A stretch of 64,000 nucleotides of DNA from Penicillus capitatus. Its lineage: Eukaryota > Plantae > Chlorophyta. Position 1 is the first letter of the stretch. Each line of letters opens with the position of its first letter. Where the stretch lies: contig OZ287702.1 in assembly GCA_965649825.1 (NCBI GenBank), positions 1,230,786 through 1,294,785 on the forward strand. The letters are read 5' to 3'. The position numbers were made by a program, and so were the translations under genes. The notes under the pieces were generated by a model, which had not been told where the DNA came from, did not search any database, and was given only the letters and a program-made list of their open reading frames with translations. This document shows, piece after piece, positions 1 through 64,000 of this stretch.

Positions 1-338
1 TTCTTCGGTTTGTCTTTCGGTTCGACGCGACTCTGCCAGCTCATAAGAGGCTCTTGGTTTAGAATGAAGTCGACACCCAGAAGGGCGTTAGTTTCGTCAC
101 GATGGCGTTCACTTAAAAACGGCTCGGTGAGCAATTTCTCGGCAAATACTAGAAAGTCCTCTGGTACCCTAATAGATCGAATTATTTCGACGCCATGTTT
201 TTGAGCCTCGTCAATTGCTCTCTGAAAGGCGTCGCCCCAAACTGCGTCGTTGAGGATCTTTTCGGCTAGCCAATCCACCGGAGGTTGAAATTTCCTACGG
301 ACTTTCGAATCTTCTACCACAGACGCGGCCGCCGCCAT
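1..338 (-). CDS. Hypothetical protein, 5' part, runs off the left edge
   Basis: ATG at 338 opens an uninterrupted frame MAAAASVVEDSKVRRKFQPPVDWLAEKILNDAVWGDAF...QSRVEPKDKPK to position 1. It is absent from the ORF track because it has no stop in the window. No family recognised. Confidence 0.5.
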   Translation of the reverse strand, partial: MAAAASVVEDSKVRRKFQPPVDWLAEKILNDAVWGDAFQRAIDEAQKHGVEIIRSIRVPEDFLVFAEKLLTEPFLSERHRDETNALLGVDFILNQEPLMSWQSRVEPKDKPK

Positions 339-3300
339 GCTTCAGAACAGCGTAGTTGAAAAGATAGGACGGTGAAAACGACGCCGGCGTCGAAGTTAAA
401 ACAGAAGTCCACGATCCGCAGACTAGCCGCAGACCGCCGGCGATGTAAGATGACACGCACAAAAAAACAAATGCGCTAATAACAGCTGTTCTGACGACAT
501 GTTGTGATTGTCTCTTCGCTTCACCTTCTTCTGCGTCCGCGGCGACGGGCCACACAACTGCTGAACTTGTCGTGCTGTCGCGTCACGATCCGTTCGCTCT
601 CCGTTCGCGACGACGGATGATGATGGGAACCGAGTTGCGAAGTCGGAAACACCTGAGATTCGTATTCGGAGTCGTCTCTTCTTTTCCCGAGGCAAGCTCG
701 AGAATGTGTTTATGTTGTCAAGAACGCAAACGGCGGCCCGGGGAACGAAATTTTACCTCTTACAACCGCGAGCTTGACTCCGAACTGCGTCGTTTTCTCA
801 TCTATCCCATTGAAGATCTCTGATCGGAGGTACTCCATTCAGCCAAAGTCTGCGCATTTCACAACGACAGGAGCAGCCAATCTTCTCAGCAGCGTCTTCC
901 ACAGGTCGCTTGACGGGGTCGAATTCTTTCGGTCGGGCGTCCACTGACGGCAACGCCTTGCCCCTCCACGTGTGGCGTTGAGAGCGCCATTACCCCGGAG
1001 GTTCACCAGTCTGACGGGGATACGTCGGACAGTGGCGCGACGCGGCCGCGCCAACGCGCGTGTGCGGAAGTGGAGGGACTGTGTAGAGTCAAAGCTAAGA
1101 CTGATTACATCGCGCGCCCAGTCAGCTTTATAGCCCTGGCGCCCGCGGACCGCTGTCATGTCAAGCAGCGGACAGCCTGTCCGGTCCGCTGGGCCGCGAC
1201 CGTTATCGCGTACCCGTCAGGGGGTTTCCTTGCCGAGGCGCCGGACTGTTAGAGCTGGCTCTGAGATGCGTTACACTTCTCACCGAAGTCCCAGAAAACA
1301 ACCTATCCAACACGTGCCGTTGCCAATCAAAGAGAGTCGATAGAAAATGAGGTATTCCTCGACGACATCTGAGGTCTTAACACGCAATGACGACACAAAG
1401 AATAGTCATGTGTATGCATCGCCATTTGAGCCGCGTTTTCAGTAGCTAAATCTGCGTGCCTATTCTACCATCACTAAAACCTTTGTGATACCAAGGCTGT
1501 CACGCTCTCGTTTTAATGACTGTCAATAGTTGGGGTTGTCACATTGTGTCTGCCTCGTTTCCAAGGGTCCTGTCTTCCAAGGTGCGCTCGTAAGGGGTTC
1601 ACGACTTCTCTCCATTCTACCGACCGTCGGAGTCGCTAACATTTGAGAAAGAGAGAAAGTATGTGAACTGGAAGCCATGTTGCACCGCTTATGGTGCGGA
1701 ACAATGGTCACAATGTCAAGGGCGGTGAAAGTGGTTCTGTGAGAACAAGATGCATAGCAATAGATCATGTAGAAAGCACGACGGTGGGCATACAGACCGT
1801 ATGCGAACACCGTTAGTGTGAAGAAAAAATGAGAGTTCAAGTGGACAGAACCAAATAGAACGAAGTGAGTTGATGGCCGTGAAATCGAAAACGAGTGTAC
1901 AAGTTTTGCGAGTCAGGCAGCAGAACGACAAAGGAGTGGAGACTAAAACGAACACGGAATAGATAGGAGCAATGACAGAAACGCCCACACTGGAAACGTG
2001 CCAAAGGTCGACGAGTAGAAGCGAAAGATGGCGAAATCATTCGATTCATTATTTCAAATCGGACAAAACCGAAAAAGCGGGACCTCCTCACATCGGCTTG
2101 CCATAGCACAGAAGCACTTTACGAACGTTTGCGTCAACACTGTCGGCTTTGCCGTGCAGAACTGCTTGAGGCGCCGCTGTCTGGTTGAGGGGGTGCCTGA
2201 TTCCCTCCCTCTTCTGGTTGACTGGGCGGACCTGCCTCTCCCACGAGTCCGTGTCGGTCTTCTTGAACGGAGCTACGTCGAAAATCGTACAGCTCGGCGT
2301 TATGGACCACCTGGTCGGCGCCCCGCTGGAATAGGTCGGTGGCGTCGATGCTTTGGCGCTCCCCTTCGCGAAAGAAACCGAGCGCCGCTAGAAATGGCGG
2401 ATTCCTGTACAACGGCGGATATGGAACGGTCGCGTGAGACACCGGGGGTTGTTCGTCGTCGTCTGCCAGGCTGACCGAAGTCTGATACCCAAACTGTAAA
2501 ACTGCTTACAAAGCGAAAGCTCCCCCCCCCAAACGTTCTTCCCCCATTTAAACCATCCGACCGATGTGACCCGAGAAGCTGATGACTCATCCATCGCCCA
2601 GAACCAGGGAACCAGAACCCCCCGCACCTGAGACCTTCGCTGACAAGACCCTGAGTGCCCCTTGGCGGCGTGCACCCATCGCCAGCCAGACAGTCCCCTC
2701 AATTGATTTACCCTCCCTCCGATCCATCATGACTCCGGGATGACGTCGTCCCATCACTATCTTGCCGACAAACACTCAGTCTCGCCCTCTTTGATATCAT
2801 TCGTGGGGCACAGTCGGTGATCGGAGATTATGCTCTTATTGTGGTTCGGTATCCTTTGCGCTTTACTTTCCACAATGTCGCTTCATCGGAATCTCCCGTC
2901 TAACTATTACGCACAAGCACTCGTCAAGAATAAATGTGGGAAAGCGGGTGGAAAGTTTCTCGGTGGTCAGTATTTAGTCGGCAAAACGCCTAGAAAAACA
3001 AACATCCTGTTCGACCGTAAGTACACTGTACACTGCCTCCCTCGAGAAATCACACGCAGATCGTTGTCTGACGTCTGCCGTCGCATCAGGATGTCTTTGT
3101 GCCAGATAGCTGTGCATTTTAAGCGAGAGTCGAAAATTCAAAAGGCCGTTGATCTGCTCTCGCTGTCCACTCATACATACACAACTCAGATGAATAGAGC
3201 TGCAGTCGGTCAGAATCATTTCTGTTTTCATTGATGGAAGCTCTCCCACAGAACGAATAGATCGTCATAGCAAAGAGTACTTTGTCTTCCATTCTACGCA

Positions 3301-3953
3301 AACAATGAGGTAAACGCAACGAGTTCTCGTAAGTTGCTGTTAGAAAAATGTCCCGCTCCTACTACTTACCCAAGATCTGGCAAAGCCGCGCAACAATCGA
3401 TGATTAGTAAGATGCGCAACCACTTTCTGAGACGGCGGACTTGAGCAAAACATTTGACGATTTTACGAGAGCTCGGGGATAACGACAATATTGAACGCTG
3501 AATTGCCTGTTAGAGTATCGAGCGGTAAGCCGATAACTGATAGGTCTTACAATTGATTCTTTAGGTTTATCACGCACTGTCACCACGAAGTTTATGACAT
3601 GTGCTTCTGCTTCCCGGAAAACATCCATAACAAGTTTATGTTTGAACTCGCCCCATCTTTGGCGACTGATGCGCGTTTCTGTGTTCCTGCTTTACAGAGC
3701 AGACAGAATCTTCAAAAATTGCTAATCAAATCGGAAACTTTGTTGAAAAGAAGCAACAATCAGTGCTTCGTACTGTATCCGATGGTGCCACCAGAGGCAT
3801 ACTTGAAGAGCATCTTCCGATGCTTTTTTTTTTTGAAAACAGCAATAGGTCAAGTCACAAGAAGGTCAGAATGCAATGGAGAACATTAATACGTCTACCC
3901 ACTGAACTACAGACAGGTTTGAAGAACTGAAGAGTCGTAAACAGGAAGAGAGA

Positions 3954-6900
3954 TCAGGACTCGATGGGGATGTCACACGCCTCTCCTGCGAAGCCAGTGA
4001 AGCACAGACACACGCCGTCCTTCAGGTTGCACACACCGCCTCCGTTGCAGTCCCCTGGACACGCCACTGGTGCATCGGCTGGCGGCACGAACTCGGGCTC
4101 GCAGCCCACGCCCGAGCACACTTTCAAGGTGCCGGCGCTGCTGAGTCCCATGACCTCTGGCTGGTCGCTGGCAAAGACGCGCGTGGGAGGCAGAGTGAAG
4201 TTGCCAACCGTGGCGGCCACGGCTCTCAGACTGACGCTGGTTGTTCCCGGACGGACCCTGTCGAAGGTGAAGGTCACGACCTGAGGCCTGGTCTCCTGCT
4301 GCGGACAGTTGAAGAAGAAGGAGCGGAAGAGACTGAAGAAGGGAACGGGGCAGAAGCCGCCTCCTGCGATGTTGGGATCCACGGGTTCCAGTCCGGCTGG
4401 CATCAGGACGCGGACGACCGTCTGTCCGAGCGCATCCGGCGTGAGGAACTGGACCTTGATCGAGACGACCGTTCCTCGGGGGACGACGGAGAGACCAGGC
4501 CCGTCGCCCTCCTCGGCGTCCTCCAGCTGGATGCTTCTCTCCACGAAGATGCCTCTGTAGGTCGGGAACGGCAGGAGCTCGGACGGAACGAAGTTGAGGG
4601 TGATCGCGACGCTGGCCTCGCCGCCGCCCACGGCCGACACCTGGATCGGCTCAGGCGCTTCTGGGAGTGCCTCCCACGGCACTCGGGAGGAGGCGACCGG
4701 CGCGGAGGCGTTGTTGAAGGAGGCCTCTAGCAGGGTCACGTTTCCGGAGACGGCCTCGAAGTCGAGGTTCGGCTGTGCGCTGCCGCGGGAGACGTCGAAC
4801 TCGACGAGCGCCTGCATCGTGATCAGTCGAGTGTAGGCGCTGAAGAGTCGGAAGCTGAAGGCGTCGGAGGCGGGACTGGCGATGTAGTCGCCCAGCCTCG
4901 GCAGCAGCTGTCCGTTGGTTCCGGCCCTGACCTGGGCGAGGAACACGAGCGCGTTCGCCAGGTCGCTTGCCGGAGCCGTGGCTCCGGGGAAAAGGGACAC
5001 GTAGGCGGTCCTGCCGGTGATCCGGAGCAGATCCGTCCACGTCTGGATGGCCAGAGCGACGTCCGGATTGGACGCGCCATCGGGCTCCTCCAGTCTGGCG
5101 AGGACGTAGTACGCCTGGCTCTCGATCGAGAGATTGGCGAACTCTCGGCTGAGGCGCTCCAGCGAGAGATCGTCGACGATGACGGCGTCGCCCGTCTCGG
5201 GCTGCCAGTCGGGACCGAGGGCGGCTCGACCCAGTGCCACGGTGGAGAGGGACAGGGGTCCTGAGATCGCTGCCCTGCGGGCCTCGACGGCGAGGTCTTC
5301 GAGCTCCGAGCCCGCGACGGACCTCCAGATGTCTCTGGCCTCCAAGAGGCTGCCTGAGCGGGACTGAACTTGCGGCAGTGTGTGTCCGACGAGCTGCTCC
5401 TCGACCTGGTTGAGCAGGAAGAGACCTCTGGCGTTCTGGAAGAACGACGGGTCATTTCTGACGGGATTCTCTGGGCACGGCAGGAAGGGTCGCAGTCCTG
5501 CTCTTCTGCTCGTGAGGCCGCCTCCGCGACTCAGCAGGTCGACGGCAGGGTCGAAGCTCTCCAGGACCAGTCCGATCAGGGAGGCGAGCTCCTCGCCCAC
5601 CACATCAGGCGACGGGTTCCACGGGTTGTAGGGATTGATGATTCCCGGAATTGTCGCCGCCGCCAGAGCGAAGTCGGCGTCCACGGGACACTCGAAGGGT
5701 CTGGGTACGCTAAGGATCTGCTCGGCCACGACCAGGACGGCTGGCTGGCGGCCCACTCCGGCGGTGATCAGGATCTCCCCGCTTCCGGGGACGGCGTCGG
5801 GTAGATCGATGCCCTCCACAAAGGTCTGCGTGTCCTGACCCTGGACTGTGAATGAGGTTCCGACTGTCACTGCTTCCTGCAGTCCCTCGATCTCGATCTC
5901 CAGCTGCAGAGCGTCGCTGTTGCCTAGGCCATCGTCGGCAGTCAGGGTGAAGTTGGCTGCTCCGACTGAGACGGCTCTCAGTGTGAAACGCGCTTCTTCT
6001 TGGCCATCGGCGCCGACATCGACGTTCATGACATTGCTGCCAATGAACTCCAGAGGACCATCCACGTCGGCAGTCAGGGAGACGGAAGCATTGGCGGAGC
6101 CGGAGACCGTCACCACGGCTCCTGCCTCGAAGACGTCGCCGGTGCGCACAAAACGGGGAACTGATGGTGTCAGGGAAACCTGTCTCCTCACGATGATCTC
6201 GGATTCGGCACTGCCAAAGAGGCCCCTGGCAGAGACAGCGTACGCTCGGACGACGAAGGTGCCCAGATTGGAAGGAGCAGTGAAGGTGGCCAGAAGAGTT
6301 CTATCCTCTGCTACACTGGTCTCGAAGAGCGGGGTGCTCACGAAGTCGGATTCCAATCGGAGATTGTTTGCAGGAGCGGAATCTTCGACAAGTGCGAATC
6401 CTTCTGAAGCAACGGCAACTGATTTAGCAGGTACAGGTGTCGAAATACGGGCAGAAGCAGATGGAGCACCATCATCTACCACCACAGCCGCCGACAAGGC
6501 GACAGTTTCTACTGCGCCCCCTTCAACTACAATTTGACCTCTTCCACCGAAACTGGGTGTAAAGAACCGAGAGAATTGAATTGTGATGAAGCGGCTCTCC
6601 GAGTCGATATACTCTTCTTCTGTCTGGTCGATTCTGAATCGGTCAGTCAGTCTGTTTGCCAGGAAAAACCAGGGATCCAGGCGACTGCGGCTGTTGTGGT
6701 AGTCAATCAGCGCTTGCAGTCCAGCAGGAGTGGTGATGAATCGACTCATCGACGTCGTAGACATGGAAGCGGACAGGTCCAGAAGGAAGCTGGATGAAAG
6801 ATCCACAAGCGGAAAAGGTACAAGATCCAGAATAGCTCTGTCGACGGCAATCAGCGTCACTTCTGTGCGCGTTGTGGTGTCGAGCTGCACTTCAATCGTT

Positions 6901-9900
6901 GTGTTGTCACCAGGACTCACAACAGCCACTCCTGCATCCTCGGCCGCCTCTGGAAAGGTGATGGTCACGTTCAGCTCTCTGGGAACACTGGGAACAACTG
7001 TGATGCGATCGTTGTACATTTCTGTGTGTGGAAGAGCCAGATCGAACAGTCTCGAAATGGGAACTGGTTCTTCTGTCGCTAATCCCTCTGTCTGCCTCGG
7101 CACTGCTATCACGATCGACAGTCCGCAATCAAACTCGCAGAACTCATCGACGTCGATGCTGATGACGGATCGACCGGAGTCTACAGGCGTCACCTTCTGC
7201 TTGATGCCTTCCACTGTTCCCCACGTGACGAGAGCATAACTGCCATCGAAAGGATTCTCCACCAGGATCCGCTTCTCTGATCCCAGATCCAGTTCCCCTT
7301 CTGCGAGGTCGGTGAAGCCAATGGGCAGGTGGGAGGAAAGGGGACTCTCATCCCAGCTTTCCTGTGTTCTTCCGAGGAAAATGCGTTGACAGACCGTCGC
7401 GCCTCCAGAAGTGGCACATGCTTCGATGGCGAACCGTCCAACGGACGGCAGGACAAAATCGCAGTAGTCTTCTGAGCCTGCATCCAAGCGCCTTAGTGAT
7501 TGGAAGCGTGAAGACAAGGAATCAGTTACCTATCTCAAATTCACAACTAGTGACGCTTGTGCCATTCAGAGGTCGATCACTCGTCCGGATGAAGTCGCTG
7601 TCTTCGTCTGGTAACTGGATCAGCTTAATCGTGACAGTTTCAAGTTGATTGTCTCCCTCGAGAGGTCGCCCTTGAAGGTCTGCGGCATCGACTGCGACTC
7701 CGAAAGTTTGGCCAGGAATGTTCGTCTGTACCGTCCTCCTCAGTGAGAGGCGGAGATCTGCTGCCTCGATGCGGACGCTGGCCGACTGTTCGATCAGCTC
7801 ACTGGTCGGTCCGACGAGTTGAAAATCGATAGAGACCCTGGACCCGACGTTAGGAAGAGGTTCAATCTGGGAGAGATCGATCACAGCAGTGCCGTTCCCA
7901 TTGTCGTCGGTCGTGATGGTCAGCTCCCCCTCTGCTGGTTCTTCTTCTTCGTCTCGGTTGAAGTCCACGAGCTCCCAATTCACTGCGATCTCGGATCCGC
8001 CCACTGCCGATCCAATGAAGGACTCCACGTTCACTTGAATCTCGATGTTTCCAGCTGGCGTGACGAAGAAAGGCGTGTCCACAGTGAGCTCGACCGTCGG
8101 CAGACGCGGGTCGCCAACCGTGAAGGAAACTGAGTCGCCTCTGATGCGACCGTCTGCAACGAAGTTGACTCTGTAGTTCCGCAGTTCAGCCTCAGGAGGG
8201 ATCGGAATCTCTGCTTCGTAGCTGCCGAATTCAGGATTGATCGTGACAGGGAAATCGCTGTTCTCGGCCAAAGGAGGTGAAACCTCGACCCTTGTCGAAG
8301 TAAGGCCTCTGGCGGGTACGAGTTCTCTCCCTTCCCTCTGCCAGACATATCCTGCAACACTTCACTAAGTAAGCAAGTGCACGTGACCAGTGCCGAGCGC
8401 CTACCCTTGACGCGAAGCACTTCATCGGGGCGGACCAATGCCCGATCCAGGACGATCCTGTCTTGGATACTCACGCCCTCGATGCTGCGGAAGAACACAT
8501 CTGGAACGTAGACAAACTTCGGTCCGATTTGCACGACTGCCACGATGTTATCCAGTGAGGTTCTGATTCCTTCCAACAAAGCGACGCCACTGGCATCCGT
8601 CTTGCCTTCTGCCAAAAGCTCCGCATCGGTCAGCTACACAGAAGAGATCGTTCCAGAAATGAATCATTCTAGGACGGATGCTTACAAGTGACCGTCCTCC
8701 AAAGAAGAACACTGTGGCGTTCGCAACGGGTTTTCCAGTTTCCATAGAGGTCACCCAAGCTGCTACCTCCTGTTCTGTCGACAACTGACTGTATGTCACA
8801 ACAGTAACTTGGATCGTCGTTTCCAGAATGACATCCGCTAGGAAGGATCGAAACCTGCCGTGCAACACAAGTGTCAGGGGAGTGGGAATTGTGAGACGCT
8901 CACCTGCAGAGTTCGAATGCCATGACTCCAGCAGGATCCAGCACGGAGGAAGCATCCCTTTCCTGCAGCACGGCGCCTGGCATCCTTGAGCCGACCAGCT
9001 GATCATCTAATCGACAATTAAGATCAGACAGTATGCATTGTGAGTGTGAGTTCACCTGGCGCTCCAAGGTAGCGCCTGTAAGATTCCCGAGTCCCGCCAC
9101 CTATGACAGGAAGAGCTTCTGCTGGCGAAGTGATGGACCAGATGTCGACGACGCTGCCGGTTGAGCAGACCCCATTGTCATTATTGTCCAGTCCTTTCGA
9201 AAAGGAAAGGACCTTTCTGCCCCAGTCCTGAGATGACTCGAAAACAGCGTATCTGGGGAATCTTCCAGTTGATAGTTTGCTGAAGTCTGCGTCGACGCCC
9301 CGTGTTCTAAATTCGAGGCTGGAAGCCTCAAGAGGCAGACCAAAGCCATCCACAACTCTGTCGGATGCTCCGACAGATACCCTGAGTACCGTGTTATGCA
9401 CAGGACGCCCCAAACAAAGAAAGGTACTCACGTGTATAGCTCACTTGGGCCGATCGCTGTTCTCAGACGCAGCACTGTCTTTTCCTCTTGTGTCAGATTG
9501 AAGGCTACCTGCACGCATCCCTTCGACTTGCCAGTAGTCGAAGGGGATTGACTCACTGTTTGGTTACTGCTGTCGACAAGTGTGATTGGAATGTCGGCGA
9601 TGTCGGTTCCGTCTGCCAGGCCGTGTGGAATGTACAGGTCCAGGAAGGGCGTTGTAATCCTATTGACTGAGCTTTCGGAAAACGGAACGACAAATCGACG
9701 CAGTCCTCCAAATGTCACTCTTAAATCGGCTCCCAGCTGTCCAGAGGCATTCCCATAGTCCACTCCTGCTCCAAGGAACAGGGCATACCTGAAACAGACG
9801 AGCTCAGCAATAGCGCTTTCTTCAGAAAGAGTGAGTATACTCGATTCCCATTCGAAGCTCGCCATTCAGAGTGACATTTGCGCATTGGGCTTCTCCGTTC

Positions 9901-10849
9901 ACTGGAGCTCTCCTTCTCAGGCAAGGATCCACCACAACACCGATGTCTGTTCCCTGTCCGCCGTCTGCCACAATCACCTACGGGAAACAACGTCCAGTCT
10001 CCGTTTGAGCGAAAGGTAAAGGGAGGCACCTCAAGTTCTTCCTGCAGAACGGAGAGGGAGACTGGGGCGTTGAACGACAGTTGTATGACGCCTAGAATCG
10101 CAACGCTTGAGGAAAGACCCATCTGGCAAACGGCGATTCAGACCATCCGGTGGCACTTCCGGCAAGATGTCCGTTCGCAGACCATTGAAGGGTGACCAGG
10201 CTGTGTCTGTCGCTTCATTGGCCGATTCACTCCTCACGTTCGCGATTTCCATTGTGAGTCCAGGTGTTGTCAAGATCACAGATTGAGGAATGTCCAGTGT
10301 CAATGGGACCCCTGTGTGGACAGAACCATCCAACCGAGACTGGGCGGATGAGAGCCACACCGTCGTAGGTTCGGAGTTGCAGATTCCATTTAAAGTTGAG
10401 GAGAAGGTCCGTCGCGAATGGTCCGTCTGGATCGAATCGGTAAATCGATGTCGTCACCCACCTGGAACGACCCGGAACTGGAGGGTCGAGTGTAAACGGA
10501 ACCTGTCACATCAAAATCACACTCTTTCAAATCCCGACTGCGGTGACTTACCAGCTCCGGAGGCAGTGTCTCGAATCCGAAATCCGAACCGAGAGCAATG
10601 ACAGGACGACTGAACACCACCTGCGAAGCGTCCTCCGTCACGAGGCACACCATAATCCTCGCTTACCGTAAGGGCTTGCTGTCCTTGAATCTCCACCGTC
10701 TCTTCTCTTGTTATTGCTGTAGGTGTGGTCGTCACGACTTCGAGCGGAATCTCGTCCGCCAGGAATCCGGCTGATGTTGTTTCTGCCGCGGGCGGTTGGC
10801 CTGCAACTGCCCAAAGGAGCACTGCATAACATATTGCTTTTATCCACAT
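3954..10849 (-). CDS. Bacterial-type alpha-2-macroglobulin-like secreted protein with C-terminal EGF-like domain (multi-exon)
   Basis: Signal peptide MWIKAICYAVLLWAVAG. Spliced N-terminal Ig-like exons (VVFSRPVIALG...DPPVPGRSRWVTTSIYRFDP). MG-domain text VGDPRLPTVELTV and VTLIAVDRAILDL. Post-bait motif SDFVSTPLF...FTAPSNLGTFVVRAYAVSARGLFGSAESEIIVRRQVSLTPSVPRFVRTGDVFEAG. C-terminal LMPAGLEPVDPN and AVAATVGNFTLPPTRV, then CPGDCNGGGVCNLKDGVCLCFTGFAGEAC. About a dozen short introns between 7.5 and 10.7 kb (e.g. 10621-10666, 10503-10551), and a single 3' exon of about 3.5 kb. Confidence 0.9.
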
Positions 10850-12067
10850 TTTCACCAAAAGGCGAGGAAAACAGAAGTGAAAGGTGTTCGTTCCTTCGTG
10901 GATTTAATTTCAGTCCAACTGTGAAAACGCGTGTGAACTTTTGAAAGCAGGACAGAATACGAGGCTGAAAATGAGAAGGAACATTTAGGTAAAACGTCGC
11001 ATCACAGATGTCCGCTCGCTGTCCGTAAACCGAGCGAACTTCCTAACCGCCGCGCCACAGGTCAGATCTCTCGCTTCGGTGGACTGTCCTCAATCGCGAA
11101 TCTGATTCTTTATGTACTAATATTCGTATCTGCGAAGAAGGGTACATACACCTCATGTGACGTCAATCATGGCACAAATGCGAATCTCAGACAGCGAATG
11201 CCGTTTGCCACATACATCTCGACGGTGTCTATTCACCACAGAAAATCACTTCAAAACGGACAGACACGTCGACAGAGCCTAGGAAGCTCAGCAAACCGTT
11301 GAGGTATGAATAGGTGTTTACACCCCTGACGGCGAGTCACCGAAATCCGATTACTAATTATTGCAGAGATGAAATGTGTGCACAGGATTATGCTCTCCTC
11401 GGTGCCGAAAGAGCATGCATACATTGCATCGAAGTCAGCAGTAGTTCGAAAGCCCAGAATTGACAGAAGGTGGTCAACGTCAATCGCCTAGATCTTTCGA
11501 GCCAAATGCGCCTTTAAAATGATCAAATCACCATATCAAAATCCTTCCGACGCCTGGAAGACTTGCTCGGGGTTCTAAAAGACGAAAAACAAAAGAGCCT
11601 CAATCGAGTACAATTTCAATCTTCTTCGCAGAAAAGAGCAATGTCGATTAGCTAACTGCAGGCAAACGATTAGAATCGAGTAACAGAGCGCAACACAATA
11701 ACAGGAGATCGATGTCTCGAGAGGACAGGACAATACCATCACAGTGTTTGCTCTGCACAGACTCTACATGAATTGTAAACAAACGACATCGTTTGCACGA
11801 TACACGCACTCTGTCTTAGCAAGCTACCTTCTGACGCTGCTAGTATGTACGTTGACCGTCAGTTGGTCGGTTTTCAATGAAGAACTATGAAGCTGAAACG
11901 GTAAACTTCTTACCGTGCTACGATAGATAGATGTGCCACGGATGACATCTACCTAACCGCAGTTCGCGATTAAAGCACGCTGCAATTCAGGATGACGAAC
12001 AAAGACGCACTTAAGAAGAGAAGCCAGAGACTTTCCTCTATCTTTTCGCTGTCTGCAGTTTCGCAGC

Positions 12068-15000
12068 ATGACTTCCAGAACTCTGACGCTTGTTTTGTTG
12101 TTCTGCCTTTCCCCTTTCGGCTCCTGCAAACCACACAGGTTGTTATCTCTCTGTTCGCGGCATCTGTTAATACCGCATTGTACATGTAGTGCACAGCAAA
12201 TCGGATACGTCCCTCGTCAAAGAACGTGTCTATCCACGACGCTGGCAGTCAACGAATTTTGTCGCCGTTCGCGTCTGTCGCGAAGTTCACTGAAATGCAT
12301 TGAGAAGTCTTCGAGTGCTTTCGTCTTCGAGGTACCACCCCTATCCATTGACTGTATCCGCAAAAGAGAGGCGATCAATACCGCCGCGTTGTCGTTTAGA
12401 TTCCCTCTCGGAAACCCAGAGCTGCAAAATCGATTAAGGAAGCGGAGAGATTGGCGGCTGATGTGAGGGCGCGCGTTGGATGCGACTTTCTCTTTTACGG
12501 AGCGAGAAATGTCGTCGTCGACGGAGAGGAAATCCGCCAGTCGCCGAACAGCTTCCGTTTGCAGCCGGCGGTTCCTTTCCACCTTGATCGAATCGACCAA
12601 CCTGCCTTGCCCACCAATGGGGAGTTTGTCTGGAATGCGACAGGGCAGCGTGTGACCGTTTTTATAGTGGCTTCCGTAAGGCAGTCCATCTCTTGTGCTT
12701 GTTCGGTTGGACAGCATAAATCAGGGTATTCTGAAAGAACATGAAGAATTCCGCTATGGAAAGGAAAACGGACAACGCGTCTTCGTCGGTGCAGTGGGTC
12801 CGCAACAGCGAACGAGGAACTGTCTCGAACACGGCACACAGGTGAAACTGCTACAGCGTTACTGACGTCCTGTCTGGGTACTCGTGCATAGGTCGCGAGT
12901 GTCGTTGCAGGTAACCTTCTAGGCGTCGCAAAAGAGGCGACTGTCATCGACGTCTCCGTTTTGCCATGTCCTCGCAGAAGGAAAGATACGAATCCGACAC
13001 GTGCGTCGCATGCCGCCATGTATGCTGTATGCGTAAGGCCTTCTGCTTCCAGTCTCGATTCTGGCCGGATTGAGATTTGTCGAAGAAAACGCGGCAGCTT
13101 CGCGTCCTGCGATTCTTCTCTTGCCTTTTCACGTGGATGGCGTCGATCCAGGTATTGAGGACATGATTTCACGTGTACATGAAAACGGCATCTTCGTCGT
13201 TGCCTCAGCCGGCGACAAAACAGGCAAGCAGCAGGTCCTCTGACGCTCTTTCTGTTGAACAAGCGCTTGTCGTCATTAGGGTTTTGTACATGTACCCCTG
13301 CAAGAATGAGATCGGTCTTCGCCGTTGGCTCAACGGATGAACGTGACCGAGTCCTCTACCGAAACAATCAACAGTCATGCATCAACGTGTATGCTCCCGG
13401 GACGAAAATAACAGCCGCCAGTGCCAGATCCAAAAATGCGACGAGGTCCTTACCCTCGTCTCCGACGCATCTCGGTTATGCGAGGGAGCACCAGCGTGTG
13501 ACAGATTTGTCAAAGGAACGGCTTTTTCTGCCGCCGAAGTCGCAGGTGTCGCAGCGACAATACTCGAAAAGGAACCAGATTTCAATCCTCTTCAACTGCG
13601 AAAGCACATACTACAGAACTACACAACGTCGATTGGAAAAGAGGTAAGGAAGTCTCTTTCTTTGACGACATTGTTTTCTGTCCTTGTGTAGAAAACTCCA
13701 TTGATACAGTCACTGTCCTCAGCAGAACGCGATCAGATCTCCACGGGACAGTTGGTGGCTGCGAAGACGCGTATAATGCCTCTTCCGGGTCTTGTTGTCC
13801 ATCCAAAACGCATTCCAACAGTCCATCTCTTTAAGAACACGGCAGAAAGCTCCAGTAAACCACAAAGCACGTTTTCTGAGGAGCTCATTCGCCGATTCCA
13901 GAGATACTGACTCTGCGCATCGCAAACTACCGGAATGGAGAGTTGTCCTGGCGTGTTCATTTCAGAAGCATTCATGCAGATGATTCCCTCGAGTGGATGA
14001 CCACAGAACGCATTAATGGGACGTTGCGGGACGGAGAGAGTACCAGGCTGGCCGTAAATCTCTCGTCTGCGCTTGACAGGCCTTGTCTCAAGCAAGGATT
14101 TATAGTGGTGCACTCGAATGATCCAACACTCTACGAGTACTGCTCTGTCGATAGACATCTGTTCGTAGCGACATGCCTTTGTGGCAGGCTTCAGATTCCA
14201 ATCGAAGTGGTTATCTACTGTGAGCGCATGTTCATGTCTCACCCTCAATACGAAATGTCGATAGAGAACGCAACCTTTTCAGACAGAAGACCAACGTCGT
14301 GGGCTCCGCCAGCTCTGGAAGGTTCGTTTCGACAATCGTCCTTTCTCTGAAAATCGCCAATATCACTTGTGTGACAGAAAAGAGTGATCTCCTGTACATG
14401 GAAGCTATTTTGAGTCTCTCTCCATCGGTTGCAAACTCGGACGTGTCAGAAGTGAATGCCGACAGTGCGTTGTCTTCAGCAATTCGATGCCATCTCACTC
14501 AGTGCGATGCTTTGAGGACCGTCGAATCTGGAGGAGATGTTCCTGCTGAATGACGAGAACTGTGGCAAATACGTCATAAGAATGACGCGTCCCAGGTTGA
14601 GTGAATGGGATGGCGAGAATGTTTTCTGCCTCTTCATCATGGACAACACGGTTTTCGACATCAAGGGAAGACCATTCCCAGAACAGAGAGCCTGCGTTGC
14701 CTTCGCTGCCAAGTTCAATTCAATAACTTCGTTTGCGCACACTTCAGCAGATATCTCTGTGATGCGCAGACCGCAAAGTCGGTTCTACGGCACTTTTCTC
14801 TCTGTTGGTTATAGCACCGTTCCTATGACGATGGATTCAGACGTCCTGCTGATGTTGGCCTTTTCTGAACGCGTCGAGGGATTCCACGACTCTCTGGTGA
14901 AAGTGAGAATCGGACAGTCACGCGTTGTTTGGACGTCAGTGGTGACAGGTGAGCAAAGGAAAAGTGGTCTCCATTTCGCCAGCGCTACCGACAAAGACAC

Positions 15001-15225
15001 TCTACTACGTCCAAATCTGGATTCCAGAAGACTACTTTGGATTCGTTTCCGTTTCCCTCTCCAAGGAAGGCATCGTCGACGCAACAGGTTCGACAACGAC
15101 TGCCCATCCTCCTCAGGGCAATGACGCATTGCGCCCTTCTAGGCAATGGACTTGTGAAAGAGGTAACACTCACGTTCGAAAGAGTACGTCACGTCGCGGT
15201 TCTACCAACTGCAGTGCAATTCTGA
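12068..15225 (+). CDS. Secreted subtilisin-like (S8A, proteinase K/aqualysin-type) pseudoprotease with C-terminal Ig-like domains (multi-exon)
   Basis: Signal-like MTSRTLTLVLLFCLSPFGSC. Spliced exons give PFHLDRIDQ, VTVFIVAS|GILKEHEEF, NCLEHGTQ|VASVVAGNLLGVAKEA, GIFVVASAGD, VFAVGSTDERD...SCINVYAPGTKITAA, and R|FVKGTAFSAAEVAGVAA. C-terminal exons contain HSNDP...IPIEVVI and LAFSERVEGF...IVDAT|GN. The stop at 15225 depends on a predicted final intron. Confidence 0.85.
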
Positions 15226-15310
15226 AGACCACAGTAGACATAACGAACAACCTGTTCTGAGTATTCAAATGAAATCTGCCAGTTAAGAAGTGTTTGCTGT
15301 TATTCCTTGT

Positions 15311-17571
15311 TTACAAAAACGATGTCTCCGGTTCGTCTTCAACCGACTGCGTTTCGAGTTCGAATGGCAACCGCACGTTGTCGACCAGATAAATCACAGA
15401 ACTGCATGCCACGATGATCTTCGTCACAACAGTGATTTCAGCATCGCCCTGTCCTCTCAACGCAACTCCAATTGAATTGGAGAGACTTCTAACAACGGAG
15501 AGCTGCATCGTCTTTCCCTACGGGTGCTTGGTTTTATCAAAAAGTGCCGAATGAAAGGACGGGTTACTGACGTCGATGGACAGAGCCGTTGGGAATTTCC
15601 TCCCATGTCGAAGCGATCTGAGAGTGAGAGGCCTCGTCACCACGTGATAGTCGACAATTTTTTCGAGAACTGCTGGATCTGTGAGCAGTGCTGATAGTCT
15701 CCTGTTTTCGAGATCGACGAAAAGAGAGTAGAACGCTGCGTCCGTCGGCGCAAAGAGAGTGATGGCGAGATCTTCGTCTGCAAACTGGGGAATGCGACCT
15801 GCAGTGCGAACGACATCGTTCAAGACACGCAAATCGCTGTTCTGTGCCAAAACGTGTGCAACAGACGTACACGCCTCATGTGTATCGTCACTGTTGGGGC
15901 GCATGGTATCTCCATCGGCGACTGAACTCATTGCCGACCGGATCGCGTCCCCCACATCGAACGGCAGTAACGCCATGTCGATCTTATGGACAGCACCATC
16001 ACAGGCGTCATCCACATCCGTCTCGATCACGTTTGCGCTGCTACCGATGCCGGCGATATCGATTCCCCCTTTTCCTGCCGCAACGACCAGATGTTCGCCG
16101 TTCAGGGTGGTGAGGGCGCCATCTATCAACGCAGCGGATTCGAGATTCTGTCGGACGACGTGGTAGTGCACTACATGTTTCAGCATATCCCTATCGTCAG
16201 TGGGTACTTCAACACTATGGCTTGAACAGAATGGAAGCTGGACCTGTCGCGACGAAGCTGTGGATAGTCGACGCCGACTTTGCCCAACCCTGTCTCAAAT
16301 GCTGTGTTCGTCGGAGCAAACACGGTGAAAGATGTCCGTCCTCCTCGGATCGTCGAACCCAGACCCGTGTCTTCCAATGCTCTAGGCACATTGCACGTTT
16401 GAAGATCTTCTTCTCTGCAAGCGATTGGCTTACTGGAGAAAGATTGAGAGATCCTCATGCTGTGCGATGGCGCCGAGAACGTTGCTCTCTGGATCGCAAT
16501 CGCGTGTTTTTATGGACAGTTCCGACGGGCTCTCGAGGACGAGGCGGATTTCATCGAGCGTTGTTCCAGGCAGTAACACGTTGTCGACTGTGTAAATGAC
16601 CGAGCTGCAGATCTTGACGCCACCGTCGAGAATGGTGGCCGAAGAGCCAATACCGTCGATCTCGTATTCGCTTGAGCCAAAGAGCTCTTTCCCCGGGACA
16701 GGAGTGGGGAACGAGAACGTGCTCGCCAATTCATTCGCATTCTTGATTTCGAAGGGCACGATGTGGTACTGCAAAACCTCTTTCAACTTCTCAGGATAGT
16801 TTTCGACAAGAGCATCGAGCGGCATTTCAAAACCTGCTGCCGCGTTTACAATTGCCTGCGACAGGAGCTCGACACTCGAAGATCGCGCAATGAAGAAGGG
16901 ACCTCATCAATCGGCGCAAAGAGCGAGATCGATGCATTCCTCTGTTGCAGTGTCTCTTCCAGACCGACGGATCGCGCGATGGTGAGCAGCAGTGTGAACT
17001 GGGAGGCGTTTGAGAGTTCGTCTAATAAAGATGTCGGGCACTCCCCCGTATCTCGATCGGAAAGGACTTCGGTCAAGCGTGCGTCTTTTCTCTGGCGAGG
17101 CACCTCGGTTTCTGCCGAGGCACATGCCAGATATTTTTCGCCGTCCTCACAATGGCAGTGGTCACATGCCTGCGCACAGTCGTTTCCATTTCGCATCCAC
17201 CGACGGTCACAGTTCGCGTGTGTTATCTACAAACCAGGAAGAAATCTGTGCAGAAACGTGCCTTGGATGATATTTACGACTTCGTCGCAACTTCGTCTGT
17301 GAGGTGGCAAGGCATCCAAGCAGGCGTGCTTCTGTTGACTCACCATCTGTCTCGCTATGCATCAGAATCGACATTTGATTCGAGGGCCTGTCGGTTCTCG
17401 GGTACCGCAAGCGATCCAGATGTAGAGTAGGACACACAGTGGGATCTTCATTGCAGGAAGGGTGTATCCGATATCGCCAATCGAATTCGCGATAAAGAGG
17501 CACCAGGAAAGAATGGGAAATCTGTGATCACGGGTACGATAGTGACCACTTTCTCTATAGCGACGGCGCAT
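15311..17571 (-). CDS. Fasciclin (FAS1) domain protein with three FAS1 repeats (multi-exon; 5' end uncertain)
   Basis: H1 motifs SLFAPIDE, TVFAPTNTAF and TLFAPTDAAF. YH motifs LQYHIV, VHYHVV and VDYHVV. H2 motifs IYTVDNVLLP, VHKIDMALLP and IYLVDNVRLP. A hydrophobic N-terminal segment lies near 17400-17570. Confidence 0.88.
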
Positions 17572-18599
17572 AGGAAGACACACTTAACGTCGCTTCACTT
17601 CAGACGGAACGGTGACGTGACAATTAAACGACGTCTTTGACGTCGTGTTCGCTAATTCGTCTACGAAGCCATTTTCTCTCCGTAGTCGTCAACACAAATC
17701 GCGGATGATGACTATAATCGAGTCGCTCTTCTCTTTACTGATTCCCTCCTTCCGCTTGCACTGCTTAAACACTGACTGGTATCGTTGACGTGTTCTGTAA
17801 GCGATATAACGTTAACGGGCTTTTGGCAGCAACAGTTCACGATACGATGTGAAGCGATAACTGTATTTCGAAATAACAGCGACTCAAAAACCTTATGAAG
17901 CCAGTCACGCAAGCTAGAGCTTCAAGCAGACAGACGTGCATAAGCTAACTCGTCATGAAGGAATGCAAACGGTACTCAAGATAAGTTCGCAACCTTGAGG
18001 GCACAATCATCGTGGGAATCGTTATCTATCTCTAAAACGAAACTCGTCCAGAGGCTTTAACGAACAGCTGACGTTTACCAAGTTCAGTGACTCTTCTAAT
18101 AAGCAAACTTTGATGCTGAAAACTCTGTCTGGTATAAATATTAAACTTACACCATGACGGTAACCGACTTTTGATCCAGATCTCTCATTGCATGGCAGAA
18201 TTTCTTTCTCTGCGTGGCGTATGCATGGATCATCCTGAAATCGAAATTTGCACTTCAATTCCATGCAAATAACTTTGTTTAGACACGTATTTCGTTCGCT
18301 GAGAATCGCAAACACCGGATCTTCTAACTCTTACACTTCGCTCTATATGTCTTAGGTATTAAGGGCAATTTGAGTTCTTAAGATCTTTTAAAGCCGCTGT
18401 TCAGACTAATGTCGAAGTTCTTCGATTCTTTTCCTCGTACTGGTTTAGAAACGATGGTGTAAATGTCTCGTTCTTCGTCTAATGTTCACGTTTCATCATT
18501 CCGTTTGGACTTCGAAATGTCCAAAGTTCGTCAGTCCACTGTTAGAATCAAAATTACCAAACTATTTCCACGGAAATCCCGTTAATAAAAGATCGACTC

Positions 18600-19790
18600 T
18601 ATGGTTCTCGAACAACAAACCCACAGACTGTTAAATGCTCTTATGTCGCGTCCACTATTCGTAGGAATATGGGATGCAGATATTGCAAGACGGCGTTACA
18701 TGCATTACAAGTATCGTAAAATATCCTCTTTTGATTGCTCTCAAATAATCCAATCTATATACCATCTACAATATCAACAACTGATAAAAATCTCAAAACG
18801 ACTACTATCAAGATATTGAATGTTGTTTAAACAATCACAAGTATGTGCCATAGTCAAAACATAAAATCCGTTTGGCTGTAGATGTTACTCAATAAAACAG
18901 TGTAGAGAATGTAACGTTAGTTTTCATACAAACGACACCGCGTAGTTCTTTTTAAATAAAACATCAAGGCTGTCTGTTCTTACCAAGATGACAACAAATG
19001 GAGACAGAGAATATCCCATTGCTAGGCCTTTGACTTGTTCATAGTATGCAAATCCGCTTCTGGTCTTGGTCTTTGTGATGACACCGGCTAATGCGTATTA
19101 AAAAATCTTGATCAAGATCATTTGCCACTCTTTCTCTGGTATCCATCCTGCAAAGTCTATCAGGTATTTCTAGTCAAGAGTGGATTATCATTGACTCTCC
19201 ATCTTCAATAGCAAGCTACTGTATTGCGTCCCTTGCATGTGCTGTTTCCAGAATGTCGAAATCTAACGTCCATGGGAAGATAAATGTGCTAACTACTGAT
19301 TAATGGTTCTTGTTAATGTCGAAAACCTTGTACTAGTGGTCTGGTTGGTAGGTATTAAAGCTTTTTCTTAAGTATCTTGTGTACTTTGGGCATTGCATAC
19401 AGCTCCGCTGCAACGTCGAGCAGAAGAGGCTCCTAGCGGTCTGCAGGAACTACCATAAGCACCAATGTCTTCGGCTTCAGGAGCTTCCCAAACATGGAGA
19501 ACAAGTTTGAAAGCGCGCGCGGTCATCAATGGATGTTCGTTTGATTTTCTTCACGATCATCAACGCCATTCTGCCTTGTTCGCAGATGATTTGTCCGGCT
19601 TTTGTCGTTGACATAGGAAAACAAGTACCCGCGTCATGATGATCTCAGCAATCATTGCGTCGCAGTAGCTCTTGTGGATGGACACTAAGATAAGTATATC
19701 ACACTTTCTAGCGTTGTACACGCTTACACCGATAATCAGGCTCTTATTCATTGCGTACGCTGTAATTGTCCGTGATGGCAACGTTCACAG
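18600..19790 (-). mobile_element. Degenerate Penelope-like retroelement, reverse transcriptase remnant
   Basis: Minus-strand fragments are collinear with PLE RT motifs: NKSLII...LILVSIHKSY (about 19650-19750), LYAMPKVHK...PTRPLV (about 19340-19400; compare LYGLPKIHK..PlRPIV), YYEQVKGLAMGYSLSPF (about 18995-19050; compare FYEQxxGLAMGSPLSP) and IQYLD (about 18810-18825). Many stops and frameshifts, AT-rich. YxDD is not recognisable and no GIY-YIG domain was seen. Confidence 0.75.
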
Positions 19791-20685
19791 AAGGCACACT
19801 CGCTGCATATAGACCTTGGGTTAGGATTCTCTAAGGTATCTTGAACTACTTCTGTGTTCTTGGCTGCAAGAAAATTCCGCAAAACAAATGCGTACGTTCA
19901 AGTCAGACAGTGTTCTTGACGTTTGTCTTGGCATGGACATTCCACAAATATGAGATCATGAGGTTAGACGTAACGCTTACTCTGCGCCCAACAAGCTGCG
20001 ATATTTCTGATGAATCTTTTAAATTGATTGTATGAATGGGAAGGTATTTCGCCTTGTTAAAGAACGACCCTTAAGAAATCGATTTGTCTTGCAGTGTGTC
20101 GATCTTTACAGGCACGCGCAACTTATGATTGTTCTCCATAATGAGTCGCCAACGTCTAAAGGATTGTATAAAACGGCTTGGCAGAATAGGTGATGTTAAA
20201 GAAACCGCACAGACGCCATCATCGCCACTAAGAAGCCATCCCTCTACCAGCGATCCTTATCATACCCGACACACCTTTTATAGCATTCATTGTGAAGACC
20301 AACCCAGAGGTTGACGCTTATCACGAGAAATCTGTAGCAATAGTTGTGAAAAATTCCCTCCGACAGCCTCGCCCTCCAAGTCCCTTGGGAAGTGCTCGGC
20401 ATGGACACGTATCCCCCATCGCTTTGCACGGCGGGGGAGACAACGACGGGGAGAGTGAGTGCCTGAATCATCTCCAGGTTGGTTACTCTCACAAGCACAG
20501 CGGGAGTCTTGAGGTAAGATGATGATATTCAAGGATATCGGAGGCCACGCCAAAAGTTACAGCGATGAGACAGCTTGTTACGACGACGATAGACAGCGAG
20601 CGTTTTGACAAACAGAAACAGATTGTATGTGATTCACAGACACAAGTATAAACTCAGATGTCAAGCGTAAAAAGATTCATGTGCC

Positions 20686-20833
20686 TGTTGGATCAGGAAA
20701 CGTCACTGTCGAATGACAAGACGTTTACCTATATTACGACGTACTGAGCACCTGTAAAGAATACCCGTCTGGCTCTTCTCGCACCGCGGCCTCTAAGCGC
20801 TCGGACCAATCGCCGACCCTATCGGTCCTAACA
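20686..20833 (+). repeat. 5' LTR of TRIM (148 bp)
   Basis: Base-for-base identical to 21388-21535, with TG...CA termini. Confidence 0.95.
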
Positions 20834-20835
20834 AC

Positions 20836-20847
20836 TGGTTTCGGAGC
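20836..20847 (+). promoter_or_regulatory. Primer binding site, tRNA-iMet-like
   Basis: TGGTTTCGGAGC is a 10/12 match to the canonical iMet PBS TGGTATCAGAGC and sits directly after the 5' LTR. Confidence 0.7.
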
Positions 20848-21375
20848 AGGTCGTTCTTGGGGTCGCGTTTGGGAGCGTTGGTGTCGAAGGCCGCTGCAGA
20901 TCCGTTTTGTCAGAGATTCGTCGACTGGCTCGGAAGTCGTGCGCCGTTTAGTTTAGAGAGTCTCGACTGTCTGATCTAGTTTTCTGAGTCCGTATCCGTC
21001 GTTTGTATCGTTTCCGTGAAAGTTCTGGTCTTTATCTGTGACAAGACGAAGCGAGAGGCGAGTGACAGTGCCTCGGAAGCGTAAGAGCCGAAGGCTGTGG
21101 ATGGTGATTCCCACAGAGGGAGAAGCATGGGAGCGTTGAGGAGTGACGCACATGGCTCGACTCCTGGCCAGCTGGCGTTTCGAGTACCAAGTAGTGTCCG
21201 ACGTAGAAGCCGAAAAGAACCGTTAGAAGATCGACGCGCCGATTTCAGCAGTCGTATTGGGTCGACATTAGGATTTCAAGCAGAAAGAGTCGGGGCCTAA
21301 CTACATTGTGTCCTATCCACTATTCTGTCGTTTCAAGGACTTTGTCTCAAGAGAGACTGTCTGTTGTTTATTGAT

Positions 21376-21386
21376 GGGGGGAGGGG
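21376..21386 (+). promoter_or_regulatory. Polypurine tract of TRIM
   Basis: GGGGGGAGGGG ends 1 nt before the 3' LTR. Confidence 0.85.
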
Positions 21387-21387
21387 T

Positions 21388-21535
21388 TGTTGGATCAGGA
21401 AACGTCACTGTCGAATGACAAGACGTTTACCTATATTACGACGTACTGAGCACCTGTAAAGAATACCCGTCTGGCTCTTCTCGCACCGCGGCCTCTAAGC
21501 GCTCGGACCAATCGCCGACCCTATCGGTCCTAACA
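21388..21535 (+). repeat. 3' LTR of TRIM (148 bp)
   Basis: Identical to 20686-20833. Confidence 0.95.
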
Positions 21536-22126
21536 TGCCCGACCCTCGCTTGGATGCTCAATCCCTGATGTGATAACAGGAAAAACATATGAAGTTCAAG
21601 AGTGAGTTCCCACTGAGATTCTAGAAGCTTCCACGGAACTTCAGCAAGAACTTCACAAGAGCTCACTCCTAGTCATCCTGGTTCATGCCAATTCATCGCG
21701 ACTCGGCGGTGACGGTTAAGTCGCAGCTAGAGGCACGCGAAACACAAACTGACGGAAATGCCTATTATTACAACGACGTCCCATCAGCGTCCTTTCAGAA
21801 ACGCACCATACTTTGACATGGATGCAGCCGTCTTCCCGTTGTGCGAACTCCGAACAGTCAGCGGAGCAAAAAGAACGAACCAACCCAAACACAGTCTAAA
21901 ACGTAGAAGAACAGAAAAGAAAGTCCCTTGGGTGTGTGAGACTCGAATGCTCGAGGGTCAAGGACCCCGACCCTTGTGGTTTCCTCCTGGCTAAGGGCCA
22001 CATTGATTCTGTCCTTTAAATGCTATGGTCAGAAAATGGCTAGAAGAGATGACTGAGCCTAAGAGACAAATGACAGAAGAGTAATGATGACTGTAAAAAA
22101 ACAAACAAACTAACCTGTAAAATTCT

Positions 22127-23010
22127 TTAGGTACGTTGCGATTGGTTTTCCCACATGCGATTCAAAAATGACTCGGTCATTTGGCCAAGTTTTCGACGGC
22201 TGGGAAATGCAGCGGACAGCCTGCCTATCAGGCTTCCGTACCTATGGTTCAAAGAGTGAGAACTCTTGGGAAACAGGCGAAAAGGACGCATGACCTCCTT
22301 CTCTAACCTGGTTTCCACCTTGTCCACCGCTACTTCGAATTCGAGAGTGTCCTCTTCTAACCCGAGCTTCATTCTGGCATGCGTGTATCCCATGATGGCG
22401 CTGGTCCTCCCTCACTGCGGATTGTATACTCGTCGAAGCCAGGGGAGACGATCCATGCACGCTTCGAATTCTCAGGCCGAGGAGTTTGGCAGTGGTTCGA
22501 CCCATTACATTTCTAGGAAGCTCGGGGTTCATGAAGAAACAATGCGGAAGAGCAAGTTCCCCGAGCTCCTCCGCGGCAATGTATCGAGGTCCCGGGGGTC
22601 AGCGCGTTGCAGCGAGAGGTGGCGGAAGGGCTCGTGCTGAGGACGAAGATGGTTCACGGGGCTCAGGCTCTTGTGACCGTGGGGGCAGGGGGATTCGTAT
22701 CCCTTGACGGGAGTGGTTGAGCCGTGTAATGACCACCCTGCCGTTCTGACCATCGGACACAACGGGTGATAGCTCCCGGTGAAAGATACTAATAACAATA
22801 AGGCAGTGATCACTGAACGTGAGTTGTAGTTTGCGACTGTTGGATGCATAGGTTGGCGAACCCTGAACCACGAAGGGTATTTAAAGCGGACATTCTCCCT
22901 GTAAATATCTCGAGTTCTTTGGTGGTATCATCTAGGTGTTTTCTGTCGTCGTTGTGTGTTCTTTGAATTCCAAGTACTATAACGTTGTTACATCGATTTC
23001 CAAAACGCAT
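22127..23010 (-). pseudogene. Decayed coding relic of unknown origin, possibly TE-derived
   Basis: ORFs 22599-22871 and 22242-22532 are in the same frame with one TGA between them. Flanking ORFs 22810-23010 and 22127-22393 are in shifted frames. No family recognised. Confidence 0.3.
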
Positions 23011-23521
23011 GCAAATATAAACCGGTTAAGTAGTCAAAATACCACATCACATCTCCGCTAGAGTCTTCTCTGCCTTGCACCCACGCTTCTCGACACAACA
23101 ACGATCCATCATATCAAGAACTTGCGCCTCGAAACGATCCATCGCTTTAAGACAAACATGATCAAACATCCCATCCGCCGCTTTTTGAATACGCGTCGGG
23201 GAAACGAGGCATAAATACTCTCTCCACCGCTGTTCAAACCCAACGATGGTTCATGTTAGTATATCGTCATAAACAAAACGTGGTAAACATTGCTACGACT
23301 TTCAAAGGTCCTAAAGATTCACTATTATTAATGTAGCATCTCTTAACCGCTCTGTAAAACGAACGGATCCACAGTGGAAGGTTATTAGCGGACTATCCCC
23401 GTAAAAGGCGCTCTCCTTCGACGATTGTGTTGTAACGCTGAAATGTAAAAGCTGTCCGTGGTGATGTTAAAACGGCAGGTAGGAAATGTTCTTTAATTCC
23501 AAAGCGGCAACCGCTATGATC

Positions 23522-24289
23522 TCATTGTAACGCTCTGTTCAGTAGCCCACGTAGTTTGATATTGTCAATATACCCGTCCATCTCACTCTTCGCAATCCAA
23601 GCGTGATCCACAAAATCAGAGTTCGGCAACAAGGTCGCTTGACCCGACAGCAGCTGCGCCTTCATGTAGAATTCCGTTCGCGCTCTCGCTCCTTCTTCAA
23701 AAGTGTAATGAGCTATTGGCCAATTCGCGATAAAGAAAACATCTGTCTTCGGTCCAATGCACTCCGCCAAGGCACGTTCGCCCGTTTTCCGAATCGTCTC
23801 TCCCGCGCTATGAAGGGTCGCCGGAAAGGACCATCCTCCTGAACGTGTCTTCACAATGAAGTAGAGATAACGATCCAAGAAACGCATCAATGACTTTGTA
23901 TCGCCTTCCTTGTCCGCTTGTGTAATGCGATCAAGTTCTTGCCATTCAGCACCTTCGTTCTGCTGCGCGTCTTCTTCCTCTTCCTCTTCCTCTATCAACT
24001 TTTTCTTTCTCTGCCACTCCTGTGGCAAATTCTGCTCTCTTTGTTCCCTCACCTGCTGAGACCACATTTGATACTCAATCTCCCAATCTTCAGGAAGAGG
24101 CCGCAGCAGTGGAGCGCGAGCAAGAATGCAAGATCCATGGATCGGCAGTTTGACGGCGTCGTTTTCCTTCGGGGCTTCAGGATTCGACGCAGATGTGAAA
24201 CACAGATGCCCAAAAAACCCGCGGCGCGATGACGGTAGAAGCAGGCGCGACAGAGAACGAAGACTCAGCGTCGTCGTCATTAGACACAT
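23522..24289 (-). CDS. MRPL46: Mitochondrial ribosomal protein mL46, intronless
   Basis: Ser/Arg-rich presequence, then RITQADKEGDTKSLMRFLDRYLYFIVK, WSFP...GETIRKTGERAL, VFFIANWPIAHY, FYMKAQLLSG and DHAWIAKSEM, typical of the mL46 Nudix-like fold. Confidence 0.88.
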   Translation of the reverse strand: MCLMTTTLSLRSLSRLLLPSSRRGFFGHLCFTSASNPEAPKENDAVKLPIHGSCILARAPLLRPLPEDWEIEYQMWSQQVREQREQNLPQEWQRKKKLIEEEEEEEDAQQNEGAEWQELDRITQADKEGDTKSLMRFLDRYLYFIVKTRSGGWSFPATLHSAGETIRKTGERALAECIGPKTDVFFIANWPIAHYTFEEGARARTEFYMKAQLLSGQATLLPNSDFVDHAWIAKSEMDGYIDNIKLRGLLNRALQ

Positions 24290-25257
24290 CTAGAACATTG
24301 ACCTGTCTGTCCGTCGAACAGTTTTATTTTTCAAAACATAAAGTCTTACACAGACGGAGGACAAACAAAGCACCGTCTCTCTCATCGCTGTCTGGCATAG
24401 ACGAGCTTCCTCTTTACCCGAAAAACGACGCCACGTGTGAGAAGGTGCGACAGAAGGCCGAGTGGTCCGAACATGAAACAGAGTAGAACCGAATGCCCCG
24501 TCCAGATGTTCCGATTGAGACCGTCCAAAAACACAGCCCTATAGCACAGCAATCCCTCTTTGGCTGTAAGTCAGACTCCCGGGTGCTTGATCACTTAGCC
24601 TGGCAGAAATCCATGATGAGAAGGTTGAGCCATGTAAGGACCGTGCTCCAGGGTTCCATCAGCACTTCCGAAAATCCACTGATCTGATCACAGGATTTCG
24701 CACCGTAAGACGTAGAAGCGCATCGTGTGGTGCATCCGTCATACATTTGGTACCGGCCAGGAACTCTGAAGGATAGAGAGAATCTTCCCCAATAGTCCAT
24801 CCGAGAGACACCGGATCAGCACAGCAACGTAAACCAAAGCGAAACTGACAGACAGCCATTGCGCCTGTACGATGCTCTTCGTCTACACCGTTGTTTGTTC
24901 GTTCACAACATCTCTGCATGTACAAATGCGTCTGACCATTTGCCTTTTGGGCAGAGCAATCATCATGAAATAGAGAGGCATGACGCTGACAGAGGAAGCA
25001 TTAAACACCCATTCCGGTGAGATCGCCCAGACATTCATTTGCACACCGTTTCCTACCTCGCACTCTTGAGATCCTTCCTCTAGAGTCTACCTCTCTTACG
25101 CTCAGTGTTCTTTCGATGCGTGCGCAGGGATCGATACTTCAAAAGGCAACGGCAAGGAAAGGGCTGCGTGGCACCAAGCTGTGTGAGCGACCAGAATCTC
25201 CGCATCTTGTTTCACTTCGATCATTTCCCAAAATTCTTCGTCATTACGCCACCCAAG

Positions 25258-28200
25258 ATGAATGGTCCCGCGACTGACACGGAACTACAATGCGAATGGG
25301 CCAAGACGCTTGCAGCGAGTGGCGATGTGCTTCGTGTGGATGTGGAGGCACTTGTGAAAGCGGCCCTCTCTGCGCGGTCGACGGGCGTCAAAGGTTCACG
25401 GGCTTCGCGTTTGACACAATCCAAGACAGTTGACGGTAAGCTGTTTCTGGACAAGCATCATCTACCCGACCTGTCTGCCGCACCTCAGAAATCCGACTGC
25501 GTTGTCTGCTTCCCCTCTGCAGCTTTCTCGAAGAATCAGATGGACAGGTGCATTCGCATCATAGCGAAATGACAGTGGTGATGGTGTGTCTAGCATGCGG
25601 ATTATTTGGTACCTTTGATTCTGGACCATTTCAAGAGCCTCCCCAAAGTTTTCAATCTACATCCGGAACACACGTCCAATTTCCAAAAAGCCGTGACACA
25701 ATGTCTGCTGAAGCTGAAAGCGTAAGAGTCTGTACGAGCAGAGGATAGAGAAGGAAATGGACGTTTTCTTCAGGGTGATGGTGTTGTCGTCTCTTCCGGT
25801 GGAGTTCGTCGAGGACATCAGTCAGACAGTCCACGATGTCATCAAAATCTGTGTGGATCCTGAAGGAAAGGTATCGTCGGGACCGACCACGCGATATTTC
25901 TTTGTACGTGCCCTGGCACGCGATGCCGAGCTGGAAGACAACATCCCGATGCTCCCTAAGCACGCTTATGCTCTGTTGCAGTGGCTTCATGACCATTTTT
26001 ACACACAAGGTCTTCACTAATCCTCAGCAGGGGACCCTCACAGCTGTGTGACTTAGAGGCGGATGCGTATATGGTATCACACATCTCTGTCGATCTCGTT
26101 TCGAGTGGAATGGCAACAAAGGGACTTATCGATCATCTGGACGATGAGAAAATTATGGCCATGACAATTCCGATCGTCTCGGCCGCTTTTCCGATCGATT
26201 CTCCAGCCAATAACGCGCTCATTGTCAATTCCCAGCCGTTTGTGGACATCTCAATGGGAAGTCTAAGTCGGATTGTTTCGTTTGCTTGCGAATCTGTACA
26301 GTCGGCGCTGAAACCGATCCTGGAGTCCGGTCCAGACAGAAAACTGAGACTGGATGTCGGACCACAATCCGGCATGTCTTTCTCGAACAGACAGAGAGCA
26401 CCGTCAGGAGATCTTGTTCGGGCCGCTGCAAAACTGGCGACCCGTTTGGTCTACCGTCTCTGGGAAGGGAAGCGCAAAGGAACGTGCACTCTCCACGGCG
26501 ATTTCTCAACAGTTAAAGATGAAATGCTGAAAGTCGTGGACATCATGTTGGAGGTGGCCGAGACCTGCTTGAGCACGGCATGGGAATCTGGCGCTCTCCA
26601 TGTAAAGAAGACAGACGGTTTGCTCTCCGACATCAACAGGAGTGTTGTTTAGGTGGTGGCAAGCGCAAAGCATATGTTGCAGGAAACAATGCAGTTGGTT
26701 TCGGCGGGTGTCAGTATCGGAGAGTCCATGAGCGATAATCTGAGTCGTTTGCAGATGCTGATGCTCTCATCGATTCGTCTCCTGGAAGAGGTCGGCGAAA
26801 CGGACACTCCTTACACCAGTTCAGGACAGGGCTCTGTTCGCTCGAGGGGGTCCACTTCTGTGGAGTGCACGGTCGCTTTGGAGTGGGATGTCAGCCATTC
26901 ATTCATCAAACAGAGCTGCTGCGATGCATCTCCCATCCTGGAACTCTGTGGGGTGGCATCTGAAGTACTCTGTGCCACGTTGGCCGACGGATGGCGAGCA
27001 AATCAGAAAGCAGATGTCCGCGAAGTGGCAATTCCTCTCGGCAACATCATGGTCGCCTCAGCCGTTGCAGGCACGAGTGGAGAACGCCAGATTGCTGCCC
27101 TGTCACTGGGGCGTCTGTTTGTGCTCGTCGGAGGAGATCCAGACATGGCTCGTCTCCTTCTGCCACTCCTCATGGACGGAATGCTGGGTTCAGACAACAG
27201 CACCCCGACCCCTGTCTACGCCTGTCTGCTTCATGTCCTAGCCACTATCGGAGGTGTGAGCGGACAATGCGGTTTCCCTTGGGCATTGAATCAGGTGCTG
27301 GAACAGATGATCAAGCTCTATAAGGACCCTCATGGAATCGTCTCAGCAGGATTGATGTTTGCAACAGGCAGCGAGGGCAAACAGAAAGGCCAGATGGCAA
27401 GCGCCTTTTTGCAGTTGACAACACTCTTGCAGGATGCATCACCGTCCATTCGCAAAGACGTTCGCCACAAACTTCTGGCCCTGTTTTCAGACTTTGGCCT
27501 TCATGCCAATGAACTGAATGCGATCTATGACTTGGGTGCTCTACTCCCTGCCATCGCTGCAGCCTGTGAGAATCTGGATCGAACGCTGCCTCGTATGATT
27601 GCCAGTTACAATGGCAGCATCCAGCAAATCAATCACTTCGAAAGGCCGCGATCTGACATCTCACTCATTCGCAACTTCCGTAATCTCTGGATGTACTCTG
27701 CCATATACAAGTTCTCGGGTATCTCGAAGAAGGGAACGCTGTATGAATGGCCCAGAGACTGGCCGACAGCTCTGGGCAAGATTGCGGCTGCAACACCGGC
27801 ACTTTCGAGCATCGACGGTCCTCAGAGGTCAGACACTGCAAGGGAACGACTCCAAGCTGAGCTTCAGGACAGGTTCGCCCTTTGTTCTATCGTCCACGAA
27901 GACGCTATTCGTTCGCAGGTTGGCCAGAGCAGGTCCTCATGCCGACGCTGCATCTCTCAATAGTCTACTCAAGGAAGTGGTGGCCCCTTTCGGCAACACC
28001 TACTCTGTTCCCATGGCCACCCCTGCAGTCTATGCATACCTCCTGGCTGTGGCAACACTGGAACTGTCTCGAGCCGCTCTGAGTCCGCTGCGTACGTTTC
28101 ATGATACCTCTCCTTTAGCTTCCGTCATGTCCTACCTCTCTGTGGCTGTCGTCGGTTCTCTGGAGTCCCAATGGTTCAGAGCTATTGCAGAAGCTGTTTT

Positions 28201-31200
28201 TCACCATAATCTGAAGAGATTTCTGGATTCTGGTTTCAATCAACTCTCTATCAATAATGGAATGCCAGTTCAACATCTTCAACAACGACTGGCATTGACG
28301 TTGATCAATGGTCTAGCGACAGGCAGTGGTCATGTTGAAGGGGACTACCCTCAAGTGGCCGAATTGGCAAACACATTGCTGGAACAGTTGGTCAAAGCAG
28401 TTCCCTCACTCTACTGGAATGCCGAGTGCCTCAATCAGCTCCTGGCCAATCTGGATCAGGAGGAAACGGCCAGCGTCATGATCGAAGGCGTCGACGTACG
28501 CAATGAAGGCTTAGTCTGGAACTGGGTACTCCACTGGGTCGATGCCATTGCCACAATGGCTCCGACGCGTGCGGAGGCTATCATTCACGAATACCTGAGG
28601 GACGACAACTGCCCTGAGAATACAGTTGTGCTGCGACATGCAGCAGAGCTGCTTTCTCGTTGCTCCAAGGCAGGACACAAGCAGAGCCAGGCTGAGAAAG
28701 AGGGCAGTAGGCGTTTCATGCGATCCCTGGCCCGCAAGTCGTACTACGTGGGACGCGTTTCCGGATTCAGTGATGGCCTGGACCAGAACGCAATCGAGAC
28801 GGATCCCGTCATTCTTAAGAAAGTGGTCGAATCGCTGAACGAGTCAGTGAGAGAGCAGAAATTCAGTAAGAATGTGGAACAGAAGTACCTCCAAGCGGCA
28901 GCGACGTTAGTGAAATACACGCCATCCACCACACCACAGAATCTCCTTCGGGCTATCTGCTGGACCCCTGTCCAGATGTTCGAGCCAGAGATGATGCAGC
29001 TGGCAACATTCTCATGGGAATGGGTGTTGACGGCATCTTCCAGTTTAAATCTCTCGATGGTCGCCGAGATCGTGGATGCCTGGATCTGGACAGTGCGCAA
29101 GAGAATGGGCATCTTTACTGGCAACAAGTACGAGAACACCACGACTGTCCTTTACCAACCAGGTGCGTTTCTTCATTCCCTGCGCGTTGAAGAGATGGAT
29201 TGAGATGGACGCGCGACAGATGACTCAGCTCAGGCTAGTAGCATTGATGGCATCAAAGCACATGGCTTGTGGTTGTCATTCCTGTTGGAGCAATGGGAGG
29301 TCTCGCGACAGGCACCTTCTGATACACTGGCTGCACACACGAGTACTGCTATGCTGCTGACAAATTTGAATGAAGAAAAGGTCGTGTGTCATCGCAGGTG
29401 TGTTCTCTTGCCTCTTGACACAATCTCTGCATCATCCTCATGTTCTGAGCCATCACCCTGCAGCGGCCGGAGCACGGTTTAAGCTGCTGACCCTCGGGCT
29501 GAAATACTGCGAGTTCTTTGCAGACAGGGATCCAGACTGTGTCCCTGCTGCCGTGCTCTATGAAAGAATTATACGTGCCGGTCTTGCTTGGTAACATCAC
29601 CAATGCTTCTATCTGACGACTAGGAGACTGCATCTTGTGCTGTCAGGTTTGAGTATTCCCAAGCGTGGTACGGACAGAAGACGCGCATCGAGAGCGAAGA
29701 AGAGGTTATGGCAGTGAAGACATTCACAGGTATCCAAACAAGCAATGGGGATCATTGCTTCTGTACTTCTGCACAGGAATGCTGGCGCATTGGCCGCAGA
29801 AGAGTAATTTAGGCAGACTACAGATTTCCAAGTCAATGGCACTGTTGGCCGCTGTATGGCACTCGAATACATGGAGTCAGAACATGAGTGACCGGCGCAG
29901 AGATCTGCTGATCCATCTCTGCAACAGAGAGATCGAGAGACTCCAGGTGAAGCCTCTCCAAGAACACGGCAGTTTTTTACAGGGGCGTTCAGGTGTGGGT
30001 CTGTCCGATACCTCATGCAGATGTGGCTGCGACCCGTGCCATGCTGGACTGGAGCCGGTACGTGCAGACAGCATGGGCTGTGCATCCCCGTCTGGCACTC
30101 GGCCTTCTGGGCCGATTTCCAGCCACGAGTTCCATCGAGAATGAACTCTTCTCGCTCATCAGCAAAAACGCAACAGATCCCACTGTGCAGTCCCTTCCTC
30201 AAGCGGCAATCCTGCTGGCGACGTGTGATCCGATGAAGAGAATCAAAGTCTCTTCGAAACTCGATCTGTTGAAGCACTGGGTGCCAGCGTCGGTGTCTGA
30301 CGCACTCGGTCTCATGGCCGTCGACATCAGTCGGCATTCCAGCGTGAAACACTTCATCGTGGCATCCCTCAGCAGAGCAAACCCAGAACAGGTATATCCT
30401 TCTGCGTCGAGGACAACGCCAGCCCAGTGATGTATGTGTATGACAGTTGGCGTTCTACCTTCCTCAATTGGTTCAGGGACTGCGCAACGACAGCGATCAT
30501 TCTTTCGAGTACCTGCTCGTTCAGAAGGCGTCGCAGTCCTGGATTTTCTGTCACAGATTGATGTGGTCCGTGACGCATCGCCCCTGCGTCTCGTCGGTGT
30601 GCTCTATGTGTGTTGGTGTTCAGGTATCTACGTTCGGAATGCAAACCGCCTCCCGAGGCCATGAATCCGGTCATCAAGCGCTCTGGCTGGAAGGCTCCGA
30701 GTGATACGGGGCTCTGGAGCATCACGGAGAAGCTCTACCACTCCATTCGCAACGCACTGTCGGATGAGCAGCGCATCTTCATGGATGCCGAAATGGGCTT
30801 CTTCGATCAGATCACAGAGATCTCAGGCATCCTCAAACCCATTCCCACAGACGAACGGCGCACGAAGATTGAAGAAGTGCTGCAGGGGATATCTCTTGAA
30901 AGGGAGGATCTCTACATCCCCACCAATCCGGAGTCGATTGTCACACAGATCATATGTGACAGCGGCACCCCTATGCCCAGCAAAGAGAAGATGCCAATAC
31001 TGGTTCAGTTCCAAGTCGAACAGCGACAAGGAGACGAGGAATCAGGTGCCGGGCAGCGCAAACAGGTATGTGATCAGCAGGCAAATGTCGTTGGCAGACA
31101 TCGAATCTGTGGTGTGTACGCATCGCAGGCCTGTATCTTCAAAGTCGGAGATGACGTGCGTCAAGACGTCCTTGCACTGCAGATCATCAAGCTTTTAAAA

Positions 31201-31958
31201 GATGTTTTCATCAAGGCAGGTCTCGACCTGTATCTCTGTCCCTACGGTGTGATTCCGACGGGATACGAGAAAGGTATGACCTCCTGCACGTGTCCATCAG
31301 ACGAGCAACTCGAGCTTCTGCGGTGACAGGTATCATCGAAGTGGTGCCGAACAGCAAGTCTCGATCGGCCTTGGGTGAGACGACGGATGGCGGTCTGTAC
31401 GAGATCTTTCAGAGGGAATTCGGGGCGCCGGGGTCGCCACGATTCGAAGCTGCTCGGCACAACTTCATGGTTTCCGAAGCAGGCTATGCCATTGCCAGTT
31501 TTCTGCTGCAGTGCAAGGATCGACACAACGGCAACATCCTCATCGACTCCGAGGGCCATCTCGTGCACATCGATTTCGGGTTCATCTTGGAGATCTCTCC
31601 CGGAAAGAACATGAAATTCGAGAGCGCAGATTTCAAGCTGAGCCACGAGATGACGCAGCTGCTCGATCCTGGTGGAATGCGGAACTCGAAATTCTATCAC
31701 ACCTTCGAGGAGATGTGCATTCGCGCCTTTCTCGCTGCACGTACCGTAGCGGATCCTATCATTACATGTGTCGCTCTCATGAAGCATTCTGGACTTCCTT
31801 GTTTCGAAAGAGGCGATGCCGTCAGGAACATTCGCAATCGCTTTCATCTCGACAAAAGCGAGAAGCAAGTGGCTGCCCATATCCGAAGCGTGGTCGATAA
31901 TGCGTACTGCAAATGGACAACAGCATTGTACGATAAGCTGCAGAATTATACCTATTGA
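25258..31958 (+). CDS. PI4KA: Phosphatidylinositol 4-kinase alpha (type III, STT4/PI4KA; multi-exon)
   Basis: Long alpha-solenoid N-terminus. PIK helical region (LAFYLPQLVQGLRND). Catalytic motifs QACIFKVGDDVRQDVLALQII, IIEVVPNSKSR, FLLQCKDRHNGNILIDSEGHLVHIDFGFILEISPG and FESADFKL. The start at ATG 25258 is inferred. Confidence 0.95.
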
Positions 31959-32305
31959 TCCCGAGAGGAGTGGTTTACTGGGAAACCCTCTTTAATTGTC
32001 AAAGCTTTCTGTTTATCATAATTAAGGGGAATGGTGAAATGCTTTAGAACACGCGAAGGAGACCCGGGGAGGAAACCCGCTATTTCGGATCGCTGTATCA
32101 CGAAAGACAGCATCGCCATGTTACAGGATAAAAGTCATCCATCATTGAATCAGCCAGCGTAGTTGACGACATCACACTGTGCAGCCGACAAAACAATAAG
32201 CTAGATTAAAAGCAACAGCCGGAAACGCACTGAAGAAGTAAGAGTCCCTCAGGGTATCAAAACTAGGTGGTAACAATGTCCCCCGATCAGTCAAGGTCAG
32301 TGTTT

Positions 32306-32613
32306 TTATTTCTTCCGTCCATCGAATTGAGACCCGTGAGAGGCAGGAAATCCGAGGTCACTCGAAGCAGCAGTTGCACTTCCGCCCGCTGCACCTTTAG
32401 CATGGCCGTTGCCGCTCGATGCTGCTTGAACGCCGCTAGCACCGCTGGATGAAGCATGCCTTCCATTCTGATCTGCTCCTGCCATTCCACTGAAATCGGT
32501 GAAACCAGAAGCCTGCGCTGTGCTGTCCTTTGGAGCTACGGTTGCGGTTTTTCCGTAGCTATCGGTCATCGCGACTGCAGTGCAATTATCACGAGAGAAA
32601 ACATTGTCTTCAT
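32306..32613 (-). CDS. Small Ala/Gly/Ser-rich putative secreted protein, with an apparent frameshift in the signal peptide (or a start at ATG 32569)
   Basis: MKTMFSLVIIA (ATG 32613) joins AVAMTDSYGKTATVAPKDSTAQASG...SQFDGRKK-stop only through a 1-nt frameshift near 32580. Confidence 0.4.
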
Positions 32614-33665
32614 TATCCGACCAGTATATGTTAAGCTCAATCACGTTAGCTTGTTTCTTGATGCCTTTTAGAAAAATCGAAGGAAAGAATAATAACGAAT
32701 AAGCGCTGCGCGTGAATAGCATGGAGCTACGCACGCTTATATCTTTCAATGCAACCGTTGGGCCGTTCGTCTAAATTGATCTGCTGGACGAGGTCGCGCG
32801 CGTGCACACGGACCCGCTTGAATGGCGCATATCACGCGGATTGACAAAACCGTATTCATTCATCGACTATCCGCCGCTGAGGAGCAGCATCTCTGCATAA
32901 CCGTCACCTGGATTGTCGCCGTGCTCCTGTGAGCGACGTAAACGCATTGACTGCTGCTAGAGGGTCATTCGAGGATAGGCATCTTAAAAAGGAGAACAGA
33001 ACGGAATTCTGGTTCTCTTACAACAGATTCAGCTTTAATGTCGCCGCGCCGCGTCGCGTCGCACGTCTTATCTGTCTCTATTATTCAAATTCGTCGACTT
33101 CGCAGCTACGAGCTGTCGCCGGTCGGCCGAACGAAACGATTTAACAGCGGAAGACTTCTTTACAACTATTGGAGCAAGGTCCTGACTGGCTCAAATCGCC
33201 GATTAAGTATGTGCATGTTGACAAGACTTCCCTAGACAGATGACTAATCCTGCTGCCAGAACCACAGAACAAGACCTCAAACACACTTAAACCTCGTCTG
33301 ATAAGACATTCAACGCCCCCTGAGCGCATGACCCCTCCGCAGCAAGACGGTCACATCGCCAAAGGAAAATCTTGGCGACACGAGCTTTGTCAAAGTACAC
33401 ACAGGATTCGCAGTAGAGGCATCTTTCAGAGCACGATGCGTGTTTTGTACTCCGTCATCGGTTACAGAAGGCAGCGACATCTTTTCCTTTTTCTCAACTT
33501 TTTATACGAAGGCGTCAAAGTGTCCGTCAGAACCATCAATTAACTGTGCTTTGCTTTCTTCCCGAGTGTTTTGTGCCATTCTTAAGTAAATAGAGGCTAA
33601 AATCCATGCTAGAAGGGATGCGTCCAAATTTCCTTGTTGTGTACAACGAACCGAGAAAGAGGATC

Positions 33666-36600
33666 CTAGCTCAAATAAGGTACAACCCGTTGCAGTGGCA
33701 TGGTCACTTCTTCTAGCTTCTCTCCGACTGGAAGCTTCGCAAGAATTTCAAGCAAAAAACGACAGTCGGCCGAAAGCTGTTGTCTCTGATGATCCCTTGT
33801 CTCATCTGCCCCTGTCTCAGCTGCGTTCTCCAGTTCCCCGATATCTTCCAAAGGATGGCCACAACTTTCAGGACTCTCATTCACGCGCGGTGTTTGCTGA
33901 TCGTGAACGTCATCTTTGCAGAAGCCAAACTCCTGTATCATCTCCAAAAACGCCGATCCCAATTCTTCGCTGAAGATCTCGGCCACTCTCGTGCAGATCT
34001 CCGCCATCTGCTCTTCATGAAGTATGGGAGTCAGCACTTGCGTCAAAATCCGAAGCTGCTTAGCAATCTGTTGTGTGGCCTGAGATGGAGGACAAGCATC
34101 CGTTACTTCTTTAACTTTAACCGTCTTGGAATGCTTCACTTCTTCTTTGAGCTGACCGATTCCGACCAGGACTCTTTCCTTCATGATGCCAATCAGCTTG
34201 GAATGTATGCCATCTAGATGCATCAGCAGATCCTGTCAAGTTCACTCTCGCTCACGAACAAAGCGTGCTCTTTTCGGACACACCTGCTTGACTCTGTCAA
34301 ACTCTGGCTGCAAGATGGTCCTCTTCGCTTGCGGAGATCCTTCCAATAGGGCCTCCGTCATAAACGGGTGTAAATGAATCAAAAATAGGATAGACTGACT
34401 GCAGAGGGCCAAATGTTTGGCAGTAATGGACTTCAATCCACTCACCTGCATGGCCTGTCCACACACTGCCTTCGGGACAGTCGCATCACTGGGAAAGGCA
34501 GACCTGTGCCCCCAAGACCAACTGACAGCTTCTCTTGTTGAAGAAAGTGACAAGCTCCATGGTGTGTCGCGCACTGTCGGTTACAAATTCCGGAAAACAA
34601 CGGCTGTGACGGACGGCGGTGCACACCATCTCGGTCACAGACTGGCCAACCTTGACCAGACGGTACTCCATATCGTTCAGCAGGAACACAGATGCGTCCC
34701 TAGACACATGTCATTTCTGCAGCCATTCGTCAACAGAGGCGCACTCTTTCGTGGACGGCCTGACAGATCTATCCGGGAAAAGGGTTTCGGACACACGCCT
34801 CTGTATGTCTCCGTCTGCATCACACGGTTTCCAGTTTTCTTGCTCCAGAGAGGCATGCAGTTTCTTAAGACTCTCTCTGTGATGCCCGTCGAGTGTTGCT
34901 TTGCAGAGCGGTTGCAACATGGTCCCCAGTCGATGCACACTCTTGACCTCTGCTTCTGTCGCCAGCTCCTGGCATTTCTGATTCGCATCCATCAGCTCTT
35001 TAAGCTGATCTAGTCTAAGAGATTGGTGTATCTTGTCTCTTGACTGGAACACTCTTGCCCAGTGTGCATGACACGCGTCCACCAGGGCTTGACACAAATC
35101 CGATCTGCCTCTCTCGACAGTGGCTCGGTGTTGCAGAAGTTTGCCATCGTCCGTAGCCTCCAGAAGCAGTTCGCCCAAGGAACGATAGTGAGACAAACAG
35201 GAAGACGCGACCGACAGCAAGGCTGTGAGGAGAGAGAGGAACATATCGTGTGTCATGTTGCCCAAGTCGTCCAACGGAGATGGATCTTGAAGATTGTCTC
35301 CTGCGTTGGCAGTATCGTGGACAAAATTGGGCACCAGAATTTCCATGACGTTTCGCAGCAACGCCAACAAACGGGAAACGGCATGCGGTATCACTTCCGG
35401 AAAGATCTCTGTCAGGGATCCTGTTCGAGAGACGCCCAACAGAATCTGCTTGACCTTTTCTTTCTTGCCGCTCTCTTCTTCTTCTGTTCGCGAACGGAGA
35501 GGAGTTGCTAGACGGCCTGTCTCTCCGAGCGCTCTGGCAGCCACGGAACGAAGAATCGACTCGCCTTCATCCCAGTTCAGCAGTTCCAGCAATTCACCGA
35601 TCAGACATGCTCGTAAACTCACGGCAGATGCCTCGAGCGCCTCGGGCATGTTTTTCAGACAGTTCAGTTTTTCGACGGCTTTCGGCAACTCCCCGGCAGA
35701 GGATATGTCTTCATCGTACTGATGCTTTAGATTGTCGATGAGATCCAGCGCAGAGGGGTAGTCATGGGCCAGAAGCAAAAGATTCACCGCCTCCTGTGCA
35801 TGAGTCGCCATTTCGACGTTTTTGAGCACATCGAGTGTCGCCTCCAGATTTCGCCTCTTTCTGTGAAGCACTTGAATTTGCTCGGCTCGAGAACACATAC
35901 CGTTATCGATATCGTGTGCATGAATCTGCAGTCGTTGGATTTGAAACAGTGTATCCCCCATCGACTGCTGCAGCTCCTGAAGAGACTCAGCCGCCTCGAA
36001 GAAAGAATCCGAACGGGCGGCAATCTCGTTCAGCAACTCTGTCTCTACAATGTCCTGAAGGAGGACACCATCATCAAATGAAAAGCACACCATTCATCAT
36101 CCCGTACCAGAAAGGTGTTCAACGTCTCCAGCGTTAGATTGCGCTCTTCCTGCGTTTCTCCGCGAATCACTTGAGTGAACGTCTCCGGTCGGGTCAAAGA
36201 GAAGTCTTCCTGAAAATAAAGTGATGGGACTTGGCGCAATGCCTGTACTAAACCTTCGCCTCTCAAGTATCCAGACCCTGAAGCGCATGCCCCTGTGCGA
36301 TGCGATCCCGATCATCATCAAGGGAATCTCACTCACCCTCAGGGTCTGTTACACTGAGACGTCTGGCGTTGTCCTGCTGAAGGGACATGCGTCGGTGGAG
36401 GTATCTCTCCATCAATGTGCCCACTCTCATTCGGTACTCGTCGAAATGCGAGTACGACACTTCTCTGTGCAGACCACTGGGAGGAGGCGGTGCCGCTTCG
36501 GCCCATGCTTTGTCGACAGCAGAAGCCGGCCATGAGAGAATGCCGTAGCTTCCCGAGTTAGAACGATGCATCGCCGTAGGATTGTTGACAACCGGGACAA

Positions 36601-36733
36601 GTGCCTGTCCTGCGATGTAGAGTTCCCCATCGTCTTCGGACTTCGGTCTTATCGATGGACTGTACGTACTCACACCCTCGCTACGAACAGGACTCGTCAA
36701 CGAATTCCGACGAGGAATGGTCCCCGTCCACAT
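33666..36733 (-). CDS. VPS54: GARP complex subunit VPS54 (multi-exon)
   Basis: AGQALVPVVNNP, LRQVPSLYFQEDFSLTRPETF, DIVETELLNEIAARSDSFFEA, and the C-terminal QVSGLKSITAKHLALCSQSI. Confidence 0.92.
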
Positions 36734-37331
36734 GCTGAAAAAACGTTGAAATCTGTGCGCCCCATCATCACAGATGCCCTTAATGAAACATTCCCGCCCA
36801 CCTCTTTCACAGACGAAGAGATTTTGGCTGACAGCTGTGTGAGTTTTTTGAGCTTTACTGCCCCGTGACGAATCTCGCTTAGACGGCTTTTAATTCGAGA
36901 GAGTCATGTTGGATCGAGATGGAGTGAGTCTACTATGGTGCATGACGGGTGGCATGGAGGATATACGAACCAGTCATTTTCGCCCGTACACCGAACCGTT
37001 GGAAAAGAACTCGAAGAGTCTGAAGCATTCCGTAGTGTTATCGTATTGTCTGCGTTTATGAATACTGCCTTTTGGCACAATTGAACGGACTCGCTTGCTC
37101 TCCATCACGTACACAGTGCCAGCCAGAACTACACGTAAGCAAACCGGCCCAGACGCGTCCCCTTCAAGAACACCGTGTGCACGGCTCTGATTGTCCGCAA
37201 CCTCGGAGTCTCTTCTGTATCGCCCTGCCACGCGCATTGCCTCGCATCGTAGCCGTTTCCCAAAGCGCCGCCTCGGTGTTTTAGGCACAGCTAAAAAGAA
37301 GGAGCCGCCGTTTCCAGACGCTCTCTGAAAG

Positions 37332-39645
37332 ATGCGGTTCCCTTTCTTCTGGTTAAAGCGAAGGTCGAAAGAGGAGATGGCGAAGCGAAAGTTTGGCCGA
37401 CTCTGTTGTTGGCATCAGGGGACAGAGAGCTTACGGCAGTCGCGCAATACTGGAGATTCGGAATTGACGACCGTCGTTCGCGACACGTCGCCTGTCACAG
37501 GCAATTCCTTGGACCACGACGATGTGTATCTGTGGCGGCAACAGGCATTGACGTCCTTCCTCAATGCTGGCTGCTCCATTTCTTCCAAGCCAGATAGACA
37601 CATGGAAGATCCTGCCGCCGCCACGCTGCATTCGTTTCTCATGCAGTCGGACGTCACTACACATTCTAAAACGGATGCACTGGACACAACGCCGTTGGTG
37701 TATGCAATGAATGGCTCGCCGAGGCTTACGGATATCGACAAACAGCGACCTGCTTCGCGCAAAGGACCTGGGCTTGGATCCGTTGATGACACGCCGCCGA
37801 CGCGTTTGAGCAGTGAGATGATGAGACAGGGATTTGAGGAGTTTACGAGGAGGCATCAGCGGAATGAGAGCATCGGAAATCAGGCACCTGAACTTCCGAC
37901 GCGTTTGGAAGTGCGTCGTGATCATTTCAGCGGCCCAAAGCTACCGCAGCTCAGGACGGTCGATGCGGGAAAACAGAAGAGTGCCAGCAGGACTGCACTC
38001 GGAAGCCATGCATTGCCAGAGCCCATTTCTCCCTTGGGTGACTCCCTCAGTCCGCCACGGCGCTGTCGGTCTCCTGTACTGGACAGAAATGCAGCGCTGG
38101 TTTCTTACGAAGTGAAAAGTATTTTTAGCGAAAGCACAAGAGCCAGTCGATCATTGTCGCCGGTAGGGGCAACTCGTCAATCTTCACCCTCCGCAGATCC
38201 AGAGTCGTCCAACGATCAGCCTACGCAGCAAGAAGCAGAAGCACAGTGGGAGATCCACGAGTCTACCGCCGAAAACCGTCCATCGAAGAAACAGAGTGCC
38301 ACAGAAATTGAAGAAGAAGAAGAAGAGCAGACTGTACGACATTCGATTACTCGATTGCGCAGATGGAAAGTGCATTTAAGACTGGGCTGGCTTTCTGAGA
38401 ACGCCAATGACCTGGTCGCCGAAATACGCCTCACGGAAAGCCGGCCACCAAGAGTGCGACTTTCGTTTTCTAATGGCCGCCGCCACTGTGTGACATGCGA
38501 GCGTGTGTTTAGGATGATATAGCGCAGACGTCGAGAGCCGTAGAAGGCCAGACATCACATGAGATGCATTCCAATGAGATCTCAGAATATGAAGGGAACT
38601 ACCCAGAATATGGAAATCGAGAGATATCTGTCTCGAATTCCGCTCATATGATGCAGGACGCACATAACAGGCAGAATGTTGTCTATATAGTGGATCGTGT
38701 GTTATCGGAACTTCAAAAGCAGAAACGAAGAACGAGGAATAAAGCATATACGGAGAAAGCCGAAATGTTAGATAGGCAGAGCAAAATCGATAAGACAGCG
38801 CATCGTCGCCGACAGACGGAACAGCAGGATGTCGCTTTCGGAACGGAGATTTCCCGAGAACAAAGCGAACCACCTGCAGAGCGTGTTCAAAATCGTCACG
38901 AAGTTTTGCAAGCATTTGAAGTACTTGTTAAAAAGAAAGAAGCGCAGATCAAAGGATCAGGTACGTCCTTCCCTTTCGCACAGATCAGCAACGGCCTGAT
39001 ATATGACGGAGATGTCGTGCGTTGCTGTTAGATGGAAAACGAGAAGTGGAGAGAACTTTTTCTTCGGAAAAGCAATTAACAGAGGCGGTATATAGTGATC
39101 TCCGCCAAGAAATATCAAGACTGCAATACGAACTTATAAATAAAGCATCTTCCGGTGAGAAGAACAGCGATGGCTTGGCCGAGGCACTATCTTTGCCACT
39201 CAAGTCCACTTCCACGCCTTCTCGCGAATCAGGGTTATCTGTTTATGGTCGTACACCATCGCTCTCAAAACCGCACTCTTATTCGTGGATGGTTGTGTAT
39301 GTAGATGGATACAGAGAGAGGCTGGCCAAGGAGAAGTGTCCCGAGAGAAGGCGCTCTCAATCAGATCCGACATCCTCTGCTCGACCACCTGTCATTCAGT
39401 TTCCTTCTTCGCAGCCTGTCCAACGATCCGTTTCTTGCTATGAAGAATCAGTATCCACTCCTGAATCATTCTTTGCTTTTTGCCTCCCCCATCAGCGGAG
39501 CAATACAGATGAAAGGCTGGCCAAAGTTGCCTTGCTCTCTGAAGTGCGTCCGATCACTCCATCTTACCGACCCTCTCCCTCATCGACTGCTCTCCAGGAG
39601 ATGCTCTTCATGCGAGGCACGGACAGCGAAGCTCGTGTCGCCTAA
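37332..39645 (+). CDS. Hypothetical, largely disordered Ser/Arg/Glu-rich protein (about 3 exons)
   Basis: Long ORFs 37332-38522, 38564-39031 and 39022-39645 can be joined by GT-AG introns (e.g. about 38454-38511). Low complexity with short coiled-coil stretches. Confidence 0.65.
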
Positions 39646-39650
39646 ACCAT

Positions 39651-40600
39651 TCACACACAATCATCGCAGGACATGACATGACGGACAACAGGGAAAGCGA
39701 TCTCCTTGCGTTCACGACAGGTTCTGATCGCTTGGACATCGAAGTGGGCCTTAAGTACTTTGCATTCTCTCTCACCTGTCCTTTTTTAAAAACGACCCGG
39801 ATCTTCCGCCTCGCTTATCTCATGGGTCTCTTCAACTCACCGAGGAGGAATACTAAGCACGTACTTACTTGCCTTTTTCTATGTTTCACGCGGAGGGTAC
39901 TGTGGTCCATAGACACCTCATCTGTATCAGCTCGTACCGAAATGCATTGTTCAGGAACGTACTTTTGACTTTTCACGGAATCACTCACTTTTTGTTGCTT
40001 TTCTTTTGTATTGTCATGAGAACTCCCGATGTCTCTCTTTCTGAACACTCTTTGTATCCATTGGATGGCTCTCGTCAGCTGATGTCCACATCCCAAGATT
40101 TTTCCAAGATCTCCCTTCCTTTTCTGAGGGGGAACGAACACATCTTTGCCTTCTTTGATGGGTTCATCTCTTTCCTTTCTTCAAAACAAAAACTCAACCC
40201 TCAATGCGATTGATTCCTGTCGAAGATCATGGACTCCCACTGCTGTTCAAGGAACTATTTTTATCCTGAAGTGACCCTTTAAGCCCTGTGAATGCCTTCC
40301 ATTTTCAAGATGCACTTGTCCTGTACCCAATGACGTCAACTTTGCCAACGATGCCATGAATGTTTGCACGACAACAACAGTGGACACCATCCATCAGCAG
40401 GGCTCCGATTCCTGCATAAGAGCATCCTTTCCAATAAACTAACTGTCCCTTCCTACTGGACTCAGTGCGGGTCGTATTTGGTGAATTATGAACTATGTAG
40501 TGGAATGGCGAGATGCAAGGCAGATTTCTTTCTGCTATTGCACGGGGTACTATTACGTAACGACTGTGCGTTTGTTCGCGTTGGAGTTGTCTCTGACCGA
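39651..40600 (-). CDS. Possible hypothetical multi-exon gene
   Basis: ORF 39815-40141 and short exon-like pieces bounded by GT/AG sites. The model is not resolved. Confidence 0.25.
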
Positions 40601-40749
40601 ACATCGCTCATTCTGGCGAGATTGTGATCTCATACTCACACCAGTCACTTAACGGGCAGACTGGATGGACAAGTGTTTGTTGATCTAGACATACATACTG
40701 TCAAATAAAGTCCACTCATTTCAATGGTGACACGAATCGATCGATCTCT

Positions 40750-41733
40750 CTAACGACGACGGACACGACCGAACGACGTTGCAAACATCGAACGCCTGAT
40801 CCCTGTCGCATCCTCTTCCTCCTGTTCCTGCGTTCGGCGTTTCTTCGGCCTCAGACGTTCGCTAAGACAGAGAACAGAACGATGGTCAGAAGGATGCAGA
40901 GGGAAGGCAGCTCTACAGGGATCCTGTCTCTAGGATGGTTGCTTTAGCCTGTTCGGTGTCTTCGATGTTCTTGAGTCGACAGGACATCGGCAGCTGGACT
41001 TCTGAGATCCCGGTCATAAGACCAGGGATACTGACTTCCTGGGCACCACTCGTCTGACAGATCCCACAGACAATGACGCATCTTGGTCGCATGGCGTGGC
41101 CATAGGTACTTTTAGATTCTCCGGAACGGCGAAGAGTTCCTTGTCGCGTTGCTCTTCTGGAGCAAGTCGTTTGGACTTTTCGTCCTTTGCTCGGCCGAGG
41201 CGTTGCTGCATGTGATAGGCGATGAAGCGATCCCTACACCCATCCATTTCCAGGATGTTGAATGGGGCGGTTGGGACAGGGGTTGGACATTTCTTCCGTT
41301 TCTGTCGTCTGGATCATGGACTTCTCTTTCACATAGGCGTCCAAGACATCCTTGTCGTCGCCAGATTTCTGACCCTACTGACAGGCACCGAAGTTTTCGA
41401 GACTGTTGGGGACACAAGAGGCATGAACGTGTTCTGGCAATAGACTGAGCTCTTTATCCTGTGACCCCTGCAATGTAAAAGAGGGTGCGTGCGTCGCGAC
41501 GAGAGTGTAAAGCGGATGGCATGTTTTACCTTTTGCGCGCGGCGTTTTTGAAGGGCGCGTATGTCTTTGAGGCAAGACCTAAGGAAAAGGCGATATCCTG
41601 TAGATATTCAGGCGAAGAGCATGAAGTGTGCGTTAACGAGCACGTACGTGATAGAAGTGTGATCTTCCGTTTTGCTTTCGTCGACCTCCCCGTCATCCGA
41701 CCTTCGTTTTCTCAATCGACGTTCTCTCTTCAT
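40750..41733 (-). CDS. C9orf78: Spliceosome-associated C9orf78/TLS1/CSU2 family protein (multi-exon)
   Basis: MKRERRLRKRRSDD start, DRFIAYHMQQRLG, ELFAVPENLK, and spliced MTGISEVQLPMSCRLKNIEDTEQAK (family pattern TGIaEVqLpieyklKNIEeTEaAK). Confidence 0.85.
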
Positions 41734-41920
41734 CGATTCAGATCGGAAATGCATTCGATCTGATCGCGTACGAAGGCTAGATGCACTTCTGTTTGTTCTT
41801 ACAGGGGCCATTTCTCTTCGTAAGCGCGTCCAAACGACACAGTATGACGTTGACATGTCGTTAAATTAGAATGTGCTAGAGTGTGTCCTTGAGAAGCTAA
41901 GTGTATCCATCCCCCTAAAT

Positions 41921-43668
41921 TTATGATAGGTAATATCGTTGCCTGCTCATCGTTCTCGTCTCTGCCGTTTGATTAATGTCGATACTTGACCGCCCAGCCA
42001 TTCTAGACAAACAACAAACGAAAACCCTCAATCCATATGCCCTTCGTGCTGATGACCACTTACCTAGATTCTGTGGAATTCGCAGGCTGTCTAACAGATC
42101 ACCTGTCTCTTTGAATACAATCTCCGGCCAAGATGCTGAGCGGAGATAATGCACGGTGTCAATAACGGGACGTGCAGCAGTGATCCATGTATCATAGGCA
42201 CGGCGTTTGATCCCCCTCCACTGACGCTTGACCACTCTCCTGCATTGACGGTTGACGCGATGGATAAACCCTTCTCCACCGTCTCCCCCCAAATCCGCAT
42301 TCCATCTCGCTTGTCCACGAGGCGATCGTTTTCTCTTACGGTCTCCAAATCTGTTCTCGTTGTCCTGAATGGCTTCTCTTCGCACATAAAAGGGTCCTTT
42401 GCCTGAGGCGTCGATAAAATGCTGGTCAGCTGCATCTTGCGTCGTGAAGACGGTGAATCCTGTTGGCCAGGCATCGATCGTGGGCTCCATATTGCCCCTT
42501 CCGATATCAATCGATTCCGCATCGGGGTTCACTTGCGGAACGCCCTGCGACTCCATGTCCTCCTTAGAGAGGACAGACGCCTTTCTGGGCGTCGGCATCA
42601 TAACGTTGCGGCTTTCGGGTCTCCAGTCTGGACGCGATGCAGCTTCTTTGAGAGGTTCGCTTCCCGGCACGAGTTTCTGATAGGTTTCGACCTCTAATCG
42701 AATACGCACATCCTTGTGTGCCAGATGCGCGACAAAGGGATTTACCAAAACGAACACGTCTCTTTGCCAGTCGACGCAAATGCGCAATGAAGCGTGCGTT
42801 TGACTCAGAAGACCAATACCTTCATCATCCGGTAACTGCACTGGCTCGCGCAGATCGTCATCCGTTGATTCGACCAGAGAAACCTTGGGCACCATGGGGT
42901 CGAAATACGAGACCTGCTCACACTTGGCCCATCTCTTCGCTTCCATGCGCCGTGCCAGACGAATAGATTCGATAGGTATGTGGTCTTTCGTCGCTCTAAG
43001 ATTCCGCGCTGCACGAACGAACACACACAACCGTCATACCAAACGCTGGGGCTCAGAGGAGCCTCACCGTCGACGACAATACGGGGAACGCCACGACGGA
43101 GGCATTCCCAGTCATAGCACGAGAATGGACCCGGTGGACACTCTCCACGTTGTTCCAGATAGAGTCTTTTCGCCTCTGCCGCGGCAATGTACCGGAAGCT
43201 GAGATGATGAAAGCGTTTGCAGAGTTGGCGCATCTTGTGGGCGTGTTTCCAAAAGCTCTTCGACAAATCGCACATGCGTCTGCTCTCTTCATCCGCCTCC
43301 ACGTCGCGATAGAAACTCGGATAGGGATAGTAGAGTGGCAGCAGAGCGATGGCGCAAGAAATGTTGTAGGCAAAGGCCAGACGGACGTCTTCGTCCTTCG
43401 GTTCCTTCTCGAGTTCGGCATCGGCGTCGTAGAGGAAGAGAAAGAGATCTTCGTCGGCGCCGGTGGCAATGAGCGCCGCTCTGTGTGTTTGGATCTCTTC
43501 GGCAACTTCTTCGGCAGAAAGATTGCCGTCCTTCAAAATTTTGAGCTCCAGTTTTTTGGCACGGTGGTAATAGCGAACGCAGTTTCGCAGTTGGACGATG
43601 TATTCGATGAGGAACTGTATGGCACTGTCGTAGAAGGCATCCCACAACGGACCGGAGACGTCATCCAT
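41921..43668 (-). CDS. Hypothetical protein (two long exons, about 550 aa)
   Basis: ORFs 42805-43686 and 41921-43030 can be joined by a short intron ending GTGCAG near 43015-43050. Globular-looking composition. No family recognised. Confidence 0.65.
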
Positions 43669-44360
43669 CGTCGTCGACTTCGACACGAGAGAGCACGCTT
43701 CTCTTTGCGTTTGGTTGAACTCGAAAATGAAACGCTATCAAAAGCGAAAGGACGAATGGACGACGGATCTGGTATTTAAAACGTAAGACGGTTAGACAAC
43801 GCTCCTGATCTGAAACAGAGCATTCCTTCGATACATGCTGAGATGAACGATGAAGAAGTGTTTTGGGATAGAGCTGAATTTCGACATGGAAGAGATCGTG
43901 GCTGTCTCGACGTATGTTGTGTTTTCGATCGGTGGCGCTCCAGACCGTCACAGATGGACGCCTTGCGAGGCCGAGTGCATGGTATGGGATCTTTAAACAT
44001 GCAGCGACGATGCATGTCTGCGTTGCGTTTCGCTCGAGAGGGCACCTTCGAAAAAGGGCTGTTTACAAATTTGAATTGAACAATGCGATGACCAGGATAG
44101 CGTCATGCGAGATTCCGTTTTGCGGCAATGCTCAATACAAAGAGAAAGTCCCAGTTATTTCGATGGGCTGCAGATACAAATCAGTATCAGCCTTTCAGAA
44201 TATCAATGATCTCTTATTGCGAGTGATTTTGACGCTCGAAAGGTGAGAGGCAAAACAGGGATGGGATCTGAACGATTTAGCATCTCCATAGACAATTCCG
44301 GACGAGTCCGTTGGTAACAACTCGAATCGAGTTGCAGCAACTTGTCTCGCATCAGTTGCC

Positions 44361-45946
44361 TCATGGTCCGCTCTCTATGTGTCCTCCCGCGACACTTTTG
44401 CCACCGGTTTTCTGATTGGCCAAAGCTGCGACGGCTGCTCCATCAGGACCACCATATCCTTTGACCGCTGATGCAGATCCATCTTTGTTTGCCGCTTTGC
44501 CATCGAATCCGGTGGTGGCGTCGCCTGACGATGTACCCTTGCCCAGAGCAAGAGTGTTCTCCTCGTCAGCCTTGAGAAGGATCTCGGCTTTCGCAGCATC
44601 CTTTGATGGTTCTTCCTTCTTGGGAACCTCAACTGGATACTCGTATTTGGCATCTGGCTTCTTGTATGGCTTCTCCACAACTTTGCCTGCGATGTATGGT
44701 TTGTAGGATCCACCGCATGACTTCTTGTAGTCAACGGCGCACACAAATCCATAGGGGCAGTATTTGTTGCCGCAGACGCATTCCTCAACTTCGCATTTGA
44801 AGATCGTCTTGCACGGTGGCTTGTATTTGGCAACGATGAAAGGAGGAAGCTTGACGCAGACGGGTTCGTAGACGTCTTTGCAAATCGTTTCGAGATAGAC
44901 GTATTTGTCGCACTCGGGATCCTCGTACTCCGTCGCGCACTCGTATCCAGAGTCGCATTCGTAGTCTCCGCACTTGGTTTTGCACTTCTGGATAGTCACC
45001 TCGGCGCATTTATAACCGTATCCGCAGTATTCATCGCCGCAAATCTCTCCTTCGTTCAAGGCATAGAACAAGAAATCGTAGCCTCCGTGGCAGACATCAA
45101 TGCCTTCTTTGTATTCGCTCTTGACGCATTTCTTCACAGTGATGTCGACGCATGGCTCTAACCGCAGAAGGCCTTGTCGGTCAAAGATACGAGGCAAAAC
45201 GAAAGGCGCTTACCTTTAGCGACGCAAGTGAATTTTTCCTCGCAGACGAGCTTCTCTTTCTCGCATTTCTTGTCGCACTTGTCGTAGTAATGCGGGTAGT
45301 ACTTGCCATCGTCGTCATAGTAACCCCCACCGACGGCAATGGCCTCGGAGTTGGCAATGGCATAGCCTCCTTTAGCAACAGCTGTGGCGTCTGCAACTGC
45401 GACACCATCGCCGAGAGCCAGGGCTTTTGAGTTTGCGACAGCGACGGACTTATCGCCACCATACTCCATGAGTTTGCGTCCATATCCGACTTTCTTGATT
45501 TTGCAGACGGTCTCCTTGACGCAGTCTTGGTGGGCACCGCAGGCACCATAGCCGCATGGCTTCATGATTTCCTTGCAAACTTTCTTCGGCTTTCCGCATT
45601 TCTCTTTGAGTGCAAGGAAGCCATAGCATTCTTCCTTTTTGAGGGTCGCGCAAACAGAAGGATACTCGCAGTAGTCATGGCCACATGGCTCTTTGTGAGG
45701 ATATTCGCACACTTCAATAGCCGTGCACTTCGGAGGTTCTGCACAAACATACACCGAATCAGACTCGAGAACCCACATCCGGACAGGCACACATACTTTC
45801 CTCCTTAACGCAAGAATGATAAGGCTTTTCTGGACAAGCAATAGAAACAGCCAGCAACGCCTAGATAGATACCCAGTGGTAAGGACAGACCCTTGGGTCA
45901 ACGAAGCGCTTACTCCAAAGAGCGCAGCACATAACGCTGCCTTCAT
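44361..45946 (-). CDS. Secreted Cys/Tyr/Lys/Gly-rich repeat protein, putative cell-wall or structural (4 exons)
   Basis: Spliced signal peptide MKAALCAALFG|ALLAVSIA. Repeated CG-x3-C-x5-C units (CGHDYCEYPSVC, CGYGACGAHQDC, CGDEYCGYGYKC, CGDYECDSGYEC, CGNKYCPYGFVC). GRKLM site and Ala/Gly-rich segments. Three GT-AG introns of about 55 nt. Confidence 0.85.
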
Positions 45947-47722
45947 AGTTGGAGCTTTCAATAGACAGTGAAGAAGTAGCTTGGTCACGAAGAACAGATT
46001 GCGGGCGAATAGATAACTCTCTTAAGAGATTTTTTTAACTATGGCAAGAATTCTTTGTTGTGAAAGGAAAAAACTTCGCAATTTATACGAGCCCGTTGTC
46101 TCTGGAGGTTAGCTAATCGCATGAACGATTGGCAAAGCGCCTGTATCATCCGTCACCTCGACGAGACTTCCTCGGCTGGGAAAGGCGACAGTTGAATGCT
46201 GCTGCGACGATTAGTCTAGCTGCTTAACCGCAGTCGATCCTGACAACAATGCGCCAGTCCTCTTGCAGCTGACGCATCGGATCACTTGAATCGACCGCTT
46301 GTTTGCTCTAACTGTTCCTTCATGATGACCCTTCGGTGTTCAGAGAACGCATCCGTCGGGTCATGGGCAGACCGTCGCTCTGCCCTCGTCAAGGAATACG
46401 CGTTCTGTGTCTTTCCGTGTGCCTTGTGAACGAGGTGACGGTTGGGGAATTCCTATGCAGAGATCAGCAAATGTGCTGGTGCCTTCTTGATTCAGGACAC
46501 AAGAATCCTGGTGACATATCGAAGAAGGAAAGCGAGCTTTCGAACTGTTCCACTTGTGAATTCGGTCTGGACTCTGGTGGGCGCTCTGCGCTGTCGAAGA
46601 CAGACCACTTAGACAGACTGACTGTCATTCAAGCACGTCCTTGAGACAGAAGGGATGGCAAAACAGCAAAGGAGAAGTCTTGTTTGAGCTGACCTGAAAG
46701 CGGACTTTTGGCTCTGTCTCTTCTTCCCAAGACGACACCGATCGGTGCTTCATTTCAGCGGGAAACAAAATTGAAATTTCTGCGAAGAAAAGAGTGGAGG
46801 CGATAGAGAAAATGGCTTTCAGTTACCTTGGCCAAGAACACAAACATTTTCGCAGTGTTTCTGAAACAAAGGCAAAGAGGCGTGGAACGTGCGATTAAAA
46901 CCCATACCGGGGTACGGACGGATGCCTGGAACACACCTGGCGAACAAACACGTTCATGACGAATCGTTCGTCACGCCGCCGCAACAGCGAAATCCATCCA
47001 AGTCAAGAAATCTTTCGACAAGGGGTCTCGTGTCCAAAATCTATCGCACTTTTGCAGAATGGGCTGTCGAATCGAACGAAGCTGGTTTTTTGTTTCAGTG
47101 CAGTTAACTGCCATCTCTTCCTATCTGAAACCACAGTGGCAGCTCCGCCGTCATTGCCTCATAAAGCGCGGGCTAGCAGGCGACACACCATCACCTTGTA
47201 CACTGCGAATGGCAGTTTCCTTTTCCTCTGTCTGGAACCTCCGTTTCGATGTCTTGGTATGCATACGTCCATCGACTGTCCGTGTTCATCGGTTTCTCCC
47301 GAAGCACTCCGAGGCGATGGCGATCCACAAAACACGCTGCTGTATGAACATTTCCTCTCGGAAACCAACATATTGCTGGCCATGAAGATGCATACAGATA
47401 TCAGCCACCTCCCACGTCAAACCTCCGATGACATGCATCGCATTCAACTCAATAAACACGAAAGCACACAAGACTCGATCGCAGTGGATGGGCAGCCTTA
47501 CGGGACTCGAGCTGATTGACCATTGGTATTCTTCCTCGAGCATTCCCAGCACAAATGACCTAACACATCTGGCACCGACCGAATCTGCATCGACGTCCGG
47601 TAACGGGAGACAGCAGAGGATGGATGCAACGATCGATACACACGGATGGAATCTTTTCTTAGAGAATTGAAGGGATAGAATGTTTATGGAGGCATTGATG
47701 TGACATGCGATTGTCTCCAGGA

Positions 47723-49647
47723 CTAGAGTTCGATTACCGAAGCGTTCTTTGTCATCATCCCGGCCATCTGCTTCTGCTGACGTGTCCGTTCCTGACGGTA
47801 CAGCATCTTTGTCTGCTTCTTTCGAAGCCTGGCCGCTTTTTGAGCAGCTTTGACAGCCTGCTTTCGCATGCGTTTCTCCTCTGCTGTCTCATCACGTGGA
47901 CGATTCTGACAGGAATGCATCGAAACGCTGTCGCCGTCTGACAAATCTCCATCTGAAGCGTCGTGGCTTGAATCTGACACTTCTGCATCTTCCACCGGAA
48001 AACCAGACTTATTCGAAACCTTCACCAGATCTGGACACGTCCATTAGTGACAGACGGTTCCAATCAGCAAAAGGCAAAAAGGGCAGACCGGCGGTGATGG
48101 TGGCAGGTTTCGCCTGTGCTCTTCGAGTGGACACGATCAACGATGGCTGATGTTGTGTTGAATGCGTTCTGAGTAAGAAACGTCAATGACGTCTGTAAAG
48201 AAAGCACAATGTGTGATACCTGCACGACCATGCGCTCTCGCAATCCATCTCTCTGTCCGATCTCACAGAAATCAAAATATCTTCCCATTCCTCTCCCCTG
48301 CTGTCGGCCTCTAAACACAATCGCACGTGATGCATCGCGTTGTTCACAGACGAGGCACCGTACGCATAGACTGCATCAGCTTCTTCGTCGCTTCAAGCGC
48401 TTTGGTATCCTGTTCTTTCAGCGCAGCCACTCGACTCTTCGGCTTCAGTAATTTGTAAGGACCTATGTTCTGAGGCAAACAATCCGTTTTGCGATTTTCT
48501 CCTGAGCCATTGCCTCCTTCGGGCTGAAAATTATCAGCAGAGAGGCGACATCGCTGCTGCAAGCATTGGCGGAGTTGCTCAAGACTCATGCCATCTTCCA
48601 CCTAGACCACTTTCAACAGTCTCATAGGGATGGTGGCTGCATGCCATACCTCATCTTCCAGTTCGCCCAGCTCTTCTTCGTCGTACGCATCCAACACCGT
48701 CTCGAACATCTCATCGATGACCTCTAACGGCCCTGTCCGTTCTCTCCTCCCCACGAAATCCGAAGCATCCACACCCTTCCATCTCTCAGAGAAAGAACTG
48801 TGGGAATCTGCATCGCCACGACTGAAACGGGAACGGCCGATGCTCTTGGCAGGCACATCTCCTTGTGAACTCTCCGTCCCTTCTCCCTCATCGCCAGAAG
48901 AATCCTCTTCGGGCAGAGCGATCCACTGAAGGCCTTTCTTCCCAAAGAAGGCATTTCTTGAAGACATCGTCCTGTCGGTACGTGTTGCATCGAGGACAAA
49001 ACTGTCCAACATATCTCCGTCTTCGATCGGTCGTCCTTCTAACTCTTCGAGCATTGCCTCAACATCTTGCACCTCCTGTGCCAATGTGCCTTTGACATCT
49101 GGCACGACACGTGAGAAGGCTGTTGTGGTGATCGTCCTCAGCATATCTTCTGCATCCATTTCATCCTGTGCCGTTGTATGGAGTGTCAGATTCTTTGCAT
49201 GGATATAGCGGGTTTCGGGCTCAGGGGCTGAAAAAGCGTCATTCTTAACATAGATGCCGCCCGATTTCGGAGCATCTCTGATGGGCAATTCTCCTTTAAC
49301 GGATTTCAGGGAACGGAGATGCTTGAGGTAGTTGTAGCCATCTGACGGCAAGCCCAATTCTCGAATCTCTCTTTGCTGGTCTTCCGTCAATTCCTCCGCC
49401 GAAAAAAATGGCGGCGCGATAGAAGACGGGGCATTTCCTACACAAGTCGTCTTCCGTGTTCGAAATCGGATCGTCGACTGTCACTTGAGATCGACGGGTC
49501 TGGTAGCGTCGGGAGAGCGGATGGAATCTGGCTCTTTTCTACGAGAACGCGTTCTTCATCGATGCCGTCTTCGTCGGCGCAGTGGTAGATGAGCTGGTAC
49601 GTCTCGGCTTGGCGCCGGTCGATGAATCGTTTGTGCCGCCGACCCAT
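47723..49647 (-). CDS. LTV1: 40S ribosome biogenesis factor LTV1 (multi-exon)
   Basis: N-terminus MGRRHKRFIDRRQAETYQL, LGLPSDGYNYLKHLR, FETVLDAYDEEELGELED, and C-terminus ETAEEKRMRKQAVKAAQKAARLRKK. Confidence 0.9.
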
Positions 49648-49716
49648 GCGTCTCACAGCTTTTTCGTACGATGCGCATTAGCTCCGTCGATCGTCCGAAA
49701 GTAAACGTCACATCAT

Positions 49717-52021
49717 TCAGTACTTACAGTGCCCCCCAACTTGCCGATTCTGCTGAAGAGCATCCAGTTTCTTTCTCAGTGAAGCACGCAACGCATCTCT
49801 TCCGTGTTTATTTCGTGGCCCCTCGTCTCTGCTGCACTGTTTTTTCGAAGAACGTTGCCGAGGGGCGGCCGATGGTAGGCAAGAAGATGGTCTCTTTTCT
49901 CCGGTTGTTGGCCCAGGAGTGACATCTGGAGGTAACGGCTTAGGGTCCGGTGATGCTTTCCCTTCTCTTTTCTTTGCTTTTTTCTCTAACTTGTAAAGTT
50001 TGTAATCCTCCTGCAGCTCTTCCAAATCCCTTCTGTCAGGATTTCGACATTTCTTCAGTTTCTTAACAGATTCTTGAACAATCGCCATCCGCTTTTGGCC
50101 TCTCTTCTTGCTGCCTTTCCTTTCTTCAATCTTCACTTGTGCGCTTCTCGGCATTTGTGCCAGTTTCTGCTGCCTCTCTGCCTCGCGTGCCTTGTCCACG
50201 AATGGAATGCTCTGTGGATGGACAGTCGATGAAACAAAGTCCACGGCATTCTTGACTCTATCACGCCACAGTCACGTCAGCGTGGTCCTAATGAATGGAC
50301 ATAGGAAATGAACGAACTTGATTTCTTTCATTCCTGGCAAATAGAGCAATCCAAACGTATAGGCCAGCTTGCCCAGATCCAGTTCCTTGAGATGGAAAAT
50401 GTACGGGCAGTGATGATTGCTGTACGCGCGAACGTATGAGGTGAAGGCAGTAATGCCCTTCAGCATCGCTTCTCTCTCCGTTTCGGAAAGCCTTCGAAGC
50501 CATGACATCTGATCTTCCCCTTCCCTGCCTCCCTCCTTTCGTTTGATCGGAACCTGGATGCTTCGCGTCATGCCACGATGACCCTTGGGTCATTTGTTTT
50601 ACCTTTCTGAGCTGTAAAAACTTGATGTAGCTCTCTTCGTTAGGAGCCAAGTAGATGGTCGCCTTTCCTCTTCTCCCCATTCGGGCTGTACGACCAACGC
50701 GATGCACAAAGGCATTGGGATCTTGCGGAGCGTCAAGCTGCACAACCCTTTGCACTTCTGGAATGTCCAATCCTCTCGCCGCCAGGTCCGTTGCGAGCAA
50801 CACACCTCCATCACTGTCACTGTAGGAATGATATCGGTCATTGCTGGCGTCTACCTGCAATGTTCGATGTAAAGGCTTGAATAGCCTTCTCTCTTCCCGA
50901 CTGTGGCATCCTTCCATGCACCGCACGGATTTTGTAATCCTTTAGAGCGTCCATCTTGCGCAGTACGTAAAACCAGTAGTCCACACAGGCGCATGTCAGG
51001 CCATAGACAATGATCTTGTCGTGAGGATGATCCAGAAGCAGCTGCACAAACTGATTCCATTTCTGATCCAGCGGTAGGACGATGGCCGAGATAGACAGCG
51101 ACTGTGGTGTCTTCTGAGAAAAATCCGAGACTCTCTCTGCCGTGTCCGTCATCGTCGTGGTCACATTGATGCGCAGCGGATTTCGTAGTCCTGCCTTTAC
51201 CAACATCTCACATGCTTCCTAAGCAAAGGCGGCCAATGAAATCGCCATCCGTGTGTGTCTGCGTCACTGTCTGCGTTGCCGAGAAGAGTCCAGTTCTGCG
51301 TTGCTTCGGCAGGGAATGCACGATTTGAAGGAGCTCTGTCTCAAATCCCAGATCCAGCAAACGATCGGCTTCATCCAACACAAGCACCTGAGCAGGTCTC
51401 TCTAGTGGACGACAGGCAATGCCGAGCAGACCTCCAAAGAAGCAAAGTTGAGCGGCGTGTTCTTCTTCATGATATCGTTCAGTCGTCCAGGCGTGGCGAG
51501 AATAACATTTCCTCCTGTCTCCTCGATCTTCACTAAATCTGTCCCAACATCACTATGCCATACCATAGCACAATCTCGAGTCTTTGTCGTCGGTTACCAT
51601 CCACCCACGAGTCTCATAACCGTAAGTCCCAGCAGTGTGGTGAACAGGTGTTTCGTCACACGAAAGGTCTGCGTTGCCAGCTCCCTTGTCGGTGAGATGA
51701 CGATAAATGCCACCTAGACAAATGCCACAAAGTTGTTAGGAAGAGGGCAAAGGCCAGAGTGCAATGGACATCATGTTTGGCAAATTTCTTCCCACAGTTT
51801 CGGAGTTTTTCGAGGATGGGTAGAAGAAAGGCCAACGTCTTTCCCGATCCCGTACAAGCATCGACCACGACATCTTTGTTCCCACAGAACAGCGGCAACA
51901 CTGCCGCCTGAACTGGTGTCGCGTATTCGAATCCCTCATCTCTCAGAAACGCCACCGTCTCCGCCGCCAGTTCAGAAAACGAGGCAAAAGCGCGATCCGT
52001 CAATGGACGCGACGTCGCCAT
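49717..52021 (-). CDS. DDX55: DEAD-box RNA helicase DDX55/Spb4/RH18, 60S biogenesis (multi-exon)
   Basis: Q motif TPVQAA, Walker [60 protein letters not shown], and the family C-terminal [27 protein letters not shown]. Confidence 0.93.
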
Positions 52022-52094
52022 CGAGAAACAGAAGAGAAGCGACGAGCCTCAAGTGACGCACGAGATTCTCCTTGTCACTTCTGCGAGATGTTCA

Positions 52095-54857
52095 ATGTAT
52101 CTCTGCCGACTGAGATGGCTCAGGAATGGCTCGTGGTCTCAGCTGTTGGCAAGACAAGGATCCGCGCTTCGATACGGACGTCCTTCTTCCTCGGGCGGGA
52201 CCGTTCTCGATACCGCGACGGAGAGTAAAGACCCATTCCGAGACGACGCCCAGCACTTCTCTTTTAACGCCGTCGACTCAGAGAGTGAGCTTCGTGACGT
52301 TCTGACGCATCTTGAGGAGAGAATGACGGGGAAACGAGTGGCGGCTGCCTTTCGAAGGCTCGTGCAATTTGGGAGTGTCCCTCAGAAAGAGACACTGTCC
52401 TTCATGACAGAGTTGGCGCTGAAGCATGCGCCATCGATGGCTGCAGCCGATGTCGTTTCCCTTCTGCAGAGCTGCTGTCAATTGCCTTCACATCTGTCCT
52501 CCGTCAGCGAAGCCATGATGCTGCGGATCATCGATCGGGAATGTGTGCTACAGTTGAATGGCGTTCTAATCGCCAGATGTCTCGCATCTCTGGCCGATCT
52601 CCAGCGTTCCATCCAACAGCCGCCGTCTCCCACCTCCAATCCATCCGATGAGACGGCTTCCTTTAAAGTGCTGCAGGAATTCAGTCGACTGTTCGTGGCC
52701 CCGGGATTTGCGGCAAATCTTTTGACGTCACATCTGGTCCAGATCGCTTCCGGATTTGGGATGTTGCGATTTCAGAATCCGGCGGTTCAACACATGATCT
52801 GCGACGAAGTGTCGAATACATCCAGACTGCAGTCCATGAGATATGAAGAACTGGTGTCCGTATGGCGAGCACTGGCCTCTCTGCAGGTGGTAACGCATCG
52901 ACGAGCCTTGACGATAGTGGGCGATGAGATTGTTCGACCCGAACGGCTTCAAGGTTTCAAAGCAACAGAACTCGTCTCTCTGCTGACAGCTTCTAAGCAG
53001 CTTCTTCCTTTTCGTCAGTGGCCGTTTCTGCTGAAATTGATTGCTGAGATGTCAAAGCCCGAGCGCCTGTCGATCTACACCGAAGCGCACATCGTCCATA
53101 TCATTCACGCACTGAGTGGACTTCGGGTTCAGAGCCAAGCACTGCAGGTTTTCTTGGAAGAGGCAACAGATGACTGTCGATTGCCACTCTTCACACAACA
53201 AGGGATGCTCTCTATGCTCTCCGCATTAAAGTCCTTGGGGTATGCAAATCATCCATGTGTCAGAATCTTAATGGGGAAGGCACAAGATCTCGTCCGCGTT
53301 GAACAGGATCGTCTGTCCGAACGCGAACTGCTCACCTTTATTTTTGGAAAACGCAGCTCTGAGGCGGAGGAAGCACTTTGTGACAGATTGCTCGAGCAAT
53401 TGACGAGACCAGAGAAACTGCAGACACTGTCAGATGAAGCACTGGCGGGGATTCTCCCCGGAATGTGCCAACGGGGAATCACAGACGAGGCACAACTGAA
53501 TCGCTGTACAGAGGAGATCGTCCGGCGGCTGCAGACAGCTACACCTGAGATGCTGAGCTTCTATGCCTACGGATTTCGTGTGAACAGAATCCATGCCGAC
53601 TGTTTTCTTGTTCCCTTAGCAGCAGAGGTGGTAAAAGAAGAGAGACTATCGAATTTCCACTCCCATCAGCTGGCAGGGATCTTCTACTCTTTGGCCCGTT
53701 TGGGTTGGAAAGATGCATCGACATTTCAATGTCTGTTACGTACCATGACGCATCCACGGAACTTGGATCAGTGTTCAGAGCAAGGATTGGTCAACGTCAT
53801 CACTGGCATACAACTGAGCCGGATGTCTATGAGTACGGCTGTGGAGAAGCTTCTGACCGAAGCAACCCAATCCCACAGAATGCTGCACGCTTCGGAACGA
53901 TCCCTGATTTCGCTCATCACAAGCTTCAAGAGGATGCGTTTAAGATCGCAGCAATGGACACGACCCGTGTTCGAAGAGATCACAAAAATTGGAAGACTTG
54001 CGCGATTGACAAACGAAGAACTCACCGAACTGCTCTTTGTGCTTCCGGGACTGAAACAGAAAACGGCGCAAGGAATGAATCGCCTTAAGACGGAAGTGCT
54101 GAAACCTCATCGGCTGGACAAAATGGATCCCGAGCAGCTGAGCCGCCTGGTCTACGGCCTCGGTGGTCTGCGGATGAGCGAAGAAGATGTATGGCAATCC
54201 ATTCAAGCGTGTCTGTCCAGCATCGATGTGACACATCTGACGAACAACGCCCTTGCACATTTCGTTTACGGACTGGGTGACGCAGCCAGCCACGATAAAG
54301 ACCTTTGTGCAACGATGCTGAAAGAAGCAACCGATGAAGGACGCATGATGGACTACAGTCCTGCTGAGTTGACAGATATCGTTGTTGGAATGGAAAGACT
54401 TCACGAGGCAGATCCGCCATCGGCTGTTCGTCTAACAGAAGCACTTGGCAATGTCCAACGACTAGCCGATCTAACAGATCAGCAACTCACTCTCATTTTC
54501 GTTTCTGTTGCACAGATCGTTCAGTCTGGAAATGCTCCTTCCTTTCCGGACGCTCTGCTGAGCGTCGTCACGGATCCTGATCGGATATCACGTTTTCAGC
54601 CTTATCAACTGGCCCATCTCTGTACCGTCCTGGAGCACAGAATGTTTCAACAAGCGCCGTTGCTGTCTCTTGGGGTCGCGTTGTCTGAAGAAATGCAGAA
54701 GTCCCATCGACTGACCTCCATGTCGCCGGGCGAACTGACAAAGCTCTCCGTGACCTTTGCAGAGGCAGGATTCAAGAACAATCCAGTCGTCACATGTATC
54801 TCTCAAGAACTCATGGATCGCTTTCTGAGAGACAGAGAACCGAAGAAAGAGCGGTGA
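52095..54857 (+). CDS. Organelle-targeted helical-repeat protein, octotricopeptide (OPR)-like, intronless
   Basis: Arg-rich, acid-poor N-terminus MYLCRLRWLRNG. About 18 tandem 38-41 aa repeats with consensus P.RL..f...eL..l...l..L (e.g. KEERLSNFHSHQLAGIFYSLARLGWKD, KPHRLDKMDPEQLSRLVYGLGGL). The ORF-track start at 52053 is GTG, and the first ATG is 52095. Confidence 0.8.
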   Translation: MYLCRLRWLRNGSWSQLLARQGSALRYGRPSSSGGTVLDTATESKDPFRDDAQHFSFNAVDSESELRDVLTHLEERMTGKRVAAAFRRLVQFGSVPQKETLSFMTELALKHAPSMAAADVVSLLQSCCQLPSHLSSVSEAMMLRIIDRECVLQLNGVLIARCLASLADLQRSIQQPPSPTSNPSDETASFKVLQEFSRLFVAPGFAANLLTSHLVQIASGFGMLRFQNPAVQHMICDEVSNTSRLQSMRYEELVSVWRALASLQVVTHRRALTIVGDEIVRPERLQGFKATELVSLLTASKQLLPFRQWPFLLKLIAEMSKPERLSIYTEAHIVHIIHALSGLRVQSQALQVFLEEATDDCRLPLFTQQGMLSMLSALKSLGYANHPCVRILMGKAQDLVRVEQDRLSERELLTFIFGKRSSEAEEALCDRLLEQLTRPEKLQTLSDEALAGILPGMCQRGITDEAQLNRCTEEIVRRLQTATPEMLSFYAYGFRVNRIHADCFLVPLAAEVVKEERLSNFHSHQLAGIFYSLARLGWKDASTFQCLLRTMTHPRNLDQCSEQGLVNVITGIQLSRMSMSTAVEKLLTEATQSHRMLHASERSLISLITSFKRMRLRSQQWTRPVFEEITKIGRLARLTNEELTELLFVLPGLKQKTAQGMNRLKTEVLKPHRLDKMDPEQLSRLVYGLGGLRMSEEDVWQSIQACLSSIDVTHLTNNALAHFVYGLGDAASHDKDLCATMLKEATDEGRMMDYSPAELTDIVVGMERLHEADPPSAVRLTEALGNVQRLADLTDQQLTLIFVSVAQIVQSGNAPSFPDALLSVVTDPDRISRFQPYQLAHLCTVLEHRMFQQAPLLSLGVALSEEMQKSHRLTSMSPGELTKLSVTFAEAGFKNNPVVTCISQELMDRFLRDREPKKER

Positions 54858-54882
54858 AACTTAAAAAATGTATCTGAGCCCC

Positions 54883-56210
54883 TCACAACCCAAAATGTGG
54901 AAGAATGCTGTTTACACAGAGATAGGTCACCGCTCCTGTAAACATGTAGCTGTCGAGCCGATCCAGCAATCCACCATGGCCCGGGATCAGACTGCCAGAA
55001 TCCTAGTGCATCCACGTCGTTTTCTGCAGGTCGTGTCATACAGCAGCAATGCCTACCTTCATGCCAGCTTCTCGCTTCAGAATGGACTCGATCAAATCCC
55101 CGAAAAGACTGGAAACAAAGACCAACGACTGCAGCCACAGCCAATCGGTGCGGGAGGTAGGGAGCGTGTAGACACTTACGCCGACAATACACGCAAAGAG
55201 GGGCGATCCAGGCCATCCGGCGACTTTCCATCCAGCAAAGGCAACAAAGACACTGGAAAAGAGTCCTCCCAGTGCCCCCTCGACCGTTTTCTTAGGACTA
55301 ATGCGTGTCAGCTGCGTCCGACCCAGAGATTTCCCGACAAAGTAGGCACCGGTGTCCGCAAAGCCAACACAGGTCGCAGCGATGAACGTCGCTACCAAAC
55401 CCACGGTCCAGTGGCTCAGTCCACCCAACAACACCTCGATCACTCGCACTCTTTTGCCTTGCAAGAAAACGAAAGGCACTCACTGGCCAGTTCGTGGCGA
55501 AAACGGAATGTACTGCGGGCGCCGTCATCATTCGCAGTTTTACCCAAAAAGAAGGCAAGAAACCTGCGAAACATTCATCCCCATAAGGATCGTCTTTCCA
55601 TCTCACCGCAGTAGAAGAGTCCGAACACCGCTGCTGTGAGCTGTGAGAATTTTGGTTTCTTCACAAAGAGCACTTCCATGCAGAGCAAGATGAATACAGC
55701 GACGGACAGCAGGAGGGCCGTCTTCCCGCCCCGTGGGTAGAAGTACGTCATCAACGGGAACAGCAGACAGAACACCGTCATGAGTTCCCTGATCGAATTC
55801 GGCGGGGCGAATGTCCTGCGTTCGTTTCGCATGGAGATAACGAGTCCGTTGAACTCTCGCGACACCTGGTAAGCACAGGCGGCGACGATACAGGAGAAGA
55901 GCAGTCCGCCAGAAAGCACGACCACAATGCCGGATAACCCAAGGAGCAGTCCGAACGTCGCCCTCTTGAGGAGTTTCGCCGAGCTGGATGGCTGAACAAG
56001 AGGAGGTGCGTTTAGAGCTTCTGTCGCCAGAGATGCCTCCTTCGTCGCGTCGAGCTCAACGTCAGACTCCGAAGCGTCGTTTCGGAGGCATCGATGGAGA
56101 CGACGTCTGAGAGGAGATGGCCGTCGGGGAAAGGCGATAGAGCGCGAGGGTAGGGGACGACAGAGAGGCGCTGTGCGACAGTGGCTCTCACCCGCGATCC
56201 AGAGCCGCAT
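54883..56210 (-). CDS. cdsA: Plastid-type phosphatidate cytidylyltransferase (CDP-DAG synthase, CDS4/5-like; multi-exon)
   Basis: Transit-peptide-like N-terminus, multiple TM segments, [43 protein letters not shown] and [19 protein letters not shown]. Confidence 0.95.
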
Positions 56211-56223
56211 TGTCGATGAGGTA

Positions 56224-57725
56224 ATGAAGGTCGTCCGTCATCCGATGCGTTTGGCCGTCGGACGGGCGATTCGACTTCGAGTCCATGCACAGAGAGCACA
56301 ACATGTCGAAGTCCGCCATCGCATAGACACGGCCTGTCTGGCAGTGCGACGAGCATCGCGACTCTGTCGAGTGCGGGCGGTCATGTCCGTGACGACTGTC
56401 GAGCGAAGGGGGGTGTAGGAAGTACAGTCGAATCTGCAATCGACGGAGGAGATGGGGAAGGAGGACGATTCTCCAGTGACGGTGGCGGACTTTGGGGCGC
56501 AGGCGATCGTGGCCTACACCCTGCAAGAGAGTCTTCCGGCCGGGACATCGCTGTCGCTCGTGGCCGAGGAGAATGCCGAATCGATAAGGTCGGGTCTGTA
56601 TGGCGGACACAAAACGATGGGACAGCTTGGACAGTGGGGAGAGGCATCGGGAGATGCGAAGACGGATCACGGAACTGGTGAATCGCTTTGTACCCGACAC
56701 GGCGCCCGCACTATCGGAGCGCGACGTTCTCGATCTCATCGGTTGGTGTCTGTCTCTGTCCGTGCGCCAGAAAAGAGTGATATGTGTGAGATCTTGGACT
56801 GTCGGAAGGGGGTTCGTCCGGAGAACACTGGGTACTCGATCCGATCGACGGGACGATTGGATTCGTCTCCAATCGACAGTACGCCGTCTGTCTGGGCCTG
56901 CTGTCTGAAGGAAAGGTCTCTACCGTCACATCATGTGACTATTAAAAACGACTAAGAGAGTGCGACAGGCGACGATGGGCGTGCTCGGATGTCCAAACAT
57001 GCCACAGAGAAGAATCGAATCGATAGATGGACAACCTGGTTTGCTTTCCTTCGTGCCGAAGATACCGTACGGAAACGGTCATGTAGTTGCTTCGGAGGAC
57101 CTTCAGTCGCACGGAGACGATGTGGGCTGCCTCTTTGCTGGAAGCAAAGGAGAGAAGGCCTACGTTGGTTCCCTCTGGTCCGACGATTTGCCACAGAACC
57201 CTATTCAAGTCGACACCGAAACGCCGTTGTCCCAGATGCGTTTCATGGAATCGTTCGAATCTCGCCACTCGAATCACAAACTTGCAAGAAAACTGGTCGT
57301 GTCACACATCGATCGGTCACTCTTTTTCATGTATGGGTGTAGGCCAAGGATCTCGGCATCCAACAAATTCCGCTGCGTTTGGACAGTCAATCGAAATACG
57401 GTCGGACCCTAGACGTTGCGCATCTCGTGCATCTTCTTTATGTTTGTTAGGCGCATTGAGCCGTGGTGATGCCGGATTGTTCATGCGATTTCCACCTTCC
57501 TATTACAGAGAGAAGATCTGGGATCACTGTGCAGGGGCAGTTATTGTCGAAGCTGCTGGTGGATGTATCAGCGATGCTATTGGCAATCCACTGGACTTCT
57601 CCCAAGGAAGATTTCTGGACGTTCAGGGCGGCATTGTCGCCGCGACTCCTGCACTCCATTCCCGTCTGACGCTTCTGATGAAGAATCGTTTCATGAATGG
57701 CGGCGGTATTGAGAATGAACAGTAG
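56224..57725 (+). CDS. SAL1: 3'(2'),5'-bisphosphate nucleotidase, SAL1/HAL2 family (multi-exon)
   Basis: AVRRASRLCR|EVQ, KEDDSPVTVADFGAQA, LVAEENAESIR, HWVLDPIDGT region, ESFESRHS and YREKIWDHCAGAVIVEAAGGCISDAIGNPLDFSQG. The start is ATG 56224 or 56245. Confidence 0.93.
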
Positions 57726-57729
57726 ATTT

Positions 57730-58872
57730 TTATGTCCGTCGGGACGGACTGGATGATAGTACATGCTTCATCGTTTCGTACGTTCCCCAACAAATGGCGG
57801 CGGACGGCACATGAAAGAGCACTCTGGGCTTCAATCCTCTCCAGATCACGTGTTTCCCTTCTTCTCGAACGATCTGTCTCAGAACGGAGATGGCGCCCGA
57901 TGACCGATAGACGGTGTTGCTCACGACGCCCTCCGTCTGGAGGCGCGTTTTCACGACGTCCAACGGCGTGCTCACAGCGGCAGCCATCGCTCCTGCAATG
58001 CCACCGGCTGTTAGCTGAATCGACAGAGAATCTTCTTCCTCGGCGCCCAACAAAATCTTGGTGGATTCATAGACAGCAACTTGCACAGACATGAAAGGAA
58101 TGTTCATCATGAGAGTCGTTCGATAAGAGCGATAGAACGCGTGAGGACCCTCGTCCCTCAGCGTTCGAGTCAAACAATCCCAGACACCTCTGTAAGGACT
58201 ATTGACTATCTAGAGCGCTTTTTGGTCGGGGACGTGTTCGATCGAGCGATAGGCCACGCACTTGGAGGCGTTGTTTGATGACGTCTGCCGGTGTCATGCA
58301 ACCGTCGTGCACGATGACGGCCGTCGCTCCAGCAAAGGCTGTCGGCAATGGGCGATGTCCATTGTTGTTGCCCCCGTACAATTCCTTCGCCGATTCATAC
58401 GTTGCAAAATGCAGAGCATGGGACGGACTGTCGCACAACCACATCCCGCTCATCAAGCGAGCATGTGCGGAAAGACGATGGAATGGTCTTACCCAGCTCC
58501 ACAGATCATGGCTGCAAATCCTCGATAGAGACTCTTCCAACCACCGTGCAGAACGGCACGCTTCAATGCCTGATGAATTGCCGCGCGGTGCAGCTGCCAG
58601 ATCACTTCTCAGAGAAAGATTCGTGGCGTGATTCATGACGTACACGTTGTCCAGGATGGGCGAGGGCTTGGGCACGCGTGCGGATGGTGTCCAGGGGATA
58701 CATGACGCAGTGCTCTGCGATGCCAGCCATGGCCCCAGCGAGACAGTACTGCGAGGACCGACAGAATCAGGGCGAGCGCCGAAACGACGCAGCGTTTTAC
58801 TGAGAAGTAATCGAGTCCATCGTACGTCCGGATGCGCAGGACGGGAGATACGCGTTCGGCTTCAGTGGCCAT
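57730..58872 (-). CDS. Mitochondrial carrier, mitoferrin (MRS3/4)-like iron transporter (multi-exon)
   Basis: YDGLDYFS|YCLAGAMAGIAEHCVMYPLDTIRTRAQ, SHALHFATYE, HDGCMTPADVIKQRLQ, FYRSYRTTLMMNIPF and STPLDVVKTRLQT, giving three carrier signature repeats. Confidence 0.92.
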
Positions 58873-58929
58873 TGCCGAACGTAAGAAGCTAAGATGACGG
58901 TGATAACGAAATGACACGCGGTCATCGAG

Positions 58930-60990
58930 ATGACGGCAAGAGTCAATGCCTTGTGGCGGGAACTGCAGAAGAGTGCCTCTCCGAGACGCGCTCTGCAACA
59001 AAACCAGCAAAACACTGCGCCCACCAACAAGAAGGCGGATGCGCGGAAAGAGAGCGTCCAAAAAGAAACGGCGGTGGTCGATGCCGCGGGAGAAGATTTC
59101 GTCCTCAGCAAGCCGAATCTTGAGCGAATGATGCAGCGCCTGGGCGAGAAGAAGCCAGATGTGCAAAAACGGGGACTGAGATGTCTGAAGGCATACATAC
59201 AGCACCCTCTCTTGGTTGACCATACAGATCGTGATCGCCGTCTGCAGGCATGGATGGAAGACGTGGCCTTTGGAGAGGTCATGTGCGGTGAACCCGTTCT
59301 CTTGGAAAGACTTGTGAGGCGTCTTATCGTGATCATCGGTGACGGATCCGAGCCATGCAAAATCTCTTCGGCTGAGGCGTTGCAGCATCTTTTTGCAGTA
59401 AGGCATTTTCTCTCTGTGTTGATCTATAGTGGCAATTTTTATGAGTTTTGCGCTGACGGAAATGCGAAAGGCGTGTTGGATACCGTTGTTCCAGTTCTCT
59501 ATGAAAGAATGGCGCTTCGTCCTAAGACAATGGCACCTTCTCTTCGAATGTGGACTCGGCTTACTGTGTTCTCCGCAGGAAAGAGTGGAGCGTTCAGAAG
59601 ACGTGCGTTTGTTAACCGTAGCGCTGATCCGCACTCTTATCCAGTCTTTTTCGACCGATATGGTGGAACATATGGATGCTGTTTTCGCTGTCCTTTCTAC
59701 AGGATGTTCAGACATGTATCCCCGGATAAACATCTCTTGCTGTCAGGGCATACAAACCCTTTGCGGTGAGGACTTCCCTAACAGCAATACTACTGACATG
59801 AACCCCTCTCTTTAAGACAGATATCTATGGTAAGCGGCTTTTTCGAATCTCGAAAGACTTACTGGCGGCAGTTGCTCCTTTGGCCCAACGACGACAACAG
59901 CGAGTTCGAGTCGCTGCGATTCGAGCTATCGGGTCGCTTGTGGAATGCGGAGCGCATGAGATGATTCTGGAACTGGTGGCCTTTCATCACCCAAACATCA
60001 TCCCGATCAAGGTGGCTCCCTCTGGCGCACCATCGATACCTCCAATTGGGAAGACAGGAATTCTACGAGCACACGGTCAAGGTGAATTTCTTCGGGTCTC
60101 TTTCACAGGATACATCAGCGATGGTAATTTCGCACGGCTCGCATCTCAAAGTGAAGTGGGTGTGTGTAGGTGAGAAAAGAGTTTTTGGAGCTGATTGGCA
60201 ATTGGTTGCTGAATCTCCCGGAGCGTTTGGACTACGTCTCCAGACTTTTGCCTTATCTGCTCAACTCCTTGACAGACGATATCCCGGATGTCAAAGAGAG
60301 AGGCCTCGAGATCTTGACAGAGATCGGTGCACAGTATGAAAGGGATCACGAGATCGAAATCTGCGAGAAGATACAATATTTGCCCGAAGAGGCTCAAGGT
60401 ATCGAAAGGGGCACTTCAGAGAACATCTGGAAACGAGGTAAAGACAAGAGCTGCGGCAATCGCGACATCGATGCGGGCTTCTGTCTCCAGTGGGCAATGA
60501 TCCTGCACTGTTGGCTCCCTTTGTGGCTCGACCGAGACTCGGCATCCGACTTACGGTGCAAATACACTTCGGTTCCTTCGTTTCTGCCATCTGCAGCGAT
60601 CTCTGTTCCCACGACGAAGACACAGTCATACATTCCCTCCAACTCCTTCGCGTCTGCCTGCTGCTCGTGGAGGACGACGTCGATCAGCATCTGAAGATCA
60701 TTGTCGACGCACTTGTTAGAACGACGGTGACACATGGGCTGTATGATGCACAGGTCTGTCCGTTGCTCCCTTGCAGGCGTGCCTCCACTCGTCAGACTGT
60801 CTCTCTTTAGGGGTCTGCCAATGGGTTGACATGTTTATTGAAGGATGTGACGTTTCTTCTGTGCTCTTCTGTGCAGAGTGAGCACTTGGCTACATTTTTG
60901 GAGGGACATTTGGTCGATGACGCATCGGATCGTGCAATGGCGGTGGGATTTTTATTTGCACTGCATAGATCTTGCATTCAACTACAGTAG
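58930..60990 (+). CDS. DNAAF5: Dynein axonemal assembly factor 5 (HEATR2), apparently short (multi-exon)
   Basis: HEAT repeats with ERSEDVRLLTV, VRVAAIRAIG and VRKEFLELIGNWLLNLPERLDYVSRLLPYLLNSLTDDIPDVKERGLEILTEIGAQYERDHE. The last exon (stop 60990) is inferred. Confidence 0.82.
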
Positions 60991-61316
60991 TTTGCAAGAA
61001 CTCGTTATTGCTGTGATCTCAGGATACCCAGACAGAAATAGAGATGTTCACAAGAATGTCATTAGTAGCCATTCGATGGTGTGAAGTGTTGACAGATTGA
61101 TTTCTCACAACAGAGAAGTGTGAGATTTCAGTTTATTGAAAAAATAACACTTCAAGAATTGTATCACCAAGAAGTCGTCGACATTACGGCGCGTGTCTGA
61201 TTAGATCTATGCTTTTTGCTTGCTAACTCATACTTAGCGTGCATATGTGCGTAGCGTCTGTGCCATATTGATCGCGGTCGTGAATCGACCACACAGAAAG
61301 GGAAGCGTCCAAGTGG

Positions 61317-64000
61317 TTAAGGTCTCAACATGCATTCCAGCTTATATGCAATAATAGAGAACGGTGGTCGACGAGTCGGTTCGGGATCCCAGCACGACAC
61401 CATCAGCTCAATCCATTGTCGAGGGCAATCCCTCGCAATGGTCGGCCTCAGGGATCCTTCCAACATACGGTACAACACATCGGCAGCAGACATGTCCGGA
61501 TACGGCTCCGCCCCGAGCGACCATATCTCCCAAAGGACAATTGCAAAAGAATACACATCGACCTACGACCAACCACATCCAGGCGATCGTATGAGGAAGG
61601 CATTGGATATATGTGAGGGTCCTTCACCTTGTCGCTGGCACGTGGTGGCTCAGAAGGTTGATTCGGAGAGGTTCTGCTAGGCATTGCAGGGAAGAGCTCG
61701 GGGGCCATCCATGGCAACGTTCCTCGCATGCTCCCAGTTACGAATGATGCTATCTTGTGCTTGGAAAGCCCGACGTCGGCAACTTTTACGACGGGGCGAG
61801 ACAAATCTCGAAGATCACATAGAAAATTCTCGGCTTTAACGTCGAAGTGAATAATGTTCCGGGAGTGCAAGTATTCCATTGCATGCGCAGCCTGCAGTGC
61901 GATGAGGGCCTTTATACGCATGTCCAATGTACTCTGCATAGAGGAATGAATCCTTAAGTAGGGCAGCCGTATGGTGCACTTTGCCTGACCTGTCTTCCCG
62001 GTTCTCTTCTCAACTTTCGGAGCTGTGCTTTCAAAGATCCACCAACCATGTACTCAATGACGATGCCATGAACATTAACCCCACGGCAAACCCCAAAAAG
62101 AGTGACAACACTGGGGTGTTTCAACATTGAAAGAGTCTTGGTTTCCTAGAGCAGTGACATCGGATGGTATGCACGATCGAGACAATGGCTCACTTGATGG
62201 AGGGCTCTGTCTTTTTCATGTGGATCGTTGTGATAAAATTCCTTCATAGCAACATCGACACCATGCCATTTTGCTAGATATACACAACCCGATCCTCCAG
62301 ACCCTAATTGCTTGACCTGTATGTACAGCCACACGATTGGAGTGAGAACTGAGTATGGATCGATGTTCACTTTCACGATCTCTTTCTCTCTGATTTCCTG
62401 AATGGGAGTGAATTCTAACTGATCGATTGTCAATTCACTCGTGCTGGCTTCGCCTGGCAGCGGCGTCGCCTGATCAGATTCTTCTGGCAGCTTCGAAGGC
62501 ATGTCCATTGTGTCTGGTGTGGTGACACGTTTCCTTTCTACAAACCACCGCAATTGCCTTCCAACATCCAAAACGAGTTCTGCGTACCGATGCGATCATA
62601 GATTCCTTTTCTACCATCGTATCCGTCTTTACGGTGGAATTCTGGAAACTACAAGAAGCAGATGTGAAATTGTTTACATCAGCGAACGAGTCTAAAGGAT
62701 TTGTGCACAAGAAGATTTACTTCTCGATCTTTCACCTCCATTTGAGTCTCCAACAGTTGCTTCAATTTGTCGCGGAACTCCTTGAAATCTTCTGGATAAT
62801 CATCTGGGGAGGGATCAGGATTTTCAGAATATGTTTCTTCTTCATCTTGATCATCATGTGCTTGCTCATCATGAGGCGAAAGAGGCTTCGGTGCTTGTGA
62901 TAGAACCCCTGGCTCTCTGGATTCGATGGGTGCGGTGATCGCATGAGATTCGCCTTCGAGTGACTGTACTGTTTCAGTACCTGCCTGAACGTGAAACAAC
63001 AAACGTCCGCTTGTCAATTCTCTTCGCAGCAGCATTCAAGCCCTCACTCCTTCGCGTGTGGAGGACGTGCCGTGTCCACCTGAGCCGCGTTGTGAGACCG
63101 TCGGAGGCTCTTCGCTTTCTCTCACTGTCCCTGACGTTTCGGCCTGTGGCTGCGGCTCTGTAGTCTGTCCACAACGCTTCAATGACGTGCCTTCCAATAT
63201 ATATCTCCTACCCTGTGCGCGTCACGAAATTTTCGTCCGCGGTTGGAGATGGCTTTTCGAAGCGAGGTTTTCCTCCGCGTTTGCGGTTGGATAGTATCTT
63301 CTGGGTTGCTGAAGCACCCACCCTGCAGACAGAAGTGTTTTTTAGTGGATTTTTATTTCTTTATAGAACGGTCGACGGACGGCGTTGGTTAGTCCGTTAC
63401 CATGATAAGCGTTTCACTTGTTCAAGAATACTTCTCGTCAGAGCCGAGTCGATTGCATTTAGGAGGACAACGTCGTTTTGGGAAACACACAGCACATCCG
63501 TTTTACTTTCAACTTTACAAGACGAGTTGTTTTCGTTGAAATACACGAACAGGGATGCCCCCCAACCGACAGTCAAGATTTGAAGAATCTGATTGCTCAT
63601 TTATGAAACGTCTGATGCCGCTCTTCCCAAAAAATAGATCTCGGGGATTCCTAAAGCGATTGCCAAGACAACGGGCGTTCGTCCTTTTGCATCGGAGGCA
63701 TGAGGGTCAGCTCCACAATCGATCAGCAACCGCGAGGATGGCAGGTGCTGACCCATAACGGCAGCATGAAGTGGAGTCAATTTTTGCTTATCTGTCAGCG
63801 TTGCATCTGCCCCACGATTCAGAAGACTGAAAACACACTCAGCCATGACCATGACCCTGAGAGATAGACGCCTTACGAGGTTAACAATATGTCATTGCCC
63901 TTGGAGGCTGCCTCGAACAAAGGTGACCGACCTTCGTTATTGATACAGTTCACGTCGGTCTCGAGCTCGAGCAGATACTCGACCACCTCAGTCTTTTCTT
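61317..64000 (-). CDS. Ankyrin-repeat Raf-like (TKL) protein kinase, 5' end outside window (multi-exon)
   Basis: Ankyrin repeats (GADATLTDKQKLTPLHAAV, GADPHASDAKGRTP) and a coiled-coil segment. Kinase motifs LGSGGSGCVY, VAMKEF, HFDVKAENFLCDLRDLSRPVVKVADVGLSK, RGTLPWMAPE and DVYSFAIVLWE. Confidence 0.92.

Follow-up and report, generated by a model that had tools for sequence, protein, structure and literature searches.

A thioester-less alpha-2-macroglobulin-like gene of bacterial layout in the siphonous green alga Penicillus capitatus, and its eukaryotic relatives

How a green alga comes to carry an alpha-2-macroglobulin (A2M) gene of bacterial layout is the question raised by the minus strand at 3954-10849 of the window, by which we mean the whole 64,000-nucleotide stretch of Penicillus capitatus DNA that was analysed. 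The initial annotation had answered it with horizontal acquisition from bacteria, followed by intron gain and accretion of a C-terminal EGF domain. Its coordinates agreed to the base with the first ATG (10849) and the stop (3954-3956) of a spliced model that we made by comparison with a Caulerpa homologue (P0003), and the "about a dozen" introns it had described came to 13, all GT-AG and each 46-53 nt long. The result is a single open frame of 14 exons with a 2080-aa product. The 48-nt intron after exon 7 (9509-9556, GTGAGT...CAG) is in-frame and stop-free, and was detected as a gap against homologues. The gene model is as follows:

3954-10849 (minus strand): whole coding region, modelled against P0003; L002, a related locus, yields an intact 2080-aa protein under this exon model as well
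10667-10849 (minus): exon 1, in which lie the signal peptide (10799-10849, MWIKAICYAVLLWAVAG) and the first part of the conserved N-terminal domain (GFLADEIPLEV...)
10552-10620 (minus): exon 2, 100% identical with a related copy, L001
10361-10502 (minus): exon 3, from the spliced model
10144-10311 (minus): exon 4, from the spliced model
10030-10091 (minus): exon 5, from the spliced model
9841-9977 (minus): exon 6, from the spliced model
9557-9788 (minus): exon 7, from the spliced model
9432-9508 (minus): exon 8, from the spliced model
9056-9381 (minus): exon 9, from the spliced model
8904-9006 (minus): exon 10, by frame inspection, PAGVMAFELCR aligning to Caulerpa PSGVIATQYCR
8686-8854 (minus): exon 11, where a bMG3-like domain begins (8565-8778, spanning intron 11)
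8405-8633 (minus): exon 12, where an MG2-like domain begins (8119-8456, spanning intron 12)
7530-8351 (minus): exon 13, macroglobulin-type beta-sandwich domains, the N-terminal half of the Caulerpa orthologue being all-beta in AF2
3954-7477 (minus): exon 14, 3.5 kb without introns, in which GC3 climbs to 0.85

Were the locus bacterial contamination, a mis-assembly or a dead pseudogene, the GC content of 63-68% in the 3' 2.2 kb of the gene (vs ~50% in the surroundings) and the frameshift in L001 would fit. However, the GC rise is one of third codon positions within one continuous exon, and two related loci (three loci including the window gene) have all 13 introns in place, GT-AG ends included, with lengths that differ by non-multiples of three while the exons remain in frame. 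The window gene has an intact reading frame with a dN/dS of 0.17 against L002 and evolves under purifying selection, and synteny with L002 is retained downstream. Eukaryotic genes flank it on both sides in the window, the neighbouring ORFs belonging to the families MRP-L46, PI4-kinase and a Vps54-like protein; NCBIfam gave no match for the large ORFs and an Rfam scan found nothing in the window. The introns and synteny refute this explanation, to which we attach practically no weight, and what lies here is a functional gene in the nuclear genome of a siphonous green alga, of the order Bryopsidales. Its nearest named relative is that of Caulerpa lentillifera (56% protein identity), and taken alone the window gene is nothing out of the ordinary within its family. 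Because no cysteine (and hence no lipobox) was read after the hydrophobic N-terminal segment, and because of the spliceosomal introns and of eukaryotic neighbours where a bacterial gene would have a pbpC or mag-type operon context, the gene is a eukaryotic derivative by descent and not a bacterial gene.

The encoded protein has a complete long-form bacterial A2M architecture, with a eukaryotic signal peptide at its start and an EGF module at its end as eukaryotic additions. Pfam matches above cut-off in the spliced protein were bMG10 (E 4e-16), A2M (4.7e-9), A2M_BRD (4e-8) and EGF_Teneurin (3.5e-6), in keeping with the profile check on A2M, A2M_BRD and EGF that the initial annotation had proposed, while bMG3 and MG2 matched below their cut-offs. 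There was no Pfam match to A2M_recep (PF07677) or TED_complement in the spliced protein; bMG10 (PF17973) takes the place of the animal receptor-binding domain PF07677. These models together describe a macroglobulin beta-sandwich array (MG2, bMG3, A2M, bMG10), all-beta in AF2 outside the TED. The features of the protein are:

10799-10849 (minus): signal peptide, MWIKAICYAVLLWAVAG/Q, by inspection, with no predictor used
6822-7166 (minus): bait-region domain, Pfam A2M_BRD, residues 1011-1125
6348-6671 (minus): disordered, hypervariable loop at the bait-region position, from AF2 pLDDT, nucleotide identity and homologue variation
6075-6308 (minus): A2M domain (MG7), PF00207, residues 1297-1374, containing the next two motifs
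6234-6275 (minus): motif PSNLGTFVVRAYAV, found in the sequence
6120-6158 (minus): motif PRFVRTGDVFEAG, found in the sequence
4788-5747 (minus): helical thioester-type domain, thioester-less, from AF2 helices and alignment at the CxEQ column
4155-4553 (minus): bacterial-type MG10 / receptor-binding-like domain, bMG10, residues 1882-2014
4374-4403 (minus): motif MPAGLEPVDP, found in the sequence, within bMG10
3969-4061 (minus): C-terminal EGF-like module with six Cys, Pfam EGF_Teneurin

All three motifs quoted in the initial annotation were recovered on the minus strand, the EGF-like tail lay where it had been placed, and the N-terminus reads as the eukaryotic signal peptide it had named. After the signal peptide, GFLADEIPLEV fits a family pattern, FL-x-(D/E)-E-(L/I)-P-L, that is kept in most eukaryotic members, and the protein ends four residues past the EGF module (2077-2080, IES-stop), without an anchor.

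The C-terminal 1173 aa were modelled with AF2 (pLDDT 77.9, pTM 0.66). The top Foldseek matches of this model were ECAM (5a42, E 9e-36) and Salmonella A2M (4u48), with CD109, A2ML1, C5 and TEP1 ranking next and alignments to A2M-family chains running over ~1150-1300 columns. For the N-terminal half we modelled the Caulerpa orthologue as a proxy (~51% identical across that half); this model was all-beta, and ECAM and Salmonella A2M were the best matches here too. A phmmer search of the full protein against PDB gave spurious or EGF matches only; in profile searches the E. coli and Salmonella YfhM proteins were the only solved sequence relatives, animal chains being absent from the algal profile's PDB matches at E<=1. 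ECAM (YfhM) and Salmonella A2M (5a42, 4ziq, 4rtd, 4u48) share with the algal protein the order MG array - BRD - bait - MG7 - TED - MG10. However, ECAM is a periplasmic lipoprotein of ~1650 aa that traps covalently through a CLEQ thioester, whereas the 2080-aa algal protein, 14-16% identical to it, has extra N-terminal domains, a eukaryotic signal peptide, an EGF tail and introns, and lacks the thioester. Those extra domains resemble the long bacterial A2Ms of 1900-2100 aa (COG2373 or "YfaS-like", with Big_5 N-terminal domains; P0009-P0087 from Myxococcota, Bradymonadaceae and Burkholderiales metagenome bins), which are similar in length to the algal protein, collinear with it from the N-terminal domain to MG10, and its nearest non-eukaryotic relatives. 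The alignments gave a consensus for the Big_5-type N-terminal extension common to the bacterial proteins of this length, and a eukaryotic N-terminal profile matched the N-termini of the long bacterial A2Ms collinearly with E-values down to 5e-11 (Z=1e6); these bacterial proteins are without an EGF module or eukaryotic anchor. Animal TEPs (A2M, A2ML1, CD109, C3/C4/C5 and TEP1) share the fold (Foldseek E 1e-27 to 1e-34), with a bait or anaphylatoxin region at the same position, but the algal protein is without their A2M_recep, TED_complement and GCGEQ. Identity with the CAGE complex, a ~2300-aa cytoplasmic homotetrameric cage with nothing in Pfam (bioRxiv 10.1101/2025.09.22.677704), was set aside, as the algal protein has Pfam A2M domains and a signal peptide; CAGE was compared by its description only.

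The helical domain (AF2 helices at fragment residues 577-896, pLDDT mostly >90) was aligned by the full-length Foldseek matches to the TED of ECAM, A2M and C3. At the site equivalent to GCxEQ, located by alignment at the CxEQ column, it reads PFECPVDAD (5673-5696), and GCxEQ was not found in any eukaryotic family member aligned. CxEQ is kept by most of the bacterial relatives, P0009 and P0049 being two that are without it. The motif is not universal in the A2M/TEP superfamily: besides these two, C5 is not known to carry it. Going by this alignment, we file the protein as a thioester-less superfamily member; its description as a member of the thioester-protein family holds for the superfamily fold and fails for the motif. 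The eukaryote clade appears to have lost its thioester independently of the thioester-less bacterial A2Ms.

In the same model, pLDDT was 24-47 across fragment residues 269-376, a disordered loop of 108 residues that lies directly upstream of an R-x-x-F...TPLF motif at RLESDFVSTPLF (6342-6359), the counterpart of animal R-x-x-FPETW. The 300-nt windows over the loop (6278-6877) had 65-80% nucleotide identity to L001 and L002, with indels, vs 85-100% over the rest of exon 14, and the loop differs in length and sequence between homologues. The loop may serve as a protease-accessible bait. Positive selection was sought in this loop and none was found (omega 0.18, with dN and dS both raised).

An exhaustive profile search returned 555 cluster representatives at E<1e-30, with hundreds of eukaryotic relatives; the top 150 matches all scored at least 243 bits, against ~160 bits for the best bacterial sequence. 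Named members came from Chlorophyta, Glaucophyta, Amoebozoa, Ichthyosporea and Dinoflagellata, with one each from Apicomplexa, Stramenopila and Diplonemea. A protein alignment of relatives held 36 sequences. Trees were built by neighbour joining (NJ) with a simple distance correction, clade support being bipartition counts. The eukaryotic sequences were monophyletic (100/100), at least four supergroups being represented among them, and the gene belonged to a green-algal clade of 26 sequences inside this group (95/100; Bryopsidales 100). The eukaryote clade was nested among bacterial sequences, with a tentative bacterial sister group (55%). With fragments of human A2M, A2ML1 and CD109 as outgroup, to which distances are saturated, the long bacterial A2Ms and the eukaryote clade split from the human and Chloroflexota sequences in 40/40 replicates. 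We dropped P0088 as an "animal-type" outgroup, since it proved to come from Chloroflexota although its domains are of metazoan type. The phylogeny that had been proposed, with bacterial, animal and algal sequences, did not group the gene with the human proteins, and this split, bMG10, the YfhM profile matches and the Foldseek ranking bear out the initial reading of the layout as bacterial rather than animal.

Had a bacterial A2M moved into this alga or the green lineage only, and then gained introns and an EGF tail, one would expect bacterial nearest non-eukaryotic relatives, matches to bacterial-specific Pfam models and a clade nested among bacterial sequences, all of which we saw. However, the family has monophyletic relatives in glaucophytes, Amoebozoa, Ichthyosporea, alveolates, a stramenopile and a diplonemid. 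Some of the "eukaryotic" members are transcriptome-derived, and prey or contaminant sequence is possible there, but it is unlikely that the non-green members are contaminants derived from green algae, as the genes of Dictyostelium, Tieghemostelium and Polarella, which come from genomes, stand in clades of their own. The introns also speak against such a transfer: 12 of the 13 positions are common to Bryopsis and 8 of the 13 to the chlorophycean Edaphochlamys, and since all 13 occur in one or both, they are old. The region equivalent to exon 14 has 11 introns in Bryopsis and ~28 in Edaphochlamys, and instead of gaining introns after transfer this lineage has lost introns at the 3' end. Nor is the EGF module an algal accretion, as it is also found, followed by a membrane anchor, in Cyanophora, Platysulcus and dinoflagellate-like members. 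We therefore consider a transfer confined to the green lineage largely refuted and very improbable; what survives of the proposed horizontal acquisition is a bacterial origin of the whole clade, made plausible by its nested place among bacterial sequences.

Most likely, one ancient acquisition of a long bacterial A2M founded the whole eukaryotic family, which lost the reactive thioester at its base; many lineages carry a C-terminal membrane anchor (as does CD109 among the animal TEPs), green algae retaining the EGF module without it. The patchy distribution might instead reflect repeated transfers between eukaryotes or several from bacteria, and it is true that no land plants, animals or fungi are among the named members, that deep branches of the eukaryote clade are poorly separated, and that glaucophytes stand apart from green algae in the NJ trees. 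We think this improbable given the single eukaryote clade at 100/100, its subclades that follow taxonomy (green algae, Bryopsidales, dictyostelids, ichthyosporeans, dinoflagellates) and the intron positions common across the Ulvophyceae-Chlorophyceae split.

On the demonstrated architecture, clade membership, purifying selection and thioester loss, we read the gene, with a probability of about 0.6, as a thioester-less long-form A2M gene of an old eukaryotic family, encoding a non-covalent extracellular bait-and-trap or guard protein. We infer secretion, bait cleavage and protease trapping from the architecture alone. The protein would be extracellular, either in the wall or in the medium, where foreign or wound-released proteases would cut the loop; the macroglobulin ring would then rearrange, holding or sterically shielding the protease with no covalent attachment. 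It would act as a guard of the surface or of wounds, a role proposed for thioester-less A2Ms in bacteria. Of these, Pseudomonas MagD and E. coli YfaS reportedly have the A2M architecture without CxEQ, are presumed to act on proteases non-covalently at the cell envelope, and are said to be part of a multi-gene membrane complex (mag operon); the algal protein is likened to them by architecture only.

Alternatively, the scaffold may no longer trap proteases and may have become a structural, adhesive or ligand-binding part of the wall or matrix (elsewhere a surface receptor), with the EGF module making protein-protein contacts. The thioester is gone from the whole clade, proteins of surface adhesion and receptors typically have membrane anchors and EGF modules, and omega in the loop does not exceed 1. 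Moreover, covalent thioester capture is reported to be necessary for inhibition by monomeric A2M-family inhibitors (PMC9156758), so that a thioester-less monomer may not trap proteases unless it oligomerises. However, purifying selection keeps the full A2M set, and with it the BRD, a TED-like domain that folds well and a long exposed loop placed exactly where the bait would be, which a purely structural role would hardly explain. MagD and YfaS are, moreover, said to be still considered protease-related despite lacking the thioester. We regard a non-trapping scaffold as possible but on the unlikely side.

Current reviews confine alpha-2-macroglobulins to metazoans and Gram-negative bacteria (PMC12939704), and, as the matter is cited in PMC9156758, bacterial A2Ms are generally thought to have been horizontally acquired from animals. 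In our search for literature on this family in algae or protists we found only two treatments. Elias and Novotny (2008; PMC2430557) proposed a prokaryotic origin for COG2373-like proteins of Dictyostelium, which very probably belong to the same family (D. purpureum and Tieghemostelium members are in the clade); they covered Dictyostelium only, inferring transfer into that lineage, and one of their proteins has an inserted cpRAS GTPase that is absent here. The other is a remark on A2M-family proteins in Mamiellales (Micromonas, Bathycoccus, Pycnococcus), found with animal A2M queries and read as metazoan-derived (PMC9156758); these green-algal superfamily proteins were not among our retrieved relatives and, judged without direct comparison, are apparently a separate family. 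The present family is little studied and absent from the A2M literature surveyed, and what is new here is a bacterial-type, thioester-less eukaryotic family. It adds to the superfamily a second eukaryotic lineage, independent of that of animals, which alters the picture of A2M distribution and bears on the direction and age of exchanges between bacteria and eukaryotes, and Dictyostelium and Bryopsis (with RNAi) offer tractable organisms for studying what the A2M scaffold does without a thioester.

The gene is also a candidate for an extracellular role in defence or wounding, in algae that are known for healing their wounds: siphonous green algae are giant single cells that need to survive wounding, and, if the reading is true, they would have an extracellular layer that senses or traps proteases. 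More speculatively, and we hold this to be rather doubtful, the family could be a third, so far unrecognised branch of the superfamily, taken up from bacteria a single time close to the base of the eukaryotes, ancestrally a thioester-less surface protein with a membrane anchor, lost in animals, fungi and land plants, and in siphonous algae multiplied into a secreted layer of innate defence or wound response whose copies differ most in the bait loop. Copy numbers were at least 4-5 in Bryopsis and two in Caulerpa, with a paralogue of the window gene here.

The exon model for the gene at 3954-10849 was derived from an alignment of the window with its nearest full-length homologue, P0003 (by database look-up a Caulerpa lentillifera protein), picking the GT-AG junctions that gave the best protein alignment. 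The resulting minus-strand gene starts with an ATG at 10849, reaches its stop codon at 3954-3956 and comprises 14 exons and 13 introns of 46-53 nt each; its coding sequence of 6243 nt specifies a product of 2080 aa. One intron (9509-9556, GTGAGT...CAG, 48 nt) is in frame and stop-free and was recognised because homologues lack its 16 residues; ORF-based gene callers would translate across it. In L001 and L002, two related loci drawn from public metagenome assemblies, all 13 introns occur at matching positions with GT-AG ends, with lengths shifted by 1-5 nt relative to the window and exon frames kept. Applied to L002, the window exon model yielded an intact 2080-aa protein, and nucleotide comparison with the window found the exons of L002 better conserved than its introns; dN/dS between the two was 0.17, and the window gene is under purifying selection. 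Since L002 and the window are collinear downstream of the gene, we regard L002 as the orthologue in a related taxon. The conserved introns, the dN/dS of 0.17, the L002 collinearity and the eukaryotic neighbours together indicate a functional nuclear gene, and contamination as its source was ruled out by the introns, the collinearity and the neighbours.

Features of the protein and of the window
Residues 1011-1125: A2M_BRD (bait-region domain), Pfam E 4e-8
Residues 1297-1374: A2M, Pfam E 4.7e-9
Residues 1882-2014: bMG10 (bacterial A2M MG10 domain), Pfam E 4e-16
Residues 2046-2076: teneurin-type EGF, Pfam E 3.5e-6
bMG3 and MG2: Pfam matches under the models' own cut-offs
6348-6671, minus strand: disordered stretch of 108 residues (AlphaFold2 model)
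4788-5747, minus strand: confident helical domain (AlphaFold2 model)
23522-24289: ORF fragment with a mitochondrial ribosomal protein L46 (MRP-L46) family match
26071-29203: ORF fragments matching the PI4-kinase N-terminal region, split across overlapping ORFs
34711-36093: ORF fragment with a Vps54/Vps53/Sec15-like N-terminal domain match

The spliced 14-exon model and its Pfam A2M-family domains bear out the observation of an alpha-2-macroglobulin (A2M)-type gene here; a Pfam search of the spliced protein gave no match to the animal-type models A2M_recep and TED_complement. In the AlphaFold2 prediction for the final 1173 residues (pLDDT 77.9, pTM 0.66), beta-sandwich domains are followed, in order, by the disordered stretch, further beta domains, the helical domain, a C-terminal beta-sandwich domain and a small EGF. 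A Foldseek search of the PDB aligned almost this entire model to A2M-family chains, with E. coli ECAM (E 9e-36) and Salmonella A2M on top, and CD109, A2ML1, frog A2M, C5 and TEP1 ranking next. For the N-terminal half, the Caulerpa orthologue served as a stand-in for modelling; the model was all-beta (pLDDT 79.7), its best fold matches again being ECAM and Salmonella A2M (E about 1e-25), with C3/C5 beta chains at about 1e-17. Judged by inspection only, the N-terminus (MWIKAICYAVLLWAVAG, then Q) looks like a eukaryotic signal peptide that lacks a lipobox cysteine. The protein ends four residues past the EGF module with no hydrophobic tail. The recently described CAGE complex, considered as an identity, is a different protein.

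The segment RLESDFVSTPLF, which directly follows the disordered stretch, aligns with R-x-x-F-x-x-T-A-x-F of bacterial A2Ms and with R-x-x-FPETW of animal A2M and CD109; in the A2M superfamily, a bait region or an anaphylatoxin domain occupies the place matching this stretch. No other part of the gene varies as much: in 300-nt windows over this stretch the nucleotide sequence was 65-80% identical to L001 and L002, with indels (85-100% over the remainder of exon 14), and the length and sequence of the stretch vary between algal homologues. Both dN and dS are raised there (omega 0.18), so positive selection cannot be claimed. The window protein carries no membrane anchor, and at its bait site has a loop that is long, exposed and variable. 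Its A2M-type architecture is complete but for the thioester: the thioester column reads (G)CxEQ in the Chloroflexota protein P0088 and in 11 of the 13 bacterial relatives shown, and PFECPVDAD in the window protein. Neither that column nor a motif scan found (G)CxEQ in any of the 27 eukaryotic members shown, and the whole eukaryotic family is thioester-less as judged from these residues. The gene model of P0005 (C. lentillifera g8639, the second paralogue) lacks the entire TED-like region, from the thioester site to MG10, through either a true domain deletion or an annotation error.

A first search returned a few green-algal proteins (Bryopsis, Haematococcus, Tetrabaena, Monoraphidium) and then distant bacterial A2Ms. 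An exhaustive profile search of 1.84 billion cluster representatives, using four aligned algal C-terminal regions as the query, gave 6340 matches, 555 of them below 1e-30; the best 150 of the 6340 all scored at least 243 bits, and the top bacterial sequence about 160 bits. Named members came from green algae (Bryopsis, with at least four paralogues, Ostreobium, Caulerpa, with two, Gonium, Chlamydomonas sp. UWO241 and Edaphochlamys), glaucophytes (Cyanophora, Gloeochaete), amoebozoans (Dictyostelium purpureum, Tieghemostelium, Pyxidicula, Clydonella), ichthyosporeans (Ichthyophonus, Creolimax), dinoflagellates (Biecheleria, Polarella), an apicomplexan (Digyalum), a stramenopile (Platysulcus) and a diplonemid (Artemidia). 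In a neighbour-joining tree built from 107 sequences and 888 columns, the eukaryotes formed one clade (100/100 replicates) containing a green-algal clade (95/100), a Bryopsidales clade (100) and a group that unites the window with L002 and Caulerpa (100). Support for the bacterial sister group of the eukaryote clade was 55% only. P0088, the outgroup of this tree, proved to come from Chloroflexota and to carry metazoan-type domains. With the C-terminal regions of human A2M, A2ML1 and CD109 added, the eukaryote clade was monophyletic in 40/40 replicates, and all 40 separated the long bacterial A2Ms plus the eukaryote clade from animals plus Chloroflexota. The eukaryotic N-terminal profile matches the N-termini of the long bacterial A2Ms collinearly, and homology therefore spans the full length.

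P0088 belongs with P0251-P0369 to a large Chloroflexota/SAR202 group carrying A2M_recep, TED_complement and GCGEQ, a metazoan-type A2M set. This group matches human A2M with an E-value of 9e-107 across 700 residues, lies far closer to animals in the tree than to other bacterial A2Ms, and bears on the direction of A2M transfer between animals and bacteria.

The description "bacterial-type" in the initial annotation thus holds, given the bMG10 match, the missing A2M_recep and TED_complement, the top Foldseek ranks of ECAM and Salmonella A2M, and the 40/40 split from animals. Acquisition by the alga, the other part of that proposal, is contradicted by the 100/100 eukaryote clade with members in several supergroups; the window gene is an unexceptional representative of an old A2M-like family, lacking the thioester and most likely of bacterial descent, that spans several eukaryotic supergroups.

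Its introns and EGF tail had likewise been seen as later algal additions. Mapping annotated proteins onto their own genes showed that one Bryopsis paralogue has 28 introns and the Edaphochlamys gene 51. Bryopsis has 12 of the 13 window introns and Edaphochlamys 8; all 13 occur in at least one of them and are therefore older than the Ulvophyceae/Chlorophyceae split. There are no introns in the final 3.5 kb of the window gene, and the equivalent region has 11 in Bryopsis and about 28 in Edaphochlamys, two at shared positions, so the window lineage lost them. Such 3' loss is classically put down to recombination with partial cDNA, and we infer the same here. GC3 is 0.5-0.6 over the 5' two-thirds of the coding sequence and 0.72-0.85 in its last 2.2 kb, where GC is 63-68% (about 50% for the window); the gradient is strongest at 3954-6200, within exon 14 (3954-7477), and overlaps the intron-less part. 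GC-biased gene conversion or cDNA-mediated 3' replacement could explain both the GC rise and the absence of introns. The window introns (7478-10666) are uniformly tiny, at 46-53 nt, and the orthologous Bryopsis introns measure 83-859 nt; introns in the source genome appear to be of minimal length. The PI4-kinase gene probably holds short introns too, since its match is split over overlapping ORFs.

Of 26 green-algal members, 25 carry the EGF module, and an EGF-like module following MG10, itself followed by a hydrophobic anchor, occurs in Cyanophora, Platysulcus and several dinoflagellate-like sequences; the EGF is therefore a eukaryotic addition predating green algae. The members from amoebozoans and ichthyosporeans end in a transmembrane tail and lack the EGF. 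The green-algal peculiarity is the missing anchor.

A 2026 review gives A2M as known from metazoans and Gram-negative bacteria (PMC12939704), the A2ML1 structure paper takes three proteins of Mamiellales to be probable transfers from metazoans (PMC9156758), and Elias and Novotny reported COG2373-like proteins in Dictyostelium, proposing transfer from prokaryotes into that lineage (PMC2430557). Automatic database labels on some members, e.g., Polarella, read [quoted passage not shown]. In the literature on algal and protist A2M we found no paper recognising the eukaryotic family as a whole, and by these searches the family is essentially undescribed.

As to function, the predicted secretion signal suggests that the protein would be exported to the wall or medium, where proteases may cleave the loop at the bait site and the macroglobulin body would then rearrange, holding or shielding the protease non-covalently, so that the protein might guard the cell surface or wounds. 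By analogy, the recurrent membrane link of A2M-type proteins (bacterial lipoproteins, GPI-anchored CD109, anchored protist members) fits such a role. The main doubt about trapping comes from a report that A2M-family inhibitors acting as monomers need the thioester (PMC9156758); it also favors a structural, adhesive or receptor role, which we consider a serious rival though the less likely one. We hold the identity and evolutionary placement to be very probable and protease trapping to be tentative, falling somewhat short of even odds; for identity, placement and trapping as a combined statement our estimate is roughly 60%.

L001 differs from L002 in its relation to the window. Comparing window 3789-11004 with L001 5409-12648 showed mosaic identity: exons 1-5 are mostly 100% identical (exon 3, 97%) with introns there at 88-100%, the middle of the gene is at 81-89% and the 3' 2.6 kb at 93-100%, and the flanks have no similarity. 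Read with the common exon model, L001 is frameshifted and carries stop codons, beginning at about residue 1266. It looks like a paralogous or translocated copy swapping sequence by gene conversion, and is possibly a pseudogene. Directly upstream of the gene in L002 (1-6522) lie retrotransposon ORFs (RVT_1, integrase, aspartic protease) that are absent from the window, and the GC minimum of the window falls at 18001-20000 (0.41 vs about 0.50).

Follow-up and report, generated by a model that had tools for sequence, protein, structure and literature searches.

A secreted proteinase-K-type subtilase of the green alga Penicillus capitatus that lacks catalytic residues and is probably kept by selection

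The window, a stretch of 64 kb of DNA from Penicillus capitatus, contains a gene of 16 exons which extends from 12068 to 15225 and codes for a protein of 787 aa. All exons are intact and the reading frame is open. The protein consists of a signal peptide, a pro-like region, an S8 domain and, at the C-terminus, an extension some 390 aa long; there is no hydrophobic segment other than the signal peptide. An orthologue, from ENA sample ERZ26696514, is present on two metagenome contigs, L001 and L002, and its DNA is about 80% identical. Number and lengths of the 16 exons agree, and its 787-aa ORF aligns without gaps at 76% aa identity. The positions of all exons and of the residues of the catalytic machinery are listed in Table 1.

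Table 1. Exons and catalytic positions of the subtilase gene; a slash marks an exon junction, and subtilisin numbering is given for the catalytic positions.
Feature	Position	Strand	aa	Content and support
Exon 1	12068..12138	+	1-24	ATG and signal peptide (MTSRTLTLVLLFCLSPFGSC...); ATG and hydrophobic core kept in L001
Exon 2	12190..12331	+	24-71	N-terminal pro-like region, IGYV...EFC motif, common to Bryopsis and Ostreobium proteins
Exon 3	12400..12675	+	72-163	End of pro-like region and start of S8 domain (PFHLDRIDQPALP...VFIVAS)
Exon 4	12725..12841	+	164-202	Bears the retained His; junctions backed by Ostreobium P0005
Exon 5	12892..13000	+	203-239	VASVVAGNLLGVAKEATVIDVSVLPC...; donor after NPT backed by P0004 and P0005
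Exon 6	13053..13223	+	239-296	GC donor at end; junction agrees with family alignment within one residue
Exon 7	13280..13445	+	296-351	Gene model and family alignment
Exon 8	13505..13643	+	351-397	Former Ser helix (GTAFSAAEVAGVAATILEK)
Exon 9	13692..13854	+	398-452	End of S8 fold (TPLIQ) and linker; aligns with FPLLQ, FPLLN of relatives
Exon 10	13902..14146	+	452-533	First part of C-terminal extension (probably Ig-like)
Exon 11	14195..14321	+	534-576	Gene model and family alignment
Exon 12	14378..14464	+	576-605	Gene model and family alignment
Exon 13	14517..14712	+	605-670	Gene model and family alignment
Exon 14	14770..14902	+	670-714	AFSERVEGFHD motif; gene model and family alignment
Exon 15	14949..15087	+	715-761	Weak Big_12 matches
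Exon 16	15143..15225	+	761-787	TGA stop (...AVQF*); stop and AVQF kept in L001
Catalytic Asp position (Asp32)	12670..12672	+	162	Ala, GCT, in FIVAS/G; orthologue GAT = Asp
Catalytic His	12830..12832	+	199	His, CAC, retained, in EHGTQ
Oxyanion-hole Asn position (Asn155)	13214..13216	+	293	Asp, GAC, in SAGDK; orthologue also GAC
Catalytic Ser position (Ser221)	13521..13523	+	357	Ala, GCT, in GTAFS; orthologue GCC = Ala

The 15 introns are short, 46-68 nt each, and all 30 splice sites are kept between the window gene and the orthologue. The junctions match the colinear proteins of the nearest annotated relatives, GMH40773.1 from Bryopsis sp. KO-2023 and EP00803_P001018 from Ostreobium quekettii. 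Intron 6 is of the GC-AG type (donor ACAG/gcaagc), and L001 keeps the GC donor (gcgagc). An alternative donor for this intron, a GT at 13236, needs an intron of 30 nt; the conserved GC donor, which agrees with the family alignment, was retained. A first model of the C-terminus, ending with a TGA at 13908-13910, was dropped: no stop occurs at this place in the orthologue, which has a 1-nt indel just upstream. A conserved intron of 47 nt (13855-13901) links the exon ending at 13854 to seven further exons. The sequence-only reading had flagged the span 12650-13560 as a subtilase. This span does lie inside the gene, yet the gene is far larger and its C-terminal half had been missed. The in-frame joining of the exons without stops, also claimed in that reading, is confirmed by the 787-aa ORF and by its ungapped counterpart in the orthologue.

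In the window neither tRNA genes nor Rfam matches nor tandem repeats were detected. A mild excess of TGTTTGTT was observed (7 vs 2.3 expected); together with the introns of roughly 50 nt it had brought Blastocystis into consideration as a source. The orthologous locus bears an ABA4-like gene. Among named proteins, the nearest homologues come from green algae.

The spliced product is a member of the S8 superfamily. It matches the Pfam profile PF00082 across the catalytic domain (E=1.7e-22; 80.5 bits at a cut-off of 21.8; profile positions 1-276 of 288), and 134 S8 chains of the PDB match at E≤1e-3. Of the solved structures in the PDB, proteinase K 2b6n scores best (E=1.1e-37), followed by keratinase 5wsl, aqualysin 4dzt and then PCSK9. 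The nearest enzymes are of the proteinase K type and the (W/F)(G/H)LDRI motif is present as FHLDRIDQ, which places the protein in the proteinase K subfamily (S8A). The fold motifs are well kept, as had been claimed from the sequence alone.

The catalytic triad of this subtilase reads Ala162-His199-Ala357 and the AGN motif reads AGD. In the HMMER alignment to 2b6n the first Ala stands opposite the Asp of 'vidtG', His aligns with 'hGthva' and the second Ala stands opposite the Ser of 'GTSm'. The oxyanion position is less straightforward. Pairwise alignments to bacterial enzymes show a slip of one residue which brings either Gly or Asp opposite the Asn. Because closer family members align 'ASAGN' (Ostreobium P0005), 'TSAGN' (Bryopsis P0008) and 'SSSGN' (P0004) with ASAGD, the residue was settled as Asp; under either alignment there is no Asn at this position. 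Each substitution is a single nucleotide away from the canonical codon, i.e., GAT to GCT, AAC to GAC and TCY to GCY. Codons and alignments uphold the initial claim that Asp is replaced by Ala, Asn by Asp and Ser by Ala, and that His is the sole survivor. The protein is homologous to an enzyme family and is devoid of residues essential for catalysis, as is characteristic of a pseudoprotease. The Asp to Ala exchange has been seen in a single assembly and might be erroneous; what is concluded here holds without it.

How unusual this is can be gauged from a control set of 80 loci, obtained by a profile scan of JGI metagenomes and probably bacterial (29-35% identity). All 80 of these nearest metagenome S8 loci carry Asp, His, Ser and the AAGN motif; a scan of the JGI metagenomes with the single protein returned no matches. 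Given that 80 of 80 relatives are canonical, the loss of catalytic residues lies far beyond chance.

The comparison with the orthologue is informative in two respects. The first concerns selection. Window gene and orthologue differ by 16 indel events, all of them in the 794 nt of introns and none in the 2364 nt of exons. If indels fell at random the chance of this outcome would be (794/3158)^16 ≈ 3e-10. The dN/dS, a check proposed beforehand, is well below 1: 0.30 for the whole gene (bootstrap 0.25-0.37) at a dS of about 0.43, 0.26 for the S8 domain (bootstrap 0.16-0.37) and 0.31 for the C-terminal part, with upper bootstrap bounds ≤0.42. Neighbouring genes have similar values at the same dS, 0.19 and 0.36. 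Third codon positions have the largest number of differences (197, compared with 116 at first and 89 at second positions), and nucleotide identity is 0.83 in exons and 0.76 in introns. Conserved between both species are 15 Cys, 4 N-glycosylation sequons and a run of 24 identical aa comprising His199 and the surrounding helix. As judged from these patterns, purifying selection has acted since the split of the two species on the protein in its full length, on the C-terminal extension as well as on the S8 domain. The test covers one species pair, and the window copy may have lost its function very recently.

The second respect concerns the order of events. The orthologue has Ala357 and Asp293 in common with the window gene and retains Asp162 (it reads ILDS). 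Hence, two of the three substitutions are common to both species, and the third is not. Since Ser to Ala and Asn to Asp are common to both, selection has acted on an already dead enzyme; since the orthologue retains Asp, the loss of this residue is recent and specific for the window species. The distribution of the residues indicates that the losses of Ser and Asn preceded that of Asp, which took place in the window lineage only.

More distant relatives are found in other green algae. The subtilases of Bryopsis and Ostreobium are colinear with the protein from the IGYV...EFC N-terminal region through the S8 domain, and in GMH40773.1 colinearity continues over the entire C-terminal extension up to the end of the protein. 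Identity is 33-36%, and at this level both are to be regarded as family members, not as orthologues. The end-to-end similarity with GMH40773.1 defines an algal family which combines an S8 domain with a C-terminal extension. Motifs shared with the Bryopsis family are IANY, NDP, RP.SW, AFSE.VEGF.D, PEDY.G and LTF.R. The algal relatives differ at the active site: they retain Asp, Asn and Ser (GTS). The His is visible in Ostreobium, too; the exon bearing it is missing from the Bryopsis gene model, so that catalytic residues are judged only where gene models cover them. Because these distant relatives keep Ser and Asn, both were most simply lost before the window species and its sequenced relative diverged. 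A second family member, the fragment P0040, has also lost the Asn (it reads TSGL). Protein searches were made with the orthologous read-through ORF P0001 as query; the last one, with a family profile, brought up no sequences other than the orthologue ORFs already known and distant bacterial S8s.

For the C-terminal extension there was no Pfam match above threshold, no word-indexed protein match at E≤1 and, with a three-sequence profile, no PDB sequence match at E≤1. The region of Bryopsis P0008 which aligns to the extension gave weak Pfam matches to HYDIN/VesB Ig-like domains and BACON_2; these suggest that the extension is probably Ig-like. AlphaFold2 yielded a low-confidence model for exon 10 alone (pLDDT 54.6), which does not strengthen this assignment. 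On the N-terminal side, residues 1-138 gave no Pfam match at E≤10, including the Inhibitor_I9 propeptide. About 100 residues N-terminal to S8 are conserved across the family and occupy the position of a prodomain. We assume that they are one; a divergent prodomain would be compatible with the missing I9 match.

The explanation which we consider likely is that of a functional gene of 16 exons for a secreted protein of the proteinase K fold which is unable to hydrolyse peptide bonds, is kept by selection and would work by binding instead of cutting. Peptide hydrolysis would not take place because the Ser nucleophile (Ala357), the oxyanion Asn (Asp293) and, in this genome, the Asp (Ala162) are absent. 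Without a nucleophile the protein could not remove its own N-terminal pro-region, which for this reason would probably stay attached during export or be trimmed by another protease. Outside of the cell the protein might act as a binder or regulator via the surface of the subtilase fold and the C-terminal, probably Ig-like, domains, by analogy with CspC/CspA and PCSK9. The roles named in the sequence-only reading, i.e., decoy, lectin-like binder or scaffold, are guesses.

Might the gene instead be a decaying pseudogene, i.e., a once active subtilase gene which fell into disuse and whose open frame survived by chance? Three of the four residues of the catalytic machinery are gone, and the identities of exons and introns differ only modestly. 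Yet the ORF of 2364 nt remains intact over 16 exons in the window and in two further haplotypes at the given dS, and neither the confinement of all indels to introns, nor the preserved splice sites, nor a dN/dS of 0.26-0.31, nor the excess of third-position differences is expected of decay. The pseudogene reading is largely refuted already and we regard it as very improbable; purifying selection on the intact orthologous ORF supports what had been proposed from the sequence alone, a selected protein devoid of catalysis. Even less credible is that an artefact of sequencing, assembly or gene modelling mimics the loss. Such errors could account for codons one nucleotide off the canonical ones and for an Asp to Ala exchange confined to the window, but Ser to Ala and Asn to Asp are seen in three independently assembled haplotypes (window, L001, L002), and the gene model agrees exon by exon with the Bryopsis and Ostreobium proteins.

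Two further readings leave the gene functional. According to one the protein is still a peptidase, either by virtue of a non-canonical nucleophile or triad, e.g., His199 together with Ser359 in GTAFS, or because splicing or editing of the mRNA restores the residues. The fully conserved His199 helix would fit, and so would the Ser which in both species is located two residues past the lost nucleophile. However, the helices of His and Ser belong to the buried core, and their conservation is expected from fold stability alone. The substituted codons are internal to exons with junctions that two independent annotated relatives bear out, an independent genome encodes the same Ser to Ala and Asn to Asp substitutions, and not one of the 80 S8 relatives examined has another arrangement. 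In subtilisin, S221A and N155 mutants have activities reduced by orders of magnitude. Residual peptidase activity is therefore given very little weight. According to the other reading the protein is no free-standing binder but the non-catalytic partner of an active paralogue, as a decoy for protease inhibitors or as a regulator in the manner of CspC/CspA. Precedents exist for S8 pseudoproteases which regulate an active S8 enzyme (PMC7200643, PMC12880746), active family members occur in other taxa, and the missing Asn in P0040 suggests repeated loss of activity in a multigene family. Against it, no active paralogue or inhibitor was found within the window or the orthologous loci, no ligand or partner came to light, and no second subtilase was detected by tblastn of the gene model in the window or in the 20-kb orthologous loci. 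We hold a partner role to be rather unlikely, and keep to the secreted binding protein as the preferred explanation.

A wider proposal is put forward tentatively, as possible but doubtful. The family could be an undescribed one of eukaryotic secreted subtilases, marked by an orphan C-terminal extension some 390 aa long; its named members so far are Bryopsidales only, and the rest are metagenome fragments. Loss of catalytic residues would have occurred repeatedly, in the window lineage and, as to the Asn, also in P0040. Dead members might then serve as extracellular binding or regulatory proteins which keep the pro-region, a eukaryotic counterpart of the action of Csp or PCSK9.

S8 pseudoproteases are already known (CspA/CspC, PIMMS2), and this gene is a further eukaryotic case on a short list. 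Its merit is that the order of residue loss can be read from the data while His and the fold stayed under selection. The analysis also supplies the complete gene structure, together with a C-terminal extension that otherwise has no annotation, for a protein family whose eukaryotic host has been little sampled. In practical terms the gain is small: the protein should not be labelled a serine protease by automatic annotation.

Comparison with known systems clarifies what is shared and what is not. With proteinase K 2b6n from Serratia and aqualysin 4dzt homology extends over about 265 residues (E=1e-37 to 1e-35), and with the proteinase-K-type enzymes in general the protein shares the N-terminal LDRIDQ motif, the HGT and GT(x) helices and the order of signal peptide, N-terminal region and S8 domain. 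It differs from them in Ala162/Asp293/Ala357, in having no detectable I9 propeptide and in its 390-aa C-terminal extension. PCSK9 is likewise a proteinase-K-type S8 protein (E≈1e-21), with a similar layout of signal peptide, pro-region, S8 domain and beta-rich C-terminal domain. Its physiological action is binding, not proteolysis; it retains the triad, cleaves itself once and has a Cys/His-rich C-terminal domain. The algal protein is no PCSK9-like convertase: the triad, intact in PCSK9, is absent here, and the extension, which has no PDB match, is unrelated to the C-terminal domain of PCSK9.

CspC and CspA of C. difficile are S8 pseudoproteases with substituted catalytic residues, Ser to Ala in CspA, which do not autoprocess and have a non-catalytic regulatory role (PMC7200643, PMC12880746); a failure to autoprocess is common to S8 catalytic mutants and pseudoproteases (PMC7200643). 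They resemble the algal protein in the subtilase fold, in the substituted residues and in being retained though non-catalytic. They differ as bacterial spore proteins with another domain context and biology, are no close relatives, and are not among the 60 best of the 134 PDB matches. Among eukaryotes, PIMMS2 of Plasmodium is a subtilisin-like pseudoenzyme whose orthologues variably lack the triad residues and the HGT and GTS motifs (PMC5520436). Compared by description, it shares with the algal protein the eukaryotic origin, a signal peptide, a subtilisin-like domain and a C-terminal extension. PIMMS2 is, however, an apicomplexan, membrane-anchored protein with far more degraded S8 motifs, whereas in the protein of P. 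capitatus the HGT and GT(A) contexts are well kept.

The spliced product of the subtilase gene is a Peptidase_S8 protein (Pfam, E=1.7e-22, 80.5 bits at a cut-off of 21.8). Its best solved relatives are of the proteinase K type: 2b6n (E=1.1e-37), the keratinase 5wsl and aqualysin 4dzt, then PCSK9 (~1e-21). The sequence-only reading had proposed that catalytic Asp, catalytic Ser and oxyanion Asn are replaced and the His is retained; upon translation and alignment all four codons proved exact in coordinates and residues (table). The oxyanion Asn was placed by closer relatives; pairwise alignments to the bacterial enzymes are off by one residue there. As a control we used the best 80 S8 loci of a JGI metagenome scan (29-35% identity). 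Asp, His and Ser are at the aligned positions in 80 of 80, and the AAGN motif is equally invariant (80/80). Thus, the loss of three of the four residues is beyond ordinary family variation. Judged by these residues, the window protein cannot act as a serine peptidase of the conventional kind.

Features of the subtilase gene, its product and the surrounding DNA
Feature	Position (strand)	Content	Remarks
Subtilase gene, final model	12068-15225	16 exons, 787 aa	
Signal peptide	N-terminal end of product		
Prodomain position	after signal peptide	~100 residues	
S8 domain	residues ~126-405		
C-terminal extension	after S8 domain	~390 aa	
Catalytic Asp position	12670-12672	GCT, Ala, FIVAS/G	opposite Asp of vIDTG in 2b6n (HMMER)
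Catalytic His position	12830-12832	CAC, His, EHGTQ	opposite His of HGTH in 2b6n (HMMER)
Oxyanion Asn position	13214-13216	GAC, Asp, SAGDK	ASAGN, TSAGN, SSSGN of closer relatives opposite ASAGD
Catalytic Ser position	13521-13523	GCT, Ala, GTAFS	opposite Ser of GTSM in 2b6n (HMMER)
Intron 6	13224-13279	GC-AG, donor gcaagc	GC donor also in orthologue (gcgagc, L001 10764-10819)
Alpha-2-macroglobulin ORF, bacterial-type	3954-7517 (-)	uninterrupted, 1187 aa	A2M bait-region, A2M, bMG10; EGF-like at C-terminal end
Fasciclin-domain gene	15518-16186 (-)	PF02469, E=1.3e-22	also in orthologous locus, dN/dS 0.36
Segment missing from syntenic orthologous locus	18858-23256	~4.4 kb, AT-rich	G+C 0.41 at 18-20 kb
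Perfect direct repeat in this segment	20686-20833, 21388-21535	148 nt	
Ordinary eukaryotic housekeeping genes	26653-29203 (+), 34711-36093 (-), 23522-24289 (-)		flank the locus

A protein search returned one close relative, P0001, a prokaryote-style read-through ORF from the ENA metagenome ERZ26696514. It is present on two contigs, one of 1.39 Mb (184x coverage) and one of 0.44 Mb (177x). These contigs, L001 (ctg303805) and L002 (ctg303557), are 98.9% identical across the right 14 kb and 88-92% upstream, and resemble a haplotype pair from a single diploid eukaryote; their subtilase alleles have 7 coding differences, 3 of them non-synonymous. Around 2050-3800 L001 contains many mutually similar stretches with the appearance of a tandem array. 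Synteny with the orthologous locus spans window positions 10898-27214, and L001 is 80% identical in nucleotides to window 11908-17930.

The window DNA is eukaryotic with ~50% G+C. Three-frame translation of 11.9-15 kb yields subtilase pieces, between them short stop-containing gaps with GT...AG ends. In a first model the gene ended at TGA 13908. This was dropped: the stop is absent from the orthologous locus, with a 1-nt indel just upstream. Comparison of both loci further uncovered a conserved 47-nt intron which links the S8 part to seven more exons. The gene extends past the S8 part, and the span initially flagged, 12650-13560, lies inside a far larger gene. The 15 introns are 46-68 nt long, 14 GT-AG and one GC-AG. 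All 30 splice sites are kept in the orthologue; one donor is altered, that of intron 8 (L001 11180-11229), which is GC (gcacgg) where the window has GT. The ~100 residues at the prodomain position gave no I9 match, and the protein has no hydrophobic segment beyond the signal peptide. With 15 Cys and 4 N-glycosylation sequons kept in both window protein and orthologue, the predicted product fits a secreted glycoprotein.

Is this gene a decaying pseudogene or a selected pseudoenzyme? When the exon boundaries are transferred to both contigs, each has an uninterrupted 787-codon ORF, ungapped against the window and 76% identical in amino acids. The exons are 83% identical with 0 indels in 2364 nt, and the 794 nt of introns are 76% identical and contain 16 indel events; under random indel placement the probability of no exon indel is ~3e-10 by our own arithmetic. 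dN/dS between window and orthologue (Nei-Gojobori, bootstrap intervals in brackets) is 0.30 (0.25-0.37) for the whole protein, 0.26 (0.16-0.37) for the S8 domain and 0.31 (0.21-0.42) for the C-terminal extension. For two neighbouring genes dN/dS is 0.19 and 0.36, with dS likewise at ~0.4-0.46; thus, the subtilase gene is constrained like its neighbours. The intact orthologous ORF, the confinement of indels to introns and these dN/dS values support the sequence-only reading in its preference for a selected pseudoenzyme. By these sequence comparisons the window protein is maintained by selection.

P0001 was scanned against 1.8 billion representative proteins (HMMER); only a handful are nearer relatives than the generic S8s. 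Annotation exists for two of these, GMH40773.1 (Bryopsis sp. KO-2023, a Bryopsidales green alga by the NCBI taxonomy) and EP00803_P001018 (Ostreobium quekettii). These algal proteins are 33-36% identical to the window protein. The gene from Ostreobium, also a member of the Bryopsidales, spans ~5.9 kb; the introns of the window gene are tiny by contrast. The Bryopsis protein is colinear with the window model through the last residues, which independently confirms all junctions covered, including the whole C-terminal half, and marks S8 plus C-terminal extension as a conserved architecture. The junctions flanking the His exon, missing in the Bryopsis model, are confirmed by the Ostreobium protein. 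In Pfam, the Bryopsis extension has Big_12 barely over threshold and weak HYDIN/VesB-Ig, BACON_2 and Big_5 matches, that of the window protein Big_12 alone, sub-threshold. The extension has no sequence match in the PDB, and the quality of an AlphaFold model of a single exon (pLDDT 54.6) was too low for it to be used. From the profile matches it is probably Ig-like.

The replacements probably differ in age. Two of them recur in the orthologue, where the Ser position reads GCC (Ala) and the oxyanion Asn position GAC (Asp); its catalytic Asp, however, is still in place (ILDS, GAT). All four residues are present in Ostreobium; Bryopsis has D, N and S in a gene model without the His-carrying exon. 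Two family fragments (P0006, P0007) keep the Asp, another (P0004) the Asn. On these codons the Asp loss is lineage-specific. In the simplest history nucleophile and oxyanion Asn would have gone before the window species and its relative split, the protein under the measured selection would already have been inactive, and the Asp, by then of no use, would have been lost later in the window lineage alone, while His199 stays. The longest runs identical to the orthologue, 24 and 19 aa, correspond to what were once the His and the Ser helix, respectively. Both are buried core elements, so their conservation argues for maintenance of the fold, not for residual chemistry. A further fragment of the family, P0040 (Logan assembly, 34-kb contig, 38% identity), does not extend to the Ser position; it reads TSGL at the AGN motif, which suggests an independent Asn loss. 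Catalytic decay may have occurred more than once in the family.

The alpha-2-macroglobulin ORF, ~4.5 kb from the dead protease gene, lacks a CxEQ thioester motif. It has no introns in a region full of them, its G+C is 0.61 (GC3 0.70) versus 0.51 in the subtilase gene, and blastn found no counterpart in L001, where DNA similarity begins only at window 10898. It may be of bacterial origin; a functional link to the dead protease would be speculation. The fasciclin-domain gene is tail-to-tail with the subtilase gene, stops ~290 nt apart. The segment missing from the orthologous locus has no ORF of at least 150 aa and may be an insertion or mobile-element remnant. The window has matches to a PI4-kinase N-terminal region and Vps54; synteny would add an MRP-L46 gene. 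An ABA4-like gene, in the orthologous locus only, is a hint that the lineage may be photosynthetic. Across the whole window the octamer TGTTTGTT is present 7 times (2.3 expected; 0 of 100 shuffles reached 7).

How might such a protein act? S8 enzymes cut off their prodomain autocatalytically. S8 catalytic mutants and pseudoproteases fail to remove their own (PMC7200643). The window protein would then be secreted with its N-terminal region still uncleaved, or trimmed in trans, and could bind via its C-terminal domains and the surface of the subtilase fold, serving as an extracellular binder or regulating another protein. As a binder it might be free-standing, or else serve an active paralogue as partner or decoy; the 64-kb window contains no second subtilase.

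Pseudoenzymes of the subtilase fold are already known, and nothing here indicates a new mechanism. PCSK9 works non-catalytically after one autocleavage. In Clostridioides difficile the S8 pseudoproteases CspC and CspA, the latter with Ser replaced by Ala, participate in germinant signalling (PMC7200643, PMC12880746). In Plasmodium PIMMS2 orthologues triad residues are variably missing (PMC5520436). Like CspC and CspA, the window protein is an S8 pseudoprotease, yet it is outside their family as well as those of PIMMS2 and PCSK9, and is homologous instead to proteinase-K-type enzymes and the algal family. It is a clean, well-supported pseudoenzyme, a member of an established class in a different domain context.
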